Made by a program: the position numbers and the translations under genes
In this document: in pieces, positions 1-64,000 of the stretch
Position numbering within the stretch: position 1 is the first letter of the stretch
Layout of the letters: every line of letters begins with the position of its first letter
DNA from: Patescibacteria group bacterium
GTDB lineage: Bacteria; Patescibacteriota; Patescibacteriia; UBA10025; JAHIVO01
DNA: 64,000 bases
Reading direction: 5' to 3'
NCBI GenBank assembly: GCA_041650915.1
Contig: JBAZKE010000002.1
Span: forward strand, 16,638-80,637
The notes under the pieces: generated by a model
What the model was told of the DNA's origin: nothing
Seen by the model: the letters and a program-made list of their open reading frames with translations, nothing else
The model's database searches: none

Positions 1-902
1 TTATCCAGTCAGGCACGCTCAAGCGCGGTGACTCAATTCAGACAGGGCATGCTGTAGGAAAAATTCGCGCGATGAAAGACTACAATGGCAATCCGGTTCC
101 TGCCGCACCGCCCTCAATGCCCGTCCGAATCCTCGGCTTGAAAAACTTGCCCGAAGTCGGAGACTTTCTCCGCGTGGTCGCCGACGACCGTTCGCTCAAG
201 AAGGTAGCCAAACAGCAGCAGCACCTGCAACGTGCATACCGTGACCGGCAGACGTGGCAGAAGAACCGTGCGGAAGAAAAAAAGGAGTCCGGGAAACGGT
301 CTTTCAACATTATCCTAAAAACAGATACGCTCGGTTCGCAAGAAGCGCTCCTCCAGTCACTCGAGGCGATTGAATCGGAAGATGCCTCAGTCACAATCGT
401 AAAGAAGGGGCTCGGCAACGTAACGGATACAGACGTGCTCGAAGCAGAAGGGCTCGAACATGCCATTGTTTATGGCTTCAACGTTAAGACAACCGCGAGA
501 GCGCAGGAAATCGCTCACGATCGGTCCGTCCCCATTCGGACATATAAAATTATCTACGACCTCATTGATGACGTCAATGCTGAGATCGACAAACTAAGGA
601 CGATAAAGGTTGAAATCGTTGAGCTCGGGCGCGCGAAGGTGCTCGCAATTTTCCATACCGAAAAAACACATATCATCCTCGGCTGCCTCATTACAAAGGG
701 GAAGTTTGAAAAAGACGCAAAAGTGCGCATTATCCGCGAAAAGGTTCCCGTCGGATCCGCCACCGCAACAAAACTCCAGCAAGGTCAGCAGGAATCGCAG
801 CACATCCCGTCGGGCACTGAGTGCGGCATTGAACTCCGCGGAACAACGAACGTAAAGGTTGGCGATTTCCTCGAGGCATACCGCGAAGATCTGCATAAAT
901 AA
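1..902 (+). CDS. infB: Translation initiation factor IF-2, C-terminal portion (5' end outside the window)
   Basis: The reading frame is open from base 3 (IQSGTLKRGDSI.GHAVGKIRAM...). The C-terminal beta-barrel region has typical IF-2 motifs (VRILGLKNL, GTECGIEL) and ends at TAA 900-902. Confidence 0.85.
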   Translation, partial: IQSGTLKRGDSIQTGHAVGKIRAMKDYNGNPVPAAPPSMPVRILGLKNLPEVGDFLRVVADDRSLKKVAKQQQHLQRAYRDRQTWQKNRAEEKKESGKRSFNIILKTDTLGSQEALLQSLEAIESEDASVTIVKKGLGNVTDTDVLEAEGLEHAIVYGFNVKTTARAQEIAHDRSVPIRTYKIIYDLIDDVNAEIDKLRTIKVEIVELGRAKVLAIFHTEKTHIILGCLITKGKFEKDAKVRIIREKVPVGSATATKLQQGQQESQHIPSGTECGIELRGTTNVKVGDFLEAYREDLHK

Positions 903-921
903 CGTACGTCATACAGGAACA

Positions 922-1266
922 GTGTCATCACGTCGTATCCAGCAAGTCAATGAACTCATCCGGCACGAACTCGGAAAAATTTTAGTTAGAGAAGTTACGC
1001 TTCCGAAAGGCTGCCTCGCAACGATCACGGATGTACGCACGGGCTCCGACCTCAAGAATGCTACCGTCTACGTGAGCACTATGCCGAAGGGGAGGCAGGG
1101 CAGCACGGTTGAAATGCTCAACAAACGCACGGGATACTTCCAGTCGCTGCTTGGGAATACTCTGAAGCTGAGGGTCACGCCAAAGCTGTACTTCAAGCTC
1201 GATCCAGCAGAGGAGCAGCGGGCTAGGATTGATGAACTCATTGACAAAATTCACCACGACGGGTAG
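922..1266 (+). CDS. rbfA: Ribosome-binding factor A
   Basis: RRIQQVNELIRHELGKIL...ATITDVRTGSDLKNATVYVS is classic RbfA. It sits in the conserved position downstream of infB. I moved the start to an in-frame GTG at 922 so it no longer overlaps infB. Confidence 0.8.
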   Translation: MSSRRIQQVNELIRHELGKILVREVTLPKGCLATITDVRTGSDLKNATVYVSTMPKGRQGSTVEMLNKRTGYFQSLLGNTLKLRVTPKLYFKLDPAEEQRARIDELIDKIHHDG

Positions 1267-1272
1267 GATTCA

Positions 1273-2277
1273 TTGTTCTTGAAAAAGCCAGTAAAACCCT
1301 TCCCAATGGTTGAATTTTATCCACTATTTCAAAAAATAAAAGAAGAGGCGGTCAAAGCGCGCTCCGCCATTGTGATTTCCCACCAAAACCCGGACGGTGA
1401 CGCAATCGGATCACTTCTTGGAATGAGCTACTTTCTTGACCAAAACGAAGTAATGCACGAACTCTTCTGCGCATCGCCGATCCCGGAGTACCTCAAATTT
1501 CTGCCGAATGTCGAACGCATTACAAACAACGATGAAGTGCTGCTCACCAGAGAGTATGACCTCATCATTATCCTTGATTCGGGCGACCTCAAGTACGCCG
1601 GCGTTGATATGCACTTCAGGAGCATCAAGGGCTTGCCGATCGTCATCAACATCGACCACCACCCTACGAACACGCTGTTCGGGCATATCAACCTTGTCCA
1701 CTCCAAAGCTTCTTCGACTGCAGAGATTATCTTCCATCTGCTCGACCACTATCGGCATCCGATTACGAAAGAAGTTGCGACAAGCCTCCTCACCGGCATC
1801 CTTACCGATACCGGCGGCTTCGCGAACCTCGGCACGACCTCGTCTTCGCTTGAAGTCTCATCGCGCCTCGTCGCGCAGGGTGCACGGATCCGCGAGGTGA
1901 TCACAAACACCTTCCGCAATAAACCCCTCAAGCAGCTCCAGCTCTGGGGCCGCGCGCTCTCGCGGCTCAAGGAAGACCCCAAGACCGGCATCGTCACGAC
2001 GGTGCTCCTCAAAGGAGACTTCGAGGAACTCGGCATCGATGAAGAGAGCACCGAAGGAATCTCAAACTTCCTCAACAACGTCGAGCACGCAAAGGCGATT
2101 ATCGTGCTGCGTGAAAAAGCAGACGGCACCATCAAGGGCAGCCTTCGGACCACCCAGCCGGACGTCGATGTATCTGCCATCGCAAAATTTTTTGGCGGGG
2201 GCGGCCACAAGAAAGCGGCCGGATTTACCGTCAAGGGCAGAATCGTCCAGACAAACCTCGGTTGGAAAATAGAGTAA
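1273..2277 (+). CDS. DHH/DHHA1 phosphoesterase (NrnA-like oligoribonuclease/pAp phosphatase)
   Basis: It has the HQNPDGDAIGS, DHH (IDHHPTN) and GGGH (GGGGHKKAAGF) motifs. The true start may be the internal Met at 1306. Confidence 0.75.
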   Translation: MFLKKPVKPFPMVEFYPLFQKIKEEAVKARSAIVISHQNPDGDAIGSLLGMSYFLDQNEVMHELFCASPIPEYLKFLPNVERITNNDEVLLTREYDLIIILDSGDLKYAGVDMHFRSIKGLPIVINIDHHPTNTLFGHINLVHSKASSTAEIIFHLLDHYRHPITKEVATSLLTGILTDTGGFANLGTTSSSLEVSSRLVAQGARIREVITNTFRNKPLKQLQLWGRALSRLKEDPKTGIVTTVLLKGDFEELGIDEESTEGISNFLNNVEHAKAIIVLREKADGTIKGSLRTTQPDVDVSAIAKFFGGGGHKKAAGFTVKGRIVQTNLGWKIE

Positions 2278-2290
2278 AAAACGGACCCGC

Positions 2291-2322
2291 TTGACGAGCG
2301 CGGCCAGCTGTTTTAAAATACC
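2291..2322 (+). promoter_or_regulatory. Putative sigma70-like promoter (TTGACG-16-TTAAAAT) at the head of an ORF-free region
   Basis: Motif match only: TTGACGagcgcggccagctgttTTAAAAT. Confidence 0.3.
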
Positions 2323-2885
2323 CGAATCTCCCCTCTGTTCCTTGTTCCCATTCACCCCTGTACCTTGATGCTGCGCTGGGGAGACGCAACAATGCAGCAG
2401 TAAGGTCAAGATGGAGAAACACCAAAATGAGTGTTAATCTCACCCTGCGTCGTATGCCGTAACGCACTATGAACGGTATGAACTCTGCTGCGGTGCTACC
2501 GGACGCAGCAGGTGTACGGAGTATCGAATTGTTCCGCGCCGAACGAAGATGATCGGCAGACGTACCGCCTTGTGGTGACCCAACGGCCACAGTGGGGATT
2601 AAACGACGCAAGAATATAGCGTCCTATACGGCGGACACGTTGATCCTGTTGACGCGATGCGTCACCATGATTCCTACCGGATGCGGAGCACTGCGAAAAA
2701 CGTGCAGTAACCGCCCGTAGCAAAGGGTAACATTGTAGTGGTGCCTCCATTACGATACATCCAGTATCTCTTTGAATGATTCTTACCATGAGGGGGGAAC
2801 GCTCCCCTGAGGGGCAATTAGTCGCTGATGAAAGCGCAGGCGCAACCACGCCGGTAAGACGCTAGGCGCATGCCCAGCAAAAACG

Positions 2886-2938
2886 ATACCGCCAAGGCCC
2901 GTCACATTTTCAATTGTGAACCCAAGGCGGTATTTTTT
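2886..2938 (+). terminator. Rho-independent terminator-like hairpin plus U-tract
   Basis: ATACCGCC ... GGCGGTAT stem with an imperfect inner hairpin, followed by TTTTTTAT. Confidence 0.5.
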
Positions 2939-2964
2939 ATGGAAATACGTGAATTCATTACGGG

Positions 2965-2994
2965 TTGACAAGCATTGACACTATCAACTATACT
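2965..2994 (+). promoter_or_regulatory. Putative clpP promoter
   Basis: TTGACA, an 18-nt spacer and TATACT, about 30 nt upstream of the clpP start. Confidence 0.45.
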
Positions 2995-3023
2995 AGTAAC
3001 TACCTTTATTAAATAATTATAGT

Positions 3024-3602
3024 ATGTACCTCGTTCCAACGGTAGTTGAAAAATCAACACACGGCGAACGAGCCTACGATATATACTCTCGGCTACTTAA
3101 AGAGAGAATTATCTTCCTAGGCAATCCGATCGACGACACAGTAGCGAATACGGTCATCGCACAGCTACTGTTCTTAGAGTCTGTTGACAAGTCGAAAGAC
3201 ATCAAGCTCTACATCAACACCCCGGGCGGTTCGGTTACTGCCGGCTTAGCGATCTATGACACCATGCAGTACGTCAAACCGGACGTGACGACCATCTGCG
3301 TCGGGCTCGCAGGTTCGATGGGCGCAGTGCTCCTCGCGGCGGGCGCTAAAAAGAAGCGCTGTGCGCTCCCGAACTCCGAAATTCTCCTGCACCAGGTCAT
3401 GGGCGGAGCAGAGGGCCAAGCGGTAGACATTAAGATTAGAGCAGAGCACATCATCAAGATCAGAGATCGTATCAACCAGATACTCTCGGATCACACCGGA
3501 CAGTCGATCGACAGCATCAGCAGAGATACTGACCGTGACTTCTTCATGTCTGCCCCCGAGGCGAAGAAGTACGGCGTCGTGGATAAAATCATCCAGCAGT
3601 AG
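3024..3602 (+). CDS. clpP: ATP-dependent Clp protease proteolytic subunit
   Basis: [34 protein letters not shown] and the catalytic Ser region [14 protein letters not shown]. The homology is unmistakable. Confidence 0.9.
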
Positions 3603-3721
3603 CGCCCGATCGCAGAGGAAGCTTATAAAACTCAACGCTAAGTAGCCGAGGATCCGACGGAAACGGATCGCTCGGACTTGAGCATGGATACATATACCTA
3701 ACAATAATTAATTCCACACAT

Positions 3722-5251
3722 ATGGCAGAAAGCATCATCTGGGTTATCCTCACGGCAGTCGGCCTGCCGGGCGGCATGCTCGTCGGCTGGTGGGGACGCA
3801 AATTCTGGGCAGCCAAGCAGATCAATACCGCAGAAGCAAGGCTCCAACAGCTCATTCAGGACACCAAAAGCAAGCAAAAAGATCTCCTCATCGAAGCGAA
3901 AGACAAGGGGATGAAAATCATCGAGGACGCAAAACGCGAAGGGGAAGAGCGGCACAGAGAGCTTACCCATTTGCAACGGCGGCTGGAAAGCCGTGAGGCG
4001 CTCTTTGATAAAAAACTTATCACGCTCGAAGATCGGCAACAGAAGCTCACTGAACGCACCCAACGGATCGAGGCGGCGAAGCAAGAAATCCTCAAGATCA
4101 AAGAACAGCAGATAGAAAAGCTGCAGCGAATCGCTGAGCTTACCAAAGAGGAAGCAAAAAAGGTGCTGCTCGACAATACTGAACGGGAAATGAAAGACGA
4201 ACTCTTGCTGAGGATCAGAAAACTCCAACAGGAATCAAACGAAGAGCTCGAGCGCGAAGCTAAAGATATGCTCTCACGTGCTGTGCAGCGCTGCGCAACT
4301 TCCCATACGGCCGAAACAACAACGACCGTCGTCAATCTCCCCTCCGACGAAATGAAGGGGAGAATCATCGGACGCGAGGGCAGAAACATCAAAGCGCTTG
4401 AGCAGCTCACCGGGGTAGAAATCATTGTCGATGATACGCCGGAGGCGATCATCATCTCGGGCTTCTCACCGATCCGGCGGCATCTCGCAAAGCGCACGCT
4501 CGATAAACTCATACAGGATGGCAGGATCCACCCAGCGCGCATTGAAGAGACGATCGAAATAGCAAAAAAAGAGCTCGCGAAAGACATTAAAAAGGCCGGT
4601 GAAGAAGCGGCATACGAAGTCGGGATTGCCGGGCTCGACCCGAAACTCTTGCAGATCGTCGGCCGATTGAAATACCGGACGAGCTACGGGCAGAATAACC
4701 TGCGCCACTCGATCGAGGTTGCGCACCTCTCCGCGCTGCTCGCCCAAGATCTCGGCGCTGATGTGGCGCTCGCAAAGAAAGGCGGTTTTCTGCACGACAT
4801 CGGCAAGGCAGTCGACCACGAGGTGCAGGGTACGCATCCGGAAATCGGGAAGGATATCGGTAAAAAATTCGGCCTGCCAAAAACCGTGATCGAGTGCATC
4901 GCATACCACCATGAAGACGAGCCGCCTTCACTTGAAGCGCTCATTGTCAAGGTTGCAGACGCAATTTCAGGCGCCCGGCCGGGCGCCCGGAAAGACACGT
5001 ACGAGCACTACCTCCAGCGGCTCGACGAACTTGAGAGCCTCGCTAAGTCGTTTGACGGAATCGAGAAAGCATACGCGATACAAGCTGGCCGTGAAGTCCG
5101 TGTGTTTGTCGCGCCGGATAACGTTGATGACCTGCAGGCAGTCAAGCTCGCAAAGGATATCGCCGGCAAGATAGAACAGGAGCTCAAGTACCCCGGAGAA
5201 ATTAAAGTCAACGTCATCCGTGAAAAGAGAATCATCGAATATGCCCGATAA
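3722..5251 (+). CDS. rny: Ribonuclease Y
   Basis: N-terminal TM helix, coiled-coil, KH domain (GRIIGREGRNIKALE) and HD domain (LHDIGKAVDHE). Confidence 0.9.
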   Translation: MAESIIWVILTAVGLPGGMLVGWWGRKFWAAKQINTAEARLQQLIQDTKSKQKDLLIEAKDKGMKIIEDAKREGEERHRELTHLQRRLESREALFDKKLITLEDRQQKLTERTQRIEAAKQEILKIKEQQIEKLQRIAELTKEEAKKVLLDNTEREMKDELLLRIRKLQQESNEELEREAKDMLSRAVQRCATSHTAETTTTVVNLPSDEMKGRIIGREGRNIKALEQLTGVEIIVDDTPEAIIISGFSPIRRHLAKRTLDKLIQDGRIHPARIEETIEIAKKELAKDIKKAGEEAAYEVGIAGLDPKLLQIVGRLKYRTSYGQNNLRHSIEVAHLSALLAQDLGADVALAKKGGFLHDIGKAVDHEVQGTHPEIGKDIGKKFGLPKTVIECIAYHHEDEPPSLEALIVKVADAISGARPGARKDTYEHYLQRLDELESLAKSFDGIEKAYAIQAGREVRVFVAPDNVDDLQAVKLAKDIAGKIEQELKYPGEIKVNVIREKRIIEYAR

Positions 5252-6053
5252 TCCCCTCATCAAGGTCCTCTTTTTCGGTGATATTGTCGGAAAGCCTGGC
5301 AGGAGGGCGCTCGTGCAGGCAGTGCCAAATCTGAAAAAGAAGTACGCGCCGAATTACACGATAGCGAATGCGGAAAATATTGCCCACGGCATCGGCATCA
5401 CGAAAAAAACGCTTAGCGAATGCGCAAGTGCGGGGATTGACCTCTTTACCTCGGGGAATCATACCTGGGCAAAGCCTGAGGCAGAGAGTATCCTCGGCGA
5501 TGAGAATGCAAACCTCATCCGCCCTGCCAATGAACTGGAGGCCAAATCGGGCACGGGATACAGGATCGTTGATGCTGGAATCGGCAAGCTACTTGTGATA
5601 AACTTAATCGGCAGGGTTTTCATGGAGGGGAAATATGCTTCCCCCTTTACCGCCGTTGACAGCATCTTGGACGCAGTAGACGCTGATCAGCTCGCCGGAA
5701 CGATCGTCGATTTCCACGCAGAAGCGACCTCAGAAAAAAATGCCTTCGGATGGCACGTCGACGGGCGCGTATCGGCCGTCCTCGGAACGCATACGCACAT
5801 ACAAACCGCCGATGAACGAATACTTCCGAACGGCACGGCATACATCTCTGACATCGGGATGGTTGGATTGAGAGACTCGGTCATCGGCATTGACAAAGAT
5901 GTCATCGTCAACAACTTCCTGGAAAAGAGGCGCCTGCCGCATGACATTCCGGAACACGGCGTTTGCACGGTCGGCGCTGTACAGCTCGAAATCGACCCGC
6001 ATACCCAAAAAGCAGTGCGTATCACGCGGATTAGCACAGAGGTGACGGTTTAA
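5241..6053 (+). CDS. ymdB: YmdB-family metallophosphoesterase (2',3'-cyclic-nucleotide phosphodiesterase)
   Basis: KVLFFGDIVGKPGR, GNHTW and the GTHTH motif. It lies immediately downstream of rny, overlapping it, as in Firmicutes. Confidence 0.75.
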   Translation: MPDNPLIKVLFFGDIVGKPGRRALVQAVPNLKKKYAPNYTIANAENIAHGIGITKKTLSECASAGIDLFTSGNHTWAKPEAESILGDENANLIRPANELEAKSGTGYRIVDAGIGKLLVINLIGRVFMEGKYASPFTAVDSILDAVDADQLAGTIVDFHAEATSEKNAFGWHVDGRVSAVLGTHTHIQTADERILPNGTAYISDIGMVGLRDSVIGIDKDVIVNNFLEKRRLPHDIPEHGVCTVGAVQLEIDPHTQKAVRITRISTEVTV

Positions 6054-6086
6054 TTCAAATAATTTAAAAAGAAAGGAGGTGACACA

Positions 6087-6371
6087 ATGAATAAAGCTGA
6101 GCTCATCAACAGAATTTCTGAAAAAGTCGGCACGTCAAAAAAGCAGACAGAAGACATGCTCGAAGCTTTTGAGCAGATTATTACCGGAAAGCTCAAAGAA
6201 GGGGAGGAAGTAACTCTCACAGGGTTCGGAACTTTCATGGCAAGAGAACGTTCCGCGCGCGCCGGGGTCAATCCCCAGAATCCGTCGGAACGCATCCAGG
6301 TTCCTGCTGTCACTGTTCCAAAATTCAAAGCCGGCAAGTCATTGAAGGACGCCCTCAAGAACAAACAATAA
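6087..6371 (+). CDS. hup: DNA-binding protein HU
   Basis: MNKAELI...TLTGFGTF...R.ARNP.T...V.A..VP.FKAGK. There is a strong SD (AAAGGAGGTG) 8 nt upstream. Confidence 0.85.
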   Translation: MNKAELINRISEKVGTSKKQTEDMLEAFEQIITGKLKEGEEVTLTGFGTFMARERSARAGVNPQNPSERIQVPAVTVPKFKAGKSLKDALKNKQ

Positions 6372-6390
6372 CGTTTCCACATACGCAACT

Positions 6391-6425
6391 AACCCCCCAT
6401 CGCATCCGTGTGAGGGGGGTTTTCG
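6391..6425 (+). terminator. Rho-independent terminator after the HU gene
   Basis: AACCCCCCA...TGAGGGGGGTTTT. Confidence 0.6.
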
Positions 6426-6573
6426 TATCCCCGCTGTATCTCGGTAATTTTCAATCAGCTGCTGCCGGCGGGCATGGATAAATTTGCCGTGTACCACTTT
6501 TAACGTATACGGCGCCACGAAGCTCATAGTGGTTTATGGTGAACCATCAACCCGCCCAATCAATTTCTAAAAA

Positions 6574-6623
6574 GGTGGGCGCAGATGGATTTGAACCATC
6601 GACCCCCACTGTATAGCGGCCGC
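6574..6623 (-). other. tRNA 3'-half fragment (partial duplicate of the adjacent tRNA-Ile(UAU), from anticodon stem to CCACC)
   Basis: From AGTGG onward to ..TGCGCCCACC (38-40 nt) this copy is identical to the full tRNA at 6698-6773, and it has no 5' half. Confidence 0.5.
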
Positions 6624-6697
6624 TTCTTCAACTCTTAAAATTATTTTTTTGAAAGCGGCCGATATATCGGCGATTAACATTATTTATCCCTTCTTTT

Positions 6698-6773
6698 TGG
6701 TGGGCGCAGATGGATTTGAACCATCGACCCCCACTTTATAAGAGTGGTGCTCTAACCGCTGAGCTATGCGCCC
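6698..6773 (-). tRNA. tRNA-Ile (anticodon UAU) with encoded CCA
   Basis: Manual fold: GGGCGCA-TA-GCTCAGCGGTTAGAGC-A-CCACT-CTTATAA-AGTGG-GGGTC-GATGG-TTCAAAT-CCATC-TGCGCCC-A-CCA. The anticodon loop is CU-UAU-AA. Confidence 0.7.
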
Positions 6774-6803
6774 ACCAAAAAGAAATAAAATTTTAATGAA
6801 AAT

Positions 6804-6846
6804 CGCCGCTATAAGAGTGATGCTCTAACCGCTGAGCTACAGGCCC
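6804..6846 (-). other. tRNA 5'-half fragment (GGGCCTGTAGCTCAGCGGTTAGAGCATCACTCTTATAG...) with no cognate 3' half
   Basis: The acceptor 5' strand and D-arm are near-identical to the adjacent tRNA, but the sequence diverges after the anticodon loop. Confidence 0.45.
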
Positions 6847-6967
6847 AGCAGCAGCTTCCGATCACTCCCTAAATGTCCGTATACTCTATTGTGCGACGGA
6901 CTGTATCGGCTGTCAACCCAAAGATAAAAAAAGCAGCGAGACGAGCACCCGACGCTCCTGCGTTCAT

Positions 6968-7984
6968 CTACGCACTCTTCATTGAAAATTTCCCGATCCA
7001 GCGCGCCAACTTGCTCTGCGCCTTCTCATCGACCAGCTTCAAGAATAGGAATGTCCACGCGAGGTAGTTAAACGTAACGTACGCCGCACCGACAATCGCG
7101 GCTATAGCGAACCACGCAACCGTACCGAATACGAGCGCAACGACAAAACCCTGCTGCGAAGCGAAGAAAAGACCGGCTATTGCAATCAGAATGAACGGGA
7201 CCGCTGCAATACCCATCAGCAGCAGAATGAAGAGGCCGACACAAATTCCAATAACGAGGATGATAAACGCCATCTCAATGCTCACGAGCCACTGCTCCCG
7301 GAAGAGCTTCCAGCCGAGCTTGATTGATTCTCCAGCGGGCTTATCCTTAATTACGATATATGCGATAGCATACTTCACGACGAACGAAGCAACCACCGAA
7401 ATGGGAACAAAAACAAAAAACACGATCACGACGAATACCGTCCCGGCCAGGAGGCTGTCCCGCAAGAGAAAGGTAGCGACGAGCGGTGTCCCGATGAGCA
7501 CAAAAATAGCATACATGACAACCTTGATGGTCAGATTAATGAGCAGTACCGAACCGAAGTGCCTGTTGCCGTTTCGATACGCGTCCCCGTAGCTGATGTC
7601 CGTACCCTTTGCAATTTTACTGCCGGCATCGAAAAGCCCGATCTGTGAAACAATCGCCAGCCATACGATCACGAGAATGACAACGAGCAGCAAGAGGAAA
7701 AAAAGGAATGCCTGCCATGGGTTGGCGCTAAAAAAATCCATGGTACTCTCATACATTGACCACAAGAAACCATCCTGGTAAAAAGACCGAAGGCTAAAAA
7801 TACCCCGGGAACGCTCGCCGATGTCCACGTAGCTGTTGAAGAGTGACTCAAATTCACCGCCCGCACCCAAGAATGCCGCAAAGAAGCCGAAGAACCAGAG
7901 AAACTTATACTTCTTCGCTGCCGCGTAGGCTCGCCGCAGCACTTCACGGTATGTCGATGCTGGAAGCGTTTTTCCGATAGCCAT
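6968..7984 (-). CDS. Polytopic integral membrane protein of unknown function
   Basis: 338-aa ORF with 8 or more hydrophobic helices. I do not recognise a family. Confidence 0.55.
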   Translation of the reverse strand: MAIGKTLPASTYREVLRRAYAAAKKYKFLWFFGFFAAFLGAGGEFESLFNSYVDIGERSRGIFSLRSFYQDGFLWSMYESTMDFFSANPWQAFLFFLLLLVVILVIVWLAIVSQIGLFDAGSKIAKGTDISYGDAYRNGNRHFGSVLLINLTIKVVMYAIFVLIGTPLVATFLLRDSLLAGTVFVVIVFFVFVPISVVASFVVKYAIAYIVIKDKPAGESIKLGWKLFREQWLVSIEMAFIILVIGICVGLFILLLMGIAAVPFILIAIAGLFFASQQGFVVALVFGTVAWFAIAAIVGAAYVTFNYLAWTFLFLKLVDEKAQSKLARWIGKFSMKSA

Positions 7985-8029
7985 AGGATCCTCCTTATAG
8001 TATTACTATAATATCAACCGCAATATATA

Positions 8030-9916
8030 TCAAGCTTTTGCAGGTTGACGGTTATCCTTAAAGATTGATTCAAATTCATCGTGTTCGAGCGTCTCCTTCT
8101 CGAGCAGCTTCTGAACGATCGCCTCAAGCATCGAACGTTTCTGCTTGACAATTTTCTTTGCTACTTCGTATGCATCGTCAATAAACTTGGAAACTTCCTT
8201 GTCAATCGTCTGCGCTACCTTCTCGCTGTAGTCACGTCGCTCGTGGATTTCCCTCCCGAGAAATACGAGCTCCTCCTGCTCGCCGAATGTCCGCGGACCA
8301 AGCACGTCGCTCATGCCAAACTGGGTAACGAGACGGCGTGCCAGCTTCGTTGCATGCTGGAGGTCGTTCGATGCTCCTGTTGTGGTATCTTTAAAAACTT
8401 CACGCTCTGCCGCATTGCCGGCGAGCAGCACTGCAAGATCATCGAGAAATTCCTTCTTGGTATGCATGCGCCGGTCCTCAGTCGGCATCTTGAGTGTATA
8501 GCCGCCAGCTTGCCCGCGCGCAATAATCGAAACCTTCCGAACCGGATCAACGTCCGGCAGCTCGTGCGCGACGAGTGCATGGCCTGCTTCATGGTACGCG
8601 GTCACTTTCTTATCATGCTCGGAGAGCACCCTGCTCTTCCGCTCCGGGCCGAGCATTACCTTCTCAATGCTCTCGAGGCACTCGCTGCGCGATACCTTTT
8701 TTTTATTGCGGCGCGCCGCAAGAAGTGCCGCCTCATTCAGCAGGTTGGCAAGGTCAGCCCCGGAAAAACCGGGCGTCCGCTCGGCAATTTCGCGAAGATT
8801 CACGTTATCCGCGAGCGGCTTCTTGACTGCGTGTACCTTGAGTATCGCTTCACGATCCGCAATATCCGGCTCATCGAGTGTCACGCGCCGGTCGAACCTG
8901 CCTGGCCGTAGCAGCGCCGGATCGAGCACATCCGGCCTGTTGGTTGCCGCCATGATGATGACATTAGTATCGGTATCAAACCCATCCATTTCAACCAAAA
9001 TTTGATTGAGCGTCTGTTCACGTTCGTCGTGTGAACCGCCCAAACCCGCACCGCGCTGGCGTCCAACCGCATCAATCTCGTCAATGAAGATGATACAGGG
9101 AGCTGATTTTTTAGCACGCTTAAATAGATCCCGCACGCGGGATGCGCCGACACCGACAAACATTTCGACAAACTCGGAGCCTGAAATGTGGAAGAACGGC
9201 ACATTTGCCTCCCCCGCAACTGCCTTGGCAAGGAGCGTCTTGCCGGTTCCCGGCGGGCCAATAAGAAGCACGCCCTTTGGTATCCGTGCCCCCAGCGCAA
9301 GAAATTTGCTCGGACTCTTCAAGAACTCGATGACCTCCTCGAGCTCCTCTTTAGCTTCCCGCACACCCGCAACGTCCTTGAACGTAACGCGGTCTCTGCG
9401 GTTCTGGACCTTCTCCTCACGTGCCTTGCTCTGGCCAAACGACATCGCATTTTTCCCAGCCCCCTGGACCTGCCGCATCATAAACCAGAAGAAGACGCCG
9501 ATCAACAGGAGCGGAAACAAGAACGGCAACACTGCACCGAGCCAGAAGCTCGCACCGCCATCCTCCGCAATCTCAACGCTGACTTCCTTGAGCTTCTCGG
9601 GATCAATGCCGTAATCATTCACGAGCGAGGCGAGTGAATCGGTGACCTCCTTGCGCGACTCTACGACCGTGCCATCCTTCAAGGAAACGGTAAGCTGATC
9701 CCCTGCAATCTCAATCTTATCAACTTCACCCTTGTCGATCTGATCAACCACGCTGCTAATCCCGACGATTTCAGGCTCATCAAATGAAGCCGTGAACAGA
9801 CTAAAAATCCCCATCACGACGGCAAAGATGATAAGAAAGATAAAAAAATTTTTCAATAAGTTTTTTCCCATACTTTTTTTCACTACCCGCATTCCAATGA
9901 CTAATCGAAGATTCAA
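8030..9916 (-). CDS. ftsH: ATP-dependent zinc metalloprotease FtsH
   Basis: Walker A ([13 protein letters not shown]), SRH, the zinc motif [10 protein letters not shown] and an N-terminal TM anchor. The start may be the internal Met (MGKNLLK). Confidence 0.9.
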
Positions 9917-9988
9917 AAAACGCGGTTACAATTATACCCTAAAAGCAACCCCCTGACAAATCGTCCATTCGCCCAAAAATACTGCCAA

Positions 9989-11173
9989 CTAGGAAACTTC
10001 CTTGCCTGCCGCCGCATCGTGTTCCTCTTTCGCTGCAGGCTGCTCATCGGTCGGCTCCGGCTTCTTCGGAACGGGCTTTGCGTGCACGGCCTTGAGCGAC
10101 AGCCCGAGACGGTGGTTTTCCGGTTCAATCGAAAGAATCTTGAACTTGTACCGTTCGCCTATTTTAACCTCTTCCGACGGATCCTGGATCCGCTTTTCCG
10201 ACAGTTCAGAAATGTGCGCGAGCCCGTGAATATCAGTATCGAGCTCAACGAAAGCGCCGAATGGATTGATCTTGAGGACGGTACCCTGCACGATATCACC
10301 GATTTTATACTTCTCCGCGGCCTGGGTCCACGGATCCTCGATCAACGCCTTAATGGAAAGCGATATCCTCGATCCGTCAATACTGATAATCTTTGCCCGT
10401 ACCTTATCGCCGACCTTAACGTAGTCTGAGGGTCGGTCAATCCGCTGCCACGCGAGCTCTGAAATGTGGACGAGCCCCTCGAGGTTTTCTCCGAACTCTA
10501 CAAATGCGCCAAAATCAACAACGCCAGTCACGATCCCATCAATGGTATCGCCAACCTTATACATAGATATGGTTTCGCGCTGCTTCTCTTCCCATGCTGC
10601 CTTTTCTGAGACAATCAATTTACTATCCGCCTCATCAGCATCGATGACCTTCACCTTCAGCTGCTGGCCGATGAATTTTGAGAGCATTTCCAGAATGCGG
10701 TGCTTATCTCCGCCCTCAACGCGCGGATAGTGCTCGACAGTCAGCTGAGATACGGGCAAGAATCCTTCAATCTGGCCAACGTTTACCATGAGGCCTCCCT
10801 TGTTTGCCTCGGTGACGAGCACCTCGATGACGGTTCCCTCGCTCATGAGCTTCCCAATATTGCCCCACGCTTTCTGGTGACCTGCCTGGCGGAACGACAG
10901 TTCCATGATGCCATTCTCGTTCTCGAACTCAAGCACCGTCGCTTCGACTGAATCTCCGGGCTTCAAATTGGAATATGTGCCTGATTCGTCAATGAGCTCA
11001 CGCCCTCGGACAATCCCCGTCGTCAGTCCGGCAATATCGAGATGGGTCTCATTGCTCGACACGCTGATGACGGTCGCTTCGACAACATCGCCCACTTTCG
11101 GCAGGACTGGCTGATCCGCGCTCGCCAGGAGCTCCTTCATTATTGAATGTTGGGTTATATCTTCTTTAATCAT
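9989..11173 (-). CDS. rpsA: 30S ribosomal protein S1 (four S1 domains)
   Basis: Repeated S1 OB-fold signatures (G..V.G.V..I..fGaFV.l..g..GLvHiSe). Confidence 0.9.
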   Translation of the reverse strand: MIKEDITQHSIMKELLASADQPVLPKVGDVVEATVISVSSNETHLDIAGLTTGIVRGRELIDESGTYSNLKPGDSVEATVLEFENENGIMELSFRQAGHQKAWGNIGKLMSEGTVIEVLVTEANKGGLMVNVGQIEGFLPVSQLTVEHYPRVEGGDKHRILEMLSKFIGQQLKVKVIDADEADSKLIVSEKAAWEEKQRETISMYKVGDTIDGIVTGVVDFGAFVEFGENLEGLVHISELAWQRIDRPSDYVKVGDKVRAKIISIDGSRISLSIKALIEDPWTQAAEKYKIGDIVQGTVLKINPFGAFVELDTDIHGLAHISELSEKRIQDPSEEVKIGERYKFKILSIEPENHRLGLSLKAVHAKPVPKKPEPTDEQPAAKEEHDAAAGKEVS

Positions 11174-11342
11174 ACTGCTAATAAAAAAAACCGATTAACC
11201 CTTCCGACCTTTTTGATGCCGGATGAGCCTTTCTTGGCTACTATTAGCCAAAAAAGTGCAAATTAAACATATAAAATTGTAGGTACTGTATACTCTACCT
11301 CATTGCGACTTATTTGGCAAGGAACGTACCATCCCAGCAACC

Positions 11343-12551
11343 GTGGAATCCGATCCAATGCGCGTATTGTGCGCTCTGTATGAAACCGATATACTATTAC
11401 TGCATCGATACATGCAAGCAAACACGCTTATGGCACAGCCGTACGCAAAACAAATTAAACTTGATACCACCAAGCAGGCGGTGAAGAGCTTGCTGCGCAC
11501 CTCACAGGGAAAGACAGTTACTGATGCGAAATTCAACAAAGAATTCCTGAAAAAAGACAAGGAACTCAGGAAATACTTCTTTAAATCAAAGGGCTCAAAG
11601 CTTCAAGACCGGGAGGCCAGGCAATTTGTCAGTAAAGCGCTCAAGTCGGCCCAGGCCAGTGGAAAGCTGAAAATCAGCGCGCTGGCCGCTAAAAAAATTG
11701 GGGTGCACATCGGCCGCACGGGAGAAATCGGCACAGCGAGCATGAAAAAGCTATATGGAAGGATGGTCAGCGAAGACCAGCAGAGTACAGCCAAACCGAA
11801 TGAGCCTTCTCCTCAGGAGCTGCGGCAGCAGAAACGGCACGAAAAAGCGGTCAAGGCAATGCATAAGCGGGAACGCTCAGACGAAATCCGCAGAGACAGG
11901 ATTGGGGAAACTAAAGGTGCCGCCGAAAACAAGGGCAGTGGCGCAAGCCAGCAGCCGCACACGGTACCGAGGGCTGGCGGCGGGTCGTTCGCACAGCAGC
12001 AGCCGGGCAGTAATGGTTCCGGAACCCAACAGCAGGACAACACACGCCGCGGCAGCGGGCAAACGAATACAATCGATACGATCCCGTTGGTCGTACTCCC
12101 GCTCTATAATCTCTCCCCAAACGTTGATGGACTCGCGACGATAGTCGACAAGCTCACTAAGCATATACTCCAGACCGTACGAAATATCGGCATATTCTCA
12201 ATCGTCCAAGAAACCCAAATCAGAAAAGTGCTTGCCGAAATGCACTTGGATGCTCCTCCGCCCATTACCGATAGGGAAGATGTTCTTGCATTTGGCCGTA
12301 CCGCACATGTCGATCTCCTCATAATCGGCTATGTGCAGCAGACAGGGCCAACTATCGAAATGAATGTAAGTCTGGTCAACACGCACGATGGCCGCCAGAT
12401 GCCTCTCGTTTCGATCAAACAGGATGATGCGGACTTGTACCTGCTCGAACAGCAAATTGCGTGGCAGATGACGCACGTGTTGCGAGGACAAATCACAGAA
12501 ACCGATGCGCCACTCCCGAACCCAAACGAAGCCCAGGACATGCCGATTTAA
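11343..12551 (+). CDS. Hypothetical protein: Lys/Gln-rich low-complexity N-terminal region plus a C-terminal globular domain
   Basis: The C-terminal ~120 aa (IPLVVLPLYNLS...LLIIGYVQQTGPTIEMNVSLVNTHDGRQ) has the alternating pattern of the CsgG/LpoB-like fold. An alternative in-frame ATG start is at 11430. Confidence 0.45.
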   Translation: MESDPMRVLCALYETDILLLHRYMQANTLMAQPYAKQIKLDTTKQAVKSLLRTSQGKTVTDAKFNKEFLKKDKELRKYFFKSKGSKLQDREARQFVSKALKSAQASGKLKISALAAKKIGVHIGRTGEIGTASMKKLYGRMVSEDQQSTAKPNEPSPQELRQQKRHEKAVKAMHKRERSDEIRRDRIGETKGAAENKGSGASQQPHTVPRAGGGSFAQQQPGSNGSGTQQQDNTRRGSGQTNTIDTIPLVVLPLYNLSPNVDGLATIVDKLTKHILQTVRNIGIFSIVQETQIRKVLAEMHLDAPPPITDREDVLAFGRTAHVDLLIIGYVQQTGPTIEMNVSLVNTHDGRQMPLVSIKQDDADLYLLEQQIAWQMTHVLRGQITETDAPLPNPNEAQDMPI

Positions 12552-12601
12552 CATAAAAAATCAGCCCAATTAACTTTACGACATCGGTACAATGTGCTAC
12601 G

Positions 12602-13264
12602 ATGAATGCACATTTTTCTTTTTTTCTTATGTACATCACTTGGTTTGGGCAGTCATGTTTTAAGCTTCAGGGAAAAGAAGCAACCATCATTACGGACCCT
12701 TTCGATAAGAAGGTTGGTCTTACGCTGCCCCGGCTTACGGCTGATATCGTTACCGTGAGCCATGACCACTATGACCACAGCAATGTAAAAGCGGTATCGG
12801 GTGAACCGTTTGTCATCAAAACCATAGGCGAATACGAAATCAATACCGTATCGATACGCGGGATTCCCTCATGGCACGATGCCGAGGAGGGGAAAAAACT
12901 GGGCGCGAATATTATCTTCATTTTTCAGCTCGAAGAAATCAGGATTGCACACCTCGGCGACCTCGGCACCCTCCTCACTGATTCACAGCTCGAGCACCTC
13001 GGCAATGTCGACATCCTCATGATCCCGGTCGGAGGCACCTTCACCCTTTCCGGAAAGCAGGCAGCTGAGGTCGTGAGCCAGGTTGAACCGCGAATCGCTA
13101 TCCCCATGCACTATAAAATTCCCAAACTGACAGAAAAACTTGATACCGTTGCGGCATTCTGCAGTGAACTCGGCGTACAACCTAACGGCGAGGAGGAAAA
13201 GTTCAAGGTCACAAAAAAGGAGCTCCCTGCGGAGGAAACAAAGGTCATCATCCTTAAGCCGTAA
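12602..13264 (+). CDS. MBL-fold metal-dependent hydrolase (UPF0173-like)
   Basis: The HxHxDH motif (SHDHYDHS) and beta-lactamase-fold topology. The start may be the Met at 12629. Confidence 0.7.
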   Translation: MNAHFSFFLMYITWFGQSCFKLQGKEATIITDPFDKKVGLTLPRLTADIVTVSHDHYDHSNVKAVSGEPFVIKTIGEYEINTVSIRGIPSWHDAEEGKKLGANIIFIFQLEEIRIAHLGDLGTLLTDSQLEHLGNVDILMIPVGGTFTLSGKQAAEVVSQVEPRIAIPMHYKIPKLTEKLDTVAAFCSELGVQPNGEEEKFKVTKKELPAEETKVIILKP

Positions 13265-13268
13265 CGCT

Positions 13269-13721
13269 ATGGCGCCGATTGATGCCGCGCAGCCACCCAA
13301 GCGCACCCAGAAAAAAAATACAAAGCCGGCACAGAAATCCGCGGTACGAAAACCGCCTGTCCTCAAAAAATTTGAGTACCCGGCAAACGAGAGAAAAAAA
13401 ATTCAAGCCATAAAAGAACCGGTCACCAGTGCCCCGCCTCGGGTGAGGACGATGTGGATACTCGTCATCGTTACGACGGTAATCATCGTCGCACTGTGGG
13501 CTCTCCTGTTTTCGAGCGGCAGCCTGACTCCCGAAGGCAAATCAACGGGGCGCTTCAATATTTTAAGCAATAAAATAGAGGGGCTCTGGGAATCAATCAA
13601 GGAAGATGTTCTGCATATCAAAGATGCGGTCAAGCAAGAAACCAACACCGCAAGCCCGGAGCAGATTGAAGAGCTCGAAGAGCAGGTTTTCCCCCAATTT
13701 ACTGACCCGACAAAACAGTAA
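13269..13721 (+). CDS. Hypothetical protein with a single TM anchor and a basic N-terminal region
   Basis: ATG at 13269 is in frame with the ORF 13140-13721. It has the TM segment [20 protein letters not shown] and an acidic C-terminus. Confidence 0.4.
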
Positions 13722-13738
13722 CTCACCATGCTAAAAAA

Positions 13739-16231
13739 ATGAAACGAACGAGCAGAAAGCCAGCTGAAGCCAGAGAGCTGCCAGCGCCACCATCCGGCGG
13801 CAAGGTCGAGCCGCGGCCTATTGTCCTGGAAATGCAGGAATCGTACCTCGACTATGCAATGTCGGTTATCGTTTCACGCGCCCTCCCGGACGTCCGCGAC
13901 GGCTTGAAGCCGGTTCACCGGCGAATCCTGTACGCAATGTGGAACATCGGCCTGCGCTCGAATGCAAAGTTCAGAAAATCGGCAACGGTCGTCGGTGAAG
14001 TGCTCGGCAAGTACCATCCCCACGGAGACGTCGCAGTCTACGACTCGATGGTACGGATGGCACAGGACTTCTCAATGCGGTACATGCTTGTCAATGGTCA
14101 GGGCAATTTTGGTTCGATGGACGGCGACTCGCCAGCTGCGATGCGGTACACGGAAGCCAAGCTCTCAAAAATTTCTGAAGAGCTGCTCACTGACATTGAA
14201 AAAAATACGGTTAACTTCGTGCCGAACTACGACGGCTCCCAGAAGGAACCGTCCCTGCTCCCGGCGAAGCTCCCCAACCTCCTGCTCAACGGCACAATGG
14301 GCATTGCCGTCGGCATGGCAACGTCAATCCCCCCGCACAATCTTACCGAGGTTATCGACGGCATCACGCATCTGATCGACCATCCCGATGCGTCTATTAA
14401 GGACCTCATGCAATTTATCAAAGGCCCTGACTTCCCGACGGGCGGCATTATTTACAATAATAAGGACATTGAACAAGCGTATGGAACGGGCAAGAGCTCA
14501 ATCGTTATGCGCGGGAGAGCTGAAATCGTAGAAAAGCATAATGAGCACTTCAGCATTATCGTTTCGGAAATGCCGTACCAGGTGAATAAAGCAGGCCTGA
14601 TTGAGGATATTGCCGAACTCATACAAGCAAAAAAAATTGAAGGCATCAAGGACCTCCGGGACGAATCCGATAAAGATGGCGTGCGGATCGTCATTGACCT
14701 CAAGAAGGACGCATACCCGAAAAAAGTGCTCAACCGGCTATACAACCTAACCTACTTGCAGACGTCGTTCCACGTCAACATGCTCGCGCTCGTCGATGGC
14801 CTGCAGCCGCGCGTATTGAACCTGAAAAATGTTCTTGAAGAATACGTCAAACACCGCGAGGAAACGATCACGCGGAGAACGCAGTTTGACCTCGACCGCG
14901 CCGAAGAGCGGGCGCACATCCTGAAGGGCTTAAAAAAAGCCGTTGATAACATCGACGCGGTCATCAAGGTCATCAAGGCTTCACAAGACCGTGAGCACGC
15001 CAAGGTAAACCTCATGAAGCAATTCAAGTTCACCGAGCGGCAGGCGAACGCGATCCTCGACATGAAACTCTCGCAGCTCGCGAACCTTGAACGGAAAAAG
15101 ATTGAGGACGAGCTCAAGGAGAAGCTGCAGCTCATCAAGGAGCTCCAGGCAATCCTCGCCTCAAAGGTAAAAATCAGAGGCCTCATTAAAAAAGAGCTTA
15201 CCGAAATCAAAGAAAAATTCGGGGATGAACGGAAAACCGAAGTCAAGGCTGGCGCAGTCGGCGAATTTACCCAGGAAGACCTCATACCGAACGAGGCGAC
15301 CGTCATCTTGGTGACCCGCGACGGCTACCTCAAGCGCGTTCCTCCCGAGACGTTCCGCGTGCAGAAACGCGGTGGACGCGGAGTAATCGGGCTGACAACG
15401 AAAGAGCAGGATACCGTCCAGCACCTGCTCACAACGACCACGCACGCTGATCTGCTCTTCTTCACTAGCAGGGGCCGCGTATTCCAGCTGAAGGCGTACG
15501 ATGTGCCCCCGGCTTCACGGACAGCGAAGGGGCAGGCGATCGTAAACTTCCTGCAGCTCAGCCAGTCCGAGAGCGTTACGTCGGTCATGTCACTCGAAGA
15601 CCTCGAAACGTTCAAGTTCATCATGATGGTTACCCACAACGGGATCATCAAAAAGGTTGACATCGAGGACTTCCAGTCAGTCCGGCGTTCGGGGCTCATT
15701 GCCGTGAAACTCAAGCCGAGCGATACGCTCGAGTGGGTGAAGCCTTCGACCGGTAAAGACGATATCATTATCGTCACCGAGCACGGACAGTCAATCCGCT
15801 TCAAAGAAAAGCAGGTGCGTGCCATGGGCCGCAATGCAGCCGGCGTCAGGGCTATCAAGCTTAAAAAGGACGATAAGATTGCGGGTATGGACATGATTAA
15901 TGAGGGGAAGGCAACACAGAATGAACAGCTGCTCGTCGTCATGGATAACGGGTACGGCAAGCGGACAAGCCTGGCGAGCTACCGGGTTCAGAGCCGTGCC
16001 GGCACGGGCATCAAGACCGCGAAGATCACCCCAAAGACAGGCTCGATCGTTTCGGCATTTATCGTCAATGCGAAGCTTACCGAAGAAGATCTCGTCATCG
16101 TCTCAAACAAAGGCCAGGTAATCCGCCTGCCGCTGAAGTCAGTCTCCGTACTCGGACGCGCTACTCAGGGCGTCAGGCTGATGAGCTTTTCTCAAAAGGG
16201 AGACAGGGTCGCGTCCGTAACATTCGTCTAA
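13739..16231 (+). CDS. gyrA: DNA gyrase subunit A
   Basis: [29 protein letters not shown] and the [12 protein letters not shown]-region, at full GyrA length. Confidence 0.95.
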
Positions 16232-16249
16232 AAAACGCAAAAATAGAAA

Positions 16250-16290
16250 AATACAAGGGGCGGCTTCGAAGCCGCCCCTTGTATTTCCAA
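16250..16290. terminator. Bidirectional Rho-independent terminator after gyrA
   Basis: CAAGGGGCGGCTTCGAAGCCGCCCCTTG, a perfect 12-bp stem. Confidence 0.6.
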
Positions 16291-16401
16291 TCGCGAGGCG
16301 ACGGGCTTTTTCCGTCGAATGACGGGATCTAAATCTCCGTACCGAGCGATACCTTGGGAAAAGGGGACATGAGGAAAGAAACCACGGATCTTGCCTCATT
16401 C

Positions 16402-16431
16402 AAAAAAAACCGCTTCGATCCTATGAAGCGG
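16402..16431 (-). terminator. Rho-independent terminator for the minus-strand REC-like gene
   Basis: Minus-strand CCGCTTCATAGGATCGAAGCGG followed by TTTTTTTT. Confidence 0.5.
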
Positions 16432-16453
16432 CTGGGAGCAAAAAATTCATACG

Positions 16454-16879
16454 TTACCCGATCATCCGATCAGCCGGACGTTCGGGCAGCAGGACAAAAC
16501 TGTACAGTCGTGGTACGAAGGCCATCTGGAGATAGAACTCCAAATCCTGAGCCGTACAGACCTTTGGCATGACGGTAACCGTACCGATCGCCATAACCTC
16601 CCTGTAGGTAAACGGCGAAACGAGCACGAGCACCTTGATGCTGAGCGCGTCCATGCCCCAAATCATTGAGCGGACATCCATGCCTGGAATGTTATAATTC
16701 GTCAGTACGACGAGATTGGGGCGGTAACGACCGACGCACCTGTCACGGAGCTCATACGGATGGACCACCTGGACGAGTGCGCGTTCATCAAAAATCCGCA
16801 CGCGCTCTGCGATGCATTCGGGTAAGTCAGGCGTACTCCCAGCCACCAGAATTACCCGCTGTGTAGATGTTGCCTCCAC
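16454..16879 (-). CDS. Stand-alone receiver-like (CheY-fold) domain protein, likely a pseudo-receiver
   Basis: It keeps the REC-like ..VLTNYNIPGMD.. motif but the phospho-acceptor Asp is replaced by Thr, and the acidic pair reads GS. It has a GTG start with a GGAGGTG SD. Confidence 0.5.
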   Translation of the reverse strand: MEATSTQRVILVAGSTPDLPECIAERVRIFDERALVQVVHPYELRDRCVGRYRPNLVVLTNYNIPGMDVRSMIWGMDALSIKVLVLVSPFTYREVMAIGTVTVMPKVCTAQDLEFYLQMAFVPRLYSFVLLPERPADRMIG

Positions 16880-17042
16880 GGGAACACCTCCTTCGGTTGT
16901 AGGTGAACGATTTTTTATAATCTGGGAATGCGGATTCCCAGACTGTCTTCAATTGATGCCTCTGCACGCAGCTTTTTCACCGAGCAGAGACTACTCACGC
17001 TACCACACGCGGGCCGCGCTGTCAAGACGCGCGGGCTATCAC

Positions 17043-17071
17043 TTGTCAAACGCTCTCCGCTTGGCTATAAT
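17043..17071 (+). promoter_or_regulatory. Putative rpmF promoter
   Basis: TTGTCA-17-TATAAT, about 10 nt before the rpmF ATG region. Confidence 0.5.
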
Positions 17072-17081
17072 GACTACCACT

Positions 17082-17318
17082 ATGGGAACACCAGCAAAAA
17101 GAAGGACAAAACAGCAAAAGCGCGAACGGGCGTCACACATCAAGCTCGAAAAGCAAGCCCTCACGTCATGCCCGAAGTGCAAGAAGCCAATTCGTCCGCA
17201 CTTCGTATGCAAATTCTGCGGCTACTACAAGGGCACAGACATTCTCTCTCTCGATACCAAGGCAGAACGCAAGAAGAAGAAACAAAAGAAGAGAGAGGAC
17301 AAGGCAAAAGGCAAATAA
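17082..17318 (+). CDS. rpmF: 50S ribosomal protein L32
   Basis: MGTPAKRRTKQQKRERASHIKL...CPKCKKPIRPHFVCKFCGYYKG is the L32 zinc-ribbon signature. ATG at 17082 is in frame within the ORF 16812-17318. Confidence 0.8.
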   Translation: MGTPAKRRTKQQKRERASHIKLEKQALTSCPKCKKPIRPHFVCKFCGYYKGTDILSLDTKAERKKKKQKKREDKAKGK

Positions 17319-17400
17319 GTATAGACGTGGGGTCTAAGTAATGAGCATTCCAGTGTTCATGATGCCGCAGGTTTCACCGCTCATTTGTCACTCGTAAACT

Positions 17401-17904
17401 ATGTCGAACCGACACCTGTGCCGAACGATTGCGATGCAGTCTCTGTACGAGTGGGACTTTAACAGTCTCACCGTCGGTGACCTTTCGCGTATCATTGATC
17501 GCAACCTGAAAGAATTCGCGCCTGGATTCGAAGACAACGGTTTTACGCTCCGGATCGTCAAGGGCGTCATCAACAAGCTCGATGAAATCAACCGGCTCAT
17601 CACGTCGTACGCGCCTGAGTGGCCGCTCGACCAGATCACGGTCGTGGACCGCAACGTGCTCCGCATCGGCATTTACGAGCTGAAATTTTCAGGCGGTGAA
17701 ATCCCGCCGAAGGTAGCCATCAATGAAGCAATCGAGCTCGCGAAATCGTTCGGCGGCGAATCGTCCGGAAAATTCATCAACGGCGTACTCGGCACGATCT
17801 ACAAAGAAATGCAGAAGAAAGGCGAGCTGCCGATAACCGAGGGTGAAACCGCTGAACCGCCGAAAAAAGAAGCTGCTCCGCAGAATCAAGAGCAACGAGC
17901 GTAG
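17401..17904 (+). CDS. nusB: Transcription antitermination factor NusB
   Basis: [11 protein letters not shown]..., [12 protein letters not shown]. Confidence 0.85.
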
Positions 17905-17910
17905 ACAAGC

Positions 17911-18600
17911 ATGGAAGATATCTCCTCACTTGAAAAAAAAATTGGGCTTACGTTTACAAACCGTGACCTGCTCAGGCAAGCCATGGTGCACCGTTCGTAC
18001 CTCAATGAGAATCCGGGATTTAAAATCGGCCACAACGAACGGCTCGAATTCCTCGGAGACGCAGTGCTCGAGCTCGTCGTTACCAAATACCTGTACGAAA
18101 ACTACGATAACCCGGAAGGAGAGCTCACCAACTGGCGCGCGAGCTTGGTAAACTCGCGAATGCTCTCCGAAGCCTCTCAGAAGGTCGGGCTCAACGCGCA
18201 CCTATACCTATCGAAGGGCGAGGAAAAAGACCAGAACGGCAAGGCGCGGCAGTACATACTCGCCAATGCATTCGAAGCACTCATCGGGGCAATCTACCTC
18301 GACCGGGGGCTCGACGTTGCGAGCGATTTCATTCACCGGCATATTCTCTCCAGCCTCAAGTCGATTCTGGCAGAGAAACGGTACCTCGATCCAAAAAGCA
18401 AATTTCAGGAAGCTGCGCAAGAGCGGTCAGGCATCACGCCGTCGTACCGGACGATCTCAGAGGTAGGCCCAGACCACGATAAACACTTCGTGATCGGCGT
18501 GTACCTCGGAGATGAGCTCATCGCAAAGGGCGAGGGATCGTCCAAGCAGGAAGCGCAGGTTGCCGCCGCCGCCGCAGGGCTTGAAACGAAAGGCTGGTAA
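17911..18600 (+). CDS. rnc: Ribonuclease III
   Basis: The RNase III signature ERLEFLGDAVLELVV and the C-terminal dsRBD. Confidence 0.9.
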   Translation: MEDISSLEKKIGLTFTNRDLLRQAMVHRSYLNENPGFKIGHNERLEFLGDAVLELVVTKYLYENYDNPEGELTNWRASLVNSRMLSEASQKVGLNAHLYLSKGEEKDQNGKARQYILANAFEALIGAIYLDRGLDVASDFIHRHILSSLKSILAEKRYLDPKSKFQEAAQERSGITPSYRTISEVGPDHDKHFVIGVYLGDELIAKGEGSSKQEAQVAAAAAGLETKGW

Positions 18601-18829
18601 CGCCGGCTCCACAACCTTTCCAGCTGAGGAGGCTTTTTTTATTGAAAACAGGGCTGATCCGCAGCGCGGGAGGTGAACAGTAAAAAGAGCGCAATAACCA
18701 GACGGTAATGCCAAAAGGAATACCCATTCTCCCATTGACACGAGGAAACAGCAGAGGTACCATAGAAAACCGCACCTGAGCATCGTACAACATGCTCCGT
18801 ATATAAACCCCAAACAGTGGAGGGAAGCC

Positions 18830-19162
18830 GTGGACCACATGAATGCCGAAACCGTACCGCGTGTGCCCGGTTTGGAAGCACTGGGATTCGTATCCGATCT
18901 GCCCGTTGGAACAAATCGAGTTGAGGTAACACTGACGTGCGATCTCATGCTGCCCGCGACAATGTACTTCCGCATCAACCCAGCTGGCAATGAAGACACC
19001 GTCTTTTATGTCAGCTCGGTTAAACGCAAAGGCGTACTGGTCGACCGGGCCATGAAGGGTGACAAGGTCGCCGTTCGTATGATTGCGCCGCCGGACGCAT
19101 GCGTCGAAATCGGAACACCGGTCTACATCGGCCCCGAAATCGGCGTAGCCACCGACGTATAG
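18830..19162 (+). CDS. Hypothetical protein (110 aa)
   Basis: GTG start with a GGAGGG SD 5 nt upstream, and a TTGACA-17-TACCAT promoter-like motif about 80 nt upstream. No recognisable family. Confidence 0.35.
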   Translation: MDHMNAETVPRVPGLEALGFVSDLPVGTNRVEVTLTCDLMLPATMYFRINPAGNEDTVFYVSSVKRKGVLVDRAMKGDKVAVRMIAPPDACVEIGTPVYIGPEIGVATDV

Positions 19163-19390
19163 CATCCGCAGCGCTCATCGGCTGCCGAAGAGCAGCCCGA
19201 GCACGGCGAATAAGCATCCGGCGTAAAGTACGATACCGAGCGCAGTATGGTCACCAAATATGGTAACCTGCTGCGCTCATTTTTTACATCGCGATGCGTA
19301 AAAAAACTGCAACAGCGTGCAGTATTTACACAGGTTTGCGCACACAGCGATCCCATCCCTGCTAAGGTATCTTTACAGTATCGCCTTGGC

Positions 19391-19418
19391 TTGCTATTCT
19401 AGTATAGAAAGCTATGAT
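19391..19418 (+). promoter_or_regulatory. Putative pyr operon promoter
   Basis: TTGCTA-16-TATGAT. Confidence 0.3.
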
Positions 19419-19473
19419 TAATCCACAATTTTTCCAGCTCACATCACCCAATCAAACTGCGCGGTGACCTATT

Positions 19474-19495
19474 TCCCCAGAACGGGGATTTTTTT
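19474..19495 (+). terminator. Intrinsic terminator hairpin plus U7 in the pyrB leader (attenuator candidate)
   Basis: TCCCCAGAACGGGGATTTTTTT, 22 nt before the pyrB start codon. Confidence 0.45.
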
Positions 19496-19516
19496 AAATA
19501 ATTGAGCAAAAACCAC

Positions 19517-20434
19517 ATGGAGAGCTTCAAAAACCGAGATATCATCTCGATCCGTGACTTCTCAAAAAAAGAGATCTTGTACATCCTCGAGGTGGCAAAA
19601 AAATTCAAAAACAAGCCGCACGCCTCGCTCCTCAAAAATAAAATCCTCGCGAGCCTTTTCTTCGAGCCATCGACGAGAACCCGCTTCTCATTTGAATCGG
19701 CGATGGAGCGCCTGGGCGGTTCCGTAATTTCGCTCGCCGATGCGAAAGCGTCATCATCGGCAAAAGGCGAGTCGGTCTCCGACTCTATTAAAATCGTGGA
19801 AAAGTACTGTGACGTCGTCGTCATGCGCCACTCGCTCGAAGGCTCCGCCCGCCTCGCCGCTGAGGTGTCCCGGAATCCGATCATCAATGGCGGTGACGGC
19901 GCAAACCAGCACCCCACTCAGACATTCCTCGACCTCTTCACGATCATGGAGACCCAAAAAAAGCTTGGCGGCTTGAACGTTGCGATCGTCGGCGACCTCA
20001 AGTACGGCAGGACCACACACTCGCTCGCGTACGCCCTCGGCATGTTCGGAGCGAAGCTGCACTTCGTATCACCGACCGCACTAAGAATGCCGAAGTACGT
20101 CACGCACGAACTCAAAAAAATGAAGGCAAAGTACGCCGAACACAAGCATCCGGAGCAGATCATGCCGAAGCTCGACATCTTCTACGCCACGAGGATCCAG
20201 AAGGAACGCTTCCCCGACCAGCTCGAGTACGAAAAGGTGAAGGACGTATACGTGATTACAAATAAGCTCCTGACAAAGGTAAAAAAGAACTTCAAAATTA
20301 TGCATCCGCTGCCGCGCGTCAACGAAATCAACTACGAAGTAGATGAGACCCCGTATGCATACTACTTCGAGCAGGCGAACAACGGCCTGTACGTCCGTGA
20401 AGCACTCTTAGCATTAGTTTTAGGAAAAGCCTAG
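19517..20434 (+). CDS. pyrB: Aspartate carbamoyltransferase catalytic subunit
   Basis: STRTR and HPTQ motifs, followed by pyrI. Confidence 0.9.
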   Translation: MESFKNRDIISIRDFSKKEILYILEVAKKFKNKPHASLLKNKILASLFFEPSTRTRFSFESAMERLGGSVISLADAKASSSAKGESVSDSIKIVEKYCDVVVMRHSLEGSARLAAEVSRNPIINGGDGANQHPTQTFLDLFTIMETQKKLGGLNVAIVGDLKYGRTTHSLAYALGMFGAKLHFVSPTALRMPKYVTHELKKMKAKYAEHKHPEQIMPKLDIFYATRIQKERFPDQLEYEKVKDVYVITNKLLTKVKKNFKIMHPLPRVNEINYEVDETPYAYYFEQANNGLYVREALLALVLGKA

Positions 20435-20435
20435 T

Positions 20436-20906
20436 ATGAAAAAAGAACAACCGCCGCGAGCATTTAAAGTGTACGCCATCAAGAACGGTACGGTGATCGA
20501 CCACATCCCCGAGGGCAAAGCGCTCGAGCTCGTCGACCTCCTCAACCTCCGCAAGTGGAAAAAAATCGTAACCGTCGGCATTGGCTTCTCATCAAAAAAA
20601 TTCGGGAAGAAAGACATCATAAAGATCGAAAACAAGGAGCTCAACCCCGAAGAGGTCAATAAGGTAGCGATCATTGCGCCGACCGCGACGCTCAACATCA
20701 TCAGGAACTTTAAGCGCGTCAAGAAAGAGAAGCTCAAGATTCCGGAGACGATCGAGGGTATCCTGAAGTGCCCCAACCCGGCCTGCATTACCAACCATGA
20801 GCCGGTCGTAACAAAATTTTACCAAGAGAAAAATACATCACTCCATGTACGGTGCCGCTACTGTGAACGATACTTCAACCAGGACGAAATTGAAATAATT
20901 AAGTAA
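20436..20906 (+). CDS. pyrI: Aspartate carbamoyltransferase regulatory subunit
   Basis: The C-terminal zinc domain CPNPACITNHEPV...CRYCE. Confidence 0.9.
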   Translation: MKKEQPPRAFKVYAIKNGTVIDHIPEGKALELVDLLNLRKWKKIVTVGIGFSSKKFGKKDIIKIENKELNPEEVNKVAIIAPTATLNIIRNFKRVKKEKLKIPETIEGILKCPNPACITNHEPVVTKFYQEKNTSLHVRCRYCERYFNQDEIEIIK

Positions 20907-20911
20907 ACGGG

Positions 20912-21832
20912 ATGGACCTCTCGGCAAACATTGCAGGGCTCACGCTTAAAAATCCGACCATGCTCGCATCGGGCGTGCTCGGCGTATCAAGAGCGTCGCT
21001 CAAAAATGTCATCGGCCACGGCGCCGGGGCGTGCGTCATCAAATCAATCAGCCTCGAAGCGCGAGCCGGCCATAATGCGCCGAATATAATTACGTTTGAA
21101 GCTGGCGCGATAAACGCGGTCGGCTATTCAAACCCCGGCGTCGACGCCGCGAAAGAGGAATTTTCAAACCTCAAGGAGCTCGGCAGCCCTGTTGTCGCGA
21201 GCATCATCGGCAAGAATGCCGATGAGTTCGCCGAAATGGCAGAACGGTTCCTCTCAGACGAATTTGCCGCAGTGGAGGCGGTACTCTCTTGCCCGCACAC
21301 CCCGGGCTATGGGACGCTTGCCGGGCAGAACACGCCGGAGAACACTGAAAAAATCACGAAAGCAATCCGTAAAAAAACGGACCTCCCCGTTTTCATAAAA
21401 ATCTCGCCGGACTCAAATCCCATCGGGGAGGTTGCGAGAGCTGCGGAAGCCGGCGGTGCCGATGCGATCGTCGCGGTCAATACGATGGGTCCCGGCATGG
21501 TGGTCGATATACAAACTGGGCAGCCGATCCTCGATTTTAAAATGGGCGGCGTTTCCGGGCCTGCGCTCCACCCGATTGCTGTACGGTGCATCTACGATAT
21601 CCACAAGGCTACCAAGCTGCCGATCATCGGCTGCGGCGGCGTCACGTTCGGTAAGGATGCCATCGAAATGATGATGGTCGGCGCGAGTGCGATCCAAATC
21701 GGCACCGGCATCTACTACCGCGGCATTGATGTATTCAAAAAAGTTACGGATGAAATCGCGGAATTCATGCAGCGGAAAGGCTACAACAAGCTTGACGGCT
21801 TCATCGGCTTGACGCACAAGCTGGAGGAATAG
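20912..21832 (+). CDS. pyrD: Dihydroorotate dehydrogenase (class 1B) catalytic subunit
   Basis: TIM-barrel DHODH motifs (GLTLKNP, GGVTFGKDA) and it is paired with pyrK. Confidence 0.85.
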   Translation: MDLSANIAGLTLKNPTMLASGVLGVSRASLKNVIGHGAGACVIKSISLEARAGHNAPNIITFEAGAINAVGYSNPGVDAAKEEFSNLKELGSPVVASIIGKNADEFAEMAERFLSDEFAAVEAVLSCPHTPGYGTLAGQNTPENTEKITKAIRKKTDLPVFIKISPDSNPIGEVARAAEAGGADAIVAVNTMGPGMVVDIQTGQPILDFKMGGVSGPALHPIAVRCIYDIHKATKLPIIGCGGVTFGKDAIEMMMVGASAIQIGTGIYYRGIDVFKKVTDEIAEFMQRKGYNKLDGFIGLTHKLEE

Positions 21833-21834
21833 CT

Positions 21835-22662
21835 ATGGAAAATCCAATCGGAAAAATCGAGCAGCCCATCTCCCTTCCGATCAAGCGGATCGTGCGGGAA
21901 ACGGAACATATCAAAACCTTTTTCTTTAACCGAGAATTTGGGTCAAAGCCCGGCCAGTTCATGATCATGTGGATTCCACGGGTCAACGAAAAACCGTTTA
22001 GCATCGCGTACGATGAGAATGGCGAGCTGGGCTTAAGTATCGCGGTCGTAGGCCCATTCACCGAAAAACTATTTACATTCAAAGAGGGCGACCTCGTCGG
22101 CTTGCGCGGACCGTACGGATCATGGTTCAAGCTCAAGCCTGAATATAAGAAGGTCCTCATGGTAGGAGGCGGGTATGGCACGGCCCCGCTCGCAACGCTC
22201 GCACAACAGGCGGTCGCACAAGGAACGGTAGTCGACTTCTGCAGGGGAGCCCACTCAAAGAACCTCCTCCTGTTTGGAAAACGGCTCAATGAAATCGGCG
22301 TTAATAAAATCACCGCAACCCATGACGGGAGCGAAGGTACGCAAGGATCGGCGGTCAACCTCGCAAACGACCAAATAGACAAAGAACAGTACGATTGTGT
22401 ATACATCTGCGGCCCTGAACTCATGGAAAAGAAAATCGTCGTTCACTGCGCTGAAAAAAAGGTGCTCTGCCAGGTGAGCATTGAACGGCACATGAAATGC
22501 GGTTTTGGGCTGTGCGGCCAGTGCTGTATTGATGGCTCGGGAGAACGCATGTGCAAAGAAGGTCCTGTCACCACGGGCGAATACGCGCTCAAGCAGAAAG
22601 AGTTCGGCGCATATCACCGTTCAAAGAGCGGTTTACTCGAATACTTCCATGACGACCATTAA
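21835..22662 (+). CDS. pyrK: Dihydroorotate dehydrogenase electron-transfer subunit
   Basis: FAD/NAD-binding fold plus the C-terminal Cys cluster (CGFGLCGQCC). Confidence 0.8.
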   Translation: MENPIGKIEQPISLPIKRIVRETEHIKTFFFNREFGSKPGQFMIMWIPRVNEKPFSIAYDENGELGLSIAVVGPFTEKLFTFKEGDLVGLRGPYGSWFKLKPEYKKVLMVGGGYGTAPLATLAQQAVAQGTVVDFCRGAHSKNLLLFGKRLNEIGVNKITATHDGSEGTQGSAVNLANDQIDKEQYDCVYICGPELMEKKIVVHCAEKKVLCQVSIERHMKCGFGLCGQCCIDGSGERMCKEGPVTTGEYALKQKEFGAYHRSKSGLLEYFHDDH

Positions 22663-23941
22663 AAACTGTCGGCTGGCAGCCGGCAACGTTACCGACATCC
22701 AAATCGAGCAAGGCGTCATCGTAAAAATCGGCAGGCCGCTCTCAGGCGGAGATGAAATTGACACGCGGCACGGCACGGTTCTTCCAGGCGTTATTGATGC
22801 TCACGTGCACTTTAGGGAACCGGGCGGCGAGCATAAGGAAGACTGGGCAACGGGATCGGCCGCTGCAGCATCCGGTGGCGTGACCACCGTGCTCGACATG
22901 CCAAACACGAATCCCCCCACGGTCGACGAACCGTCGCTCGCCATAAAACGCGAACGGGCGCAGCAAAGCCTCGTCAACTACGGTTTCTTCCTCGGCGCAA
23001 CAACAAAAAATAGCGAAGCGATAAAAACGGTGCGCGATGTCGCAGGCGTCAAAATATACGTCGGCTCGTCGACTGGCAACTTACTCGTATCAGAAGACGA
23101 TGATATTGAAAAACTCTTCGCGATTCCCTCGATCCAATGGGTCATCCATGCGGAAGATGAAAGCAGAATCCGAGAAAACAGCAGGCAAATCGGCAGGTCC
23201 GAAGATCCCGCAGCGCATTCCCAGATACGAGACCCCCAAACCGCGGTTGAAGCGGTACGGAGGGTCATTGCCCTCGCGAGAAAAACGAATGCCCGCATAC
23301 ACATCTGCCACGTCAGTACGAAGGAAGAACTCTCGTTCATCGATGCGGCACGGCATGAGGGCGTAGCGATCACGTGCGAGGTAAGCCCGCATCACCTGTT
23401 CCTCAATGAAGCTGCCTACCGAATGCAGTTTACGTTCGTAAAGGTAAATCCTCCCATCCGTACCGCGGAAGATAACGCCGCGCTCATACAGGGGCTCGCG
23501 GCGGGAACCATCGATATCGTCGCCACGGACCACGCTCCGCACACGCGCGAAGAAAAAAATCAGCACCCGATCGATGCACCCTCGGGTATGCCTGAAGTCG
23601 AAACCTCGCTGCCGCTGCTCCTCAACCTCGTGAACCACGGGGGGCTCACGCTCGAACGCCTCCAACAGATCACGGCCGAACGCCCGGCAGAACTCTTCAG
23701 GCTCAGAGGCAAAGGGAGGATTGCGGTAGGATACGATGCGGACATCACCGTTGTCGACATGCAGAAAAAGCAACGCGTCAGCAAAAACATGATACGGTCA
23801 AAGTGCGGCTGGTCTCCCTACGAGGGGCAAATGCTCACCGGGTGGCCGGTGATGACGATGGTGAATGGCAATGTTGTATATAGCAATGGAACTCTTAACG
23901 ACCGATTCAAAGGAAAGGAAGTAATGTATGGAAAAGTATAA
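22649..23941 (+). CDS. pyrC: Dihydroorotase
   Basis: LPGVIDAHVHFREPG and the DHAPH motifs. ATG at 22649 is in frame (MTTIKNCRL). Confidence 0.85.
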   Translation: MTTIKNCRLAAGNVTDIQIEQGVIVKIGRPLSGGDEIDTRHGTVLPGVIDAHVHFREPGGEHKEDWATGSAAAASGGVTTVLDMPNTNPPTVDEPSLAIKRERAQQSLVNYGFFLGATTKNSEAIKTVRDVAGVKIYVGSSTGNLLVSEDDDIEKLFAIPSIQWVIHAEDESRIRENSRQIGRSEDPAAHSQIRDPQTAVEAVRRVIALARKTNARIHICHVSTKEELSFIDAARHEGVAITCEVSPHHLFLNEAAYRMQFTFVKVNPPIRTAEDNAALIQGLAAGTIDIVATDHAPHTREEKNQHPIDAPSGMPEVETSLPLLLNLVNHGGLTLERLQQITAERPAELFRLRGKGRIAVGYDADITVVDMQKKQRVSKNMIRSKCGWSPYEGQMLTGWPVMTMVNGNVVYSNGTLNDRFKGKEVMYGKV

Positions 23942-24599
23942 GAAAAAATTTATCGAGTTTCTCGCCACGTCAGGCGCATTGCAGTTTGGCGAATTCACCC
24001 TGAAGAGCGGCCGGCTCTCACCCTACTTTATAAACACCGGCTTATTCGAAACAGGCGAACAAATCGCAACCCTCGGCAGGTACTACGCAGAAGCCATCGA
24101 GGATGCGTACGGGGATCAGTTTGATTTCATCTATGGCCCGGCGTACAAGGGAATTCCGCTCGCCGTAACGACCGCCGCCGCGCTCGCGAATGGGCAACAC
24201 ATCAACCGGGCGTACACGTTTAACCGCAAGGAGATAAAGGACCACGGCGAAAAAAAAGCGTTCGTCGGCCACACGCCGAAAGACGGCGAGCGCGTCGTCA
24301 TCATTGACGATGTCATCACGGACGGCGGCGCGCTCGTAGAAACGGTCGAGCTCCTCAGGAGCCTCGCTGATCTGAAGTATGTTGGCGTGATCCTCTCGGT
24401 CAACCGGCAGGAAAAAACGAAAGAGGGCAAGAATGCCGTAAAAAATTTTGAAAAAGAGTATGCGGTGCCGATTCACTTCATCGTCACGGTTAGCGAGATT
24501 ATGAAGCACCTCCACGGAAAAAAAATTAACGGCACCATTCTGCTCGACGATATGATGCATAAAAAAATTAAAGAGTACCTGAAGGAGTATGGCGTATAA
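23928..24599 (+). CDS. pyrE: Orotate phosphoribosyltransferase
   Basis: [15 protein letters not shown] and the PRPP loop [12 protein letters not shown]. Confidence 0.85.
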
Positions 24600-25458
24600 T
24601 ATGGATTACCTGCAGGAACGGAACAAAAAAACATACGCCGAGCGTGCGGCGCAAACGACGAACGAAATCGCGAAAAAACTGCTGACGCTCATGGATGAGA
24701 AGCAGACAAACCTCTGTTTCGCCGACGATGAGACCGACCCGGATAGGATGCTCGAGCAAGCTGACAGTGCCGGACCGGATATCGCGGTGCTGAAGACGCA
24801 CATCGACGCGGTCGAAGACTTCACTCCAAAAATTACTCAACAGCTTCAGGCGCTCAGTAAAAAACACGACTTTCTCATTTTTGAGGACCGCAAATTTGCC
24901 GATATCGGCAATACGGTCAAGCTGCAGTACGGAAAAGGCATATATAAAATCGCTGCGTGGTCGGACATCACAAATGCCCATATCGTGCCGGGTCCGGGGG
25001 TAATTGAGGGATTGAAAACTGTCGCGGTAAAGGCGGGCAAACCCCGTGGACTCATACTGCTTGCCCAAATGAGTTCAAAAGGCAATCTGGCAACCGATGA
25101 GTATACAAAAAAAGCCGTGGCAATGGCGGAACAATATCCGGACTTCGTGTTCGGCTTTATCGGTAACGGCGGGAACGTTGAAGAGCTTAGGAAGCTCGTA
25201 GCCTTAGCAGAACCGTCATTCGTTATCATGGCCCCTGGCGTCCAGCTCGGCGGCGGCGGGGATGCGCTCAAACAGCAGTACACCACGCCGGCTGATGTCA
25301 TCGCAGCCGGCGCTGACGTGATCATCGTCGGCCGCGGCATTTACGGCGCTCCAGACCCGCTGGAGGCGGCGAAACAATACCGTGCCGCCGGCTGGAATGC
25401 CTACCAAAAACGTAGTTCAAAAACCCAACCACGCTTGTCATTGCGAGCCCGACCCTGA
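24589..25458 (+). CDS. pyrF: Orotidine 5'-phosphate decarboxylase (long, eukaryote-like type)
   Basis: The [13 protein letters not shown] and KTHID motifs. Confidence 0.8.
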
Positions 25459-25568
25459 GCGAAGTCGAAGGGGGAGGGCGTGGCAATCCCAGAGATTGCT
25501 TCGCATCCGCTCGCAATGACAAACGTATAACGAATACATGTCTAACAACCATAAACTATAAACCAACT

Positions 25569-26504
25569 ATGAAACATTGCCTCCACCTCAAAGACTGGCA
25601 AGCCAATGAAATCCGCGCTGTCATTGAACGTGCCATCGAAATCAAAAAAAAACCCGCGGACTACGCTGACGTGCTGAAAAATAAGACGCTCATCATGCTG
25701 TTCCAAAAAGGGTCAACGCGCACCCGGCTCTCGTTCGAAGCGGGAATGACACAGCTTGGAGGGCACGCGATTTTTCTGGACCAAAAGACGACCCAGTTTG
25801 CCCTGACTGACTACCGGGATGAGATCAGGGCGGTCATGCGGTTTGGGCAGATCATGATGTTTCGTGCCAAGGAGTACAAGAATGTAGAAACGGCAGCGTC
25901 GTTCAACCAAATTCCCGTAATTGATGCCTGCTCAGAAAAGTACCATCCGTGCCAAGCTCTCGGCGATCTATTAACAATGGCTGAACACTCCGGCGGGCTG
26001 GATAAAATAAAGAAAGTGGTTTGGCTCGGAATTGAAAATAACGTTTGCAACACACTAAAACTCGCCTGTACAAAGCTCGGCATTGATTTTTACCTCGTAT
26101 CCCCAAAAGTCCACGAGATAAGCATTGACAAAGAGCTCAATACAATGGCAGATGCAACCGGACACGTACACAAAACTCTGGATTTAAAAGAAGCCATAAC
26201 GGGAGCCAACTATGTGCACACTGATACCTGGATGGATATGGAATTTTTTACGGACGGTAAAGTACTGCCGGGACACAAAGCAGAGTACGACAGACGCATC
26301 GAGCTTTTCAAGCCCTACCAGCTGAATGCCGCACTGCTTGAAAAATACAACCCTGATGTAAAAATCATGCACTGCATGCCCTGCCATGTGGGGTATGAAA
26401 TAACGTCCGATGCCATCAACCATCCGAATTCAGTCATCTTCGACCAAGCAGAGAACCGCATGCACATACAGAAGACGATAATGCTGCACCTGCTCGGGCT
26501 GTAG
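25569..26504 (+). CDS. Transcarbamylase of the ornithine carbamoyltransferase family, with a non-canonical ornithine-binding loop
   Basis: STRTR, HPCQ, HCMP and the OTC-like C-terminus FDQAENRMH. The SMG loop (DxWxSMG) is replaced by DTWMDME. Confidence 0.7.
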   Translation: MKHCLHLKDWQANEIRAVIERAIEIKKKPADYADVLKNKTLIMLFQKGSTRTRLSFEAGMTQLGGHAIFLDQKTTQFALTDYRDEIRAVMRFGQIMMFRAKEYKNVETAASFNQIPVIDACSEKYHPCQALGDLLTMAEHSGGLDKIKKVVWLGIENNVCNTLKLACTKLGIDFYLVSPKVHEISIDKELNTMADATGHVHKTLDLKEAITGANYVHTDTWMDMEFFTDGKVLPGHKAEYDRRIELFKPYQLNAALLEKYNPDVKIMHCMPCHVGYEITSDAINHPNSVIFDQAENRMHIQKTIMLHLLGL

Positions 26505-26662
26505 ATTGCGATACATTCAGGAGTGAGGCTGCGCTCGGCACAGGCAAATTTTCTTTTGAACGCTCAGCCGTACAAATTTACATTTGAAAAAACCGCCTGT
26601 CTGTGCTATACTTGGCCTGATAAGAGGGCAGATGCTCCTCTTACTAGTTTTTACAGCAAGGT

Positions 26663-29338
26663 ATGTATCTCCAAAAACTCACGATTCAGGGATTTAAATC
26701 ATTCGCCAATAAAACATCGCTCGAGTTCACGCCCGGCGTAACGTCAATCGTCGGCCCCAACGGCTCTGGCAAATCCAACATCGCCGACTCTGTTCGGTGG
26801 GTTTTGGGTGAACAGAGCCTCAAGACGCTCCGCGGTAAAAAGTCCGAGGACGTTATTTTTGCTGGCTCGGACAAGAAAACTCGCCTCGGATTCTGCCAGG
26901 TCGACCTCCACCTCAATAACGAAGACCACAAGGCGCCAATCGACTTCAATGAGATCGTCATCTCGAGAAAAGTGTACCGGGACGGGAACGGCGAGTACTT
27001 CATCAATAAAACTAAGGTCCGGCTGCAGGACATTCTCATGCTCCTCGCCAAGTCCAATTTCGGCCAGCGATCGTACAGTATCATCAGCCAGGGAACCGTT
27101 GACCTATTCCTCGCCGCGACGCCCGCACAGCGAAAAGAGTACTTCGATGAGGCGGCTGGCGTACGGCAGTTCCAGATCAAGAAAGAACAAGCCCAAAACA
27201 AGCTCAATCAGACGCGTGAAAATCTCCGGCAGGCAGAGCTCCTCATACAGGAAATTGAGCCACGCCTCCGGTCACTGACGAGGCAGGTGCACCGGCTCGA
27301 ACGGCGCGAGGAGGTGGCCGGAGAGCTCAAAAAAATCCAGCACGAGTACTACGGAGGAATATGGTACGATTTCAAGCAAAAATTCGATATCGCAAATGAA
27401 AAACGCACAGCAACCGAAAATAAAAAACAGGCGGCAGACGATGAGCTAAAGAAACTGCAGCAAGAAATGCAGCAGCTCGCGCTCGGTTCCTCGCGTCAAG
27501 ATGAATTCAACAAACTGCAGCGCGAGTACGACCGGATAGTCGCAGAGAAGAATGGGCTGCTCCGGGACCAGGCGGTGCTCCGGGGAAGAAAACAAACTGA
27601 ACACGAGCAGCGGGGCGAATTCGACCTCTCATGGCTCGAACAGAAGCGAGATCAGCTGCACGCCGACCTTAAAGAAACACAGGGGCTCCTGAAGCAGAAT
27701 GAGCAGGACATGGAAAGATACGATGCGGCATTCAAACAAAAGGAGGCAGAGCTCGGAACGCTCACGAAAGAAAATGCCGATCTGGCCGTTCAGCTCGAGC
27801 GTGAGAAAGCGAAGCTACGAAATAAAAAAACAATCGCACTGCCCGAAATTTCAGAGAATGTTGCGCGGATCTACGCCCGCCAAAAAAAACTGCTGGAAAA
27901 AATCGATGCCGTGCAGAACCCCGAGGAACTGCGCGGACTGAAGGCGGACGCACGGACCGTTACGACAGAACTTGCACAGCTCAACCATACGCTCAGTAAT
28001 GCCGGCGCAGGTAACCCGGTTGCAATTATTTCACTCCAGGAAAAAATTACCTTGCTCCTCAGTTCCAAGGGCACGCTGCTCACGGCGATCAGCGAGCTCT
28101 CGATCAAGGCCCAGGTTGCCCGCGAGCGGGTCATGCATTCAGAAACAAAAATTACCGAACTCGACGGGGAGCTCAAAAAAATTTCAGGCGACCTCCAGCG
28201 CCTCGGGTCCCGCACGGCAGTCCTTGGCAGCGGCCTCGTTAAAGAAGAAGAGGGACTCAACCGCAAACTCAAGGAAACAGAAAAAAACCTTAGCGATATC
28301 AACGGGCAGCTTTCCAAATTCAACGAAGCCGAGCAGAAAAAAAAGGAGGGAGTTTTCAGGCTTCAACACACATACTCCCAGAAACAGGAGCAGCTTAACG
28401 CGATTAACGCTGAGCTCAACGGCCTTAACGTGGAAATCGCAAAGATTGAAACGAAACAGGAAGATACCGAACGTGAGATGGTCGATGAACTCAGCGACGA
28501 AGAGCGCCAAAAAATCTACGAGCTCACCAAACCGCCGGCACCCCGCCCTGAACTCTTTTCAGATATCCAGAAGCTCAAGCACCAGCTCGAACTCATCGGC
28601 GGCATTGATCCGCAGGTTAGTCACGAATATTCCGAAACAAAGGAACGGTATGACTTCCTGACCAAACAGAGCGAGGATCTCATTAAAGCAATGAGTGATC
28701 TCGAAGAGGCGATTGCCAACCTCGATGAAACGATCAAAAAACAGTTCAGCAAGTCTTTTGAGCAGATCGGAAAACACTTTGCGGAATATTTTAAAATTTT
28801 ATTCAACGGCGGCAATGCGTCCCTGAGCCTCGTTAAAGAAGAGGTTAAGCTTCCGGATGACGACGCGGAAGACGGGGATGAAGATGTGGATGACGACGCG
28901 GAAGACGGGGATGAAGATAGACAGCCACGGGAAGAGGAGGAAAAGTCGCGTCCCGCGCTAAAAGCCGAGAAGGTAGTGACCGGCATTGAAGTGTACGCTA
29001 CCCCTCCGGGGAAGCGGCTCAAGGGCATCAGCATGCTCTCAGGCGGTGAGCGGGCACTGACCTCAATTGCGCTCATTTGCGCAATCATCCAGAATAATCC
29101 GTCACCGTTCGTCATACTCGATGAGGTTGACGCTGCGCTCGACGAATCAAATTCTATACGCTTCGCCTCAATCATCGACCGGCTCTCAAAACGCTCCCAG
29201 TTTATCGTCATCACCCACAACCGCGCTACCATGGAACAGTCCCATACCCTCTACGGGGTAACGATGGGGGATGACGGCGTATCGAAGCTCCTCTCGATTA
29301 ATATGCAGGAGGCCGAAAAAGTGATTAAAAATGGCTAG
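26663..29338 (+). CDS. smc: SMC-like chromosome segregation ATPase (short, 891 aa)
   Basis: N-terminal Walker A (QGFKSFA...GPNGSGKSN), long coiled-coils and a C-terminal signature/Walker B head (LSGGERALTSIAL...ILDEVDAALD). I see no obvious hinge motif. Confidence 0.75.
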   Translation: MYLQKLTIQGFKSFANKTSLEFTPGVTSIVGPNGSGKSNIADSVRWVLGEQSLKTLRGKKSEDVIFAGSDKKTRLGFCQVDLHLNNEDHKAPIDFNEIVISRKVYRDGNGEYFINKTKVRLQDILMLLAKSNFGQRSYSIISQGTVDLFLAATPAQRKEYFDEAAGVRQFQIKKEQAQNKLNQTRENLRQAELLIQEIEPRLRSLTRQVHRLERREEVAGELKKIQHEYYGGIWYDFKQKFDIANEKRTATENKKQAADDELKKLQQEMQQLALGSSRQDEFNKLQREYDRIVAEKNGLLRDQAVLRGRKQTEHEQRGEFDLSWLEQKRDQLHADLKETQGLLKQNEQDMERYDAAFKQKEAELGTLTKENADLAVQLEREKAKLRNKKTIALPEISENVARIYARQKKLLEKIDAVQNPEELRGLKADARTVTTELAQLNHTLSNAGAGNPVAIISLQEKITLLLSSKGTLLTAISELSIKAQVARERVMHSETKITELDGELKKISGDLQRLGSRTAVLGSGLVKEEEGLNRKLKETEKNLSDINGQLSKFNEAEQKKKEGVFRLQHTYSQKQEQLNAINAELNGLNVEIAKIETKQEDTEREMVDELSDEERQKIYELTKPPAPRPELFSDIQKLKHQLELIGGIDPQVSHEYSETKERYDFLTKQSEDLIKAMSDLEEAIANLDETIKKQFSKSFEQIGKHFAEYFKILFNGGNASLSLVKEEVKLPDDDAEDGDEDVDDDAEDGDEDRQPREEEEKSRPALKAEKVVTGIEVYATPPGKRLKGISMLSGGERALTSIALICAIIQNNPSPFVILDEVDAALDESNSIRFASIIDRLSKRSQFIVITHNRATMEQSHTLYGVTMGDDGVSKLLSINMQEAEKVIKNG
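28856..28918 (+). repeat. Perfect 30-nt tandem duplication (33-nt period) inside smc, encoding DDDAEDGDED x2
   Basis: GATGACGACGCGGAAGACGGGGATGAAGAT appears twice, separated by GTG. Confidence 0.75.
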
Positions 29339-29391
29339 TGCCATCTTTTAATCGGTCTGACTGATTTTAGAATCTCTACCATCAAAAAAAG

Positions 29392-29420
29392 TTGACAACA
29401 TTTACGCAATAACGTATCAT
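29392..29420 (+). promoter_or_regulatory. Putative rpsP promoter
   Basis: TTGACA-17-TATCAT, 10 nt upstream of the rpsP start. Confidence 0.45.
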
Positions 29421-29430
29421 ACACAGCACT

Positions 29431-29868
29431 ATGCTAGTAATACGACTATCACGAGTAGGCAAGAAAAAACACCCGACGTACCGAGTTGTCGTATCCGAAA
29501 AAACCAAGGATACGGTCGGCAATTACCTCGAGCTGCTCGGAAACTACGATCCGCACGAAAACAAGGCGGAGCTTAAGAGTGACCGCATCAAGCACTGGAT
29601 CAGCAAGGGGGCAAAACCCTCTGGAGTCGTGCATAACCTCCTTATCGATCAAAAAATAATTGAAGGCGAAAAGCTTGCAGTCGCACACATCAAAAAGAAA
29701 AAGGGGGATGCGTCGGGCGGGCAGGAAGCAGCCGGAAAACCGGCAGAAGGTGCACAATCCGTATCAGCGCCTGCTGAACAATCCAAGGCAGAGCCGGCAC
29801 CAGCGCCGCAACCTGAAAAAAAAGTTGAAGAAAAGAAGACAGAACAGCCTGCAGAAAAAAAGGAATGA
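29431..29868 (+). CDS. rpsP: 30S ribosomal protein S16 with a Lys/Ala/Glu-rich C-terminal extension
   Basis: MLVIRLSRVGKKKHPTYRVVV... Confidence 0.85.
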   Translation: MLVIRLSRVGKKKHPTYRVVVSEKTKDTVGNYLELLGNYDPHENKAELKSDRIKHWISKGAKPSGVVHNLLIDQKIIEGEKLAVAHIKKKKGDASGGQEAAGKPAEGAQSVSAPAEQSKAEPAPAPQPEKKVEEKKTEQPAEKKE

Positions 29869-29985
29869 ATTGACAGGGGAATACTCCCCTGGTACGCTGA
29901 AAGAAGACGGGATAGGAATGCCGTCCAGTCTGAATCATAGGTCGACAGTACTGGTACATTAATTGATAAATACTGGCAAACAACT

Positions 29986-30324
29986 ATGGCAAAATCGGAA
30001 ATGGATCAGGAGTTTGTCGAGAATGTGGTCAAGGCTCTCGTAGACCAGCCGGAAGACGTTTCAACGGACCGGTCAGTCGATGAGATGGGAGTTCTCATTA
30101 CCCTCAAGGTAAATCCCCAGGACCTCGGCCAGGTAATCGGCCGCCAGGGCCAGACAGCCAAGGCGATCAGGACTCTCCTCCGAGTCGTCGGTGCAAAGAA
30201 CCACGCTCGCGTAAACCTGAAAATCCACGAGCCGGAAGGCTTCCGTAAGGGAGGCCCGAAAGCACCCCGACAAGAGCGGGTAGAAGAAGCTGACACATCA
30301 GCTGTAGACGACCTGAAAATATAA
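29986..30324 (+). CDS. KH-domain RNA-binding protein (YlqC/UPF0109 family)
   Basis: The GxxG KH motif (VIGRQGQTAKAIRTL) and the conserved position between rpsP and trmD. Confidence 0.7.
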   Translation: MAKSEMDQEFVENVVKALVDQPEDVSTDRSVDEMGVLITLKVNPQDLGQVIGRQGQTAKAIRTLLRVVGAKNHARVNLKIHEPEGFRKGGPKAPRQERVEEADTSAVDDLKI

Positions 30325-30392
30325 ACGATAACTTTTCAAAAAGCGGAAACCGCGCGGTACAAAAATCGGGCGGTTTTTGCTATGATGAAGCT

Positions 30393-31046
30393 ATGCTACA
30401 GATTGAAATCCTCACAATCTTTCCGGGCATATTCAACTCTTACTTTACGGAGAGCATCCTCAAGCGTGCCCAAAAAAAGAAGGTAGTTAAAATCACTATT
30501 CATGACTTCCGCCGATTCGCTACGGACAAGCACACAACGGTTGACGACCGCCCGTACGGCGGCGGTCCGGGCATGGTGCTCAAGGTTGAACCGATCTACC
30601 GCTGTCTCCGTTCGATACCTAAAAAAAAGAAATCGCGGGTGATACTGCTCACGCCGAAAGGGAAAACGTTCAGCCAGAAAAAGGCTCAAACGCTTGCCAC
30701 ATACAACCAACTGATCCTGATTGCCGGGCACTACGAGGGTTTCGATGAACGGATCAGAAAGTATGCTGACGAAGAACTCTCGATCGGTAACTACGTCCTG
30801 ACCGGTGGCGAGGCGGCGGCAATAGTTGTCGTTGACGCGATTACGAGGCTGCTGCCCGGCGCGCTCGGCGATGATTTATCGCCAATGGATGAGACATTTT
30901 CAAAAAATCCCCGCTACGTCGAATACCCGCACTATACGCGGCCGGAAAACTTCAAAGGTAAAAAAGTGCCAGCCGTATTACTATCCGGTAACCATAAAAA
31001 AATCAGAGCATGGAGGGATAAAATGGGGAAAACTCACCCATATTGA
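30393..31046 (+). CDS. trmD: tRNA (guanine37-N1)-methyltransferase
   Basis: ILTIFPG, DDRPYGGGPGMV and SIGNYVLTGGE. Confidence 0.9.
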   Translation: MLQIEILTIFPGIFNSYFTESILKRAQKKKVVKITIHDFRRFATDKHTTVDDRPYGGGPGMVLKVEPIYRCLRSIPKKKKSRVILLTPKGKTFSQKKAQTLATYNQLILIAGHYEGFDERIRKYADEELSIGNYVLTGGEAAAIVVVDAITRLLPGALGDDLSPMDETFSKNPRYVEYPHYTRPENFKGKKVPAVLLSGNHKKIRAWRDKMGKTHPY

Positions 31047-31178
31047 CACATTGCTTGAAATGCTATACAATAAACAGGCTAGAGAAGGTGGTCGAAAATT
31101 TTGCTAAGTTAACAGTAAAATTAGGAACATTGCCTAACGGAACACTATAATTAGGTACAAGAAAACCTCTATTTTGTG

Positions 31179-31204
31179 TCCCGCTTGCGTATCGGGATTT
31201 TTTA
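31179..31204 (+). terminator. Rho-independent terminator after trmD
   Basis: TCCCGCTTGCGTATCGGGATTTTTTAT. Confidence 0.5.
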
Positions 31205-31308
31205 TACCCGGTACTATGCAAACCACCCCATGAACCTTGACAGTCAATATCGTGGTAAGAAAGAACGTTAATTCCATTTTTTGTACGTTTTAGTAAAAAC
31301 GTACACTA

Positions 31309-32799
<1,491 letters not shown>

Positions 32800-33040
32800 T
32801 CAAGGAGAATCACGCCGGTATTTATGCCGGCGAGGTCGATGCGCGGCCTCTCGAAGGCCGTGCAACCGCAGGTACCAACCTGCAAAAAACGCAAATACTT
32901 AGCGTTCTCTTCTTACCACAATAGTGACTGCCAAGTTCAAGGAATACGACTACAGCTCGATGTTGTACCAAACGAACCGAATTGATTTTTTCGCTCACGT
33001 CTAGTACACTGATTCCGAAGGCTGTAGCTTTTTTTATTAA

Positions 33041-33117
33041 GGGCGATTAGCTCAGGTGGTTAGAGCGCGTCACTGATAATGACGAGGTCCCAGGTTCGAA
33101 TCCTGGATCGCCCACCA
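33041..33117 (+). tRNA. tRNA-Ile (anticodon GAU) with encoded CCA
   Basis: GGGCGAT-TA-GCTCAGGTGGTTAGAGC-G-CGTCA-CTGATAA-TGACG-AGGTC-CCAGG-TTCGAAT-CCTGG-ATCGCCC-A-CCA. Confidence 0.9.
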
Positions 33118-33139
33118 CCATTTCAATCAATACTCGCTA

Positions 33140-33520
33140 ATGCCGATGTTTCCGCCGAGGTAGCTCAGTGGTTGAGTCCCGTATTTATGCCGAGGAATAA
33201 TATGCCGAGGTAGCTCAGTGGTAGAGCGAAGGACTGAAAATCCTTGCGTCGCCAGTCCGATTCTGGCCCTCGGCATAAATACGGGATAAACTCCGGACTG
33301 CATCGATGTGAAGAAAATCCTGGAGCCTGTCCCGCACACTGAACACAGTGAAGTGTTGCGGGATCTATCAGTCCGATTCTGGCCCTCGGCATGAGTGCGA
33401 TATTAATGAGCACTGAAAATCCTGGAGCCTGTCCTGAACATGTAGCGCAGCGAAATGGTTCAGGATCGCCAGTTCCCCCGGACTAGATCCGATTCTGACC
33501 CTCGGCATAAGCGAGAAATT
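33140..33520 (+). repeat. Array of degenerate tRNA-derived repeats
   Basis: The motif CAGTCCGATTCTGGCCCTCGGCAT occurs 3 times and (A)CTGAAAATCCT(GGAGCCTGTCC) occurs 3 times. The 5' tRNA segment GCCGAGGTAGCTCAGTGGT is duplicated, and a ~20-bp inverted repeat (CCCGTATTTATGCCGAGG / CCTCGGCATAAATACGGG) brackets the intact tRNA. Confidence 0.6.
33204..33275 (+). tRNA. tRNA-Phe-like (anticodon GAA) with an atypical T-loop (TCCGATT, C at position 55)
   Basis: GCCGAGG-TA-GCTC-AGTGGTA-GAGC-G-AAGGA-CTGAAAA-TCCTT-GCGTC-GCCAG-TCCGATT-CTGGC-CCTCGGC-A. It folds as a cloverleaf but lacks the canonical T54-Psi55. Confidence 0.5.
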
Positions 33521-33587
33521 GACAAACGAGGCAGCGAAGCGGGTTCCATCGAAAATGGAAAGGGCGTGACCATAGGAGCGCCTTGGG

Positions 33588-34016
33588 ATGAACGGCACCC
33601 AACCTGCAATGATCAGGCGAATGAAAAAAATCTTCTACAATAAAATCATTCGCGATAACATTCCGAATCGTATACGATCTGCCGGGGCAGATTATAGCGT
33701 GTGCGTTCTGCCGAAAAAAAAATTTGAAAAAGAACTCATCAGGAAAGTTGAAGAAGAGGCAGGCGGCATGCAGCGTGCCCAGACCAGACGGGAATTGATT
33801 GATGAAATGGCAGATGTAATCGATGTACTGGAAGCAATACGTTTACTGAAAAAAATTTCCAAACGCGAAGTCGCAGCCGCACGCACATGCAACCAAACAA
33901 AAAAGGGCGGTTTTAAAAAAAGGCTGTTCTTGTTCTGGTCATCGGACAGCGGCTATAAGATAAATGAGAAACGGCATGATAAACGGCGGGCACGTGCTGC
34001 ACGCCAAAAAACCTAA
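33588..34016 (+). CDS. Small basic protein; possible all-alpha NTP pyrophosphohydrolase (MazG-like) fold
   Basis: KIIRDNIP......Y.....KKFEKELIRKVEEEA......EL.DEMADVIDVLEAI resembles the MazG/HisE-type EExxE helices. Weak. Confidence 0.35.
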   Translation: MNGTQPAMIRRMKKIFYNKIIRDNIPNRIRSAGADYSVCVLPKKKFEKELIRKVEEEAGGMQRAQTRRELIDEMADVIDVLEAIRLLKKISKREVAAARTCNQTKKGGFKKRLFLFWSSDSGYKINEKRHDKRRARAARQKT

Positions 34017-34023
34017 AACGTAA

Positions 34024-34100
34024 CGGGGTGTGGCGCAGTTGGCTAGCGCGCGCGCTTTGGGAGCGCGAGGTCCCGAGTTCAAGTCTCGGCACCCCGACCA
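34024..34100 (+). tRNA. tRNA-Pro (anticodon UGG) with encoded CCA
   Basis: CGGGGTG-TG-GCGC-AGTTGGCTA-GCGC-G-CGCGC-TTTGGGA-GCGCG-AGGTC-CCGAG-TTCAAGT-CTCGG-CACCCCG-A-CCA. The C1:G72 pair is typical of tRNA-Pro. Confidence 0.9.
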
Positions 34101-34114
34101 ATTAAGGCATTCTC

Positions 34115-34531
34115 ATGAAGGAAAAACCCCTCATTGGTACTGCGGCGATTATTGTGCGAAATGGCCGTGTTTTGCTTGGGAAAAGAAAAAACTCCCACGG
34201 GCACGGTGACTGGGGTTTTCCCGGCGGACACCTCGAATTTGGTGAAGCACCCGAAGATTGCATTCGGAGGGAAGTGCGCGAAGAGACGGGACTGGCCGTG
34301 CGATCAATCACGGCAGCACCGTACACCAACGACTACTTTCCGGAAAAAAATAAACACTACGTTACCCTCTTTTTTATCGTCACCTGCAAACCAGGGGAAC
34401 CAATCATTAGAGAATCTGAAAAGCTCGAGCGATGGGAGTGGTATCCTTGGGACAAGCTGCCCGACAATCTTTTCCTGCCGATACGAAACCTCCTCAAGAG
34501 GGGCTTCAACCCCGTGAGGATAAATACCTAA
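34115..34531 (+). CDS. NUDIX hydrolase
   Basis: Nudix box GGHLEFGEAPEDCIRREVREETG. Confidence 0.8.
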   Translation: MKEKPLIGTAAIIVRNGRVLLGKRKNSHGHGDWGFPGGHLEFGEAPEDCIRREVREETGLAVRSITAAPYTNDYFPEKNKHYVTLFFIVTCKPGEPIIRESEKLERWEWYPWDKLPDNLFLPIRNLLKRGFNPVRINT

Positions 34532-34549
34532 TCAACTACCCTTTCATAT

Positions 34550-35563
34550 ATGCTCCAGGAGCCCCATGCATGCGCCCAGTGCGAAAAAGCCGGGCAGCCG
34601 CTGAGGTTCGGCCGTAAACTCAAACTCTACAGCGCTCTCTTCGTGGGCATTTTTGCGATTTCATTTTTGCCGTTCCTCGGGAAGCTGAACGAAAGCCTCA
34701 CCGACTACCTCAAGCTGATCTGGTGGGCGATTCTGCTCGGCTTCGTGCTCGGCGGTATCATTGACTTCTTTATACCAGAAGGGTTCATCTTCAAGTACCT
34801 CGGGCGCAAGCGGAAACGGTCACTGCTGTTTGCAGTCGCCGCCGGTTTTCTCATGTCAGCGTGTTCGCATGGAATCCTCGCGATCGCAATCCAACTCTAC
34901 AAAAAAGGGGCGAACATCCCGGCGGTTATTACGTTCCTGCTTGCCTCGCCGTGGGCAAACTTACCGGTGACTATTTTACTGTTCGGCTTCTTTGGATGGA
35001 AGGCGCTTCTCTTCATACTCGCCGCGGTGGTCATTGCGCTTATCACCGGCCTCATCTACATGGCGCTCGAACGGGCGCAGATGATCGAACCGTCCAGAAT
35101 AGTGCCGCCCGAGATGCAAGCTTACGAGTGGAACCACATAAAAAACTTCAAATTCAAAACAGCGTTGAGGGGTACTATCAATGGCGCAATCAAGCTGGCC
35201 AACATGGTGCTGTGGTGGCTCATCATCGGAACCGTGCTCGCTGCGGTTATCGGCGCTTACGTGCCTGAGCATGTCTTCCACAATTACTTCGGACCGACGC
35301 TATTCGGCCTGGTCCTCACGCTCCTCGCAGCTACGGTCATTGAAGTGTGCAGCGAAGGGAGCGCCCCGATCGCGTTCGAGCTCTTCACCAAACTCGGCGT
35401 ACTCGGCAATCCGTTCGTATTCCTCATGGCTGGCGTAGCGACTGACTATACCGAAATCGGCCTTCTCTGGACTAACATCGGCAAAAAAACAGCGCTCTGG
35501 CTCCCGGTAGTAGCGGTCCCCCAAATCGTCGCCGTCGGAATACTTTTTAACGCATTCCTCTAA
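34550..35563 (+). CDS. Predicted permease (DUF318/ArsP-like family)
   Basis: Polytopic, with the conserved SACSHG...LLASPWAN segments typical of that family. This is from recall and needs an HMM check. Confidence 0.55.
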   Translation: MLQEPHACAQCEKAGQPLRFGRKLKLYSALFVGIFAISFLPFLGKLNESLTDYLKLIWWAILLGFVLGGIIDFFIPEGFIFKYLGRKRKRSLLFAVAAGFLMSACSHGILAIAIQLYKKGANIPAVITFLLASPWANLPVTILLFGFFGWKALLFILAAVVIALITGLIYMALERAQMIEPSRIVPPEMQAYEWNHIKNFKFKTALRGTINGAIKLANMVLWWLIIGTVLAAVIGAYVPEHVFHNYFGPTLFGLVLTLLAATVIEVCSEGSAPIAFELFTKLGVLGNPFVFLMAGVATDYTEIGLLWTNIGKKTALWLPVVAVPQIVAVGILFNAFL

Positions 35564-35574
35564 CGATATCCGCC

Positions 35575-36075
35575 ATGGTACTTACTGCAATCTCCAAGCG
35601 TCGTGCGGTCCGGAAATTCAAACCCGACCCAGTCCCCGAAAACATGATTGATGAAATTATTACGGCGGCACAATATGCGCCAACCTCGCGCAACAACCGC
35701 GCAACGGAATTCATTGTCGTGCAGGACCCTGCGATACGCCTCAAGGTCTACGAAGCAGCCGAGCCGCACCAGGACTTCGTACGGGAAGCCCCGCTCATCA
35801 TCGTGCCAGTTGCCAACCCTGAAAAAACCAACAATCCTGTCCAGGACCTTTCGCTCGCCACGGGGCATATCCTGCTCCAGGCGGCTGATCTGCAGCTTGG
35901 CGGCGTCTGGAAAAACCTTAAACCCGATTCTGCGCGCGCGGTCCGGGATGCGCTCGGTATCCCACAAAATTGCACAATCATCAATTGTATCCCTATCGGT
36001 TTCCCGAGTGGGCAACCGGACCCCCACACAAAAAGCGAGTGTACTCCCGCACGCATACACAGGGACCGGTGGTAG
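35575..36075 (+). CDS. Nitroreductase-family protein
   Basis: KRRAVRKF...APTSRNNRATEFIVV is the FMN-binding nitroreductase signature. Confidence 0.7.
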   Translation: MVLTAISKRRAVRKFKPDPVPENMIDEIITAAQYAPTSRNNRATEFIVVQDPAIRLKVYEAAEPHQDFVREAPLIIVPVANPEKTNNPVQDLSLATGHILLQAADLQLGGVWKNLKPDSARAVRDALGIPQNCTIINCIPIGFPSGQPDPHTKSECTPARIHRDRW

Positions 36076-36124
36076 CACGGAGTACGGACGAACACATTGA
36101 AGCCGCAAATGCGGCATTCCCATT

Positions 36125-36445
36125 ATGAATTTTTACGACAAAGTCTACCATACGGTGAAAAAAATTCCCCGCGGCAAGGTAGCGACGTACGGGCAGATTG
36201 CCGCGCTCGTCGGCTCACCGCGGGGCGCCCGCATGGTAGGCTGGGCATTGCACGCGATGGACGACGGCAAGCTCGAACACATTCCGTGGCAGCGCGTTAT
36301 TAACAGGGAGGGGCGCATTAGCACCACGTGCGAAGTGCACCCGCCAGCTGAACAGGCCCGGCTGCTGCAGAAAGACGGCGTGCCCGTGACTTGCCGCGAT
36401 GGGCATTTCTCCATTGATTTGGAAAAACACTTGTGGCTGGCATAG
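36125..36445 (+). CDS. Alkyltransferase-like protein (MGMT DNA-binding domain lacking the catalytic Cys: PWQRV instead of PCHRV)
   Basis: The helix-turn-helix KVATYGQIAALVGSPRGARMVG and IPWQRVI. Confidence 0.65.
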   Translation: MNFYDKVYHTVKKIPRGKVATYGQIAALVGSPRGARMVGWALHAMDDGKLEHIPWQRVINREGRISTTCEVHPPAEQARLLQKDGVPVTCRDGHFSIDLEKHLWLA

Positions 36446-36446
36446 T

Positions 36447-38471
36447 ATGAAGCTGCTGCAAAAAAATATTAACCCATACCTACAGGCGATTATTCTCACC
36501 GTGCTCGTCGTGGTAATCGTGCTGACCGGCGCGAACGTTTACCGGTACTGTATGAGCGTACAAACCCCTGCGGCGCACGAAAACTACGCTTATAATTCTG
36601 TGTGTTCGAGCCACAAAATCATCGGGCAGGAATCTCCCCAAACGGCATTTATAGAAACTGCGCCGCCGGACTACTCGGTACAGAAGGCAACTTACCGCGC
36701 GAGCGTCTCACTCAACGATGGGCTGCTCACGGTATATGGCAACAACGGCGATGAGCTCATGCAGTCTGCGCTCACTGATGCATACGTTGACGTTTGCGGA
36801 TCCAGCCTCTTGCGCGATAGTCAGCCACAGCTCAATGTTGTTGACGAAAACAGTATCGAAGTGGCCTACCACTATCATGACGGCTCATCGCTGCGGCTGA
36901 AAATGCAATTTTATGATACTTTTTTTACGTATGTTCCTGAAATCTCGGTCGTGAATGGCCACAAGCTGGCGGGGCAATCCTTTTTTAAACCGCATTTTAA
37001 GGGAAATACAGTCGGCATCCTGAATCCGGACGCAGCAGCGGAAGCTGAGCAGGGGATTTTTCAGCAGCACCAAGTCCCCTCAACCGCCGATCGCCACCTC
37101 ACCACGAGCGTCCTGTGGCAGCGGCAATACGGCGATGAGTACATTTTTTCCCCGACAACCGATGCATGGTACGTGCTATCAGAAAAAAATACCGTGCTCC
37201 ACGGGCTGGCTGAGATTAACCGTGCATCAGGCATTGATATCATCGTGCCGAAAAACAGTACCGATATCACGTACCACTACGCAAACATTTCAGGCGAACA
37301 AACGCAGCTGTCTCCGGCAACTGCTTTCAGCGGCATGCAGAGCATCGTCGTTGTAACGGAGTCAAGCAGTGCGGTCGATGCTTTCCAGAGCTACTATGAC
37401 GCGCTTTCCAGACTCGGCCTGACGGCAGCACATGCCTATAATACGGCCCAATGGTGGAACGGCGGCGTATACTGCAACTGGTTCGAGCACCACGCAATCG
37501 AGAAAACAACCGAGGAAGAAATTGAGTCCGCGCTCACCTCCCTCGAACAAAAGGGAATCATTATAAAAACTGTCGTGATAGATGAGGGATGGGCTGCGAT
37601 CAATGGAGACTGGACAGAAAACCGAGAACGGTTTCCGGGCGGTCTTCGGCAATACATTGATTCACTGCATGATCGCGGCTATAAGGTTATGCTTCACTTT
37701 ATTCCCTTCAGCGTACAGTATACGGATATCCGCGAATCCGACTCACCGCTACTCCCGGCCGTACAAACGCTCACACGCACCCTGATCGACTACAGTGATC
37801 CGCTCGTCCGGGGCTACATTCGCGATGCTATCAAACGCATGCTCTCTGATGCGTCAAAAAGTTACAATGCTGACGGCCTCAAACTCGACTTCGTTTTTGA
37901 CCTCCCGCCCTCACATTCTTCAGTGCGATATAAAGACGCTACGTGGGGCCGCGGCGAGGACTACGTGCACAACTCGCTCACGTGGATTTACGAAACCGCA
38001 AAGGAAATAAAACCCGATGCACTCATTGTCGGCGAGGGCGTGAATCCATTTTTCCAGGACGCCTACGACGCAAACCGCACCAACGATATCACCGCGGTAA
38101 CAACCCTCGAGGGAGCGCTCATGAGGGAAAAAATCCAGCAGATCCTTATGCCTGAACTCATGAGTTTTAATGACCTGTACAGCGAGCGATCGTGGAACTT
38201 TACGGAAGCAGCTTACCAGTATGCATACGCGATTCCGCACATTGTTTTCAAGGTCGGCGATCTGGACGATCAAGACATTGAAGAGGCGGTGTGCCTGTCA
38301 CGAGCATATGACCGGGTCAAAAACGATCTCGTAAAAAAACAAGTGGCAAATCCATTTTCCCGTGCTGACGGAATCAATGCCCAGGGAGACGTGATTTGGG
38401 ACATTAGTGATGATGGTAAGACGGTGCATATTACGGCAGACGATGAAGTAATCATATGTCGCCAGAGCTAA
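36447..38471 (+). CDS. Membrane-anchored extracytoplasmic protein with a C-terminal glycoside-hydrolase-like TIM-barrel (alpha-galactosidase-like clan GH-D motifs)
   Basis: N-terminal signal-anchor (ILTVLVVVIVLTGA), VVIDEGW....FPGGL....GYKVMLHF and GLKLDF motifs. Confidence 0.4.
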   Translation: MKLLQKNINPYLQAIILTVLVVVIVLTGANVYRYCMSVQTPAAHENYAYNSVCSSHKIIGQESPQTAFIETAPPDYSVQKATYRASVSLNDGLLTVYGNNGDELMQSALTDAYVDVCGSSLLRDSQPQLNVVDENSIEVAYHYHDGSSLRLKMQFYDTFFTYVPEISVVNGHKLAGQSFFKPHFKGNTVGILNPDAAAEAEQGIFQQHQVPSTADRHLTTSVLWQRQYGDEYIFSPTTDAWYVLSEKNTVLHGLAEINRASGIDIIVPKNSTDITYHYANISGEQTQLSPATAFSGMQSIVVVTESSSAVDAFQSYYDALSRLGLTAAHAYNTAQWWNGGVYCNWFEHHAIEKTTEEEIESALTSLEQKGIIIKTVVIDEGWAAINGDWTENRERFPGGLRQYIDSLHDRGYKVMLHFIPFSVQYTDIRESDSPLLPAVQTLTRTLIDYSDPLVRGYIRDAIKRMLSDASKSYNADGLKLDFVFDLPPSHSSVRYKDATWGRGEDYVHNSLTWIYETAKEIKPDALIVGEGVNPFFQDAYDANRTNDITAVTTLEGALMREKIQQILMPELMSFNDLYSERSWNFTEAAYQYAYAIPHIVFKVGDLDDQDIEEAVCLSRAYDRVKNDLVKKQVANPFSRADGINAQGDVIWDISDDGKTVHITADDEVIICRQS

Positions 38472-38626
38472 CCTATTGACGGATAGAAAATACTCTGGCA
38501 GTCTTACTAGTACCATTCGTCACACCGAGTTCGCCTCGTCGTGACGAGGAAGAAGAGAAATGTGTGCGTACGGCGCAGTTTCTCCGCGCGCGCGGAGAAA
38601 CGAAATCTGCAGCGCCATGTGGACGC

Positions 38627-38697
38627 GCGGGTATCGTATAGTGGTAATACCACAGCTTTCCAAGCTGTTGCCGGGGGTTCGATTCCCCCTACCCGCT
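38627..38697 (+). tRNA. tRNA-Gly (anticodon UCC), no encoded CCA
   Basis: GCGGGTA-TC-GTAT-AGTGGTA-ATAC-C-ACAGC-TTTCCAA-GCTGT-TGCC-GGGGG-TTCGATT-CCCCC-TACCCGC-T. Confidence 0.85.
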
Positions 38698-39105
38698 TTG
38701 AAAAAGGGCATCACCGTTTAGTGGTGCGCTTTTTCATAGGTAGGCGGCGGCAGGAATCGAACGGGCAGGAGCGATCCCTGCCGGCAGGCTGGGGGAGCGC
38801 CGACGAATGCGAGCAGGCGCAGCATTCGGCGCTGCCGAGGGCCAGCCCCGGATCTAGTTCGGGGAAAATGGCGAAATCCCGCCGCATCGCAAGGCTCCTG
38901 CCTGCTCTACTCACACAATCAAACAGCCTGCTGATGCATAATACTTCAAACCCGGTAACTGAAGCAGGGATGGAATGGCCAAAAGAGATTTAAATTAAAG
39001 TTGGGAGAGAATGGATACAATTCGACCATATAGTGTCAGTAATTCATCAATTGATGCGCACTGACCGTTACAAATCAGTCAAAAACCAATCCACACCGTA
39101 TCCCC

Positions 39106-39133
39106 TTGACATAATTTTTTAGCCTGCTAAGAT
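39106..39133 (+). promoter_or_regulatory. Putative promoter (TTGACA-16-TAAGAT)
   Basis: Motif match only. It is followed about 20 nt later by the hairpin ACACCCCCTATGGTAGGGTGTTTTTT. Confidence 0.25.
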
Positions 39134-39262
39134 AGCGAATTCAATTAACACCCCCTATGGTAGGGTGTTTTTTGATACCTAAATTTGGCTGTAATTAGCA
39201 TAAAAAATATATTGCCTATAATACCGCTAATATCAGCCAAAAAATTAACTGCGCAATAACCT

Positions 39263-39772
39263 ATGATTGGATCATTCCACCCTCGTTCAACAAAAGCAAA
39301 ACACATAATCATCACCGTAGCGATCATGATCATGTGGCAGTTCTCATTTCCCTCGAGCGCTGCTGCAGTCGAGCTTAATGAGAGCGCCATGCCTGCTGAT
39401 ACAGCCACCAATGAATCGGCAGCGGCAGAACCGAAGCCTGTTCTCCGGCTCCCGGAAACACCAGACAAGCCTAGACCTGAAGCAAAACGGACGCTGCAAA
39501 TAACCGTAACAGCCTACTCATCAACCCCGGACCAAACATCGGGCGATCCGTTCATAACGGCATCAGGCTCACGGGTACATGATGGCGTGATCGCGGCAAA
39601 TTTTCTTCCGATCGGGACAAAAGTCAGGTTCCCGGAAAAATTTGGCGATAAAATCTTCACCGTAGAAGACCGCACGCACGCACGGTACTGGCAGCGCGCT
39701 GACATCTGGATGGAGACGCGGGAAGCGGCATTACAGTGGGGAGTGCAATATACGACGATTGAAATCCTCTAA
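39263..39772 (+). CDS. Secreted 3D-domain protein (MltA/YuiC-like RlpA-type double-psi beta-barrel)
   Basis: Hydrophobic N-terminal segment, ITVTAYSSTPDQTSGDPFITASG...IAANFLPIGTKVRFPE.FGDKIFTVEDRT is 3D-domain like. Family recalled from memory. Confidence 0.5.
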   Translation: MIGSFHPRSTKAKHIIITVAIMIMWQFSFPSSAAAVELNESAMPADTATNESAAAEPKPVLRLPETPDKPRPEAKRTLQITVTAYSSTPDQTSGDPFITASGSRVHDGVIAANFLPIGTKVRFPEKFGDKIFTVEDRTHARYWQRADIWMETREAALQWGVQYTTIEIL

Positions 39773-39878
39773 TGCCGAAGAGGAGCCCCCTACACAAGGG
39801 CTTCTCTTGATTTTTCGGGCCCTTTTGCTACCATAACCGTACGCCTATTAACATACTAGGCACCTTCACAAACTGTAC

Positions 39879-39953
<75 letters not shown>

Positions 39954-40071
39954 CTTGCCAAACTCAACGCACAATCGCGAAGCTGCGGGTCTTGTGGGCC
40001 CCGAGCCGAGCAAAACAATATTAGAAAACGTAATGAGGAAAAAACCTTTGGTTGTCTCCTCATACAATCAC

Positions 40072-40148
40072 GCGGCAGTAGTTCAGTTGGCTAGAACGTT
40101 TCCTTGCCAAGGAAAAGGTCGCCGGTTCGAATCCGGTCTGCCGCTCCA
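40072..40148 (+). tRNA. tRNA-Gly (anticodon GCC), encoded CCA
   Basis: GCGGCAG-TA-GTTC-AGTTGGCTA-GAAC-G-TTTCC-TTGCCAA-GGAAA-AGGTC-GCCGG-TTCGAAT-CCGGT-CTGCCGC-T-CCA. Confidence 0.9.
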
Positions 40149-40274
40149 CAGTACTCTGACGGTCCACGAAGAGCATGCGAGTCAATTCGCACTGTTTTAT
40201 CCATTGGATAGCAGCTTGTCCGTACGAGCCAGGATATCTCACCGGATCACTCCGCACGTACGCGTTATCATCAT

Positions 40275-40358
40275 GCCGCCGTGGTGGAACTGGTATACAC
40301 GAGGGACTTAAAATCCCTTGGGGGCAACCCCGTGTCGGTTCGATTCCGACCGGCGGCA
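40275..40358 (+). tRNA. tRNA-Leu (anticodon UAA) with a long variable arm, no encoded CCA
   Basis: GCCGCCG-TG-GTGG-AACTGGTATA-CACG-AGGGA-CTTAAAA-TCCCT-long arm TGGGGGCAACCCCGTG-GTCGG-TTCGATT-CCGAC-CGGCGGC-A. Confidence 0.8.
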
Positions 40359-40477
40359 CACGAGTCGAAAAGTACCGGCGGTCGCCTTACCGTGAAACGC
40401 CGACAGATCATCGGGCTGCGCAGAACCCTCCGTTGGCGTGAAGCTTCTCCGGCATAGCGGCAATTAAAATCATCCCA

Positions 40478-42019
40478 ATGAATATCAAATTTCTCCTCAC
40501 CGCCCTAGTGGCGCCCTCTCTTCTGTGCGCCTGCATCATGCCGGCAGCCGCGCAGGAGCTGCCGACGCTCGAAACTCTCGGCCCGCTCGAGCAGGAGACG
40601 AACGAACTCTCTCCGGCCATTACATCGGATGAGTACATTGCCGTCAATAAAAAAGCCCTGTTCGATGCGTCCGAATCGACCCTCCTCGATACAACGGCAG
40701 AACCGGTATACCGCTGGGATTTTTCTGATGTCTCGGGTGCGCAGTTTGGCAAAGAAGTCGTGCATGAATTCGAACAAACGGGCATCCACCGCATCACCTT
40801 GACCATTCAGCAAGGGGAATTTCGTGCAACGGCAGAAAAGGAAATCTTTGCCTACGATAAAAAAATTTTCATGGTTACCGACCGTGACGTCGAGCAGGAA
40901 TTCCAGCTCATCGTGAACCAGGCTGCACACAATGGCGTTCTGCTGAAAATAGTATCGGGAGTGGAAGAAGAGACCGGCTTCCTTACGGAAGAAAAGCTCG
41001 TTCCCCTCATCAGCGAGGAAAGTGAATTCATTCGTGAAGCCGACGTGCTGCTCTTCTACGCGGACTCATCACTCGGCCTCCAAGGCTTTACGCGGTACTG
41101 GCAGAGCCTCGATGCCGATAAAAAAATCGATCTCAAACAAAAACTCATCATTAAAATCAGTGACCAGAATATGGGCATCGCCGCAAAGCTCGCCCAGCAG
41201 TCATTCGAGGTTATGGATCCGCAATACATCATTGTGACCCGCAAGGAAGCGCTCAATCCAATCTTTGAAAATGATGATGCGAACCTGCTCACGACCGAAT
41301 TTGACCGGCGCGCCATCGAGTATCGGATCGTTGACGCGCGGAGTGAAAAGCCGTATGCCTTCTTCTTGTCCCACGCGGTCACAAACTTCATCGCAAAGGG
41401 AATTCCGACGAATACCATCTATCTCATCCTCGCATTCCCCTTCATCGCATTCGTCGTCACGTTTGCGAGGCAGGTGATCGGCCTGTCTTCGTTTGGCGTT
41501 TTCACGCCATCGCTCATCGCGCTCGCACTCATCATCCTTGGCATTTACTTCGGAATCGGCACGCTCATCGTTGTCATCGTCGTGAGCTACCTCCTCCGGC
41601 TCATACTCAACAAGTTCAAGCTGCTTTACATACCGAAGACCGCCCTCATCCTATCAGTGACCGCCCTCTCATTCCTCGGGATTATTTGGTTCCTGTCATA
41701 CTATCGGGTCTCGTTAGCCGTCTCACTTGCGATTTTTCCGATGCTTGTCATGTCTACAATCTCCGAAAAATTCATATCCGCACAGTCTGAGGAAGGCTTC
41801 CGCGAAGCGCTGTTTGGCGTCTTCACGACCGTGCTGCTCGCCATAGCCGGCTACTACCTCGTCGTATGGAACGCATTCAACGACCTCATTATGTCATGGC
41901 CTGAGCTCATCATACTGCCGCTTATCGGCATGGTGCTCATCGGAAAATTTACAGGCCTTCGGCTGACTGAATACTTCAGGTTCAGGAGCCTGTTCAAGGA
42001 AAAAAACGTAGAAGAGTAA
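40478..42019 (+). CDS. Membrane protein with an N-terminal signal peptide, a ~300-aa extracytoplasmic region and a C-terminal 7-TM bundle; architecture consistent with the 'inactive transglutaminase fused to 7TM' family
   Basis: Signal peptide MNIKFLLTALVAPSLLCAC, then about 7 hydrophobic helices between residues ~330 and 500. The family assignment rests on architecture and on the neighbouring ATP-grasp gene; there is no motif-level confirmation. Confidence 0.5.
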   Translation: MNIKFLLTALVAPSLLCACIMPAAAQELPTLETLGPLEQETNELSPAITSDEYIAVNKKALFDASESTLLDTTAEPVYRWDFSDVSGAQFGKEVVHEFEQTGIHRITLTIQQGEFRATAEKEIFAYDKKIFMVTDRDVEQEFQLIVNQAAHNGVLLKIVSGVEEETGFLTEEKLVPLISEESEFIREADVLLFYADSSLGLQGFTRYWQSLDADKKIDLKQKLIIKISDQNMGIAAKLAQQSFEVMDPQYIIVTRKEALNPIFENDDANLLTTEFDRRAIEYRIVDARSEKPYAFFLSHAVTNFIAKGIPTNTIYLILAFPFIAFVVTFARQVIGLSSFGVFTPSLIALALIILGIYFGIGTLIVVIVVSYLLRLILNKFKLLYIPKTALILSVTALSFLGIIWFLSYYRVSLAVSLAIFPMLVMSTISEKFISAQSEEGFREALFGVFTTVLLAIAGYYLVVWNAFNDLIMSWPELIILPLIGMVLIGKFTGLRLTEYFRFRSLFKEKNVEE

Positions 42020-42026
42020 AACCGAT

Positions 42027-44369
42027 ATGCCGATCATACCAAAATCGTCGGGGATACTCGGCATCAACGCACGAAACCTCCTGTACGTCTCGCGCTACAA
42101 TACAAAATCGAGTAAGCTGCTGGCTGATGATAAAATCAGCACGAAATTTTTTTTGGCAACACGCGGTATCGGTACGGCAAAGCTGTACTACGCCATCAGG
42201 AACCTCGGCGAACTGCGCAACTTCAAGCCGACCCTGCTGCCGAGGCGCTTCGTCATAAAACCGAACCATGGATACGGCGGGGAGGGCATCATCGCGATCA
42301 AAGAAAAACGCGGCAGCTCGTACGTATCGACTGCGGGAAAACGGTACTCCTGGTCAGACCTCTTCGAGCACTGCGTGGGAATTCTCGACGGGCGGTACGC
42401 AATTTCCGGGCTCCATGACCAAATCATTTTCGAGGAACTCCTGGAGCAGCACGAATACTTCCAGCGATTCTCCGATAAAGGGCTCCCCGACATCCGCATC
42501 ATCGTTTTCCACTACGTGCCGGTCATTGCCATGCTCCGCCTGCCGACGGCGGAATCAGAGGGCAAGGCTAACCTTCACCTCGGCGCGATCGGCCTCGGCA
42601 TTGATATGGGCACCGGCAGAACAACATTCGCAGTCCGCAATAATAAGCTGATCAAGTATCTGCCGAATGGCGAACCTGTCCGCAGCATCATCATGCCGAA
42701 CTGGGATGAGATACTCCTCACCGCCTCCAGGACGCAGCACCTGACGCAGATCGGCTACCTCGCCGTAGATCTCGCACTCACGAAAACCGGGATTAAAATC
42801 CTGGAACTCAACGCCCGTGCCGGGCTCGCAATCCAAATATCAAACCAAGGCCTCCTCAGGAACAGGCTCGAGAAACTCTCTGACGTCAAGGTTATCTCGC
42901 CCGCCGAAGGCGTAAAGCTCGGCAAAGCGCTCTTCACCCGCGTCATTAAAGATTCGAAGAAAAAAGTGGCAGCCGAAAAGCCTACCATCGGCCTCTTTGA
43001 GTACGTGACGGTTCTGAGCGGCAGGGGCGGGCACGCGCTCGCAAAGGTTGATCCGCACGGCCAGCAAACGCTGATCGACCGAGGCTTGCAGCTCGACGAA
43101 AACGAACGCCTCCTCCCTATCAAGCTGAAAGGCGTCAAGCTGCAAATTCCTTTTGAACGTATGGACCTCTCACAGGCTGACCATAAAATCATACTCTCCG
43201 GCAAACACCTGCGGGATTTCCTTATTGACACGACGCAAACGCCTGATCCGTATGCCGCTGCGATATGGGTCGAAAGCAGGGCAGAAAAAATTATCCACAA
43301 TGTCGATAAAAAGCTCACCGATATCAACGGCGGCATCCGCCTCTTGGCACGGCTGAAGCCGCTCAACCTCCTCGAAGAGCAGCGGCGATTCTATAAAAAC
43401 CCTACAAGCTCCCCAAAATTCATATACCACCGCGATGCCGCGAGCATACAGAATTTACGCAGCGAATTGAAACGCATCCCGCGCAGCGTGGACCATCCGC
43501 TCATGCCGCTCTATTTAAAAAAAATTGAGGAGCTCTCGAGCAAACTGTCACTGCTTGACGCAGTCGGCAGCAGGGAAATCGAAATACATTCTCGGATGGT
43601 ATACGGGGATGTCACGGACACTGAATACCAGGAAGCGAAAACGCTCCTCAACAACCTGCACCCGAAGCCGGATGCGAGCAAGAAGCTCGGCATCGATGAA
43701 ATAACGTCTCGGCTTGAAACCTACCTGCGAGAAAATAAGCTCAACAAGTGGAAAATAAAACTCCTCGCGAGTACGACCGCCGACATGCAGATCAACAAGC
43801 AGAACACGATCCTCATCAATGAAAAGGTAAAATTCTCGGAGAATAGGCTCCGCGCACTCATCGCGCACGAGGTGGAAACGCACATCTACCGCCTCGAAAA
43901 CGGACGGGAACAACTGTATAAACTCTTTGAGCAGGGAACGGCAGGATATCTCCAGACGGAAGAGGGAATCGCCATGTACAACCAGCAGAAACTCGGCATA
44001 CCGCTCGGATCGAAAGAAGGCTGGCCAGCGCTCAACGTCATCGCCGTACATATGGGAAAGAGCATGTCATTTGCCGAACTCTTCCTCTACCTGTGCGACG
44101 AGTATGACGTAGACCGGGATACCGCTTGGAAAATTTGCACCAAGGTCAAGCGCGGGCTCCAGGACACGAGCGAGCATGCCGTATTTACCAAAGACCTCGT
44201 ATACTACACCGGCTACCGGAGCATCGAACGTTTTGTCCGCGAGCACGGCGAGCGGGCCCTCCAGAAGCTCTACGTAGGCAAAATAGGCGTCGATGATATC
44301 TTTATCATCGAAAAGATTAAAATGCAGAAGCCCAAGCTCCTGCCCGAGTACCTGCGACAGCTCCCATAG
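42027..44369 (+). CDS. Fusion protein: N-terminal RimK-like ATP-grasp (alpha-L-glutamate-ligase-related) plus a C-terminal domain with HExxH and a QEGLA-like motif (DUF1704-like)
   Basis: N-terminal GINARNLLYVSRYN...VIKPNHGYGGEGI...LELNARAGLAIQ is ATP-grasp. The C-terminus carries ALIAHEVETHIYR (HExxH) and LQTEEGIAMYNQ (QEGLA-like). Confidence 0.55.
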   Translation: MPIIPKSSGILGINARNLLYVSRYNTKSSKLLADDKISTKFFLATRGIGTAKLYYAIRNLGELRNFKPTLLPRRFVIKPNHGYGGEGIIAIKEKRGSSYVSTAGKRYSWSDLFEHCVGILDGRYAISGLHDQIIFEELLEQHEYFQRFSDKGLPDIRIIVFHYVPVIAMLRLPTAESEGKANLHLGAIGLGIDMGTGRTTFAVRNNKLIKYLPNGEPVRSIIMPNWDEILLTASRTQHLTQIGYLAVDLALTKTGIKILELNARAGLAIQISNQGLLRNRLEKLSDVKVISPAEGVKLGKALFTRVIKDSKKKVAAEKPTIGLFEYVTVLSGRGGHALAKVDPHGQQTLIDRGLQLDENERLLPIKLKGVKLQIPFERMDLSQADHKIILSGKHLRDFLIDTTQTPDPYAAAIWVESRAEKIIHNVDKKLTDINGGIRLLARLKPLNLLEEQRRFYKNPTSSPKFIYHRDAASIQNLRSELKRIPRSVDHPLMPLYLKKIEELSSKLSLLDAVGSREIEIHSRMVYGDVTDTEYQEAKTLLNNLHPKPDASKKLGIDEITSRLETYLRENKLNKWKIKLLASTTADMQINKQNTILINEKVKFSENRLRALIAHEVETHIYRLENGREQLYKLFEQGTAGYLQTEEGIAMYNQQKLGIPLGSKEGWPALNVIAVHMGKSMSFAELFLYLCDEYDVDRDTAWKICTKVKRGLQDTSEHAVFTKDLVYYTGYRSIERFVREHGERALQKLYVGKIGVDDIFIIEKIKMQKPKLLPEYLRQLP

Positions 44370-44375
44370 CAATCC

Positions 44376-44747
44376 CTACCGGATAATCTTCTTCACCGCA
44401 ACGATATCGCGCTGCACCTGCTTCCGCATGATCTTCGTACTCTCAAACGCGACGAGATTGCGGATTTTTTTTACTACCGTGACTTCCAGCTTCCTGCCGT
44501 ACAGGTTGCCGGTAAAGCCGAGGAGATGCGCCTCAACCTTTCCGATCCCCTTCCCCCGCAATGGCGCTACCCCAATGATAACGAGGGTGCGGTAGCATCC
44601 CTCGCGTACGATAACCCTTGCAGCGTACACGCCGTTGGAAATTCCCTTTCCCGACAAGGCCCGGCGCGAAAAATTCGCCGTCCGGAAGCCGAGCTTCCTC
44701 CCCAGCTTATCGCCGTGGATGACTGTCCCCCTGATTGTCTTCATCAC
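44376..44747 (-). CDS. Monofunctional riboflavin kinase (RibF C-terminal-domain type)
   Basis: GDKLGRKLGFRTANF and the overall flavokinase fold. There is no FAD synthetase domain. Confidence 0.65.
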   Translation of the reverse strand: MMKTIRGTVIHGDKLGRKLGFRTANFSRRALSGKGISNGVYAARVIVREGCYRTLVIIGVAPLRGKGIGKVEAHLLGFTGNLYGRKLEVTVVKKIRNLVAFESTKIMRKQVQRDIVAVKKIIR

Positions 44748-45520
44748 GCTATTGCTTTAATGAGCTGCTCGTGGATGAGCCCGTTGGTCGCAATCGCGCT
44801 CTCGCTGTCGAGCGACCACGGTTTCCCTCCATAATCGGAAACAACCCCGCCGGCCTCCCGTACGAGCAGCGCGCCGGGCGCGACGTCCCACTCAGAAACA
44901 TCCGGCGGCGGAATGACGACACCGTCAGTGCGCCCGACAGCAACGTACGCAAGGTCGAGCGAGCCGCTGCCAAGCCTGCGGGTGTTCATTGCCGTACGGC
45001 TCAACTTTTGCGCTACCTGCGCGGACCGTACGTGAGAATCACGGTGGTGCGAACGGCTGAGCGTAATCACCGCATCAATGAGCCTCGTATTACCCGAAAC
45101 CTTGATCCGGCGGTCATTCAAATACGCGCCAGCTCCGCGTTCTGCATAATACAGCTCATCGAGCATCGGCGCATAAATAATGCTCAGGAGAAGCTCCCTC
45201 CGGCGTACGAGGGCAATGGCGGTGCAGAATAGGGGGATCTTGAGCGTGTAGTTGAGGGTACCGTCGAGCGGGTCGATGACCCACATGTACGATTCGGGGT
45301 TTTTTTCCAATCCCGTCTCTTCACTGTAAAAATCATGGTCCGGGTATTCGTGCTTGATTGTGGAGATGATCGCATTGTTTGCCTCGAAGTCGGCGCTCGT
45401 GACAAGATCGTGCGCGCCCTTCTTTTCAATATCGGTATCTTTCAACGAAGCGTAGCTCCGCATGAGCCGATCGCCGGCGAGCTTGGCTGCCTTAAGCGCA
45501 ATCTGTTTAAATGTCGTCAT
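44744..45520 (-). CDS. Inositol monophosphatase / 3'(2'),5'-bisphosphate nucleotidase family protein
   Basis: EE..., WVIDPLDGTLNY and VAVGRTDG motifs. Confidence 0.8.
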   Translation of the reverse strand: MTTFKQIALKAAKLAGDRLMRSYASLKDTDIEKKGAHDLVTSADFEANNAIISTIKHEYPDHDFYSEETGLEKNPESYMWVIDPLDGTLNYTLKIPLFCTAIALVRRRELLLSIIYAPMLDELYYAERGAGAYLNDRRIKVSGNTRLIDAVITLSRSHHRDSHVRSAQVAQKLSRTAMNTRRLGSGSLDLAYVAVGRTDGVVIPPPDVSEWDVAPGALLVREAGGVVSDYGGKPWSLDSESAIATNGLIHEQLIKAIA

Positions 45521-46020
45521 AGGGTATCAAGTAACACCAGCTCAAGCTTGCCGGAATCCGTATCGTAGAGCGCGAACGACGGTTTATTGCGGATATTCGC
45601 TACATTGCCCGGATTGACGAGCTTCGTTTTACCGACGGTTTCCTCCCATGGCTCGTGCGTATGGCCGTAGAAAACGATGTCATACGCCCCCTCTGCAGCG
45701 AGCCCGTGCGCCACTTTCGGAAAGTGCACGAACGCAATTTTTTTTCTGCCGGCTTCGAGTTCGCCGATATCCCCGTGCAGCGTAACATTACTGAATTCCT
45801 CATACGACCACTTCGTCATGAGGTACTGGTCCCCGTCAACATTCCCGAAGCAGACGTGGATCGGCTTGGAAAATGATTCGGCAAAAACTCTGAGCGTCGA
45901 GGGCGCGCATACGTCGCCGCAGTGAATGAGCATGGCAACGGGATGCCTGTCCAGGTACGCGGTTACCTTCTCAATATTTGCGAGGTTATCGTGTGAATCT
46001 GATACGATTGCGATTTTCAT
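45517..46020 (-). CDS. YfcE/MJ0936-family metallophosphoesterase
   Basis: MKIAIVSDSHDN, HCGDV and GHTH motifs. Confidence 0.7.
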   Translation of the reverse strand: MKIAIVSDSHDNLANIEKVTAYLDRHPVAMLIHCGDVCAPSTLRVFAESFSKPIHVCFGNVDGDQYLMTKWSYEEFSNVTLHGDIGELEAGRKKIAFVHFPKVAHGLAAEGAYDIVFYGHTHEPWEETVGKTKLVNPGNVANIRNKPSFALYDTDSGKLELVLLDTL

Positions 46021-46027
46021 ACGTACA

Positions 46028-46588
46028 TTATTTTAGCTTCCACTCCTGCAGTATTTCATCGCACGTGCTAAAGGGCTGGCCGAGCCGGCATGCCGCGATA
46101 CGGTCGGCCGTAAACGTATGCGCTGCCACGTCATGCCCGACCTCGCCCAGGTTCACCGCGAGCGTGAAGTGGGGGAAAAACTTACCGTACGCGCGCTGTC
46201 GAGACGTGCGCTCGCGCACCTCAAACGGAAGCAATGCATCCGCCACCGCCACGTGCAGCCCCTGGAGCGCATCAGTACGGCTCACGCCGACCCCGATAAA
46301 CTGCACGTCCCTGTGCCGATGGCTGTACAACCCTTCTGTTGAGAGCCCAAGCGGATCAAACCTGCCGGCGATCATGGCTAGCTCCCTATAGAGCTCCTCG
46401 AGTTTGCCATTTAACACGTGCGAGTGTATAAGGCTCAGATGCGGCATCTGGTCCCCGCCGAGCAGCACGCCGGGATTACGGCGCTGCCCATTGAGCTCAC
46501 CGCTCACCGCAACGAGCCACTCCCACGTTTCCTGCGGCGGCAGCAGCACGATGCCGAGATTTACGAGGCTATTCTGCATATCCCCCAT
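46028..46588 (-). CDS. 2H phosphoesterase superfamily protein (LigT-like 2'-5' RNA ligase / cyclic phosphodiesterase)
   Basis: Two H-x-S/T-x motifs (PHLSL, PHFTL) about 100 aa apart. Confidence 0.5.
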   Translation of the reverse strand: MGDMQNSLVNLGIVLLPPQETWEWLVAVSGELNGQRRNPGVLLGGDQMPHLSLIHSHVLNGKLEELYRELAMIAGRFDPLGLSTEGLYSHRHRDVQFIGVGVSRTDALQGLHVAVADALLPFEVRERTSRQRAYGKFFPHFTLAVNLGEVGHDVAAHTFTADRIAACRLGQPFSTCDEILQEWKLK

Positions 46589-46616
46589 TATACCTCGTTG
46601 AATAAAAATTTACACG

Positions 46617-47255
46617 CTAGATGTATCCCATCACAAAGTAGTACGCCGTCGCGCAGTAGTCACGGATGACCGATTTCGCCTCGAGCAGGTTTCGGTAGTA
46701 GTTGCCGGTAAACGCCGGATGCGACGCAATGCACGTGATGTTGGCATTCTGCTTTTCAAACACGTTGCAGGCGCGGCGCGTATGGAAATCTGAGGTTACA
46801 ATAAGTGCAGCATCCCAGCCATGTGCTTCCATGATATCGAGGCTAAACTGGGCGTTCTGGTGCGTATCAAGCGACTGTCCCTCCTCAATAATCGCATCGG
46901 GCGAAACGCCCAGAAACTCCGCATACGCACGCATAAACTCGCTCTCGGTATATGTTTGGTCCTTGACCAGGCCCCCGGCAACGATCATGGAGTCGGCATA
47001 CCCCTGTGTAATAAGATCAACGCCTTTCCGTACCCGTTCTTGTACGCCCCAGGGGAGCGTCTTGAGGTGCGTAACAACGCCGCCGCCGAGAACGATCACA
47101 ACGTCAGCCTGCTGTGGCTCTTCGTCATTCGTGAGCGGAGCAGCGAGCAGCTGATATGCATCCGTAAACGTAAACAGCGCACACAAGACTGCAGCGGCGA
47201 ACAGCAGCCACAGGATCGGCGTCGCAATGCGTCTCTGATTGAGCAGGGCAATCAT
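46617..47255 (-). CDS. DUF218 (YdcF/SanA/ElyC-like) domain protein with an N-terminal TM
   Basis: VIVLGGGV, GYADSMIVAGG and the EGQSLDTHQNAQFS signature. Confidence 0.6.
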   Translation of the reverse strand: MIALLNQRRIATPILWLLFAAAVLCALFTFTDAYQLLAAPLTNDEEPQQADVVIVLGGGVVTHLKTLPWGVQERVRKGVDLITQGYADSMIVAGGLVKDQTYTESEFMRAYAEFLGVSPDAIIEEGQSLDTHQNAQFSLDIMEAHGWDAALIVTSDFHTRRACNVFEKQNANITCIASHPAFTGNYYRNLLEAKSVIRDYCATAYYFVMGYI

Positions 47256-48085
47256 CGCGTTCGAAGCGCTTTCAATGCCTGTATATCATCGGCGTCCTTG
47301 CCATCTTTCGGCGTCTCGAGCAGCCAGTCAACTTTTTTTAATGCTGCATGGCCGAGCATTGCCCGGAAACCGGCCTCGCCGATGGCGCCGTAGCCAATGT
47401 GCTCATGCCGGTCTTTCCGCGAACCGAGTTCACATTTCGCATCGTTCGCGTGTACGAGCCGGAGGCGGTCAATGCCGATGTGCTTATTGAATTCCTGCAG
47501 AGTTTGCTTCACGGCAGCGGCCGTACGCAGATCGTATCCTGAGACGAATGCATGGCACGTATCAAAGCACACGCCAATGCTATAGCGCGGCACCGACTTG
47601 ATAATCGCGCCGATCTCCTCAAATGAATCACCGATGATCGTACCGCCAGCGCCCGCTGAATTTTCGATCAGGAATTGTGCGGACCCGCCGTATCCGTCGA
47701 GTATCTTTTTTACTCCTCCGATGACTTTTTGGAGAGCTGCTTGCTTGCCGAGGTCTTTGGATGAGCCGAGGTGGGTCATGACCGCACGGACTCCGAGCAA
47801 GGAGCCACGCTCAAGCTCCTCACGGATCACGCTGATGGAGCTGTGCCGGATGCGGTTGTTCGAGGAAGCGAGATTGATGTAGTACGGCGTATGGATATAT
47901 GCCGTAAGCCTATAACGCTCACAACGGCTCCGGAACTGCCGAATGCCATCCTCAGTAAGCTCGGGCGCCTTTCCCCCCTGCGGCGGCCGTGAAAAAAACT
48001 GGAAGCACGCGCACCGCTCGGAGTACGCGTTTTCAGGCGCATTGTGCACCCCGCCTGCTGCCGACACGTGGGCGCCAATTTTCAT
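47252..48085 (-). CDS. nfo: Endonuclease IV (AP endonuclease family 2)
   Basis: MKIGAHVS..GG...A.....E.G...FQFF, HTPYYINLAS and CFDTCHAF. I placed the start at the internal Met (48085); the ORF extends to 48175. Confidence 0.8.
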   Translation of the reverse strand: MKIGAHVSAAGGVHNAPENAYSERCACFQFFSRPPQGGKAPELTEDGIRQFRSRCERYRLTAYIHTPYYINLASSNNRIRHSSISVIREELERGSLLGVRAVMTHLGSSKDLGKQAALQKVIGGVKKILDGYGGSAQFLIENSAGAGGTIIGDSFEEIGAIIKSVPRYSIGVCFDTCHAFVSGYDLRTAAAVKQTLQEFNKHIGIDRLRLVHANDAKCELGSRKDRHEHIGYGAIGEAGFRAMLGHAALKKVDWLLETPKDGKDADDIQALKALRTR

Positions 48086-48092
48086 ATGGATG

Positions 48093-49379
48093 CTACTTAC
48101 CCCTTCCTTGATTACGAAAGAGATCGAAAACCTTTCGATTCTGGAGAATGCCGTACAGGTGGTCGCGATACGCATGCGTATTGACCTGCTTCAGTGCCTC
48201 CGGATTATCCTTGTACGCCAGCCGGTGCGTCTCAATCTCCTTGTCTAGCTCCTCATCAGTGGTCCGAATAGATTCTTTTTCTGCTATTGCACGCACGACC
48301 AGCGCTGACTTGATGCGTTCGATGACGCGTGGCTGGAGCTCTTTTTTGAGATCATCACGACTTTTTTTAATGCTCAACAGATAGTCATCAAACTTCATGC
48401 CGCGATTCGCAACATCGTGCTCAAGCTCATGCAGCACCTTGCCCATTTCCGAATGGATCAGTACGTCCGGAATTTCCCCGAAGGCCGACTTCTTGACGAC
48501 CGCATCGACAACCGCGAGTTCCCAGCGCTGCTTCTCCTTATCCTGCTTTTCGCGCATGATGCTCTCTTCAATGCGCTTCTGTAACTCACCGACGGTACTG
48601 ACATTCCCAATGGACTTCGCAAACTCATCGTTGAGCTCGGGCAGCTCAATCTCATATACGGCCTTTACTTTAACTTTAAACTCAATGTCACGGCGGGCAA
48701 GGTCCTTGCGGTGGTATTCCTTCGGAAATCTCACGGTGAACTCTTTTTCTTCCCCTTCGCTCATGCCGAGGAGGTTTTCCTCAAATCCGGGAACAAAATT
48801 GCCTTCTCCGATTACCATCTGCTGGTTCTTAGCCTGCGCGCCGTCAACCGGGACCTTGTCGAGGTACCCATTCATGTCGACCTCGACCTTGTTTCCATTT
48901 TGGACCGGCCGCAAAATCCGCTTCTCCTTGCCATATGCCTTCCGCAGATTTGAAATGACATCGTCAACCTCAGCCGGCTCAACCTGTACGGCACGCTCAT
49001 CTACCTTTACGCCCGCGTAATCACCGAGGGTAACATCCGGCAGGAGCGCGACAGTCGCCTTGAACGCGAACGGGTTGCCGGGCGCTACCTTTTCGATGCT
49101 GACCTGCGGCGGACCAACCGTGACGAGCTTCTCCTGAACAACCGCCCGGGCAAACGACTGCTGAACCGCAAGCTCGGCTGCCTCTTCGTACACCCTCATG
49201 GCGCCGACTTCGCGGGCAACAACGTCGTACGGTGCGTTGCCCGGACGGAATCCCGCAACCTTTACAGTAGTCGATATCGCTTTTGCCGCCTGCTCAAGAA
49301 AGGGCTTCAACTCTTCGTGAGCGAGCTCAATGGTGAGCTCAACCTGACTCTTGGGGAGCTGCTTCTTCGAAACGTGCAT
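48093..49379 (-). CDS. tig: Trigger factor
   Basis: N-terminal ribosome-binding GFRPGNAPYDVV, the PPIase domain and the C-terminal arm. Confidence 0.9.
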   Translation of the reverse strand: MHVSKKQLPKSQVELTIELAHEELKPFLEQAAKAISTTVKVAGFRPGNAPYDVVAREVGAMRVYEEAAELAVQQSFARAVVQEKLVTVGPPQVSIEKVAPGNPFAFKATVALLPDVTLGDYAGVKVDERAVQVEPAEVDDVISNLRKAYGKEKRILRPVQNGNKVEVDMNGYLDKVPVDGAQAKNQQMVIGEGNFVPGFEENLLGMSEGEEKEFTVRFPKEYHRKDLARRDIEFKVKVKAVYEIELPELNDEFAKSIGNVSTVGELQKRIEESIMREKQDKEKQRWELAVVDAVVKKSAFGEIPDVLIHSEMGKVLHELEHDVANRGMKFDDYLLSIKKSRDDLKKELQPRVIERIKSALVVRAIAEKESIRTTDEELDKEIETHRLAYKDNPEALKQVNTHAYRDHLYGILQNRKVFDLFRNQGRGK

Positions 49380-49393
49380 ACTATAGATGACTG

Positions 49394-49933
49394 TTAGAAT
49401 TTATTTTTTTGCAATCTGAGTGCGTACCCGAGTAAGTTAAAGAGGATATGCAGGCCGAATCCGAAACAAACCGTGAAAACGACGAATCCCCAGCCGGGGA
49501 AGTGCACGATGCTCGCCGCTGCGATAGCGCCGACCGTGTAGTCAATCTGATCGAACGGAATCCACGGCGTGCCCGGCGCCCTGTTCACCCTCCGCTTGAA
49601 GAAGCTGCGGATCGTATCCCCCCACACGGCTCCGGAACTGAGGAGGATCCCGAGTGCCCATGTCGTCTCGGGATAATCAAACCGGCTCAGTGTTTCAAAA
49701 AAATCAAACCGGTACAAATACTGCTGCAGGAGAAAAGTGAGGAGCCCAAAAATCGTGCCGAAAATAATACCCCGCCACGTCTTGTGGCTGCCGAAAATGC
49801 GCTTCCCCCGCCATGTCGCGCCGAAATCAACGCTGTACCTCAGCAGGGGGATAAAGCGTGAGAGCGAAGCGGTGAGGTTAGCGATGCCGGCCGGCAATAT
49901 AAACCAAATGCTCTGTCCGATGAGTAGCCACAT
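49394..49933 (-). CDS. CarS-like CTP-transferase (CDP-archaeol synthase family, DUF46) homologue
   Basis: Polytopic ~180-aa protein with the GKRIFGSHKTWRG motif, which resembles the archaeal CarS signature. Assignment is from memory. Confidence 0.45.
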   Translation of the reverse strand: MWLLIGQSIWFILPAGIANLTASLSRFIPLLRYSVDFGATWRGKRIFGSHKTWRGIIFGTIFGLLTFLLQQYLYRFDFFETLSRFDYPETTWALGILLSSGAVWGDTIRSFFKRRVNRAPGTPWIPFDQIDYTVGAIAAASIVHFPGWGFVVFTVCFGFGLHILFNLLGYALRLQKNKF

Positions 49934-50003
49934 GCAACCGTGCTGGTAATGCTTATCTTACGCTCATTGTATCAGGAACCGCACCTTTCCGAAAGTGCCG
50001 CCA

Positions 50004-50885
50004 TCAGGCGCGACCGTTGAGAACCTTCTTGCCCTCCGCGTAACCGTGATCAAAGATTTCATGGAGCTTTTCCGCATTGCGCTCGGCTGTCCGGTACCCC
50101 CGGCGGTTAATGGCGAGACGGACGTTCGGGAACGATCTCAGCTCTTGTTCAGAGGGGTATGAGAACGTCGCTGCGATTTTCTTGGCTACGACGCGCCAGC
50201 CGAAAATCGGCGCGTAGAACAGCGACTCTATAACGTGCCCGGGATATTCAAACATCGTTTTGAGGTGCGTCTTATTCCGATTACGCACGTAGATTACAGT
50301 TTTATCGCTGTGCTCTCGAATCACGTCCATAAAACCCTTCGAACGTATGGCGCTGCCGTCGATGTACCGCCTGCCGTTAATCTCGACGGCACGCGCGTAG
50401 TACGGCGCTGCCGATGATGAGGCCTTAATCGCCTGGAGCGTATCCGCCTTGGCATCCAGCAAAACATGCGAGCACGCGTCGACATCGTACACGCGTACGA
50501 AGAAACGCGTGGGCTGTTTTCTGATCTCTTCGACCGCGAGCTTCTTTTTATGTGACTCGATGTGATCGGTGAGGTAATCCATTTCAACGACATTCCGGAC
50601 CTGGTGGTTCCTGTTCACGGAAGCGTGCAACACATCCAAAAGGAACCGAGGTGCCTTCCGGTACGAGATGAACAGAGGACCCGCTAAATCTTCAAAGTAG
50701 ATGCTCGATCCGAACCTCGTCTGCCGCGACAAAAAGTACGCTCCGTTGTGGGCACCGGCCGAAACGCCGTACACGCTGTGCACACGCCCGTGAATTCCCG
50801 ACTCACTCAGCGCCGTCACCACGCCAGCGCCAAAAACGCCCTGCATGACCCCCTCCTCGAGTATCAAAACAATATCACGCTCCAT
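50004..50885 (-). CDS. Patatin-like phospholipase
   Basis: Gly-rich oxyanion motif (QGVFGAGV), the GVSAG nucleophile elbow and a downstream DGG region. Confidence 0.65.
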   Translation of the reverse strand: MERDIVLILEEGVMQGVFGAGVVTALSESGIHGRVHSVYGVSAGAHNGAYFLSRQTRFGSSIYFEDLAGPLFISYRKAPRFLLDVLHASVNRNHQVRNVVEMDYLTDHIESHKKKLAVEEIRKQPTRFFVRVYDVDACSHVLLDAKADTLQAIKASSSAAPYYARAVEINGRRYIDGSAIRSKGFMDVIREHSDKTVIYVRNRNKTHLKTMFEYPGHVIESLFYAPIFGWRVVAKKIAATFSYPSEQELRSFPNVRLAINRRGYRTAERNAEKLHEIFDHGYAEGKKVLNGRA

Positions 50886-50887
50886 GG

Positions 50888-52339
50888 CTAATCCTTCGGA
50901 CGGTTATCGATGACCCGCTTCTCCTTGAGCTCAGTTTCCATGCCGAGCATCTGGAGGAGCTCGGGCAGCTTCTTCTCAACGATCTGCGCATTGATAAAAA
51001 CCTCGTTATGAATCGCCTTCTGGATCTTCGGCTTGAGCTCAGAAAACGGCACCCCATTCTTCGGCGCCACGTAGAGCATGATCTCATCAATGTCGTACGG
51101 ATCGTTATTCCGCTTTCTGATTTCTACCTGCCACTCTTCAATTTCAGGCATCGGGGCGAGAACCGGATAAAAATTGTTGAGGTTGACGAGCTCACCCTTC
51201 ACTTTCGTGAGATGGAATTCCTTGATCTCTGAGGTGCGTTGGATATCCATCTTGATCCTCGGCACTGTCTTGCCGCAGTGCGGACACGGGCTGTACTCAA
51301 TACCCTCGGTCATATCTCCGGTCCGGTACCGCATGACCATTGTTCCGCGCCAGCCGAGCGATGTGTAGACGAGCTCACCCGGCTCGCCGTCTTTAACCCG
51401 ATTGCCGTCCTTGTCAATAACCTCAAAAAACTCAAAGTCTGGGTAGAGGTGGTACCCGGACTGTTCATGGCACTGGATCCAGGCTGCCTTACCTTCTGTG
51501 AATGCGTACGTCGACAGGAAGCGGACGTCCTTAGCCCCGACCTTGGCGAGGAGCTCCTTTGCCTTTGCCTTCATGCCCGCACTCGCCCGTTCGCCGCCGC
51601 TGATGATTACCTTGAGGCCTGAAAAATCCCGCCCCTGAGCTACAGCTTCCCGAAAGAGGTGGTACCCGTAGCCGGGGATGAACACGAGGAGCCCTGCCTT
51701 GAGGCGTTCAGTGGCGTCGAGTATTTTCTGCGTGCCCATGACCTTGCCGCCGCCGGTCTGGATTGACGTCATGCCGAGCTTGGTAAGCGCATTGTAGACC
51801 TGCCAAAACGCGAGGTGCGGCGCGTAAGGGAATGCGTTGATTGCGACGAGGTCTCTTGAAACGTGCGCGGTGTCAAGCATGCGCTCGCCGGCCTCCCGCA
51901 GGAGCTCTATATCATACGCGGAATAGGTGAATGACGTCGGCAGCGCGCTCCTGCCGGTCGTAAAGTGGACGTGGATCGGCTTGTACTCCCACTCAAGCTT
52001 TTTCTTGACATCCTGCTTCGTAACCTTGCCCCATACAATCTTTGCGAGGGCGCTCTTGCTTGCAAACTTTTTGATCAGCTTCTCGTCGGGCTGCAGGATA
52101 AATTCCCTCGGCTTTGCTGGATTCTCTGCAGTCGGCGCTATATCAGACTTCGATGTGAAGGGGATTTTCAGCAGATCGTCGGTTGTCTCGATATCATCAA
52201 ACCGCAGGCCGTTCTCCTGGAAGAGCCTCCGGTAGTACGGCGCGTACGGAAGCTGGTGCCGCACGTAATCGCGCAGAAGTTTATTCTGCAATTCTTTCTG
52301 CTGCTCGTACGGGAGCTGGGATACCTTGTTCCAATCCAT
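50888..52339 (-). CDS. Adenylate-forming enzyme of the PaaK / coenzyme F390 synthetase family
   Basis: FTTGRSALPTSFTYS (TSGTTG-like AMP motif), YGxTE-like and C-terminal lid regions. Confidence 0.6.
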   Translation of the reverse strand: MDWNKVSQLPYEQQKELQNKLLRDYVRHQLPYAPYYRRLFQENGLRFDDIETTDDLLKIPFTSKSDIAPTAENPAKPREFILQPDEKLIKKFASKSALAKIVWGKVTKQDVKKKLEWEYKPIHVHFTTGRSALPTSFTYSAYDIELLREAGERMLDTAHVSRDLVAINAFPYAPHLAFWQVYNALTKLGMTSIQTGGGKVMGTQKILDATERLKAGLLVFIPGYGYHLFREAVAQGRDFSGLKVIISGGERASAGMKAKAKELLAKVGAKDVRFLSTYAFTEGKAAWIQCHEQSGYHLYPDFEFFEVIDKDGNRVKDGEPGELVYTSLGWRGTMVMRYRTGDMTEGIEYSPCPHCGKTVPRIKMDIQRTSEIKEFHLTKVKGELVNLNNFYPVLAPMPEIEEWQVEIRKRNNDPYDIDEIMLYVAPKNGVPFSELKPKIQKAIHNEVFINAQIVEKKLPELLQMLGMETELKEKRVIDNRPKD

Positions 52340-52546
52340 ACGTCGTCGTTGTTACTTATTATGTATTGAATACGCCATTCGTGCCTATTGTCCGGACCTC
52401 ACCAGAGCGCCGATATGATCTATTATATCACGTGTAGCTGCAATGGGCAGCTCTCATATAATGCCGCTTTGCAGTGCAGATTGAGTATCAACTGCTCGCG
52501 CCGGGTTTGCCGTACGGCCATTGTCAGGATATTCGATGTGAGCTGT

Positions 52547-53185
52547 TTAAAAACGGTAATGCTTCCCGCACAGTGCTCCAATCCCCCGCATGACCGTCCG
52601 GTTCGCCTGTTCCAGCAGCTCTCTGCTGATAGGCTTGCCTACGAATTCTTTGAGGGACATCGGTTTGCCGATGGTAATATCAATAAACCCTTGCTTCGTA
52701 AACATGCTGCGAAATACCTCCCAGAAACTGTGCCCGGTTCCGTTGCGTATCCCGACTGGCACGAGAGGTGCGCCTGTCTCCAGTGCGAGGCGGACAGCTC
52801 CTGTTTTTGCCCGGCGGAGCTCAATCGGATCAGTATTGCGCGTCCCTTCAGGAAAAATGCCGACCGATTGCCCGCGTCGCACCGTCGCAATCGCTTCGAG
52901 GAGTGAACGGCGCTTATCCTGGTAGTACACCGGAATAAGCCCGAGCCAGTTCCCCGAAAGGCGCCCCCCGAGGCGCTTCCAGTACTCTTCCTTCGTGAAG
53001 AAGTATACCGGACGGTTGTAGTGCTCGAACATGAGCACGGCGAGCGCCGGAGCATCGAGGAATCCGCCGTGGTTTGCCGCGATAATGAAAGGATACTCTT
53101 TCGGCAGATGCTCGCGGCCCCGCACCGCACGAATCTTTCTCAATACGAGCGGGCCGCACAGCTGCCGGATGCATTCGTACGCCAT
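52547..53185 (-). CDS. 1-acyl-sn-glycerol-3-phosphate acyltransferase family (PlsC-like)
   Basis: The HxxxxD (NHGGFLD) and FPEGTR motifs. Confidence 0.75.
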   Translation of the reverse strand: MAYECIRQLCGPLVLRKIRAVRGREHLPKEYPFIIAANHGGFLDAPALAVLMFEHYNRPVYFFTKEEYWKRLGGRLSGNWLGLIPVYYQDKRRSLLEAIATVRRGQSVGIFPEGTRNTDPIELRRAKTGAVRLALETGAPLVPVGIRNGTGHSFWEVFRSMFTKQGFIDITIGKPMSLKEFVGKPISRELLEQANRTVMRGIGALCGKHYRF

Positions 53186-53205
53186 ACCGTTATGCGGCGT
53201 TCCGC

Positions 53206-55200
53206 TTACACGATGAGACCGATTATCAGCAGGGCGACTATATTCAAAATTTTAATCATCGGATTGATAGCCGGGCCTGCGGTATCTTTGTACGGATCTC
53301 CCACCGTATCGCCCGTTACGGCAGCCTGGTGCGCTGGCGAGCCTTTGCCGCCGTGGTTGCCTGCCTCGATGTACTTCTTCGCATTGTCCCATGCGGCACC
53401 GCCGGTTGTCATCGAGACCGCTACAAAAATACCGGTAATGATACTACCGACAAGCAAGCCGCCGAGCGCAACCGGCCCGAGCAGTACGCCGACAAGTATC
53501 GGCGCCACGACCGGGATGAGTGCGGGGACCATCATCTGCTTGATCGCCCCGCGGGTCACGATATCAACGGTTCGGGCATAGTCCGGCTTCGCTGAGCCAT
53601 CCATAATCCCCTTAATTTCACGGAACTGGCGGCGGACCTCCTGCACGACGTACCCGGCAACCTTGCCGACTGCCTGCATCGCCAGAGCGCCGAAGTAGTA
53701 CGGCAGCAGGCCGCCGATGAGGAGGCCGATAAGCACCTTTGGATCGTCCAGAACGAAGGAAAAGAGGTTGCCCGTATTGGCAAGCTCCTGTATATAGGAA
53801 GCGAAGAGCACGAGCGCGGCTAAGCCGGCTGATCCGATCGCATACCCCTTGGTGACTGCCTTGGTAGTATTGCCGACGGCATCGAGCGGGTCGGTTACGT
53901 TGCGGACCTCTTCCGGCAGCTCCGCCATTTCCGCGATGCCGCCCGCATTATCGGTAATCGGACCGTACGCATCGATCGTGACAATGACGCCAGCAAGGGA
54001 CAGCATGCTCATGGCGGCAATGGCAATCCCATACAGATCAGCGAGCGAGTAGGCGGCGAGGATGCCTCCCCCGATGACGAGCACCGGCATCGCCGTTGAT
54101 TTCATGCTCACGGCAAGGCCGGATATGATATTGGTTGCGTGCCCGGTTTTCGAGCTCTCGGCAATCGACTGCACTGGCTTGTACTTCGTCGACGTGTAGT
54201 ACTCGGTGATGACAACGAGCAGCGCGGTCACGATGAGCCCGACGACTGATGCGAGGTAAATGTCCATGGTGCTGTAGAGCGGCACGTCAGCCATCAGCCA
54301 GCGGGTAATCGGATAGAATCCGATCGCCGCGAGTGCGCCCGAAACAATGACGCCCCGATAGAGCGCGCCCATGATGTTTTTTTTCTTACCGAGCCGGATA
54401 AAGAGAATGCCGACGATTGAGCTGACGATCGCAAGCCCGCCGATGACGAGCGGATAGGTGAGTGCATTTTCAAATCCAGCGAATGTCAGCGATCCGAGCA
54501 GCATGGTCGCCACTGCGGTAACCGCGTATGTCTCGAAGAGATCAGCTGCCATTCCGGCGCAGTCGCCGACGTTATCGCCGACGTTGTCGGCGATGACAGC
54601 CGGATTACGGGGATCGTCCTCTGGTATCCCCGCCTCAACTTTTCCGACGAGGTCCGCTCCGACGTCCGCCGCCTTGGTATAGATACCGCCGCCGAGGCGG
54701 GCGAATATCGAAATCAGGCTGCCGCCGAAACCAAGGCCGATGAGCGCAGTAATATCTTTGACAATCGCATAGTATCCCGCAACACCGAGCAAACCGAGCC
54801 CGACAACGAGCATTCCGGTCACCGCGCCGCCCTTTGATGCGACACCCAGAGCCTTGCTCAAGCCCTGCTTTGCCGCCTCCGCCGTACGGACGTTTGCACG
54901 CACCGAAACGTTCATGCCGATGTAGCCGGCAAGCGCGGAAAGCACTGCTCCGATGACAAAGCCGACAGCCGTATTCAGATTGATCAACAGCCACAAGAGC
55001 ACAAAAACGGGCACCGCGATGAGCAGGACGGTGCGCGTCTGGCGGTTGAGGTACGCTCCTGCGCCTTCCTGGATCGCTTTCGCGATCGACTGCATGCGTT
55101 CATTGCCTTTCGGCAGTCGAAAAATCCATCGGCTCAGCAGCAAGCCGTAGATAATGGCAAGCCCCGCTGCTCCGAGGGCAATGATTAGCTCTGTGGACAT
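53206..55200 (-). CDS. hppA: Membrane-bound proton/sodium-translocating pyrophosphatase
   Basis: [20 protein letters not shown] and [19 protein letters not shown], with 15-16 TM helices. Confidence 0.9.
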
Positions 55201-55240
55201 ACGTTTTGTATCCCTTAATTAGATTATTATATTTTTCACG

Positions 55241-56671
55241 TTACTTCGTATCTTTTTCGGGCGCTCCCTGCGTCTCCGGCGGTTTTGCTTCCGCCGATTC
55301 TCCCTGGGTTCCTGGCTGGCCGCTGGCGTCTGTTGCTGCATCCTCTGCCACGGGCTGCTCCTTCACCTCGCCGGCCTTCTGTCCTTCCGCGGGCTGAACT
55401 GCCGTTTCCGCATCCGCCGCGGTCTTCCCCTTCCTTTCTGAAGCGCTCCGATGCGCAGTGACTTTCTCCCCCTTGTCGGATACAATATCGATCCTCCACC
55501 CGGTCAGCTTCGCCGAAAGCCGGACATTCTGCCCCGCCTTGCCGATCGCGAGGGAGAGCTGGTCCTCTTTCACTTCGACGAGGGCTGTCTTCTCTTCTTC
55601 GTTGAGCGAAACGCTCAGCACCTTTGCCGGGGAAAGGGCGTTTGTGATGAACTTGACTGAATCCTCATCCCACTCGATGATATCAATCTTTTCGCCGCCA
55701 ATTTCGGAGATGATGGTCTGGACGCGTGAACCGCGCTGGCCGACGCACGACCCGACCGGATCAATGTTGAGCTGCGATGTCGTGACGGCAATCTTCGTGC
55801 GCGATCCCGCCTCTCGGGCGATTGCTTTTATCTCGACTGCATTATTGCCGATCTCCGGCACCTCAACAGAGAAGAGCTTCCTGACCATATCATGGTGCGC
55901 GCGGGAGAGAATGATCTCGGGACCCTTTGAAGTCTGGTTGACTCCCACAACATAAAACTTATACCGCTGGCCCGGCACGTAACGTTCGCCCGGTATCTGC
56001 TCAGGCGGGGGCAAGAGTGCTGTCGTCTGCCCAAGATCGATGAGCACCATGCGGCCCTCAACGCGCTGGACGCTCCCATTGATAATTTCACCCTCGCGCT
56101 CCTTGAACTCTTTGTAAATATTTTCACGTTCTGCTTCCCGGAGGCGCTGGATGATAACCTGCTTTGCGGTCTGCGCTGCCATCCGTCCGTAGGCAGCAGG
56201 GGGAGTCAGCTTTGTCCGGATTTCATCTCCCTCTTTCGCGCCTTTCTTGAGTGCCTGGGCGTCCGTGACGGTTATCTCCGTCTTCGGATTAAAGCGCTCA
56301 ATTTTTTCTTCTTCACCTTCCCCTACGGCTGCCGCCTCTTTCCTTTTATCCTGAGCCTCCGCGTCTGGAGCAGCCTTTTGTTGCTGTTTGCCCGCCTCTT
56401 GCACGGCCTCTTCCTGCGCGAGCCGCTCTTCTCTGAGCTGCTCTGTCAGCGCCGCCTTTTCATCCGATACGACGGTCTTGACGTCGTACACTTTTGATGT
56501 GCCCGTTGAGATATCAAAATCTACCTTGATATTCTCATTCTTTTCGCCAAAATCTTTACGGTACGCTACCGCGAGTGCGGCTTCTATCGTTTCTACTACA
56601 GATTCGAGTGAAATGTGTTTCTCCTCGCAAATCTGCTTCGCTGCCTGCAGGATTTCATTTTCCTTTGCCAT
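55241..56671 (-). CDS. nusA: Transcription termination/antitermination factor NusA with a low-complexity C-terminal tail
   Basis: NusA N-terminal domain, S1 and two KH domains, and an acidic/Ala-Lys-rich C-terminal extension. Confidence 0.85.
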   Translation of the reverse strand: MAKENEILQAAKQICEEKHISLESVVETIEAALAVAYRKDFGEKNENIKVDFDISTGTSKVYDVKTVVSDEKAALTEQLREERLAQEEAVQEAGKQQQKAAPDAEAQDKRKEAAAVGEGEEEKIERFNPKTEITVTDAQALKKGAKEGDEIRTKLTPPAAYGRMAAQTAKQVIIQRLREAERENIYKEFKEREGEIINGSVQRVEGRMVLIDLGQTTALLPPPEQIPGERYVPGQRYKFYVVGVNQTSKGPEIILSRAHHDMVRKLFSVEVPEIGNNAVEIKAIAREAGSRTKIAVTTSQLNIDPVGSCVGQRGSRVQTIISEIGGEKIDIIEWDEDSVKFITNALSPAKVLSVSLNEEEKTALVEVKEDQLSLAIGKAGQNVRLSAKLTGWRIDIVSDKGEKVTAHRSASERKGKTAADAETAVQPAEGQKAGEVKEQPVAEDAATDASGQPGTQGESAEAKPPETQGAPEKDTK

Positions 56672-56776
56672 ACGTATTTTTTACGATTCGTTCATTAGTT
56701 AACAAAAAAGACTAGTTATCATAGTAACTAGTCTCAGTATCAACAGTATAACCCTCTTTCCTGCACAGCGCAAGGG

Positions 56777-57136
56777 CTACTCGAGTGAGGCGTTCCGGAT
56801 GTGCCGTATTGCCCCGCGGACGACCGTCAGTACGTCGAATCGGTACGGACCGACGATTTCTTTCTCGGCAACGTACGTTTCAATCGCACGCCGAATAGCC
56901 CGCTTCTGCACCGGTCCGATTGAGAGCTCGGGCGGACCGAACGAGTGAGTCATCCTGCTCTTCACCTCGATGAAGACGAGATCGGCAGTGCGGGAATCAA
57001 CTGCAACGATGTCAATCTCGCCGCCGCGTATCCTCCAATTCCGCTGCACGATCCTGTATCCGCGCTCCGTGAGGAAAACGCTGGCAATCCGCTCGCCACG
57101 CCTGCCGACTTCATGCCTCTTCACGCGCACATTCAA
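56777..57136 (-). CDS. YraN-family (UPF0102) endonuclease
   Basis: GRRGERIA..FL...GY.I..RNWR...GEIDIVA......VFIEVKSR. Confidence 0.7.
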   Translation of the reverse strand: MNVRVKRHEVGRRGERIASVFLTERGYRIVQRNWRIRGGEIDIVAVDSRTADLVFIEVKSRMTHSFGPPELSIGPVQKRAIRRAIETYVAEKEIVGPYRFDVLTVVRGAIRHIRNASLE

Positions 57137-57178
57137 AACCTTCCTCAGAAGGGGAAGGTTGGATTAGGGGGCACTCGA

Positions 57179-57736
57179 TTACTTTCGTCCAAACAGCAGG
57201 CCGTAGTGGTGCGTGCCGGCATCGATGCGCTGCACGAGGCGGAGCCCCGTATGCGCAGCGAGCCGCTCGACATCCGCACTGGAGACTATCTTTTCCGTAT
57301 CGGGCATATACTCAGCATCGCTCCGCTTCCAGTCAATCACGACAACGTGGCCGCGCCCGGACAGAATGCGAACCACTTCCCGGAAGATATCCGCATGCTT
57401 TGCAGACTGCGAGAGCAGCTGCACGAGTAAAACCGTATCGACCGAGTGGTCACGAATCTTCCGGGCCCCGCCGGGCACCTCGACGTTTGACCATACCGTT
57501 CTGATATTCGTGAGGTTGTAGAGCTGTGCCTTGCTCGCTACTGCCGAGAGCGCCGCCTTAAGCACGTCGACGGCATACACCGTGCCTTCTTCTCCTACCA
57601 TGTGGGCCGCCGGAATGACAAAGTAGCCGCCGCCGCAGCCGAGGTCGGCAACGGTGCTCCCGTACGCCAAACCGATCTCGGTCAGCACCGCTTCTGGATT
57701 TACAAATGCGCTTCCATGTACCTCTTGTTTCAGCAT
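57179..57736 (-). CDS. Class I SAM-dependent methyltransferase
   Basis: SAM motif I VADLGCGGGYF, the acidic loop YAVDV. Confidence 0.55.
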   Translation of the reverse strand: MLKQEVHGSAFVNPEAVLTEIGLAYGSTVADLGCGGGYFVIPAAHMVGEEGTVYAVDVLKAALSAVASKAQLYNLTNIRTVWSNVEVPGGARKIRDHSVDTVLLVQLLSQSAKHADIFREVVRILSGRGHVVVIDWKRSDAEYMPDTEKIVSSADVERLAAHTGLRLVQRIDAGTHHYGLLFGRK

Positions 57737-57776
57737 ACGCTTTCAGTATAGCAAAGAGGCCTCAAAAACGGTAGGC

Positions 57777-58388
57777 TCATGTGTAGGTGCCCCGCATGGG
57801 TTTGAAAGAACGCCGGTGCTGCTCGCACAACCCGTACCTCGCTATGCTGCTACGGTGGGCTGCCGTCCCGTAACCTCTATTCTGGTCGAAGTGGTAGCGC
57901 GTATTTTTCAGATGGTGCCGATCCATGAGCCGGTCCCTGGTTACCTTCGCGATAACTGATGCGGCCGCGATGGAGAAAACGCTCGCGTCTCCCCTGACAA
58001 TGCCCCTCGAGGGGATCTGCCCGTATTCAATGTTGTAGCAATCGACGAGAACGAAGTCCGGCACGATGCCGAGCTTTCGTACGGCAAGGATCAGCGCCGC
58101 AGCGTTCGCCCTGCCAACTCCCCACCGGTCGATTTTTTTACTCGGGATAATCGACACTGCAAATGACACGGCGCATCGCACGATCACGCGGTAGACGTCT
58201 TCCCGCGCTTTTGCAGAGAGCTGCTTCGAATCCCGCAGCCCGGCAATCCTGCACTCGTGCGGCAAAATAACCGCCGCGGCGACCAGGGGGCCTGCCCAGG
58301 CACCGCGGCCCGCTTCATCGACCCCGGCAATGCGCCGTATGCCCAGGCGGTGCAGCCGATTCTCTTCTCTGCGCGTCGGTTTGTCCAT
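57777..58388 (-). CDS. rnhB: Ribonuclease HII
   Basis: GVDEAGRGAWAGPLVAAAV is the RNase HII signature. Confidence 0.85.
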   Translation of the reverse strand: MDKPTRREENRLHRLGIRRIAGVDEAGRGAWAGPLVAAAVILPHECRIAGLRDSKQLSAKAREDVYRVIVRCAVSFAVSIIPSKKIDRWGVGRANAAALILAVRKLGIVPDFVLVDCYNIEYGQIPSRGIVRGDASVFSIAAASVIAKVTRDRLMDRHHLKNTRYHFDQNRGYGTAAHRSSIARYGLCEQHRRSFKPMRGTYT

Positions 58389-58894
58389 ATGCTCTCAGTA
58401 TAGAGGAAAAATCGATAATCAAAAAAGGGGCGGGTGGACCGCCCCTAAAAAATATTATTTTTTGAGCACCACTCGCCCCGCGACTATTTACGCGGCACGA
58501 CGTCCGCTCGTAAACGAGCAGGCGTAGTGACGTTGTGCGAAATAGCCGTTAGGCTTTTTGTGTTGGTTCTCAAAAAGCAATATTCCTCTACCACCTCGCG
58601 GCAAAACCCTAATTTGCATTAAGGAGATGCCTTTTATTTTTATTTTAGAAAAATTTTTTCGGGCCAACCAACTTGTGGCCCTCCAGCAGTAGAGAAAGAG
58701 CTTACCTCAAGACTCCACTTTAGGTAAAATCCTTCTCCACCTGTGTATAAATTGTCAAGAATCATTCTAAAAACAGTATATCATATACCAATGTAAATGT
58801 CAATAGCTTTTTTATGCTTATATTAGCACAAAAAAAATAAACATACACAAATAAACTAAAACAAAACTTTGCTTAGTTATCCACAATTATCCTG

Positions 58895-59461
58895 CTATTT
58901 TCCTATATTCTTTTGCACGAACTCAAAAACCGCCCTGTACTCCTGCTCTTTATCCATATTCGTAACATCCAGGAAAAGATCATAGTTACTGGAATCGAAA
59001 ATATCGAGACCGTAAATCTTCCGGTACCGGAGCGTTTCACTCCGGATGCGATCCGTCATGCTCCGCAGGACTGAATCGTACGAGTTGAGGTTCCGGTCCT
59101 CATTCCTGTTATCTTCATGCTTGCCCTTCAGCGCGGACCAAATACGCTTCGCACCCTCTTCCGGCGCTACATCGAGGAATAATTTGAGCGACTGCGGGAT
59201 AAAGTGGAATGCTGTCCTGCTCTCAATGATAAAGTTGTCCTTGGTTTTGCCGTAAGCTTCTACCTTCGCATCAAAAAACTTATCTCCCTGATCGTTCGTT
59301 TCCGCCCACTTGAGGAATTCAAGAAGCGACATGCCGCGGCGACGCGCCTCGTCGCGGAACATGCCGCCTATATAAATCCGTTCATAGTTTAGCTCTACGG
59401 CGAGCCGTTTTGCTACGGTACTCTTCCCTGATCCCGGTTTTCCGCTCAGGCTAACGATCAT
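58895..59461 (-). CDS. cmk: Cytidylate kinase
   Basis: MIVSLSGKPGSGKST P-loop and the NMP-kinase fold. I placed the start at the internal Met just overlapping the pnp stop; the ORF extends to 59563. Confidence 0.75.
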   Translation of the reverse strand: MIVSLSGKPGSGKSTVAKRLAVELNYERIYIGGMFRDEARRRGMSLLEFLKWAETNDQGDKFFDAKVEAYGKTKDNFIIESRTAFHFIPQSLKLFLDVAPEEGAKRIWSALKGKHEDNRNEDRNLNSYDSVLRSMTDRIRSETLRYRKIYGLDIFDSSNYDLFLDVTNMDKEQEYRAVFEFVQKNIGK

Positions 59462-61694
59462 GTCGTGGCCTCCTGCCTTTCTGGAACGGTCGCGGGCTCG
59501 GACGCGGTTTTGAGTACGGCTGCTCCGGTGCGCCGCCATTGAGGACCTTATGCGAGAGCTCAATGCGCCCGCGTTCCTTATCGACGCCCATCACCTTCAC
59601 CTTGAGCTTATCGCCGACCTGCACAACATCGGTTACCCGAGCGATTCGCTCATTTGAAAACTGGGAGATATGCACCATGCCGTCCTGGCCTGGCAGCAGC
59701 TCTACGATTGCCCCGATCTCGCTGCCGGTGTTACGGTCCGTCACAATTTTAATGACCTGCCCCTCAAAGATTTCACCAATCTCAATCTCGCGGGTCAGGT
59801 TATGGACCCAGTCGAGCGCTTTCTTGCCCATCTCGGCATTCGTCGAAGTGATCATGACGAGGCCGTCCTGCTCGATATCAATCTTCGTAACGTCGTTCCC
59901 GCCGCACTCATCAATGATCTTATTGATCGTCTCACCGCCCTTGCCGATCACCTCCCGAATCTTTTCCGGATCGATTTTGAGGGTCGTGATCCTCGGTGCG
60001 TACTCAGACAGCTCCTCGCGCGGCTTCGGGATGCAGCGTTCGATGACGTCGAGAATCTTATACCGGGCCTCACGGGCTGCTGCAATCGCGTCCTTTGTAA
60101 TTTGGAGTGAAATGCCGCGCAGCTTCGTATCCATCTGTATTGCGGTAATGCCGCTGCGGGTCCCCGCAACCTTGAAGTCCATATCGCCCGTGTGGTCCTC
60201 AACGCCCTGAATATCCGTCAGAATCTTGTACCGGGAGAGATCGTTTTTATCGCTGATCAGGCCGATTGCAATGCCGGCGACCGGAGCCGTGATCGGGACG
60301 CCCGCATCCATGAGCGCGAGCGTAGAGCCGCAGCACGATGCCTGCGAGGACGAACCATTCGAAGAGAGCACCTCAGAAACAACCCTGATGGTGTACGGAA
60401 ATTTCTCGCGTTCGGGCAGCACCGGCTCAAGTGCCTTCTCAACGAGCGCTCCGTGACCGATCTCCCGGCGTCCCGGGGAACGGACCGGCTTTGCTTCTCC
60501 GGTGGAGAAGCCGGGAAAATTGTAGTGGTGCATGAAGTGCTTCTTGCCGCTCTCCTCCATCGTATCGAGCAGTTGCTCATCACCCGGCGATCCGAGCGTC
60601 ACGACCGACAGTACCTGGGTGGCACCACGGCTGAAGAGTCCTGAACCGTGCGTCCGCGGGAGGAGTCCGACTTCAACTAACAGCTCACGAATCTCATCGA
60701 GCTTGCGGCCGTCAACCCGTTTGCCCTCTTCAAGAGTTAAGCGCCGAGCAGCTTCATCGAACTGCCCCTCAACCATCCGGACGCCCGCCGCGCGGAGCTC
60801 TTTGCTGACTTCATTGTCGTCTTTCAGTATTGCTTCAAGCCCATCTTTGAGCTTGAGGAGTGCCTCTTTCTGCTCCTTCTTCCCGGTCGTGCTCAATACT
60901 TCGCCCATGTGCTCTGCACAGTACTCACGTACCTTCCCCGTAACCTTCTCAAGCGCAGCTCGCTCTCCATCGTTCATCTCCCCGAGCTCGACCATCTCTT
61001 TTGGAACGCCAATTTTTTTCTGAATGTCCTCAATTGTCGTGACAATTCCCTTGAGGTGCTTGTGGCCGAACTGTATCGCATCGAACATCGTATCATCGGG
61101 AATCTGCTTGCCGCCCGCTTCAATCATTAAAATTTTCTCTGCATCGCCGGCCACAAACACGTCCAGGTCGCTCTTCTCCCGCGCGCTGTAGGTCGGATTA
61201 ATGGCCCACTCACCGCCAATGCGCCCGACGCGGACACCGGCAATCGGCCCGTGCCACGGAATGGGCGATACGGAGAGCGCAGCTGATGCGGCAATCAATG
61301 ACAGGACATCGGCATCGTTTTCGTGGTCAACCGAAAGGACGGTAATAATAACCTGGATATCGTTCCGGATTGACTCGTCAAACAGGGGGCGGATCGAACG
61401 GTCGACGAGCCGCGAGGTCAGAATTGCTTCATCCGAAGGTCGCCCCTCGCGCTTGATAAAACGGGAGCCTTTGATTTTACCGGCGGCGTAGAGCCGCTCC
61501 TCGTAGTCGACCATGAGCGGGAAGTAGTCGATCCCGTCACGGATTACATCGCTGCGAACGGCGGTCGCCAGTACGACAGTGCCGCCGAACGTCACGGTGC
61601 ACGCGCCATGCGCCTGTCCGGCTAACTTGCCAAACTCAAACTGTAGCTTGCCCCCGTTTAACTCTGTCTCAAATTTCTGTACGGATGATGACAT
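59451..61694 (-). CDS. pnp: Polyribonucleotide nucleotidyltransferase (PNPase)
   Basis: Two RNase PH domains, KH (GKGGETINKI) and S1 domains, and a basic C-terminal tail. Confidence 0.9.
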   Translation of the reverse strand: MSSSVQKFETELNGGKLQFEFGKLAGQAHGACTVTFGGTVVLATAVRSDVIRDGIDYFPLMVDYEERLYAAGKIKGSRFIKREGRPSDEAILTSRLVDRSIRPLFDESIRNDIQVIITVLSVDHENDADVLSLIAASAALSVSPIPWHGPIAGVRVGRIGGEWAINPTYSAREKSDLDVFVAGDAEKILMIEAGGKQIPDDTMFDAIQFGHKHLKGIVTTIEDIQKKIGVPKEMVELGEMNDGERAALEKVTGKVREYCAEHMGEVLSTTGKKEQKEALLKLKDGLEAILKDDNEVSKELRAAGVRMVEGQFDEAARRLTLEEGKRVDGRKLDEIRELLVEVGLLPRTHGSGLFSRGATQVLSVVTLGSPGDEQLLDTMEESGKKHFMHHYNFPGFSTGEAKPVRSPGRREIGHGALVEKALEPVLPEREKFPYTIRVVSEVLSSNGSSSQASCCGSTLALMDAGVPITAPVAGIAIGLISDKNDLSRYKILTDIQGVEDHTGDMDFKVAGTRSGITAIQMDTKLRGISLQITKDAIAAAREARYKILDVIERCIPKPREELSEYAPRITTLKIDPEKIREVIGKGGETINKIIDECGGNDVTKIDIEQDGLVMITSTNAEMGKKALDWVHNLTREIEIGEIFEGQVIKIVTDRNTGSEIGAIVELLPGQDGMVHISQFSNERIARVTDVVQVGDKLKVKVMGVDKERGRIELSHKVLNGGAPEQPYSKPRPSPRPFQKGRRPRHDR

Positions 61695-61896
61695 ACGTAC
61701 GGATCCTTTCTGTCCATCACATCCCGTGCATCCACGGACAGGTGCGGAGCGTACGCCGCTTCATAAACTCATGCCTCGCAAGGGGCTGCTCGCCCCGTTG
61801 CGAAGAAAAAGTCTACGAAATCAGACGTGCTCCAGAAAACCTGCTGCTGAAAAGAAACGTGGTGTAAAGAACTGACGGACTTTGTTACTTATTAAT

Positions 61897-62466
61897 CTAT
61901 AACGCTTTCTTGACGATTGGTGCCATCGGACGTGCCGGCGGCATGATCCGACGGACGCGCCGCCGAATGGTGCCGAGGAGGTACTTGCGCCTGTTCTCCG
62001 AGAGGTCGGTGAACTTGTCCGCATGCTGTATGAGCTGTGATGAAGCGGATTCCGAAAAGGTCAAAACCTCCACGTACTGCCCGTGGTTCTTGAGGTACTC
62101 GACGAGCTGTATGAAATCTCCGTCACCCGTAACGAGCACGACGACGTCAAGCTTGGTTGAGAGGCGGATTGCATCCATCGCAATGCCGATATCCCAGTCG
62201 CCCTTCTTGTTGCCGCCGTAGAATACCTGCAAGTCTTTCATCTTGACCTCAAAACCCTGCTTGCCGAGCGCCTCGAAAAACTTCTGCTCATCGACGTTGT
62301 CTGCCTTGATGACGTACGCCAAAGCGCGGATAAGCTTCCTGCCGTCCACGGCCGTCTTGAGCACCTCCCCAAAATTCACCTTCGTCTGGTACAGATTCTT
62401 TGCGGAGTAATAGAGGTTTTGGACGTCGACGAATACTCCGACCCGCTGGTCCGCGAAGTTTATCAT
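61897..62466 (-). CDS. NYN-domain (LabA-like, PIN-fold) putative RNase inserted between rpsO and pnp
   Basis: VGVFVDVQNLYYS ... DVVVLVTGDGDF is the NYN signature. Confidence 0.6.
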   Translation of the reverse strand: MINFADQRVGVFVDVQNLYYSAKNLYQTKVNFGEVLKTAVDGRKLIRALAYVIKADNVDEQKFFEALGKQGFEVKMKDLQVFYGGNKKGDWDIGIAMDAIRLSTKLDVVVLVTGDGDFIQLVEYLKNHGQYVEVLTFSESASSQLIQHADKFTDLSENRRKYLLGTIRRRVRRIMPPARPMAPIVKKAL

Positions 62467-62732
62467 TACTTTTTGAGCTTAAGATTTTTAATGAGGTCCT
62501 CGTAGCTCTTTGCGTTCTCGCGTTCGAGGTAACGCAAAAGGCGGCGCCGCAACCCTACCTTGTGCAGGAGGCCTCGCCTCGATGAAAAATCTTTCTTATG
62601 GTCCTTGAGGTGCGACGTCAGCCGCTTGATCTCCTCGGTGAGGATCGCAATCTGGACCTCGGAAGAGCCCGTATCAGACGCATGCGTCTTGTACTTCTCG
62701 ATGAGCTTATCCTTCTCTTTTTTGGTTAACAT
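62466..62732 (-). CDS. rpsO: 30S ribosomal protein S15
   Basis: TGSSEVQIAILTEEIKRLTSHLKDHKKDFSSRRGLLHKVGLRRRLLRYL. Confidence 0.9.
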   Translation of the reverse strand: MLTKKEKDKLIEKYKTHASDTGSSEVQIAILTEEIKRLTSHLKDHKKDFSSRRGLLHKVGLRRRLLRYLERENAKSYEDLIKNLKLKK

Positions 62733-62852
62733 CGCGTGCTTCCTTTCGTCCGCGGAAACCTAGTTTTTGGCTAACCACTCCAAAAAACCAAGAATCCGTA
62801 GGTTAGTTATAGTGCCTGTATTATACGGACTTCTACGGCAATGTCAAGGCAA

Positions 62853-62887
62853 AACGGCGCAAAACAAAACCCACCGGATGGTGGGTT
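62853..62887 (-). terminator. Rho-independent terminator following the small minus-strand ORF
   Basis: Minus-strand AACCCACCATCCGGTGGGTT followed by TTGTTTTG. Confidence 0.45.
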
Positions 62888-62923
62888 ATCGTGAGCACGT
62901 GAGTGCAGGATGCTGGCGTTAGC

Positions 62924-63070
62924 TCACGCCGTCAACGATCTGTACATTGCCAACAAGGCATGTGGGATGAACATAAAATCGCCTCGGATGGTCGCGTATC
63001 CTCCGGCAATGGCGAGCCATACCATCAGTATGAAAAAACCCGCCGCATTGCGTCCAACAGTCACTGCCAT
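62924..63070 (-). CDS. Small hydrophobic protein (48 aa) with a strong SD; below the 60-aa ORF track threshold
   Basis: Manual translation gives MAVTVGRNAAGFFILMVWLAIAGGYATIRGDFMFIPHALLAMYRSLTA. A GGAGGA SD lies 7 nt upstream and a terminator lies directly downstream. Confidence 0.4.
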   Translation of the reverse strand: MAVTVGRNAAGFFILMVWLAIAGGYATIRGDFMFIPHALLAMYRSLTA

Positions 63071-63266
63071 TTGAAATCCTCCAATCTATATGAGATGAAC
63101 AATGTCGGTTTATTCCTCTACACTACAGCGTATGCGCATAGTCCGTCAACCGCTTTGACCTAACCTATGATGCGTCGTAAAATGAAGCTGCTGCCATAGA
63201 ATAACAACTTCACTCCGAGCAAGCGTGGGGGACCAAGCCGCTCTTACCCGGAATAAAGCATACCCG

Positions 63267-64000
63267 ATGCTTATGCCTACAATACACCAGCTCTTGCAGT
63301 CATACCGTAGCTACCTTTCGCGCAAAGGCGCTGGCAAGGACACGGTTAGCAACTATTTATTTTACCTGGCGCGTTTTGTCAAGCACGCGAACGTACGCGG
63401 GCTGGAGGATATAACGAGCTCCGCAATCGGCAATTTCCGTTCGGACCTTTCGCGGCTCCGCAACAGGCGCGGAGGGGTCATGAAGCAATCGACGCAGAAC
63501 TGCCACCTCATCGCGCTGCGCTCATTTATCGAGTACCTGCGCCGGGAGCATGGAATGCCGCTTGATTGCGGCAGCATCACGCTCAAGAAAACCGGTGGGG
63601 CGAAAAAACAGCCGCTCGAGAAAACCGACCTCGAGCGCCTGCTCGAGGCGCCGATGCAAGCAAAAAAAACCAGTGCCATCCACCGGCGTGACCGCGCGCT
63701 GCTCGAGCTGCTCTTCACGTCAGGCCTCAAGGTGTCCGAGATATCGAAGCTTTCGAAAAACGACATGGGCCAAGGAGGGGATACCATCGCCATCCGGGGA
63801 ACGGGCGGCAGAGTGCGGGGAGTTCCGCTGACACACCAGGCACACTACTGGATCAAAGAGTACCTTACGGTGAGAACTGACCGCTTTCCGGCGCTCTTTC
63901 TGCGGCACGACCGGGCACGGCAGCGGCAGCTCGACTCCATCGAAAAAAACGCATACCGGCTTACTCCCCGGACCATTCAACGGATTATAAAAAAGTATGC
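63267..64000 (+). CDS. Tyrosine site-specific recombinase (XerC/XerD/integrase family), 5' portion; runs off the window end
   Basis: Open frame with no stop to base 64000. It is absent from the ORF track because there is no stop in the window. N-terminal SAM-like core-binding domain (LSRKGAGKDTVSNYLFYL) and the start of the catalytic domain (HRRDRALLELLFTSGLKVSEI). Confidence 0.7.
   Translation, partial: MLMPTIHQLLQSYRSYLSRKGAGKDTVSNYLFYLARFVKHANVRGLEDITSSAIGNFRSDLSRLRNRRGGVMKQSTQNCHLIALRSFIEYLRREHGMPLDCGSITLKKTGGAKKQPLEKTDLERLLEAPMQAKKTSAIHRRDRALLELLFTSGLKVSEISKLSKNDMGQGGDTIAIRGTGGRVRGVPLTHQAHYWIKEYLTVRTDRFPALFLRHDRARQRQLDSIEKNAYRLTPRTIQRIIKKY

What the first reader, a model, noticed from the sequence alone, without database searches (positions are those of the whole stretch)
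49394..53185. Lipid-remodelling gene cluster: archaeal-type CarS-like CTP-transferase, patatin-like lipase, PaaK/F390-like adenylating enzyme and PlsC acyltransferase
Four consecutive minus-strand genes are tied to lipid metabolism. The first has the GKRIFG.HKTWRG motif of the CDP-archaeol synthase (CarS, DUF46) family rather than bacterial CdsA. Next to it are a patatin-like phospholipase, an ANL-superfamily adenylating enzyme and a PlsC-type acyltransferase, followed by the H+-pyrophosphatase. The combination suggests an unusual acyl-activation and lipid head-group pathway, possibly one that scavenges host lipids, as proposed for reduced-genome bacteria.
Basis: partly seen in the sequence, partly recalled or inferred. 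Interest (0 to 1): 0.55.

Follow-up and report, generated by a model that had tools for sequence, protein, structure and literature searches.

The report
Lipid-rebuilding gene cluster in a Patescibacterium
A tiny-genome (Patescibacteria) bacterium carries a real cluster of membrane-lipid genes, whose conserved core is an acyltransferase plus an uncharacterised adenylating enzyme shared with DPANN archaea, next to an archaeal-type CarS enzyme; it probably rebuilds phospholipids from scavenged parts, but no substrate has been tested.

Summary
Four consecutive minus-strand genes encode a CarS-like CTP-transferase, a patatin-like lipase, a PaaK-family adenylating (ANL) enzyme and a PlsC-type acyltransferase, downstream of a membrane pyrophosphatase. 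The organism is a Patescibacterium (CPR).

The 179-aa protein is CarS-type, not CdsA. It passes the Pfam threshold, keeps the motif blocks it shares with A. pernix CarS, and its model matches that structure. It lacks the CdsA signature.

The four genes are not the conserved unit. Across 61 related Patescibacteria loci, acyltransferase genes (one to three) lie beside the ANL gene in 59. CarS is nearby in 11 and patatin in 10. Elsewhere in CPR, CarS-like genes overlap CDP-alcohol phosphatidyltransferase genes.

The ANL enzyme is a highly conserved, uncharacterised PaaK-like subfamily. DPANN archaea carry copies at 50-54% identity. CarS and patatin show the same CPR/DPANN sharing.

Best reading (confidence about 0.5): a salvage and assembly route. 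The lipase releases fatty acids, the ANL enzyme activates them, acyltransferases build phosphatidic acid, and CarS makes the CDP-lipid. All substrates are inferred. Whether the genome also has CdsA could not be checked. This is a new variant of a known kind, of moderate interest.

The parts
49394..49933 (-). CarS-type integral-membrane CTP:lipid-phosphate cytidylyltransferase (179 aa). The model has six helices of four or more residues; the fold matches the five-TM ApCarS. Motifs: HKTWRG at 50-55, GDTIRSFFKR at 105-114, DQID at 128-131.
   Evidence: Pfam PF01864 98.3 bits. NCBIfam CarS equivalog 126.4 bits, below its cutoff of 148. phmmer to PDB 5GUF, E 6.2e-8, nearly full length. AF2 model pLDDT 93. 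Foldseek to 5GUF TM 0.72/0.81, rmsd 2.8 A; CdsA only TM about 0.46. Twenty invariant residues in the family alignment.
50004..50885 (-). Patatin-like Ser-Asp lipase (293 aa). No N-terminal signal or TM segment is visible, so it is probably cytoplasmic. GVSAG at 40-44 (Ser42), DGS at 176-178. The oxyanion motif is degenerate (EEGVMQG instead of GGGxR/KG).
   Evidence: Pfam PF01734 58.6 bits. Motifs by regex. Alignment of 15 family members, including two from archaeal-labelled loci. Present near ANL in only 10 of 61 CPR loci.
50888..52339 (-). PaaK-family adenylate-forming (ANL) enzyme of an uncharacterised subfamily specific to CPR and DPANN (483 aa). Variant P-loop TTGRSALPT at 127-135, YAFTE at 278, TGD at 340, CPHC at 352-355, C-terminal ELKEKRVIDNR at 470-480. 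It has a basic insertion of about 50 aa (residues 69-121, net charge +6) relative to PaaK.
   Evidence: Pfam AMP-binding 34.5 bits. Best NCBIfam hits FlxY, PaaK and F390 are all far below their cutoffs. PDB phmmer to BT_0428 and PaaK. AF2 pLDDT 83. Foldseek TM 0.74/0.82 to 4R1M/4R1L at 22% identity. The top 120 homologue clusters are all at least 60% identical. Invariant motifs in alignment A1.
52340..52546 (.). 207-bp intergenic gap at the position where most relatives carry a second, ANL-proximal acyltransferase paralogue. It contains a weak promoter-like site (52387-52358, minus strand).
   Evidence: Relatives have two tandem acyltransferases. tblastn finds no remnant of the second one in the window. 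Promoter scan: 9 sites found against 6.2 expected, so not significant.
52547..53185 (-). PlsC/LPLAT-superfamily acyltransferase (212 aa). HGGFLD (HX4D) at 39-44, FPEGTR at 111-116, VPVGI at 142-146. It is the orthologue of the PPase-proximal paralogue of relatives.
   Evidence: Pfam PF01553 76.4 bits. TIGR00530 64.4 bits, below its cutoff of 102.95, and weaker hits to Aas-type models. 46% identical to L004 AT1 against 31% to AT2. Paralogue groups correlate with gene position. Motifs by regex.
53206..55200 (-). Membrane ion-pumping pyrophosphatase (664 aa). It is the conserved upstream neighbour. A role as the sink for PPi released by the ANL and CarS reactions is possible but inferred.
   Evidence: Pfam H_PPase 904.6 bits. 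NCBIfam NF001951 1079 bits, above its cutoff of 859. The neighbour clustering found PPase within 6 kb of ANL in 48 loci.

Best explanation
This is a genuine phospholipid salvage and assembly neighbourhood in a Patescibacteria genome.

Shown: the four family assignments, intact catalytic motifs, and near-universal gene coupling between PlsC-type acyltransferase(s) and a PaaK-family adenylating enzyme.

Inferred mechanism:
1. The ANL enzyme uses ATP to activate free fatty acids to acyl-AMP. These fatty acids are scavenged, or released by the cytoplasmic patatin-like Ser-Asp lipase from acquired phospholipids or lysolipids. The acyl group then passes to a thiol carrier or directly onward.
2. The acyltransferase(s) put these acyl groups on glycerol-3-phosphate or lysophospholipids to give phosphatidic acid or repaired phospholipids. 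There is one acyltransferase here and usually two in relatives.
3. The CarS-type CTP-transferase converts the lipid phosphate to a CDP-activated lipid.
4. A CDP-alcohol phosphatidyltransferase encoded elsewhere attaches the head group.
5. The adjacent membrane pyrophosphatase can remove the PPi made in steps 1 and 3.

In function this resembles a split Aas / Lands-cycle reacylation system joined to the CDP-diglyceride step, with an archaeal-type enzyme in the place of CdsA.
For: Families and motifs:
- All four proteins pass Pfam thresholds.
- HX4D, FPEGTR, GxSxG, DGS, and the ANL A5, A7 and A10-like motifs are present. Their conservation in the family alignments is seen.

Acyltransferase-ANL coupling:
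- In 61 Patescibacteria loci anchored on ANL, an acyltransferase lies immediately upstream on the same strand in 52, and within three genes in 7 more. The intergenic gap is under 60 nt in 45.
- The pair persists where NusA, PPase and Tig have been lost (L037, L057, L059, L061, L063, L064, L066, L083).
- L037 has a fused double acyltransferase, with two PF01553 stretches in one 445-aa protein.

The lipid theme recurs in independent arrangements:
- CarS lies downstream of ANL in the window's clade and in L045/L046, but upstream of the acyltransferase in L025 and L078.
- L040 has a CDP-alcohol phosphatidyltransferase inserted between PPase and the acyltransferases.
- The Woesearchaeota locus L077 has ANL-acyltransferase-patatin, and L080 has patatin-ANL.

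CarS role:
- In distant CPR loci the CarS-like gene overlaps a CDP-OH_P_transf gene (L008, L009, L010, L092).
- In a Nanoarchaeota locus it lies between a UbiA gene and three CDP-OH_P_transf genes.
- Fold and motifs match ApCarS.

Biological context:
- CPR genomes generally lack fatty-acid synthesis and ACP-dependent steps, and CPR cells are enriched in lysolipids (PMC7242380).
Against: - No substrate is tested.
- The closest characterised relatives of the ANL enzyme act on aryl or short acids (phenylacetate, 2-hydroxyisobutyrate, 3-hydroxyanthranilate-type), not long-chain fatty acids. Its P-loop is atypical (TTGRSA instead of GTTG).
- CarS (11 of 61) and patatin (10 of 61) are only occasionally near ANL. 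The slot between ANL and Tig carries unrelated cargo in other genomes: zeta toxin, an ADP-ribosyltransferase, CNNM, PhoU-like.
- The whole region is syntenic with housekeeping genes, so PPase adjacency may be historical rather than functional.
- Characterised archaeal CarS discriminates against phosphatidic acid and did not complement an E. coli cdsA mutant (PMC9385802).
- The 64-kb window contains no CDP-alcohol phosphatidyltransferase, PlsY, ACP or CoA gene.
- I could not determine whether the genome also has CdsA.
Confidence: 0.5

Rival explanations
1. Only the acyltransferase-ANL pair is a functional unit. Patatin and CarS sit beside it in this lineage by accident, because they landed in a variable insertion slot between ANL and trigger factor. 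CarS works independently with a CDP-alcohol phosphatidyltransferase encoded elsewhere.
For: CarS is near ANL in 11 of 61 loci and patatin in 10 of 61. The ANL-Tig slot holds zeta toxin, ART-PolyVal, CNNM/CBS and PhoU-like genes in other genomes. In distant CPR the partner of CarS is CDP-OH_P_transf, with no ANL or acyltransferase nearby.
Against: CarS occurs beside the acyltransferase and ANL in at least three different arrangements and at several separate points of the ANL tree (L078, L025, L045/46, the window's clade). Another lipid head-group gene is inserted in the cluster in L040. Patatin is next to ANL in two archaeal-labelled loci in different orders. All of these genes are lipid genes, which random cargo would not be.
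Confidence: 0.2
2. The CarS-like enzyme keeps its archaeal specificity. It makes CDP-archaeol from ether isoprenoid lipid phosphate taken from archaeal hosts or neighbours, so the cell handles both ester and ether lipids.
For: The protein is CarS-type in sequence and fold. It is 45% identical to a Nanoarchaeota CarS that sits in a canonical archaeal lipid cluster of UbiA plus three CDP-OH_P_transf genes. Some Paceibacteria-type Patescibacteria parasitise methanogenic archaea (PMC12281837). Characterised CarS prefers DGGGP (PMC9385802).
Against: The window and the CPR loci have no GGGPS or DGGGPS gene beside CarS; only L009 has a UbiA gene, 10 kb away. In this clade its neighbours are ester-lipid enzymes: PlsC-type acyltransferases and patatin. 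The host of this organism is unknown.
Confidence: 0.15
3. The ANL enzyme does not activate fatty acids. It adenylates another carboxylate (an aryl acid, amino acid or cofactor-like acid), and the acyltransferases attach it to a lipid or other acceptor, as in the lipid anchoring of aryl-polyene or flexirubin-type pigments or in CoA-independent ester or amide ligases.
For: The best NCBIfam hit is FlxY of flexirubin biosynthesis (149 bits), followed by PaaK, DVU_1553 and F390 synthetase. Structural neighbours include NatL2, AjiA1 and ClxA, which adenylate aryl acids. The substrate-pocket region (NAFPYAPHLAFW) differs from that of PaaK.
Against: No polyketide, ACP or pigment genes occur in any of the 61 loci, and the de novo neighbour clustering finds no other recurrent partner. 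The enzyme is at least 54% identical across a large clade of genome-reduced organisms, which is more consistent with an essential housekeeping function such as membrane synthesis. All NCBIfam scores are far below the cutoffs.
Confidence: 0.12

Closest known systems
CDP-archaeol synthase CarS (A. pernix ApCarS, PDB 5GUF; A. fulgidus AfCarS)
   Same: Same Pfam family, same length of about 180 aa, same five-TM monomer-type fold (TM 0.72/0.81). The blocks GKxxxGxxKTxxG, GDxxxSFxKRR and DQxD are conserved.
   Different: Only 24-35% identical to canonical archaeal CarS. It falls in a separate clade shared by CPR and Nanoarchaeota/DHVE6 and scores below the NCBIfam equivalog cutoff. The host is a bacterium with no adjacent GGGPS or DGGGPS, and the neighbours are ester-lipid enzymes. 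The substrate is unknown.
Bacterial CDP-diacylglycerol synthase CdsA (T. maritima TmCdsA, PDB 4Q2E)
   Same: The predicted reaction type is the same: CMP transfer from CTP to a lipid phosphate, feeding CDP-alcohol phosphatidyltransferases. The catalytic core is distantly homologous (Foldseek probability 0.85-0.97, TM about 0.46).
   Different: It lacks the KDx5PGHGGx2DRxD signature and the N-terminal and dimerisation domains, at 179 aa against about 260-290 aa. PF01148 scores below threshold.
E. coli Aas (2-acyl-GPE acyltransferase / acyl-ACP synthetase) and the Lands-cycle reacylation logic
   Same: A PlsC-superfamily acyltransferase is coupled to an adenylate-forming enzyme. The window's acyltransferase gives weak hits to Aas-type models. 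A phospholipase A-type enzyme lies nearby.
   Different: Here the two activities are separate genes. The ANL enzyme is PaaK-type rather than FadD-type. No ACP is evident in the window or in the ANL neighbourhoods. One to three acyltransferase paralogues are present.
Phenylacetate-CoA ligase PaaK and BT_0428 (PDB 2Y27, 2Y4O, 4R1L)
   Same: Same fold and domain order, with a full-length alignment and a shared C-terminal K-x-K-R-x-x-D-x-R region.
   Different: About 22% identity. TIGR02155 scores 103.5 bits against a cutoff of 646. It has a basic insertion of about 50 aa, a variant P-loop, and an invariant CxxC and FPYAPHLAFW block. The genomic context is lipid acyltransferases rather than a paa operon.

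Membership tests
CDP-archaeol synthase (CarS, Pfam PF01864 / NCBIfam NF003114) | Sequence match above the Pfam gathering threshold over the full length | tested here: met
   98.3 bits against 22; residues 4-176 match profile positions 4-172 of 175.
CDP-archaeol synthase (CarS, Pfam PF01864 / NCBIfam NF003114) | Score above the NCBIfam equivalog cutoff (same function as characterised CarS) | tested here: not met
   126.4 bits against a cutoff of 148.
CDP-archaeol synthase (CarS, Pfam PF01864 / NCBIfam NF003114) | Five-TM fold of ApCarS without the CdsA dimerisation domain | tested here: met
   AF2 pLDDT 93. Foldseek to 5GUF: TM 0.72/0.81, rmsd 2.8 A, the only hit with E below 0.001.
CDP-archaeol synthase (CarS, Pfam PF01864 / NCBIfam NF003114) | Conserved polar residues of the cytoplasmic loops (K-T, G-D, S-F-x-K-R-R, D-Q-x-D) | tested here: met
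   K51, T52, G105, D106, S110, F112, K113, R114, D128, Q129 and D131 are invariant in 20 sequences and align with the same residues of ApCarS. Which of them bind metal or CTP was not mapped residue by residue.
CDP-archaeol synthase (CarS, Pfam PF01864 / NCBIfam NF003114) | Genomic or pathway association with archaeal ether-lipid enzymes (GGGPS, DGGGPS/UbiA) | tested here: not met
   None in the window or next to CarS in the CPR loci. It is present in the Nanoarchaeota locus L091.
CDP-archaeol synthase (CarS, Pfam PF01864 / NCBIfam NF003114) | Catalyses DGGGP + CTP -> CDP-archaeol | not testable with these tools
   Needs an enzyme assay.
Bacterial CdsA (Pfam PF01148 CTP_transf_1) | Pfam threshold and the CDS signature KDx5PGHGGx2DRxD | tested here: not met
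   20.3 bits against 24, partial match only. The signature is absent from the protein and from all 1.6 Mb of fetched loci. Signature taken from PMC7018664.
Patatin-like phospholipase (PF01734) | Pfam threshold; GxSxG nucleophile; DG[AGS] catalytic Asp | tested here: met
   58.6 bits against 27.7. GVSAG at 40-44 and DGS at 176-178, conserved in the family alignment.
Patatin-like phospholipase (PF01734) | Glycine-rich oxyanion and phosphate-binding motif GGGxR/KG | tested here: inconclusive
   The window has EEGVMQG and relatives have GGxMxG. The basic residue is replaced throughout this subfamily. The motif definition is from my own knowledge.
Phenylacetate-CoA ligase PaaK / coenzyme F390 synthetase (ANL superfamily, PaaK-like branch) | ANL superfamily membership and PaaK-type fold | tested here: met
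   PF00501 34.5 bits against 29.9. Foldseek TM 0.74/0.82 to BT_0428 and PaaK. A5 (YAFTE), A7 (TGD) and an A10-like Lys are present; the A3 P-loop is a variant.
Phenylacetate-CoA ligase PaaK / coenzyme F390 synthetase (ANL superfamily, PaaK-like branch) | Equivalog-level match to PaaK (TIGR02155), F390 synthetase (TIGR03335) or FlxY (NF053551) | tested here: not met
   103.5 bits against 646.3; 59 against 458.7; 149.3 against 520.
PlsC / LPLAT acyltransferase superfamily (PF01553) | Pfam threshold; motif I HX4D; motif III FPEGTR; motif IV | tested here: met
   76.4 bits against 23. HGGFLD, FPEGTR and VPVGI are present. HX4D is found in 109 of 116 neighbouring acyltransferases.
PlsC / LPLAT acyltransferase superfamily (PF01553) | Specific identity as 1-acyl-G3P acyltransferase PlsC (TIGR00530 / PRK15018) | tested here: not met
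   64.4 bits against 102.95; 19.9 against 501. Acceptor and donor are unknown.
Aas-type bifunctional acyltransferase / acyl-ACP synthetase | Fusion of the acyltransferase and a FadD-type synthetase, with dependence on ACP | tested here: not met
   The genes are separate, the ANL is PaaK-type, and no ACP was found in the window or as a recurrent neighbour. This is an analogy only.

The most novel reading that the evidence does not exclude
A large Patescibacteria clade, together with Woesearchaeota/Nanoarchaeota-type DPANN archaea, shares a dedicated membrane-rebuilding toolkit that moved between the two domains. It comprises a specialised PaaK-type adenylating enzyme, PlsC-type acyltransferases, a patatin lipase and a CarS-subfamily CTP-transferase. 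In the bacteria, the CarS-type enzyme would have taken over the CdsA step and would act on diacyl phosphatidic acid, or on both ester and ether lipids. The ANL enzyme would supply acyl groups without the classical ACP route. Enzymes from both sides of the 'lipid divide' would then operate in a single pathway in symbionts that cannot make lipids de novo.
Probability: 0.25. Interest if true: 0.8.

Novelty: new variant of a known kind. Interest (0 to 1): 0.55.

Why it matters
How CPR bacteria and DPANN archaea obtain and maintain membranes without fatty-acid or isoprenoid lipid synthesis is an open question. Published work reports lysolipid enrichment in CPR and finds PlsY and PlsC but no PlsX or ACP-dependent enzymes, which leaves the acyl donor unexplained (PMC7242380).

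A near-universal acyltransferase-ANL gene pair offers a concrete, testable candidate for that missing acyl-activation step. The ANL enzyme is at least 54% identical across the Patescibacteria loci and 50-54% identical in the archaeal-labelled loci.

An archaeal-type CarS working next to ester-lipid enzymes in a bacterium would also bear on how strict the lipid divide is at enzyme level. All four proteins are small and could be tested by heterologous expression.

Tried and rejected
1. Other lipid genes in the window. I looked for CDP-alcohol phosphatidyltransferase, ACP, CdsA and PlsY by tblastn and by Pfam scans of essentially all ORFs. None was found. This is not evidence of absence from the genome.
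2. Remnant of the second acyltransferase paralogue in the 207-bp gap. None was found.
3. The ORFs of about 213-231 aa downstream of ANL in archaeal loci. I considered that they might be divergent acyltransferases. L077's copy is PCMT (protein isoaspartate methyltransferase) by Pfam, and the others are closely similar by sequence.
4. De novo clustering of all ORFs of at least 45 aa within 6 kb of ANL, to find a hidden carrier protein. The short unlabelled clusters look like shadow ORFs of conserved genes, though only two were checked individually; none was ACP-like.
5. Amphipathic-helix analysis of the ANL insertion. It is not outstanding by hydrophobic moment, only basic at +6, so I make no membrane-anchor claim.
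6. CdsA-signature regex over the 1.6 Mb of fetched loci. No hit, but each genome is sampled at only about 20 kb, so this carries little weight.
7. Promoter and terminator scan of the cluster. Promoter-like sites are not above shuffled expectation, and no terminator-like site lies in an intergenic gap of the cluster.
8. Literature. Nine full-text searches found no paper describing CarS in CPR or this ANL-acyltransferase module. The library lacks most subscription journals, and the ApCarS structure paper was not held.
9. Whole-genome check for CdsA. I could not fetch whole genomes, so whether CdsA coexists in this genome is unresolved.

Full report
**1. The observation**

- CarS-like PF01864: 98.3 bits, full length.
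- Patatin PF01734: 58.6 bits.
- AMP-binding PF00501: 34.5 bits.
- Acyltransferase PF01553: 76.4 bits.

The upstream gene, 53206-55200, is a membrane pyrophosphatase (904.6 bits). CdsA's family (PF01148) reaches only 20.3 bits, below its cutoff of 24, over a fragment of the 179-aa protein.

At the finer NCBIfam level none of the four reaches an equivalog cutoff. CarS scores 126.4 against 148. FlxY, PaaK and F390 synthetase score 149, 103 and 59 against 520, 646 and 459. AGP acyltransferase scores 64 against 103. The family names therefore hold only at family or superfamily level.

**2. Organism and setting**

Homologues are named "[Patescibacteria group bacterium]", Kerfeldbacteria, Parcubacteria and Gribaldobacteria. 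The window matches a Logan contig exactly. The rest of the window is housekeeping: IF-2, RbfA, ClpP, RNase Y, FtsH, S1, GyrA, NusB, RNase III, a pyrimidine pathway, SMC, a 16S rRNA, PNPase and others. The window holds no other lipid, ACP or CoA gene. The cluster lies inside a run of about 17 co-directional genes, so strand alone gives no operon evidence. Promoter-like sites in the region are no more frequent than in shuffled sequence.

**3. The CarS-like protein**

- It aligns nearly end to end with the only solved CarS, A. pernix 5GUF (E 6.2e-8).
- A 20-sequence family alignment has 20 invariant residues. They include the K-T of GKxxxGxxKTxxG, the G-D and S-F-x-K-R-R of the second cytoplasmic loop, and D-Q-x-D. 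All of these align with identical ApCarS residues.
- The AlphaFold model is confident (pLDDT 93). Its only strong PDB match is 5GUF (TM 0.72/0.81, rmsd 2.8 A). T. maritima CdsA matches only over the shared catalytic core (TM about 0.46).
- The CdsA signature KDx5PGHGGx2DRxD (PMC7018664) is absent.

A midpoint-rooted NJ tree without support values gives two groups. One holds canonical archaeal CarS (TACK, Methanobacteriota, Aenigmarchaeota), which is 24-35% identical to the window protein. The other holds the Patescibacteria proteins interleaved with a Nanoarchaeota and a DHVE6 protein, at 42-74% identity.

The Nanoarchaeota copy lies in a textbook archaeal lipid cluster, next to a UbiA/DGGGPS-like gene and three CDP-alcohol phosphatidyltransferase genes. 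In distant CPR genomes the CarS-like gene overlaps a CDP-alcohol phosphatidyltransferase gene by a few bases (L008, L009, L010, L092). This context supports the inferred reaction: making a CDP-activated lipid for head-group transfer. Which lipid phosphate it uses is not shown. Characterised CarS prefers DGGGP, and AfCarS failed to complement an E. coli cdsA mutant (PMC9385802).

**4. The adenylating enzyme is the most striking component**

Its 120 best homologue clusters are all about 483 aa long and at least 60% identical. This is far more conserved than CarS, which is down to 42% identity by rank 120. Invariant features:
- a variant P-loop, HFTTGR
- NAFPYAPHL
- GGGK
- TYAxTE
- YRTGD
- a CxxC motif
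- a C-terminal GMETELKxKRxxDxR

It also has a basic insertion of about 50 aa relative to PaaK.

Sequence and fold place it in the PaaK branch of the ANL superfamily: BT_0428, PaaK1/2, HCL, NatL2, AjiA1 and ClxA, with TM up to 0.74/0.82 at about 22% identity. That branch contains both CoA ligases and CoA-independent ester- or amide-forming ligases, so the fold does not fix the substrate.

A scan of one genome per species found 231 relatives. The 80 loci kept include Woesearchaeota, Nanoarchaeota and other archaeal-labelled bins at 50-54% identity. In an NJ tree the archaeal copies form their own clade next to the Patescibacteria clade.

**5. What is actually conserved around it**

In the 61 Patescibacteria loci with an intact ANL ORF:
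- A PlsC-type acyltransferase gene lies immediately upstream on the same strand in 52, and within three genes in 7 more.
- The remaining two loci (L069, L070) have only a few genes on one side of ANL because the contig ends close by.
- 15 loci have one acyltransferase, 34 have two and 10 have three.
- The intergenic distance is under 60 nt in 45 of the 52.

The acyltransferases fall into paralogue groups that track gene position. L037 has a fused double acyltransferase, with two PF01553 stretches in one 445-aa protein; a 435-aa acyltransferase ORF in L065 may be similar but was not scanned. The pair survives where NusA, PPase and Tig are gone. This is strong evidence of functional coupling.

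The window's acyltransferase is the orthologue of the PPase-proximal paralogue: 46% identity to L004 AT1 against 31% to AT2. The ANL-proximal paralogue is missing, leaving a 207-bp gap with no remnant.

By contrast, CarS is within three genes of ANL in 11 of 61 loci and patatin in 10 of 61. The slot between ANL and trigger factor holds unrelated cargo elsewhere: zeta toxin, an ADP-ribosyltransferase, CNNM/CBS and a PhoU-like protein.

The link is probably still not accidental:
- CarS also occurs upstream of the acyltransferases in L025 and L078.
- A CDP-alcohol phosphatidyltransferase is inserted between PPase and the acyltransferases in L040.
- In archaeal-labelled loci, patatin sits next to ANL in two different orders: L077 has ANL-acyltransferase-patatin-PCMT and L080 has patatin-ANL.

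De novo clustering of all neighbours found no further recurrent partner and no ACP-like small protein.

**6. Patatin and the acyltransferase look catalytically competent**

The patatin protein has GVSAG (Ser42) and DGS (Asp176). Its glycine-rich oxyanion motif is degenerate (EEGVMQG; relatives have GGxMxG). No signal peptide or TM segment is visible, which suggests a cytoplasmic enzyme. The acyltransferase has HX4D, FPEGTR and VPVGI.

**7. Mechanism**

Shown: families, motifs, folds and gene coupling.

Inferred:
- The ANL enzyme activates free fatty acids.
- The acyltransferase(s) esterify G3P or lysophospholipids.
- Patatin supplies fatty acids or lysolipids from acquired lipid.
- CarS cytidylylates the resulting lipid phosphate.
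- A CDP-alcohol phosphatidyltransferase elsewhere adds the head group.
- The adjacent pyrophosphatase removes PPi from both nucleotide-consuming steps.

This fits published CPR biology. These organisms lack fatty-acid synthesis. PlsY and PlsC are present but PlsX and ACP-dependent enzymes are not found, and the cells are enriched in lysolipids (PMC7242380).

Weak points:
- No characterised close relative of the ANL enzyme uses long-chain fatty acids.
- The acyl carrier (CoA, ACP or none) is unknown.
- The CarS substrate is unknown.
- I could not check whether the genome also has CdsA.

I put this model at about 0.5. The rivals are: (a) only the acyltransferase-ANL pair is linked, and CarS and patatin are neighbours by chance (0.2); (b) CarS keeps ether-lipid specificity (0.15); (c) the ANL enzyme activates a non-fatty acid (0.12).

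**8. Comparison with known systems and novelty**

- Functionally, the closest analogy is a split Aas / Lands-cycle reacylation system joined to the CDP-diglyceride step. It is not a member of the Aas family: the genes are separate, the ANL is PaaK-type, and no ACP is evident.
- The 179-aa protein is a member of the CarS family by sequence, motifs and fold. It belongs to a distinct subfamily shared by CPR and DPANN, falls below the equivalog cutoff, and lacks the archaeal pathway context.
- Public annotation already calls these proteins "CDP-archaeol synthase" and "AMP-binding protein". Nine full-text searches found no paper that describes CarS in CPR or the acyltransferase-ANL module. The library lacks most subscription journals.

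I rate this a new variant of a known kind, with interest 0.55. The individual genes are ordinary family members. The near-universal acyltransferase-ANL pair, its sharing with DPANN archaea, and an archaeal-type CTP-transferase among ester-lipid enzymes give a testable handle on how ultra-small symbionts rebuild membranes.

Noticed in passing
window 50888-52339 (-); loci L071-L090: The ANL enzyme family is shared between Patescibacteria and archaeal-labelled bins (Woesearchaeota, Nanoarchaeota and others) at 50-54% identity. The archaeal copies form one clade in an NJ tree. CarS-like and patatin proteins show the same cross-domain sharing. This suggests exchange of lipid-handling genes between the two groups of ultra-small symbionts.
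   Followed up: partly
L037 8013-9350; L065 4352-5659: L037 has two PF01553 acyltransferase domains fused in one 445-aa protein upstream of ANL (Pfam). L065 has a 435-aa acyltransferase ORF at the same position that may be a similar fusion but was not scanned. A fusion suggests that the paralogues act together.
   Followed up: partly
window 53206-55200 (-): NCBIfam names the pyrophosphatase 'sodium-translocating'. The protein carries [10 protein letters not shown], with Lys at the A/K position, which from my own knowledge marks K+-independent, H+-pumping PPases.
   Followed up: no
window 31306-32800 (+), 33041-33276 (+): There is a complete 16S rRNA gene (1448.6 bits), followed by tRNA-Ile(GAT) and tRNA-Phe but no 23S rRNA in the window. 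The rRNA genes therefore appear unlinked.
   Followed up: no
window 6698-6773 (-): A tRNA-Ile with anticodon TAT (UAU), an uncommon way for bacteria to read AUA. The usual route is a lysidine-modified CAU tRNA.
   Followed up: no
window 19502-26504 (+): A nearly complete pyrimidine de novo pathway: ATCase catalytic and regulatory chains, dihydroorotate dehydrogenase, an amidohydrolase, a phosphoribosyltransferase and OMP decarboxylase, plus a second carbamoyltransferase-family gene (25569-26504). This is notable in a genome-reduced Patescibacterium.
   Followed up: no
window 40478-44369 (+): A PKD / 7TM-transglutaminase-associated membrane protein sits next to a 780-aa fusion of a sugar-transfer-type ATP-grasp domain and a MATCAP-like carboxypeptidase domain. 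The pair is conserved in relatives (L001, L002, L004). Function unknown.
   Followed up: no
L021, L026, L028, L032, L035, L040 (region between ANL and trigger factor): The slot downstream of ANL is a variable region carrying zeta toxin, an ART-PolyVal ADP-ribosyltransferase, CNNM/CBS and PhoU-like genes in different genomes. It behaves like an insertion hot spot inside otherwise conserved synteny.
   Followed up: partly
window 44744-45520 (-): An inositol-monophosphatase-family gene is conserved in the same synteny block about 4 kb downstream of CarS (also in L001, L002, L004, L006). A link to inositol-phosphate head-group chemistry is possible but purely speculative.
   Followed up: no
window 16812-17318 (+): The mechanical ORF containing ribosomal protein L32 is 168 aa, with the L32p domain only at residues 94-145. 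The true start is probably much further downstream, or there is an unusual N-terminal extension.
   Followed up: no
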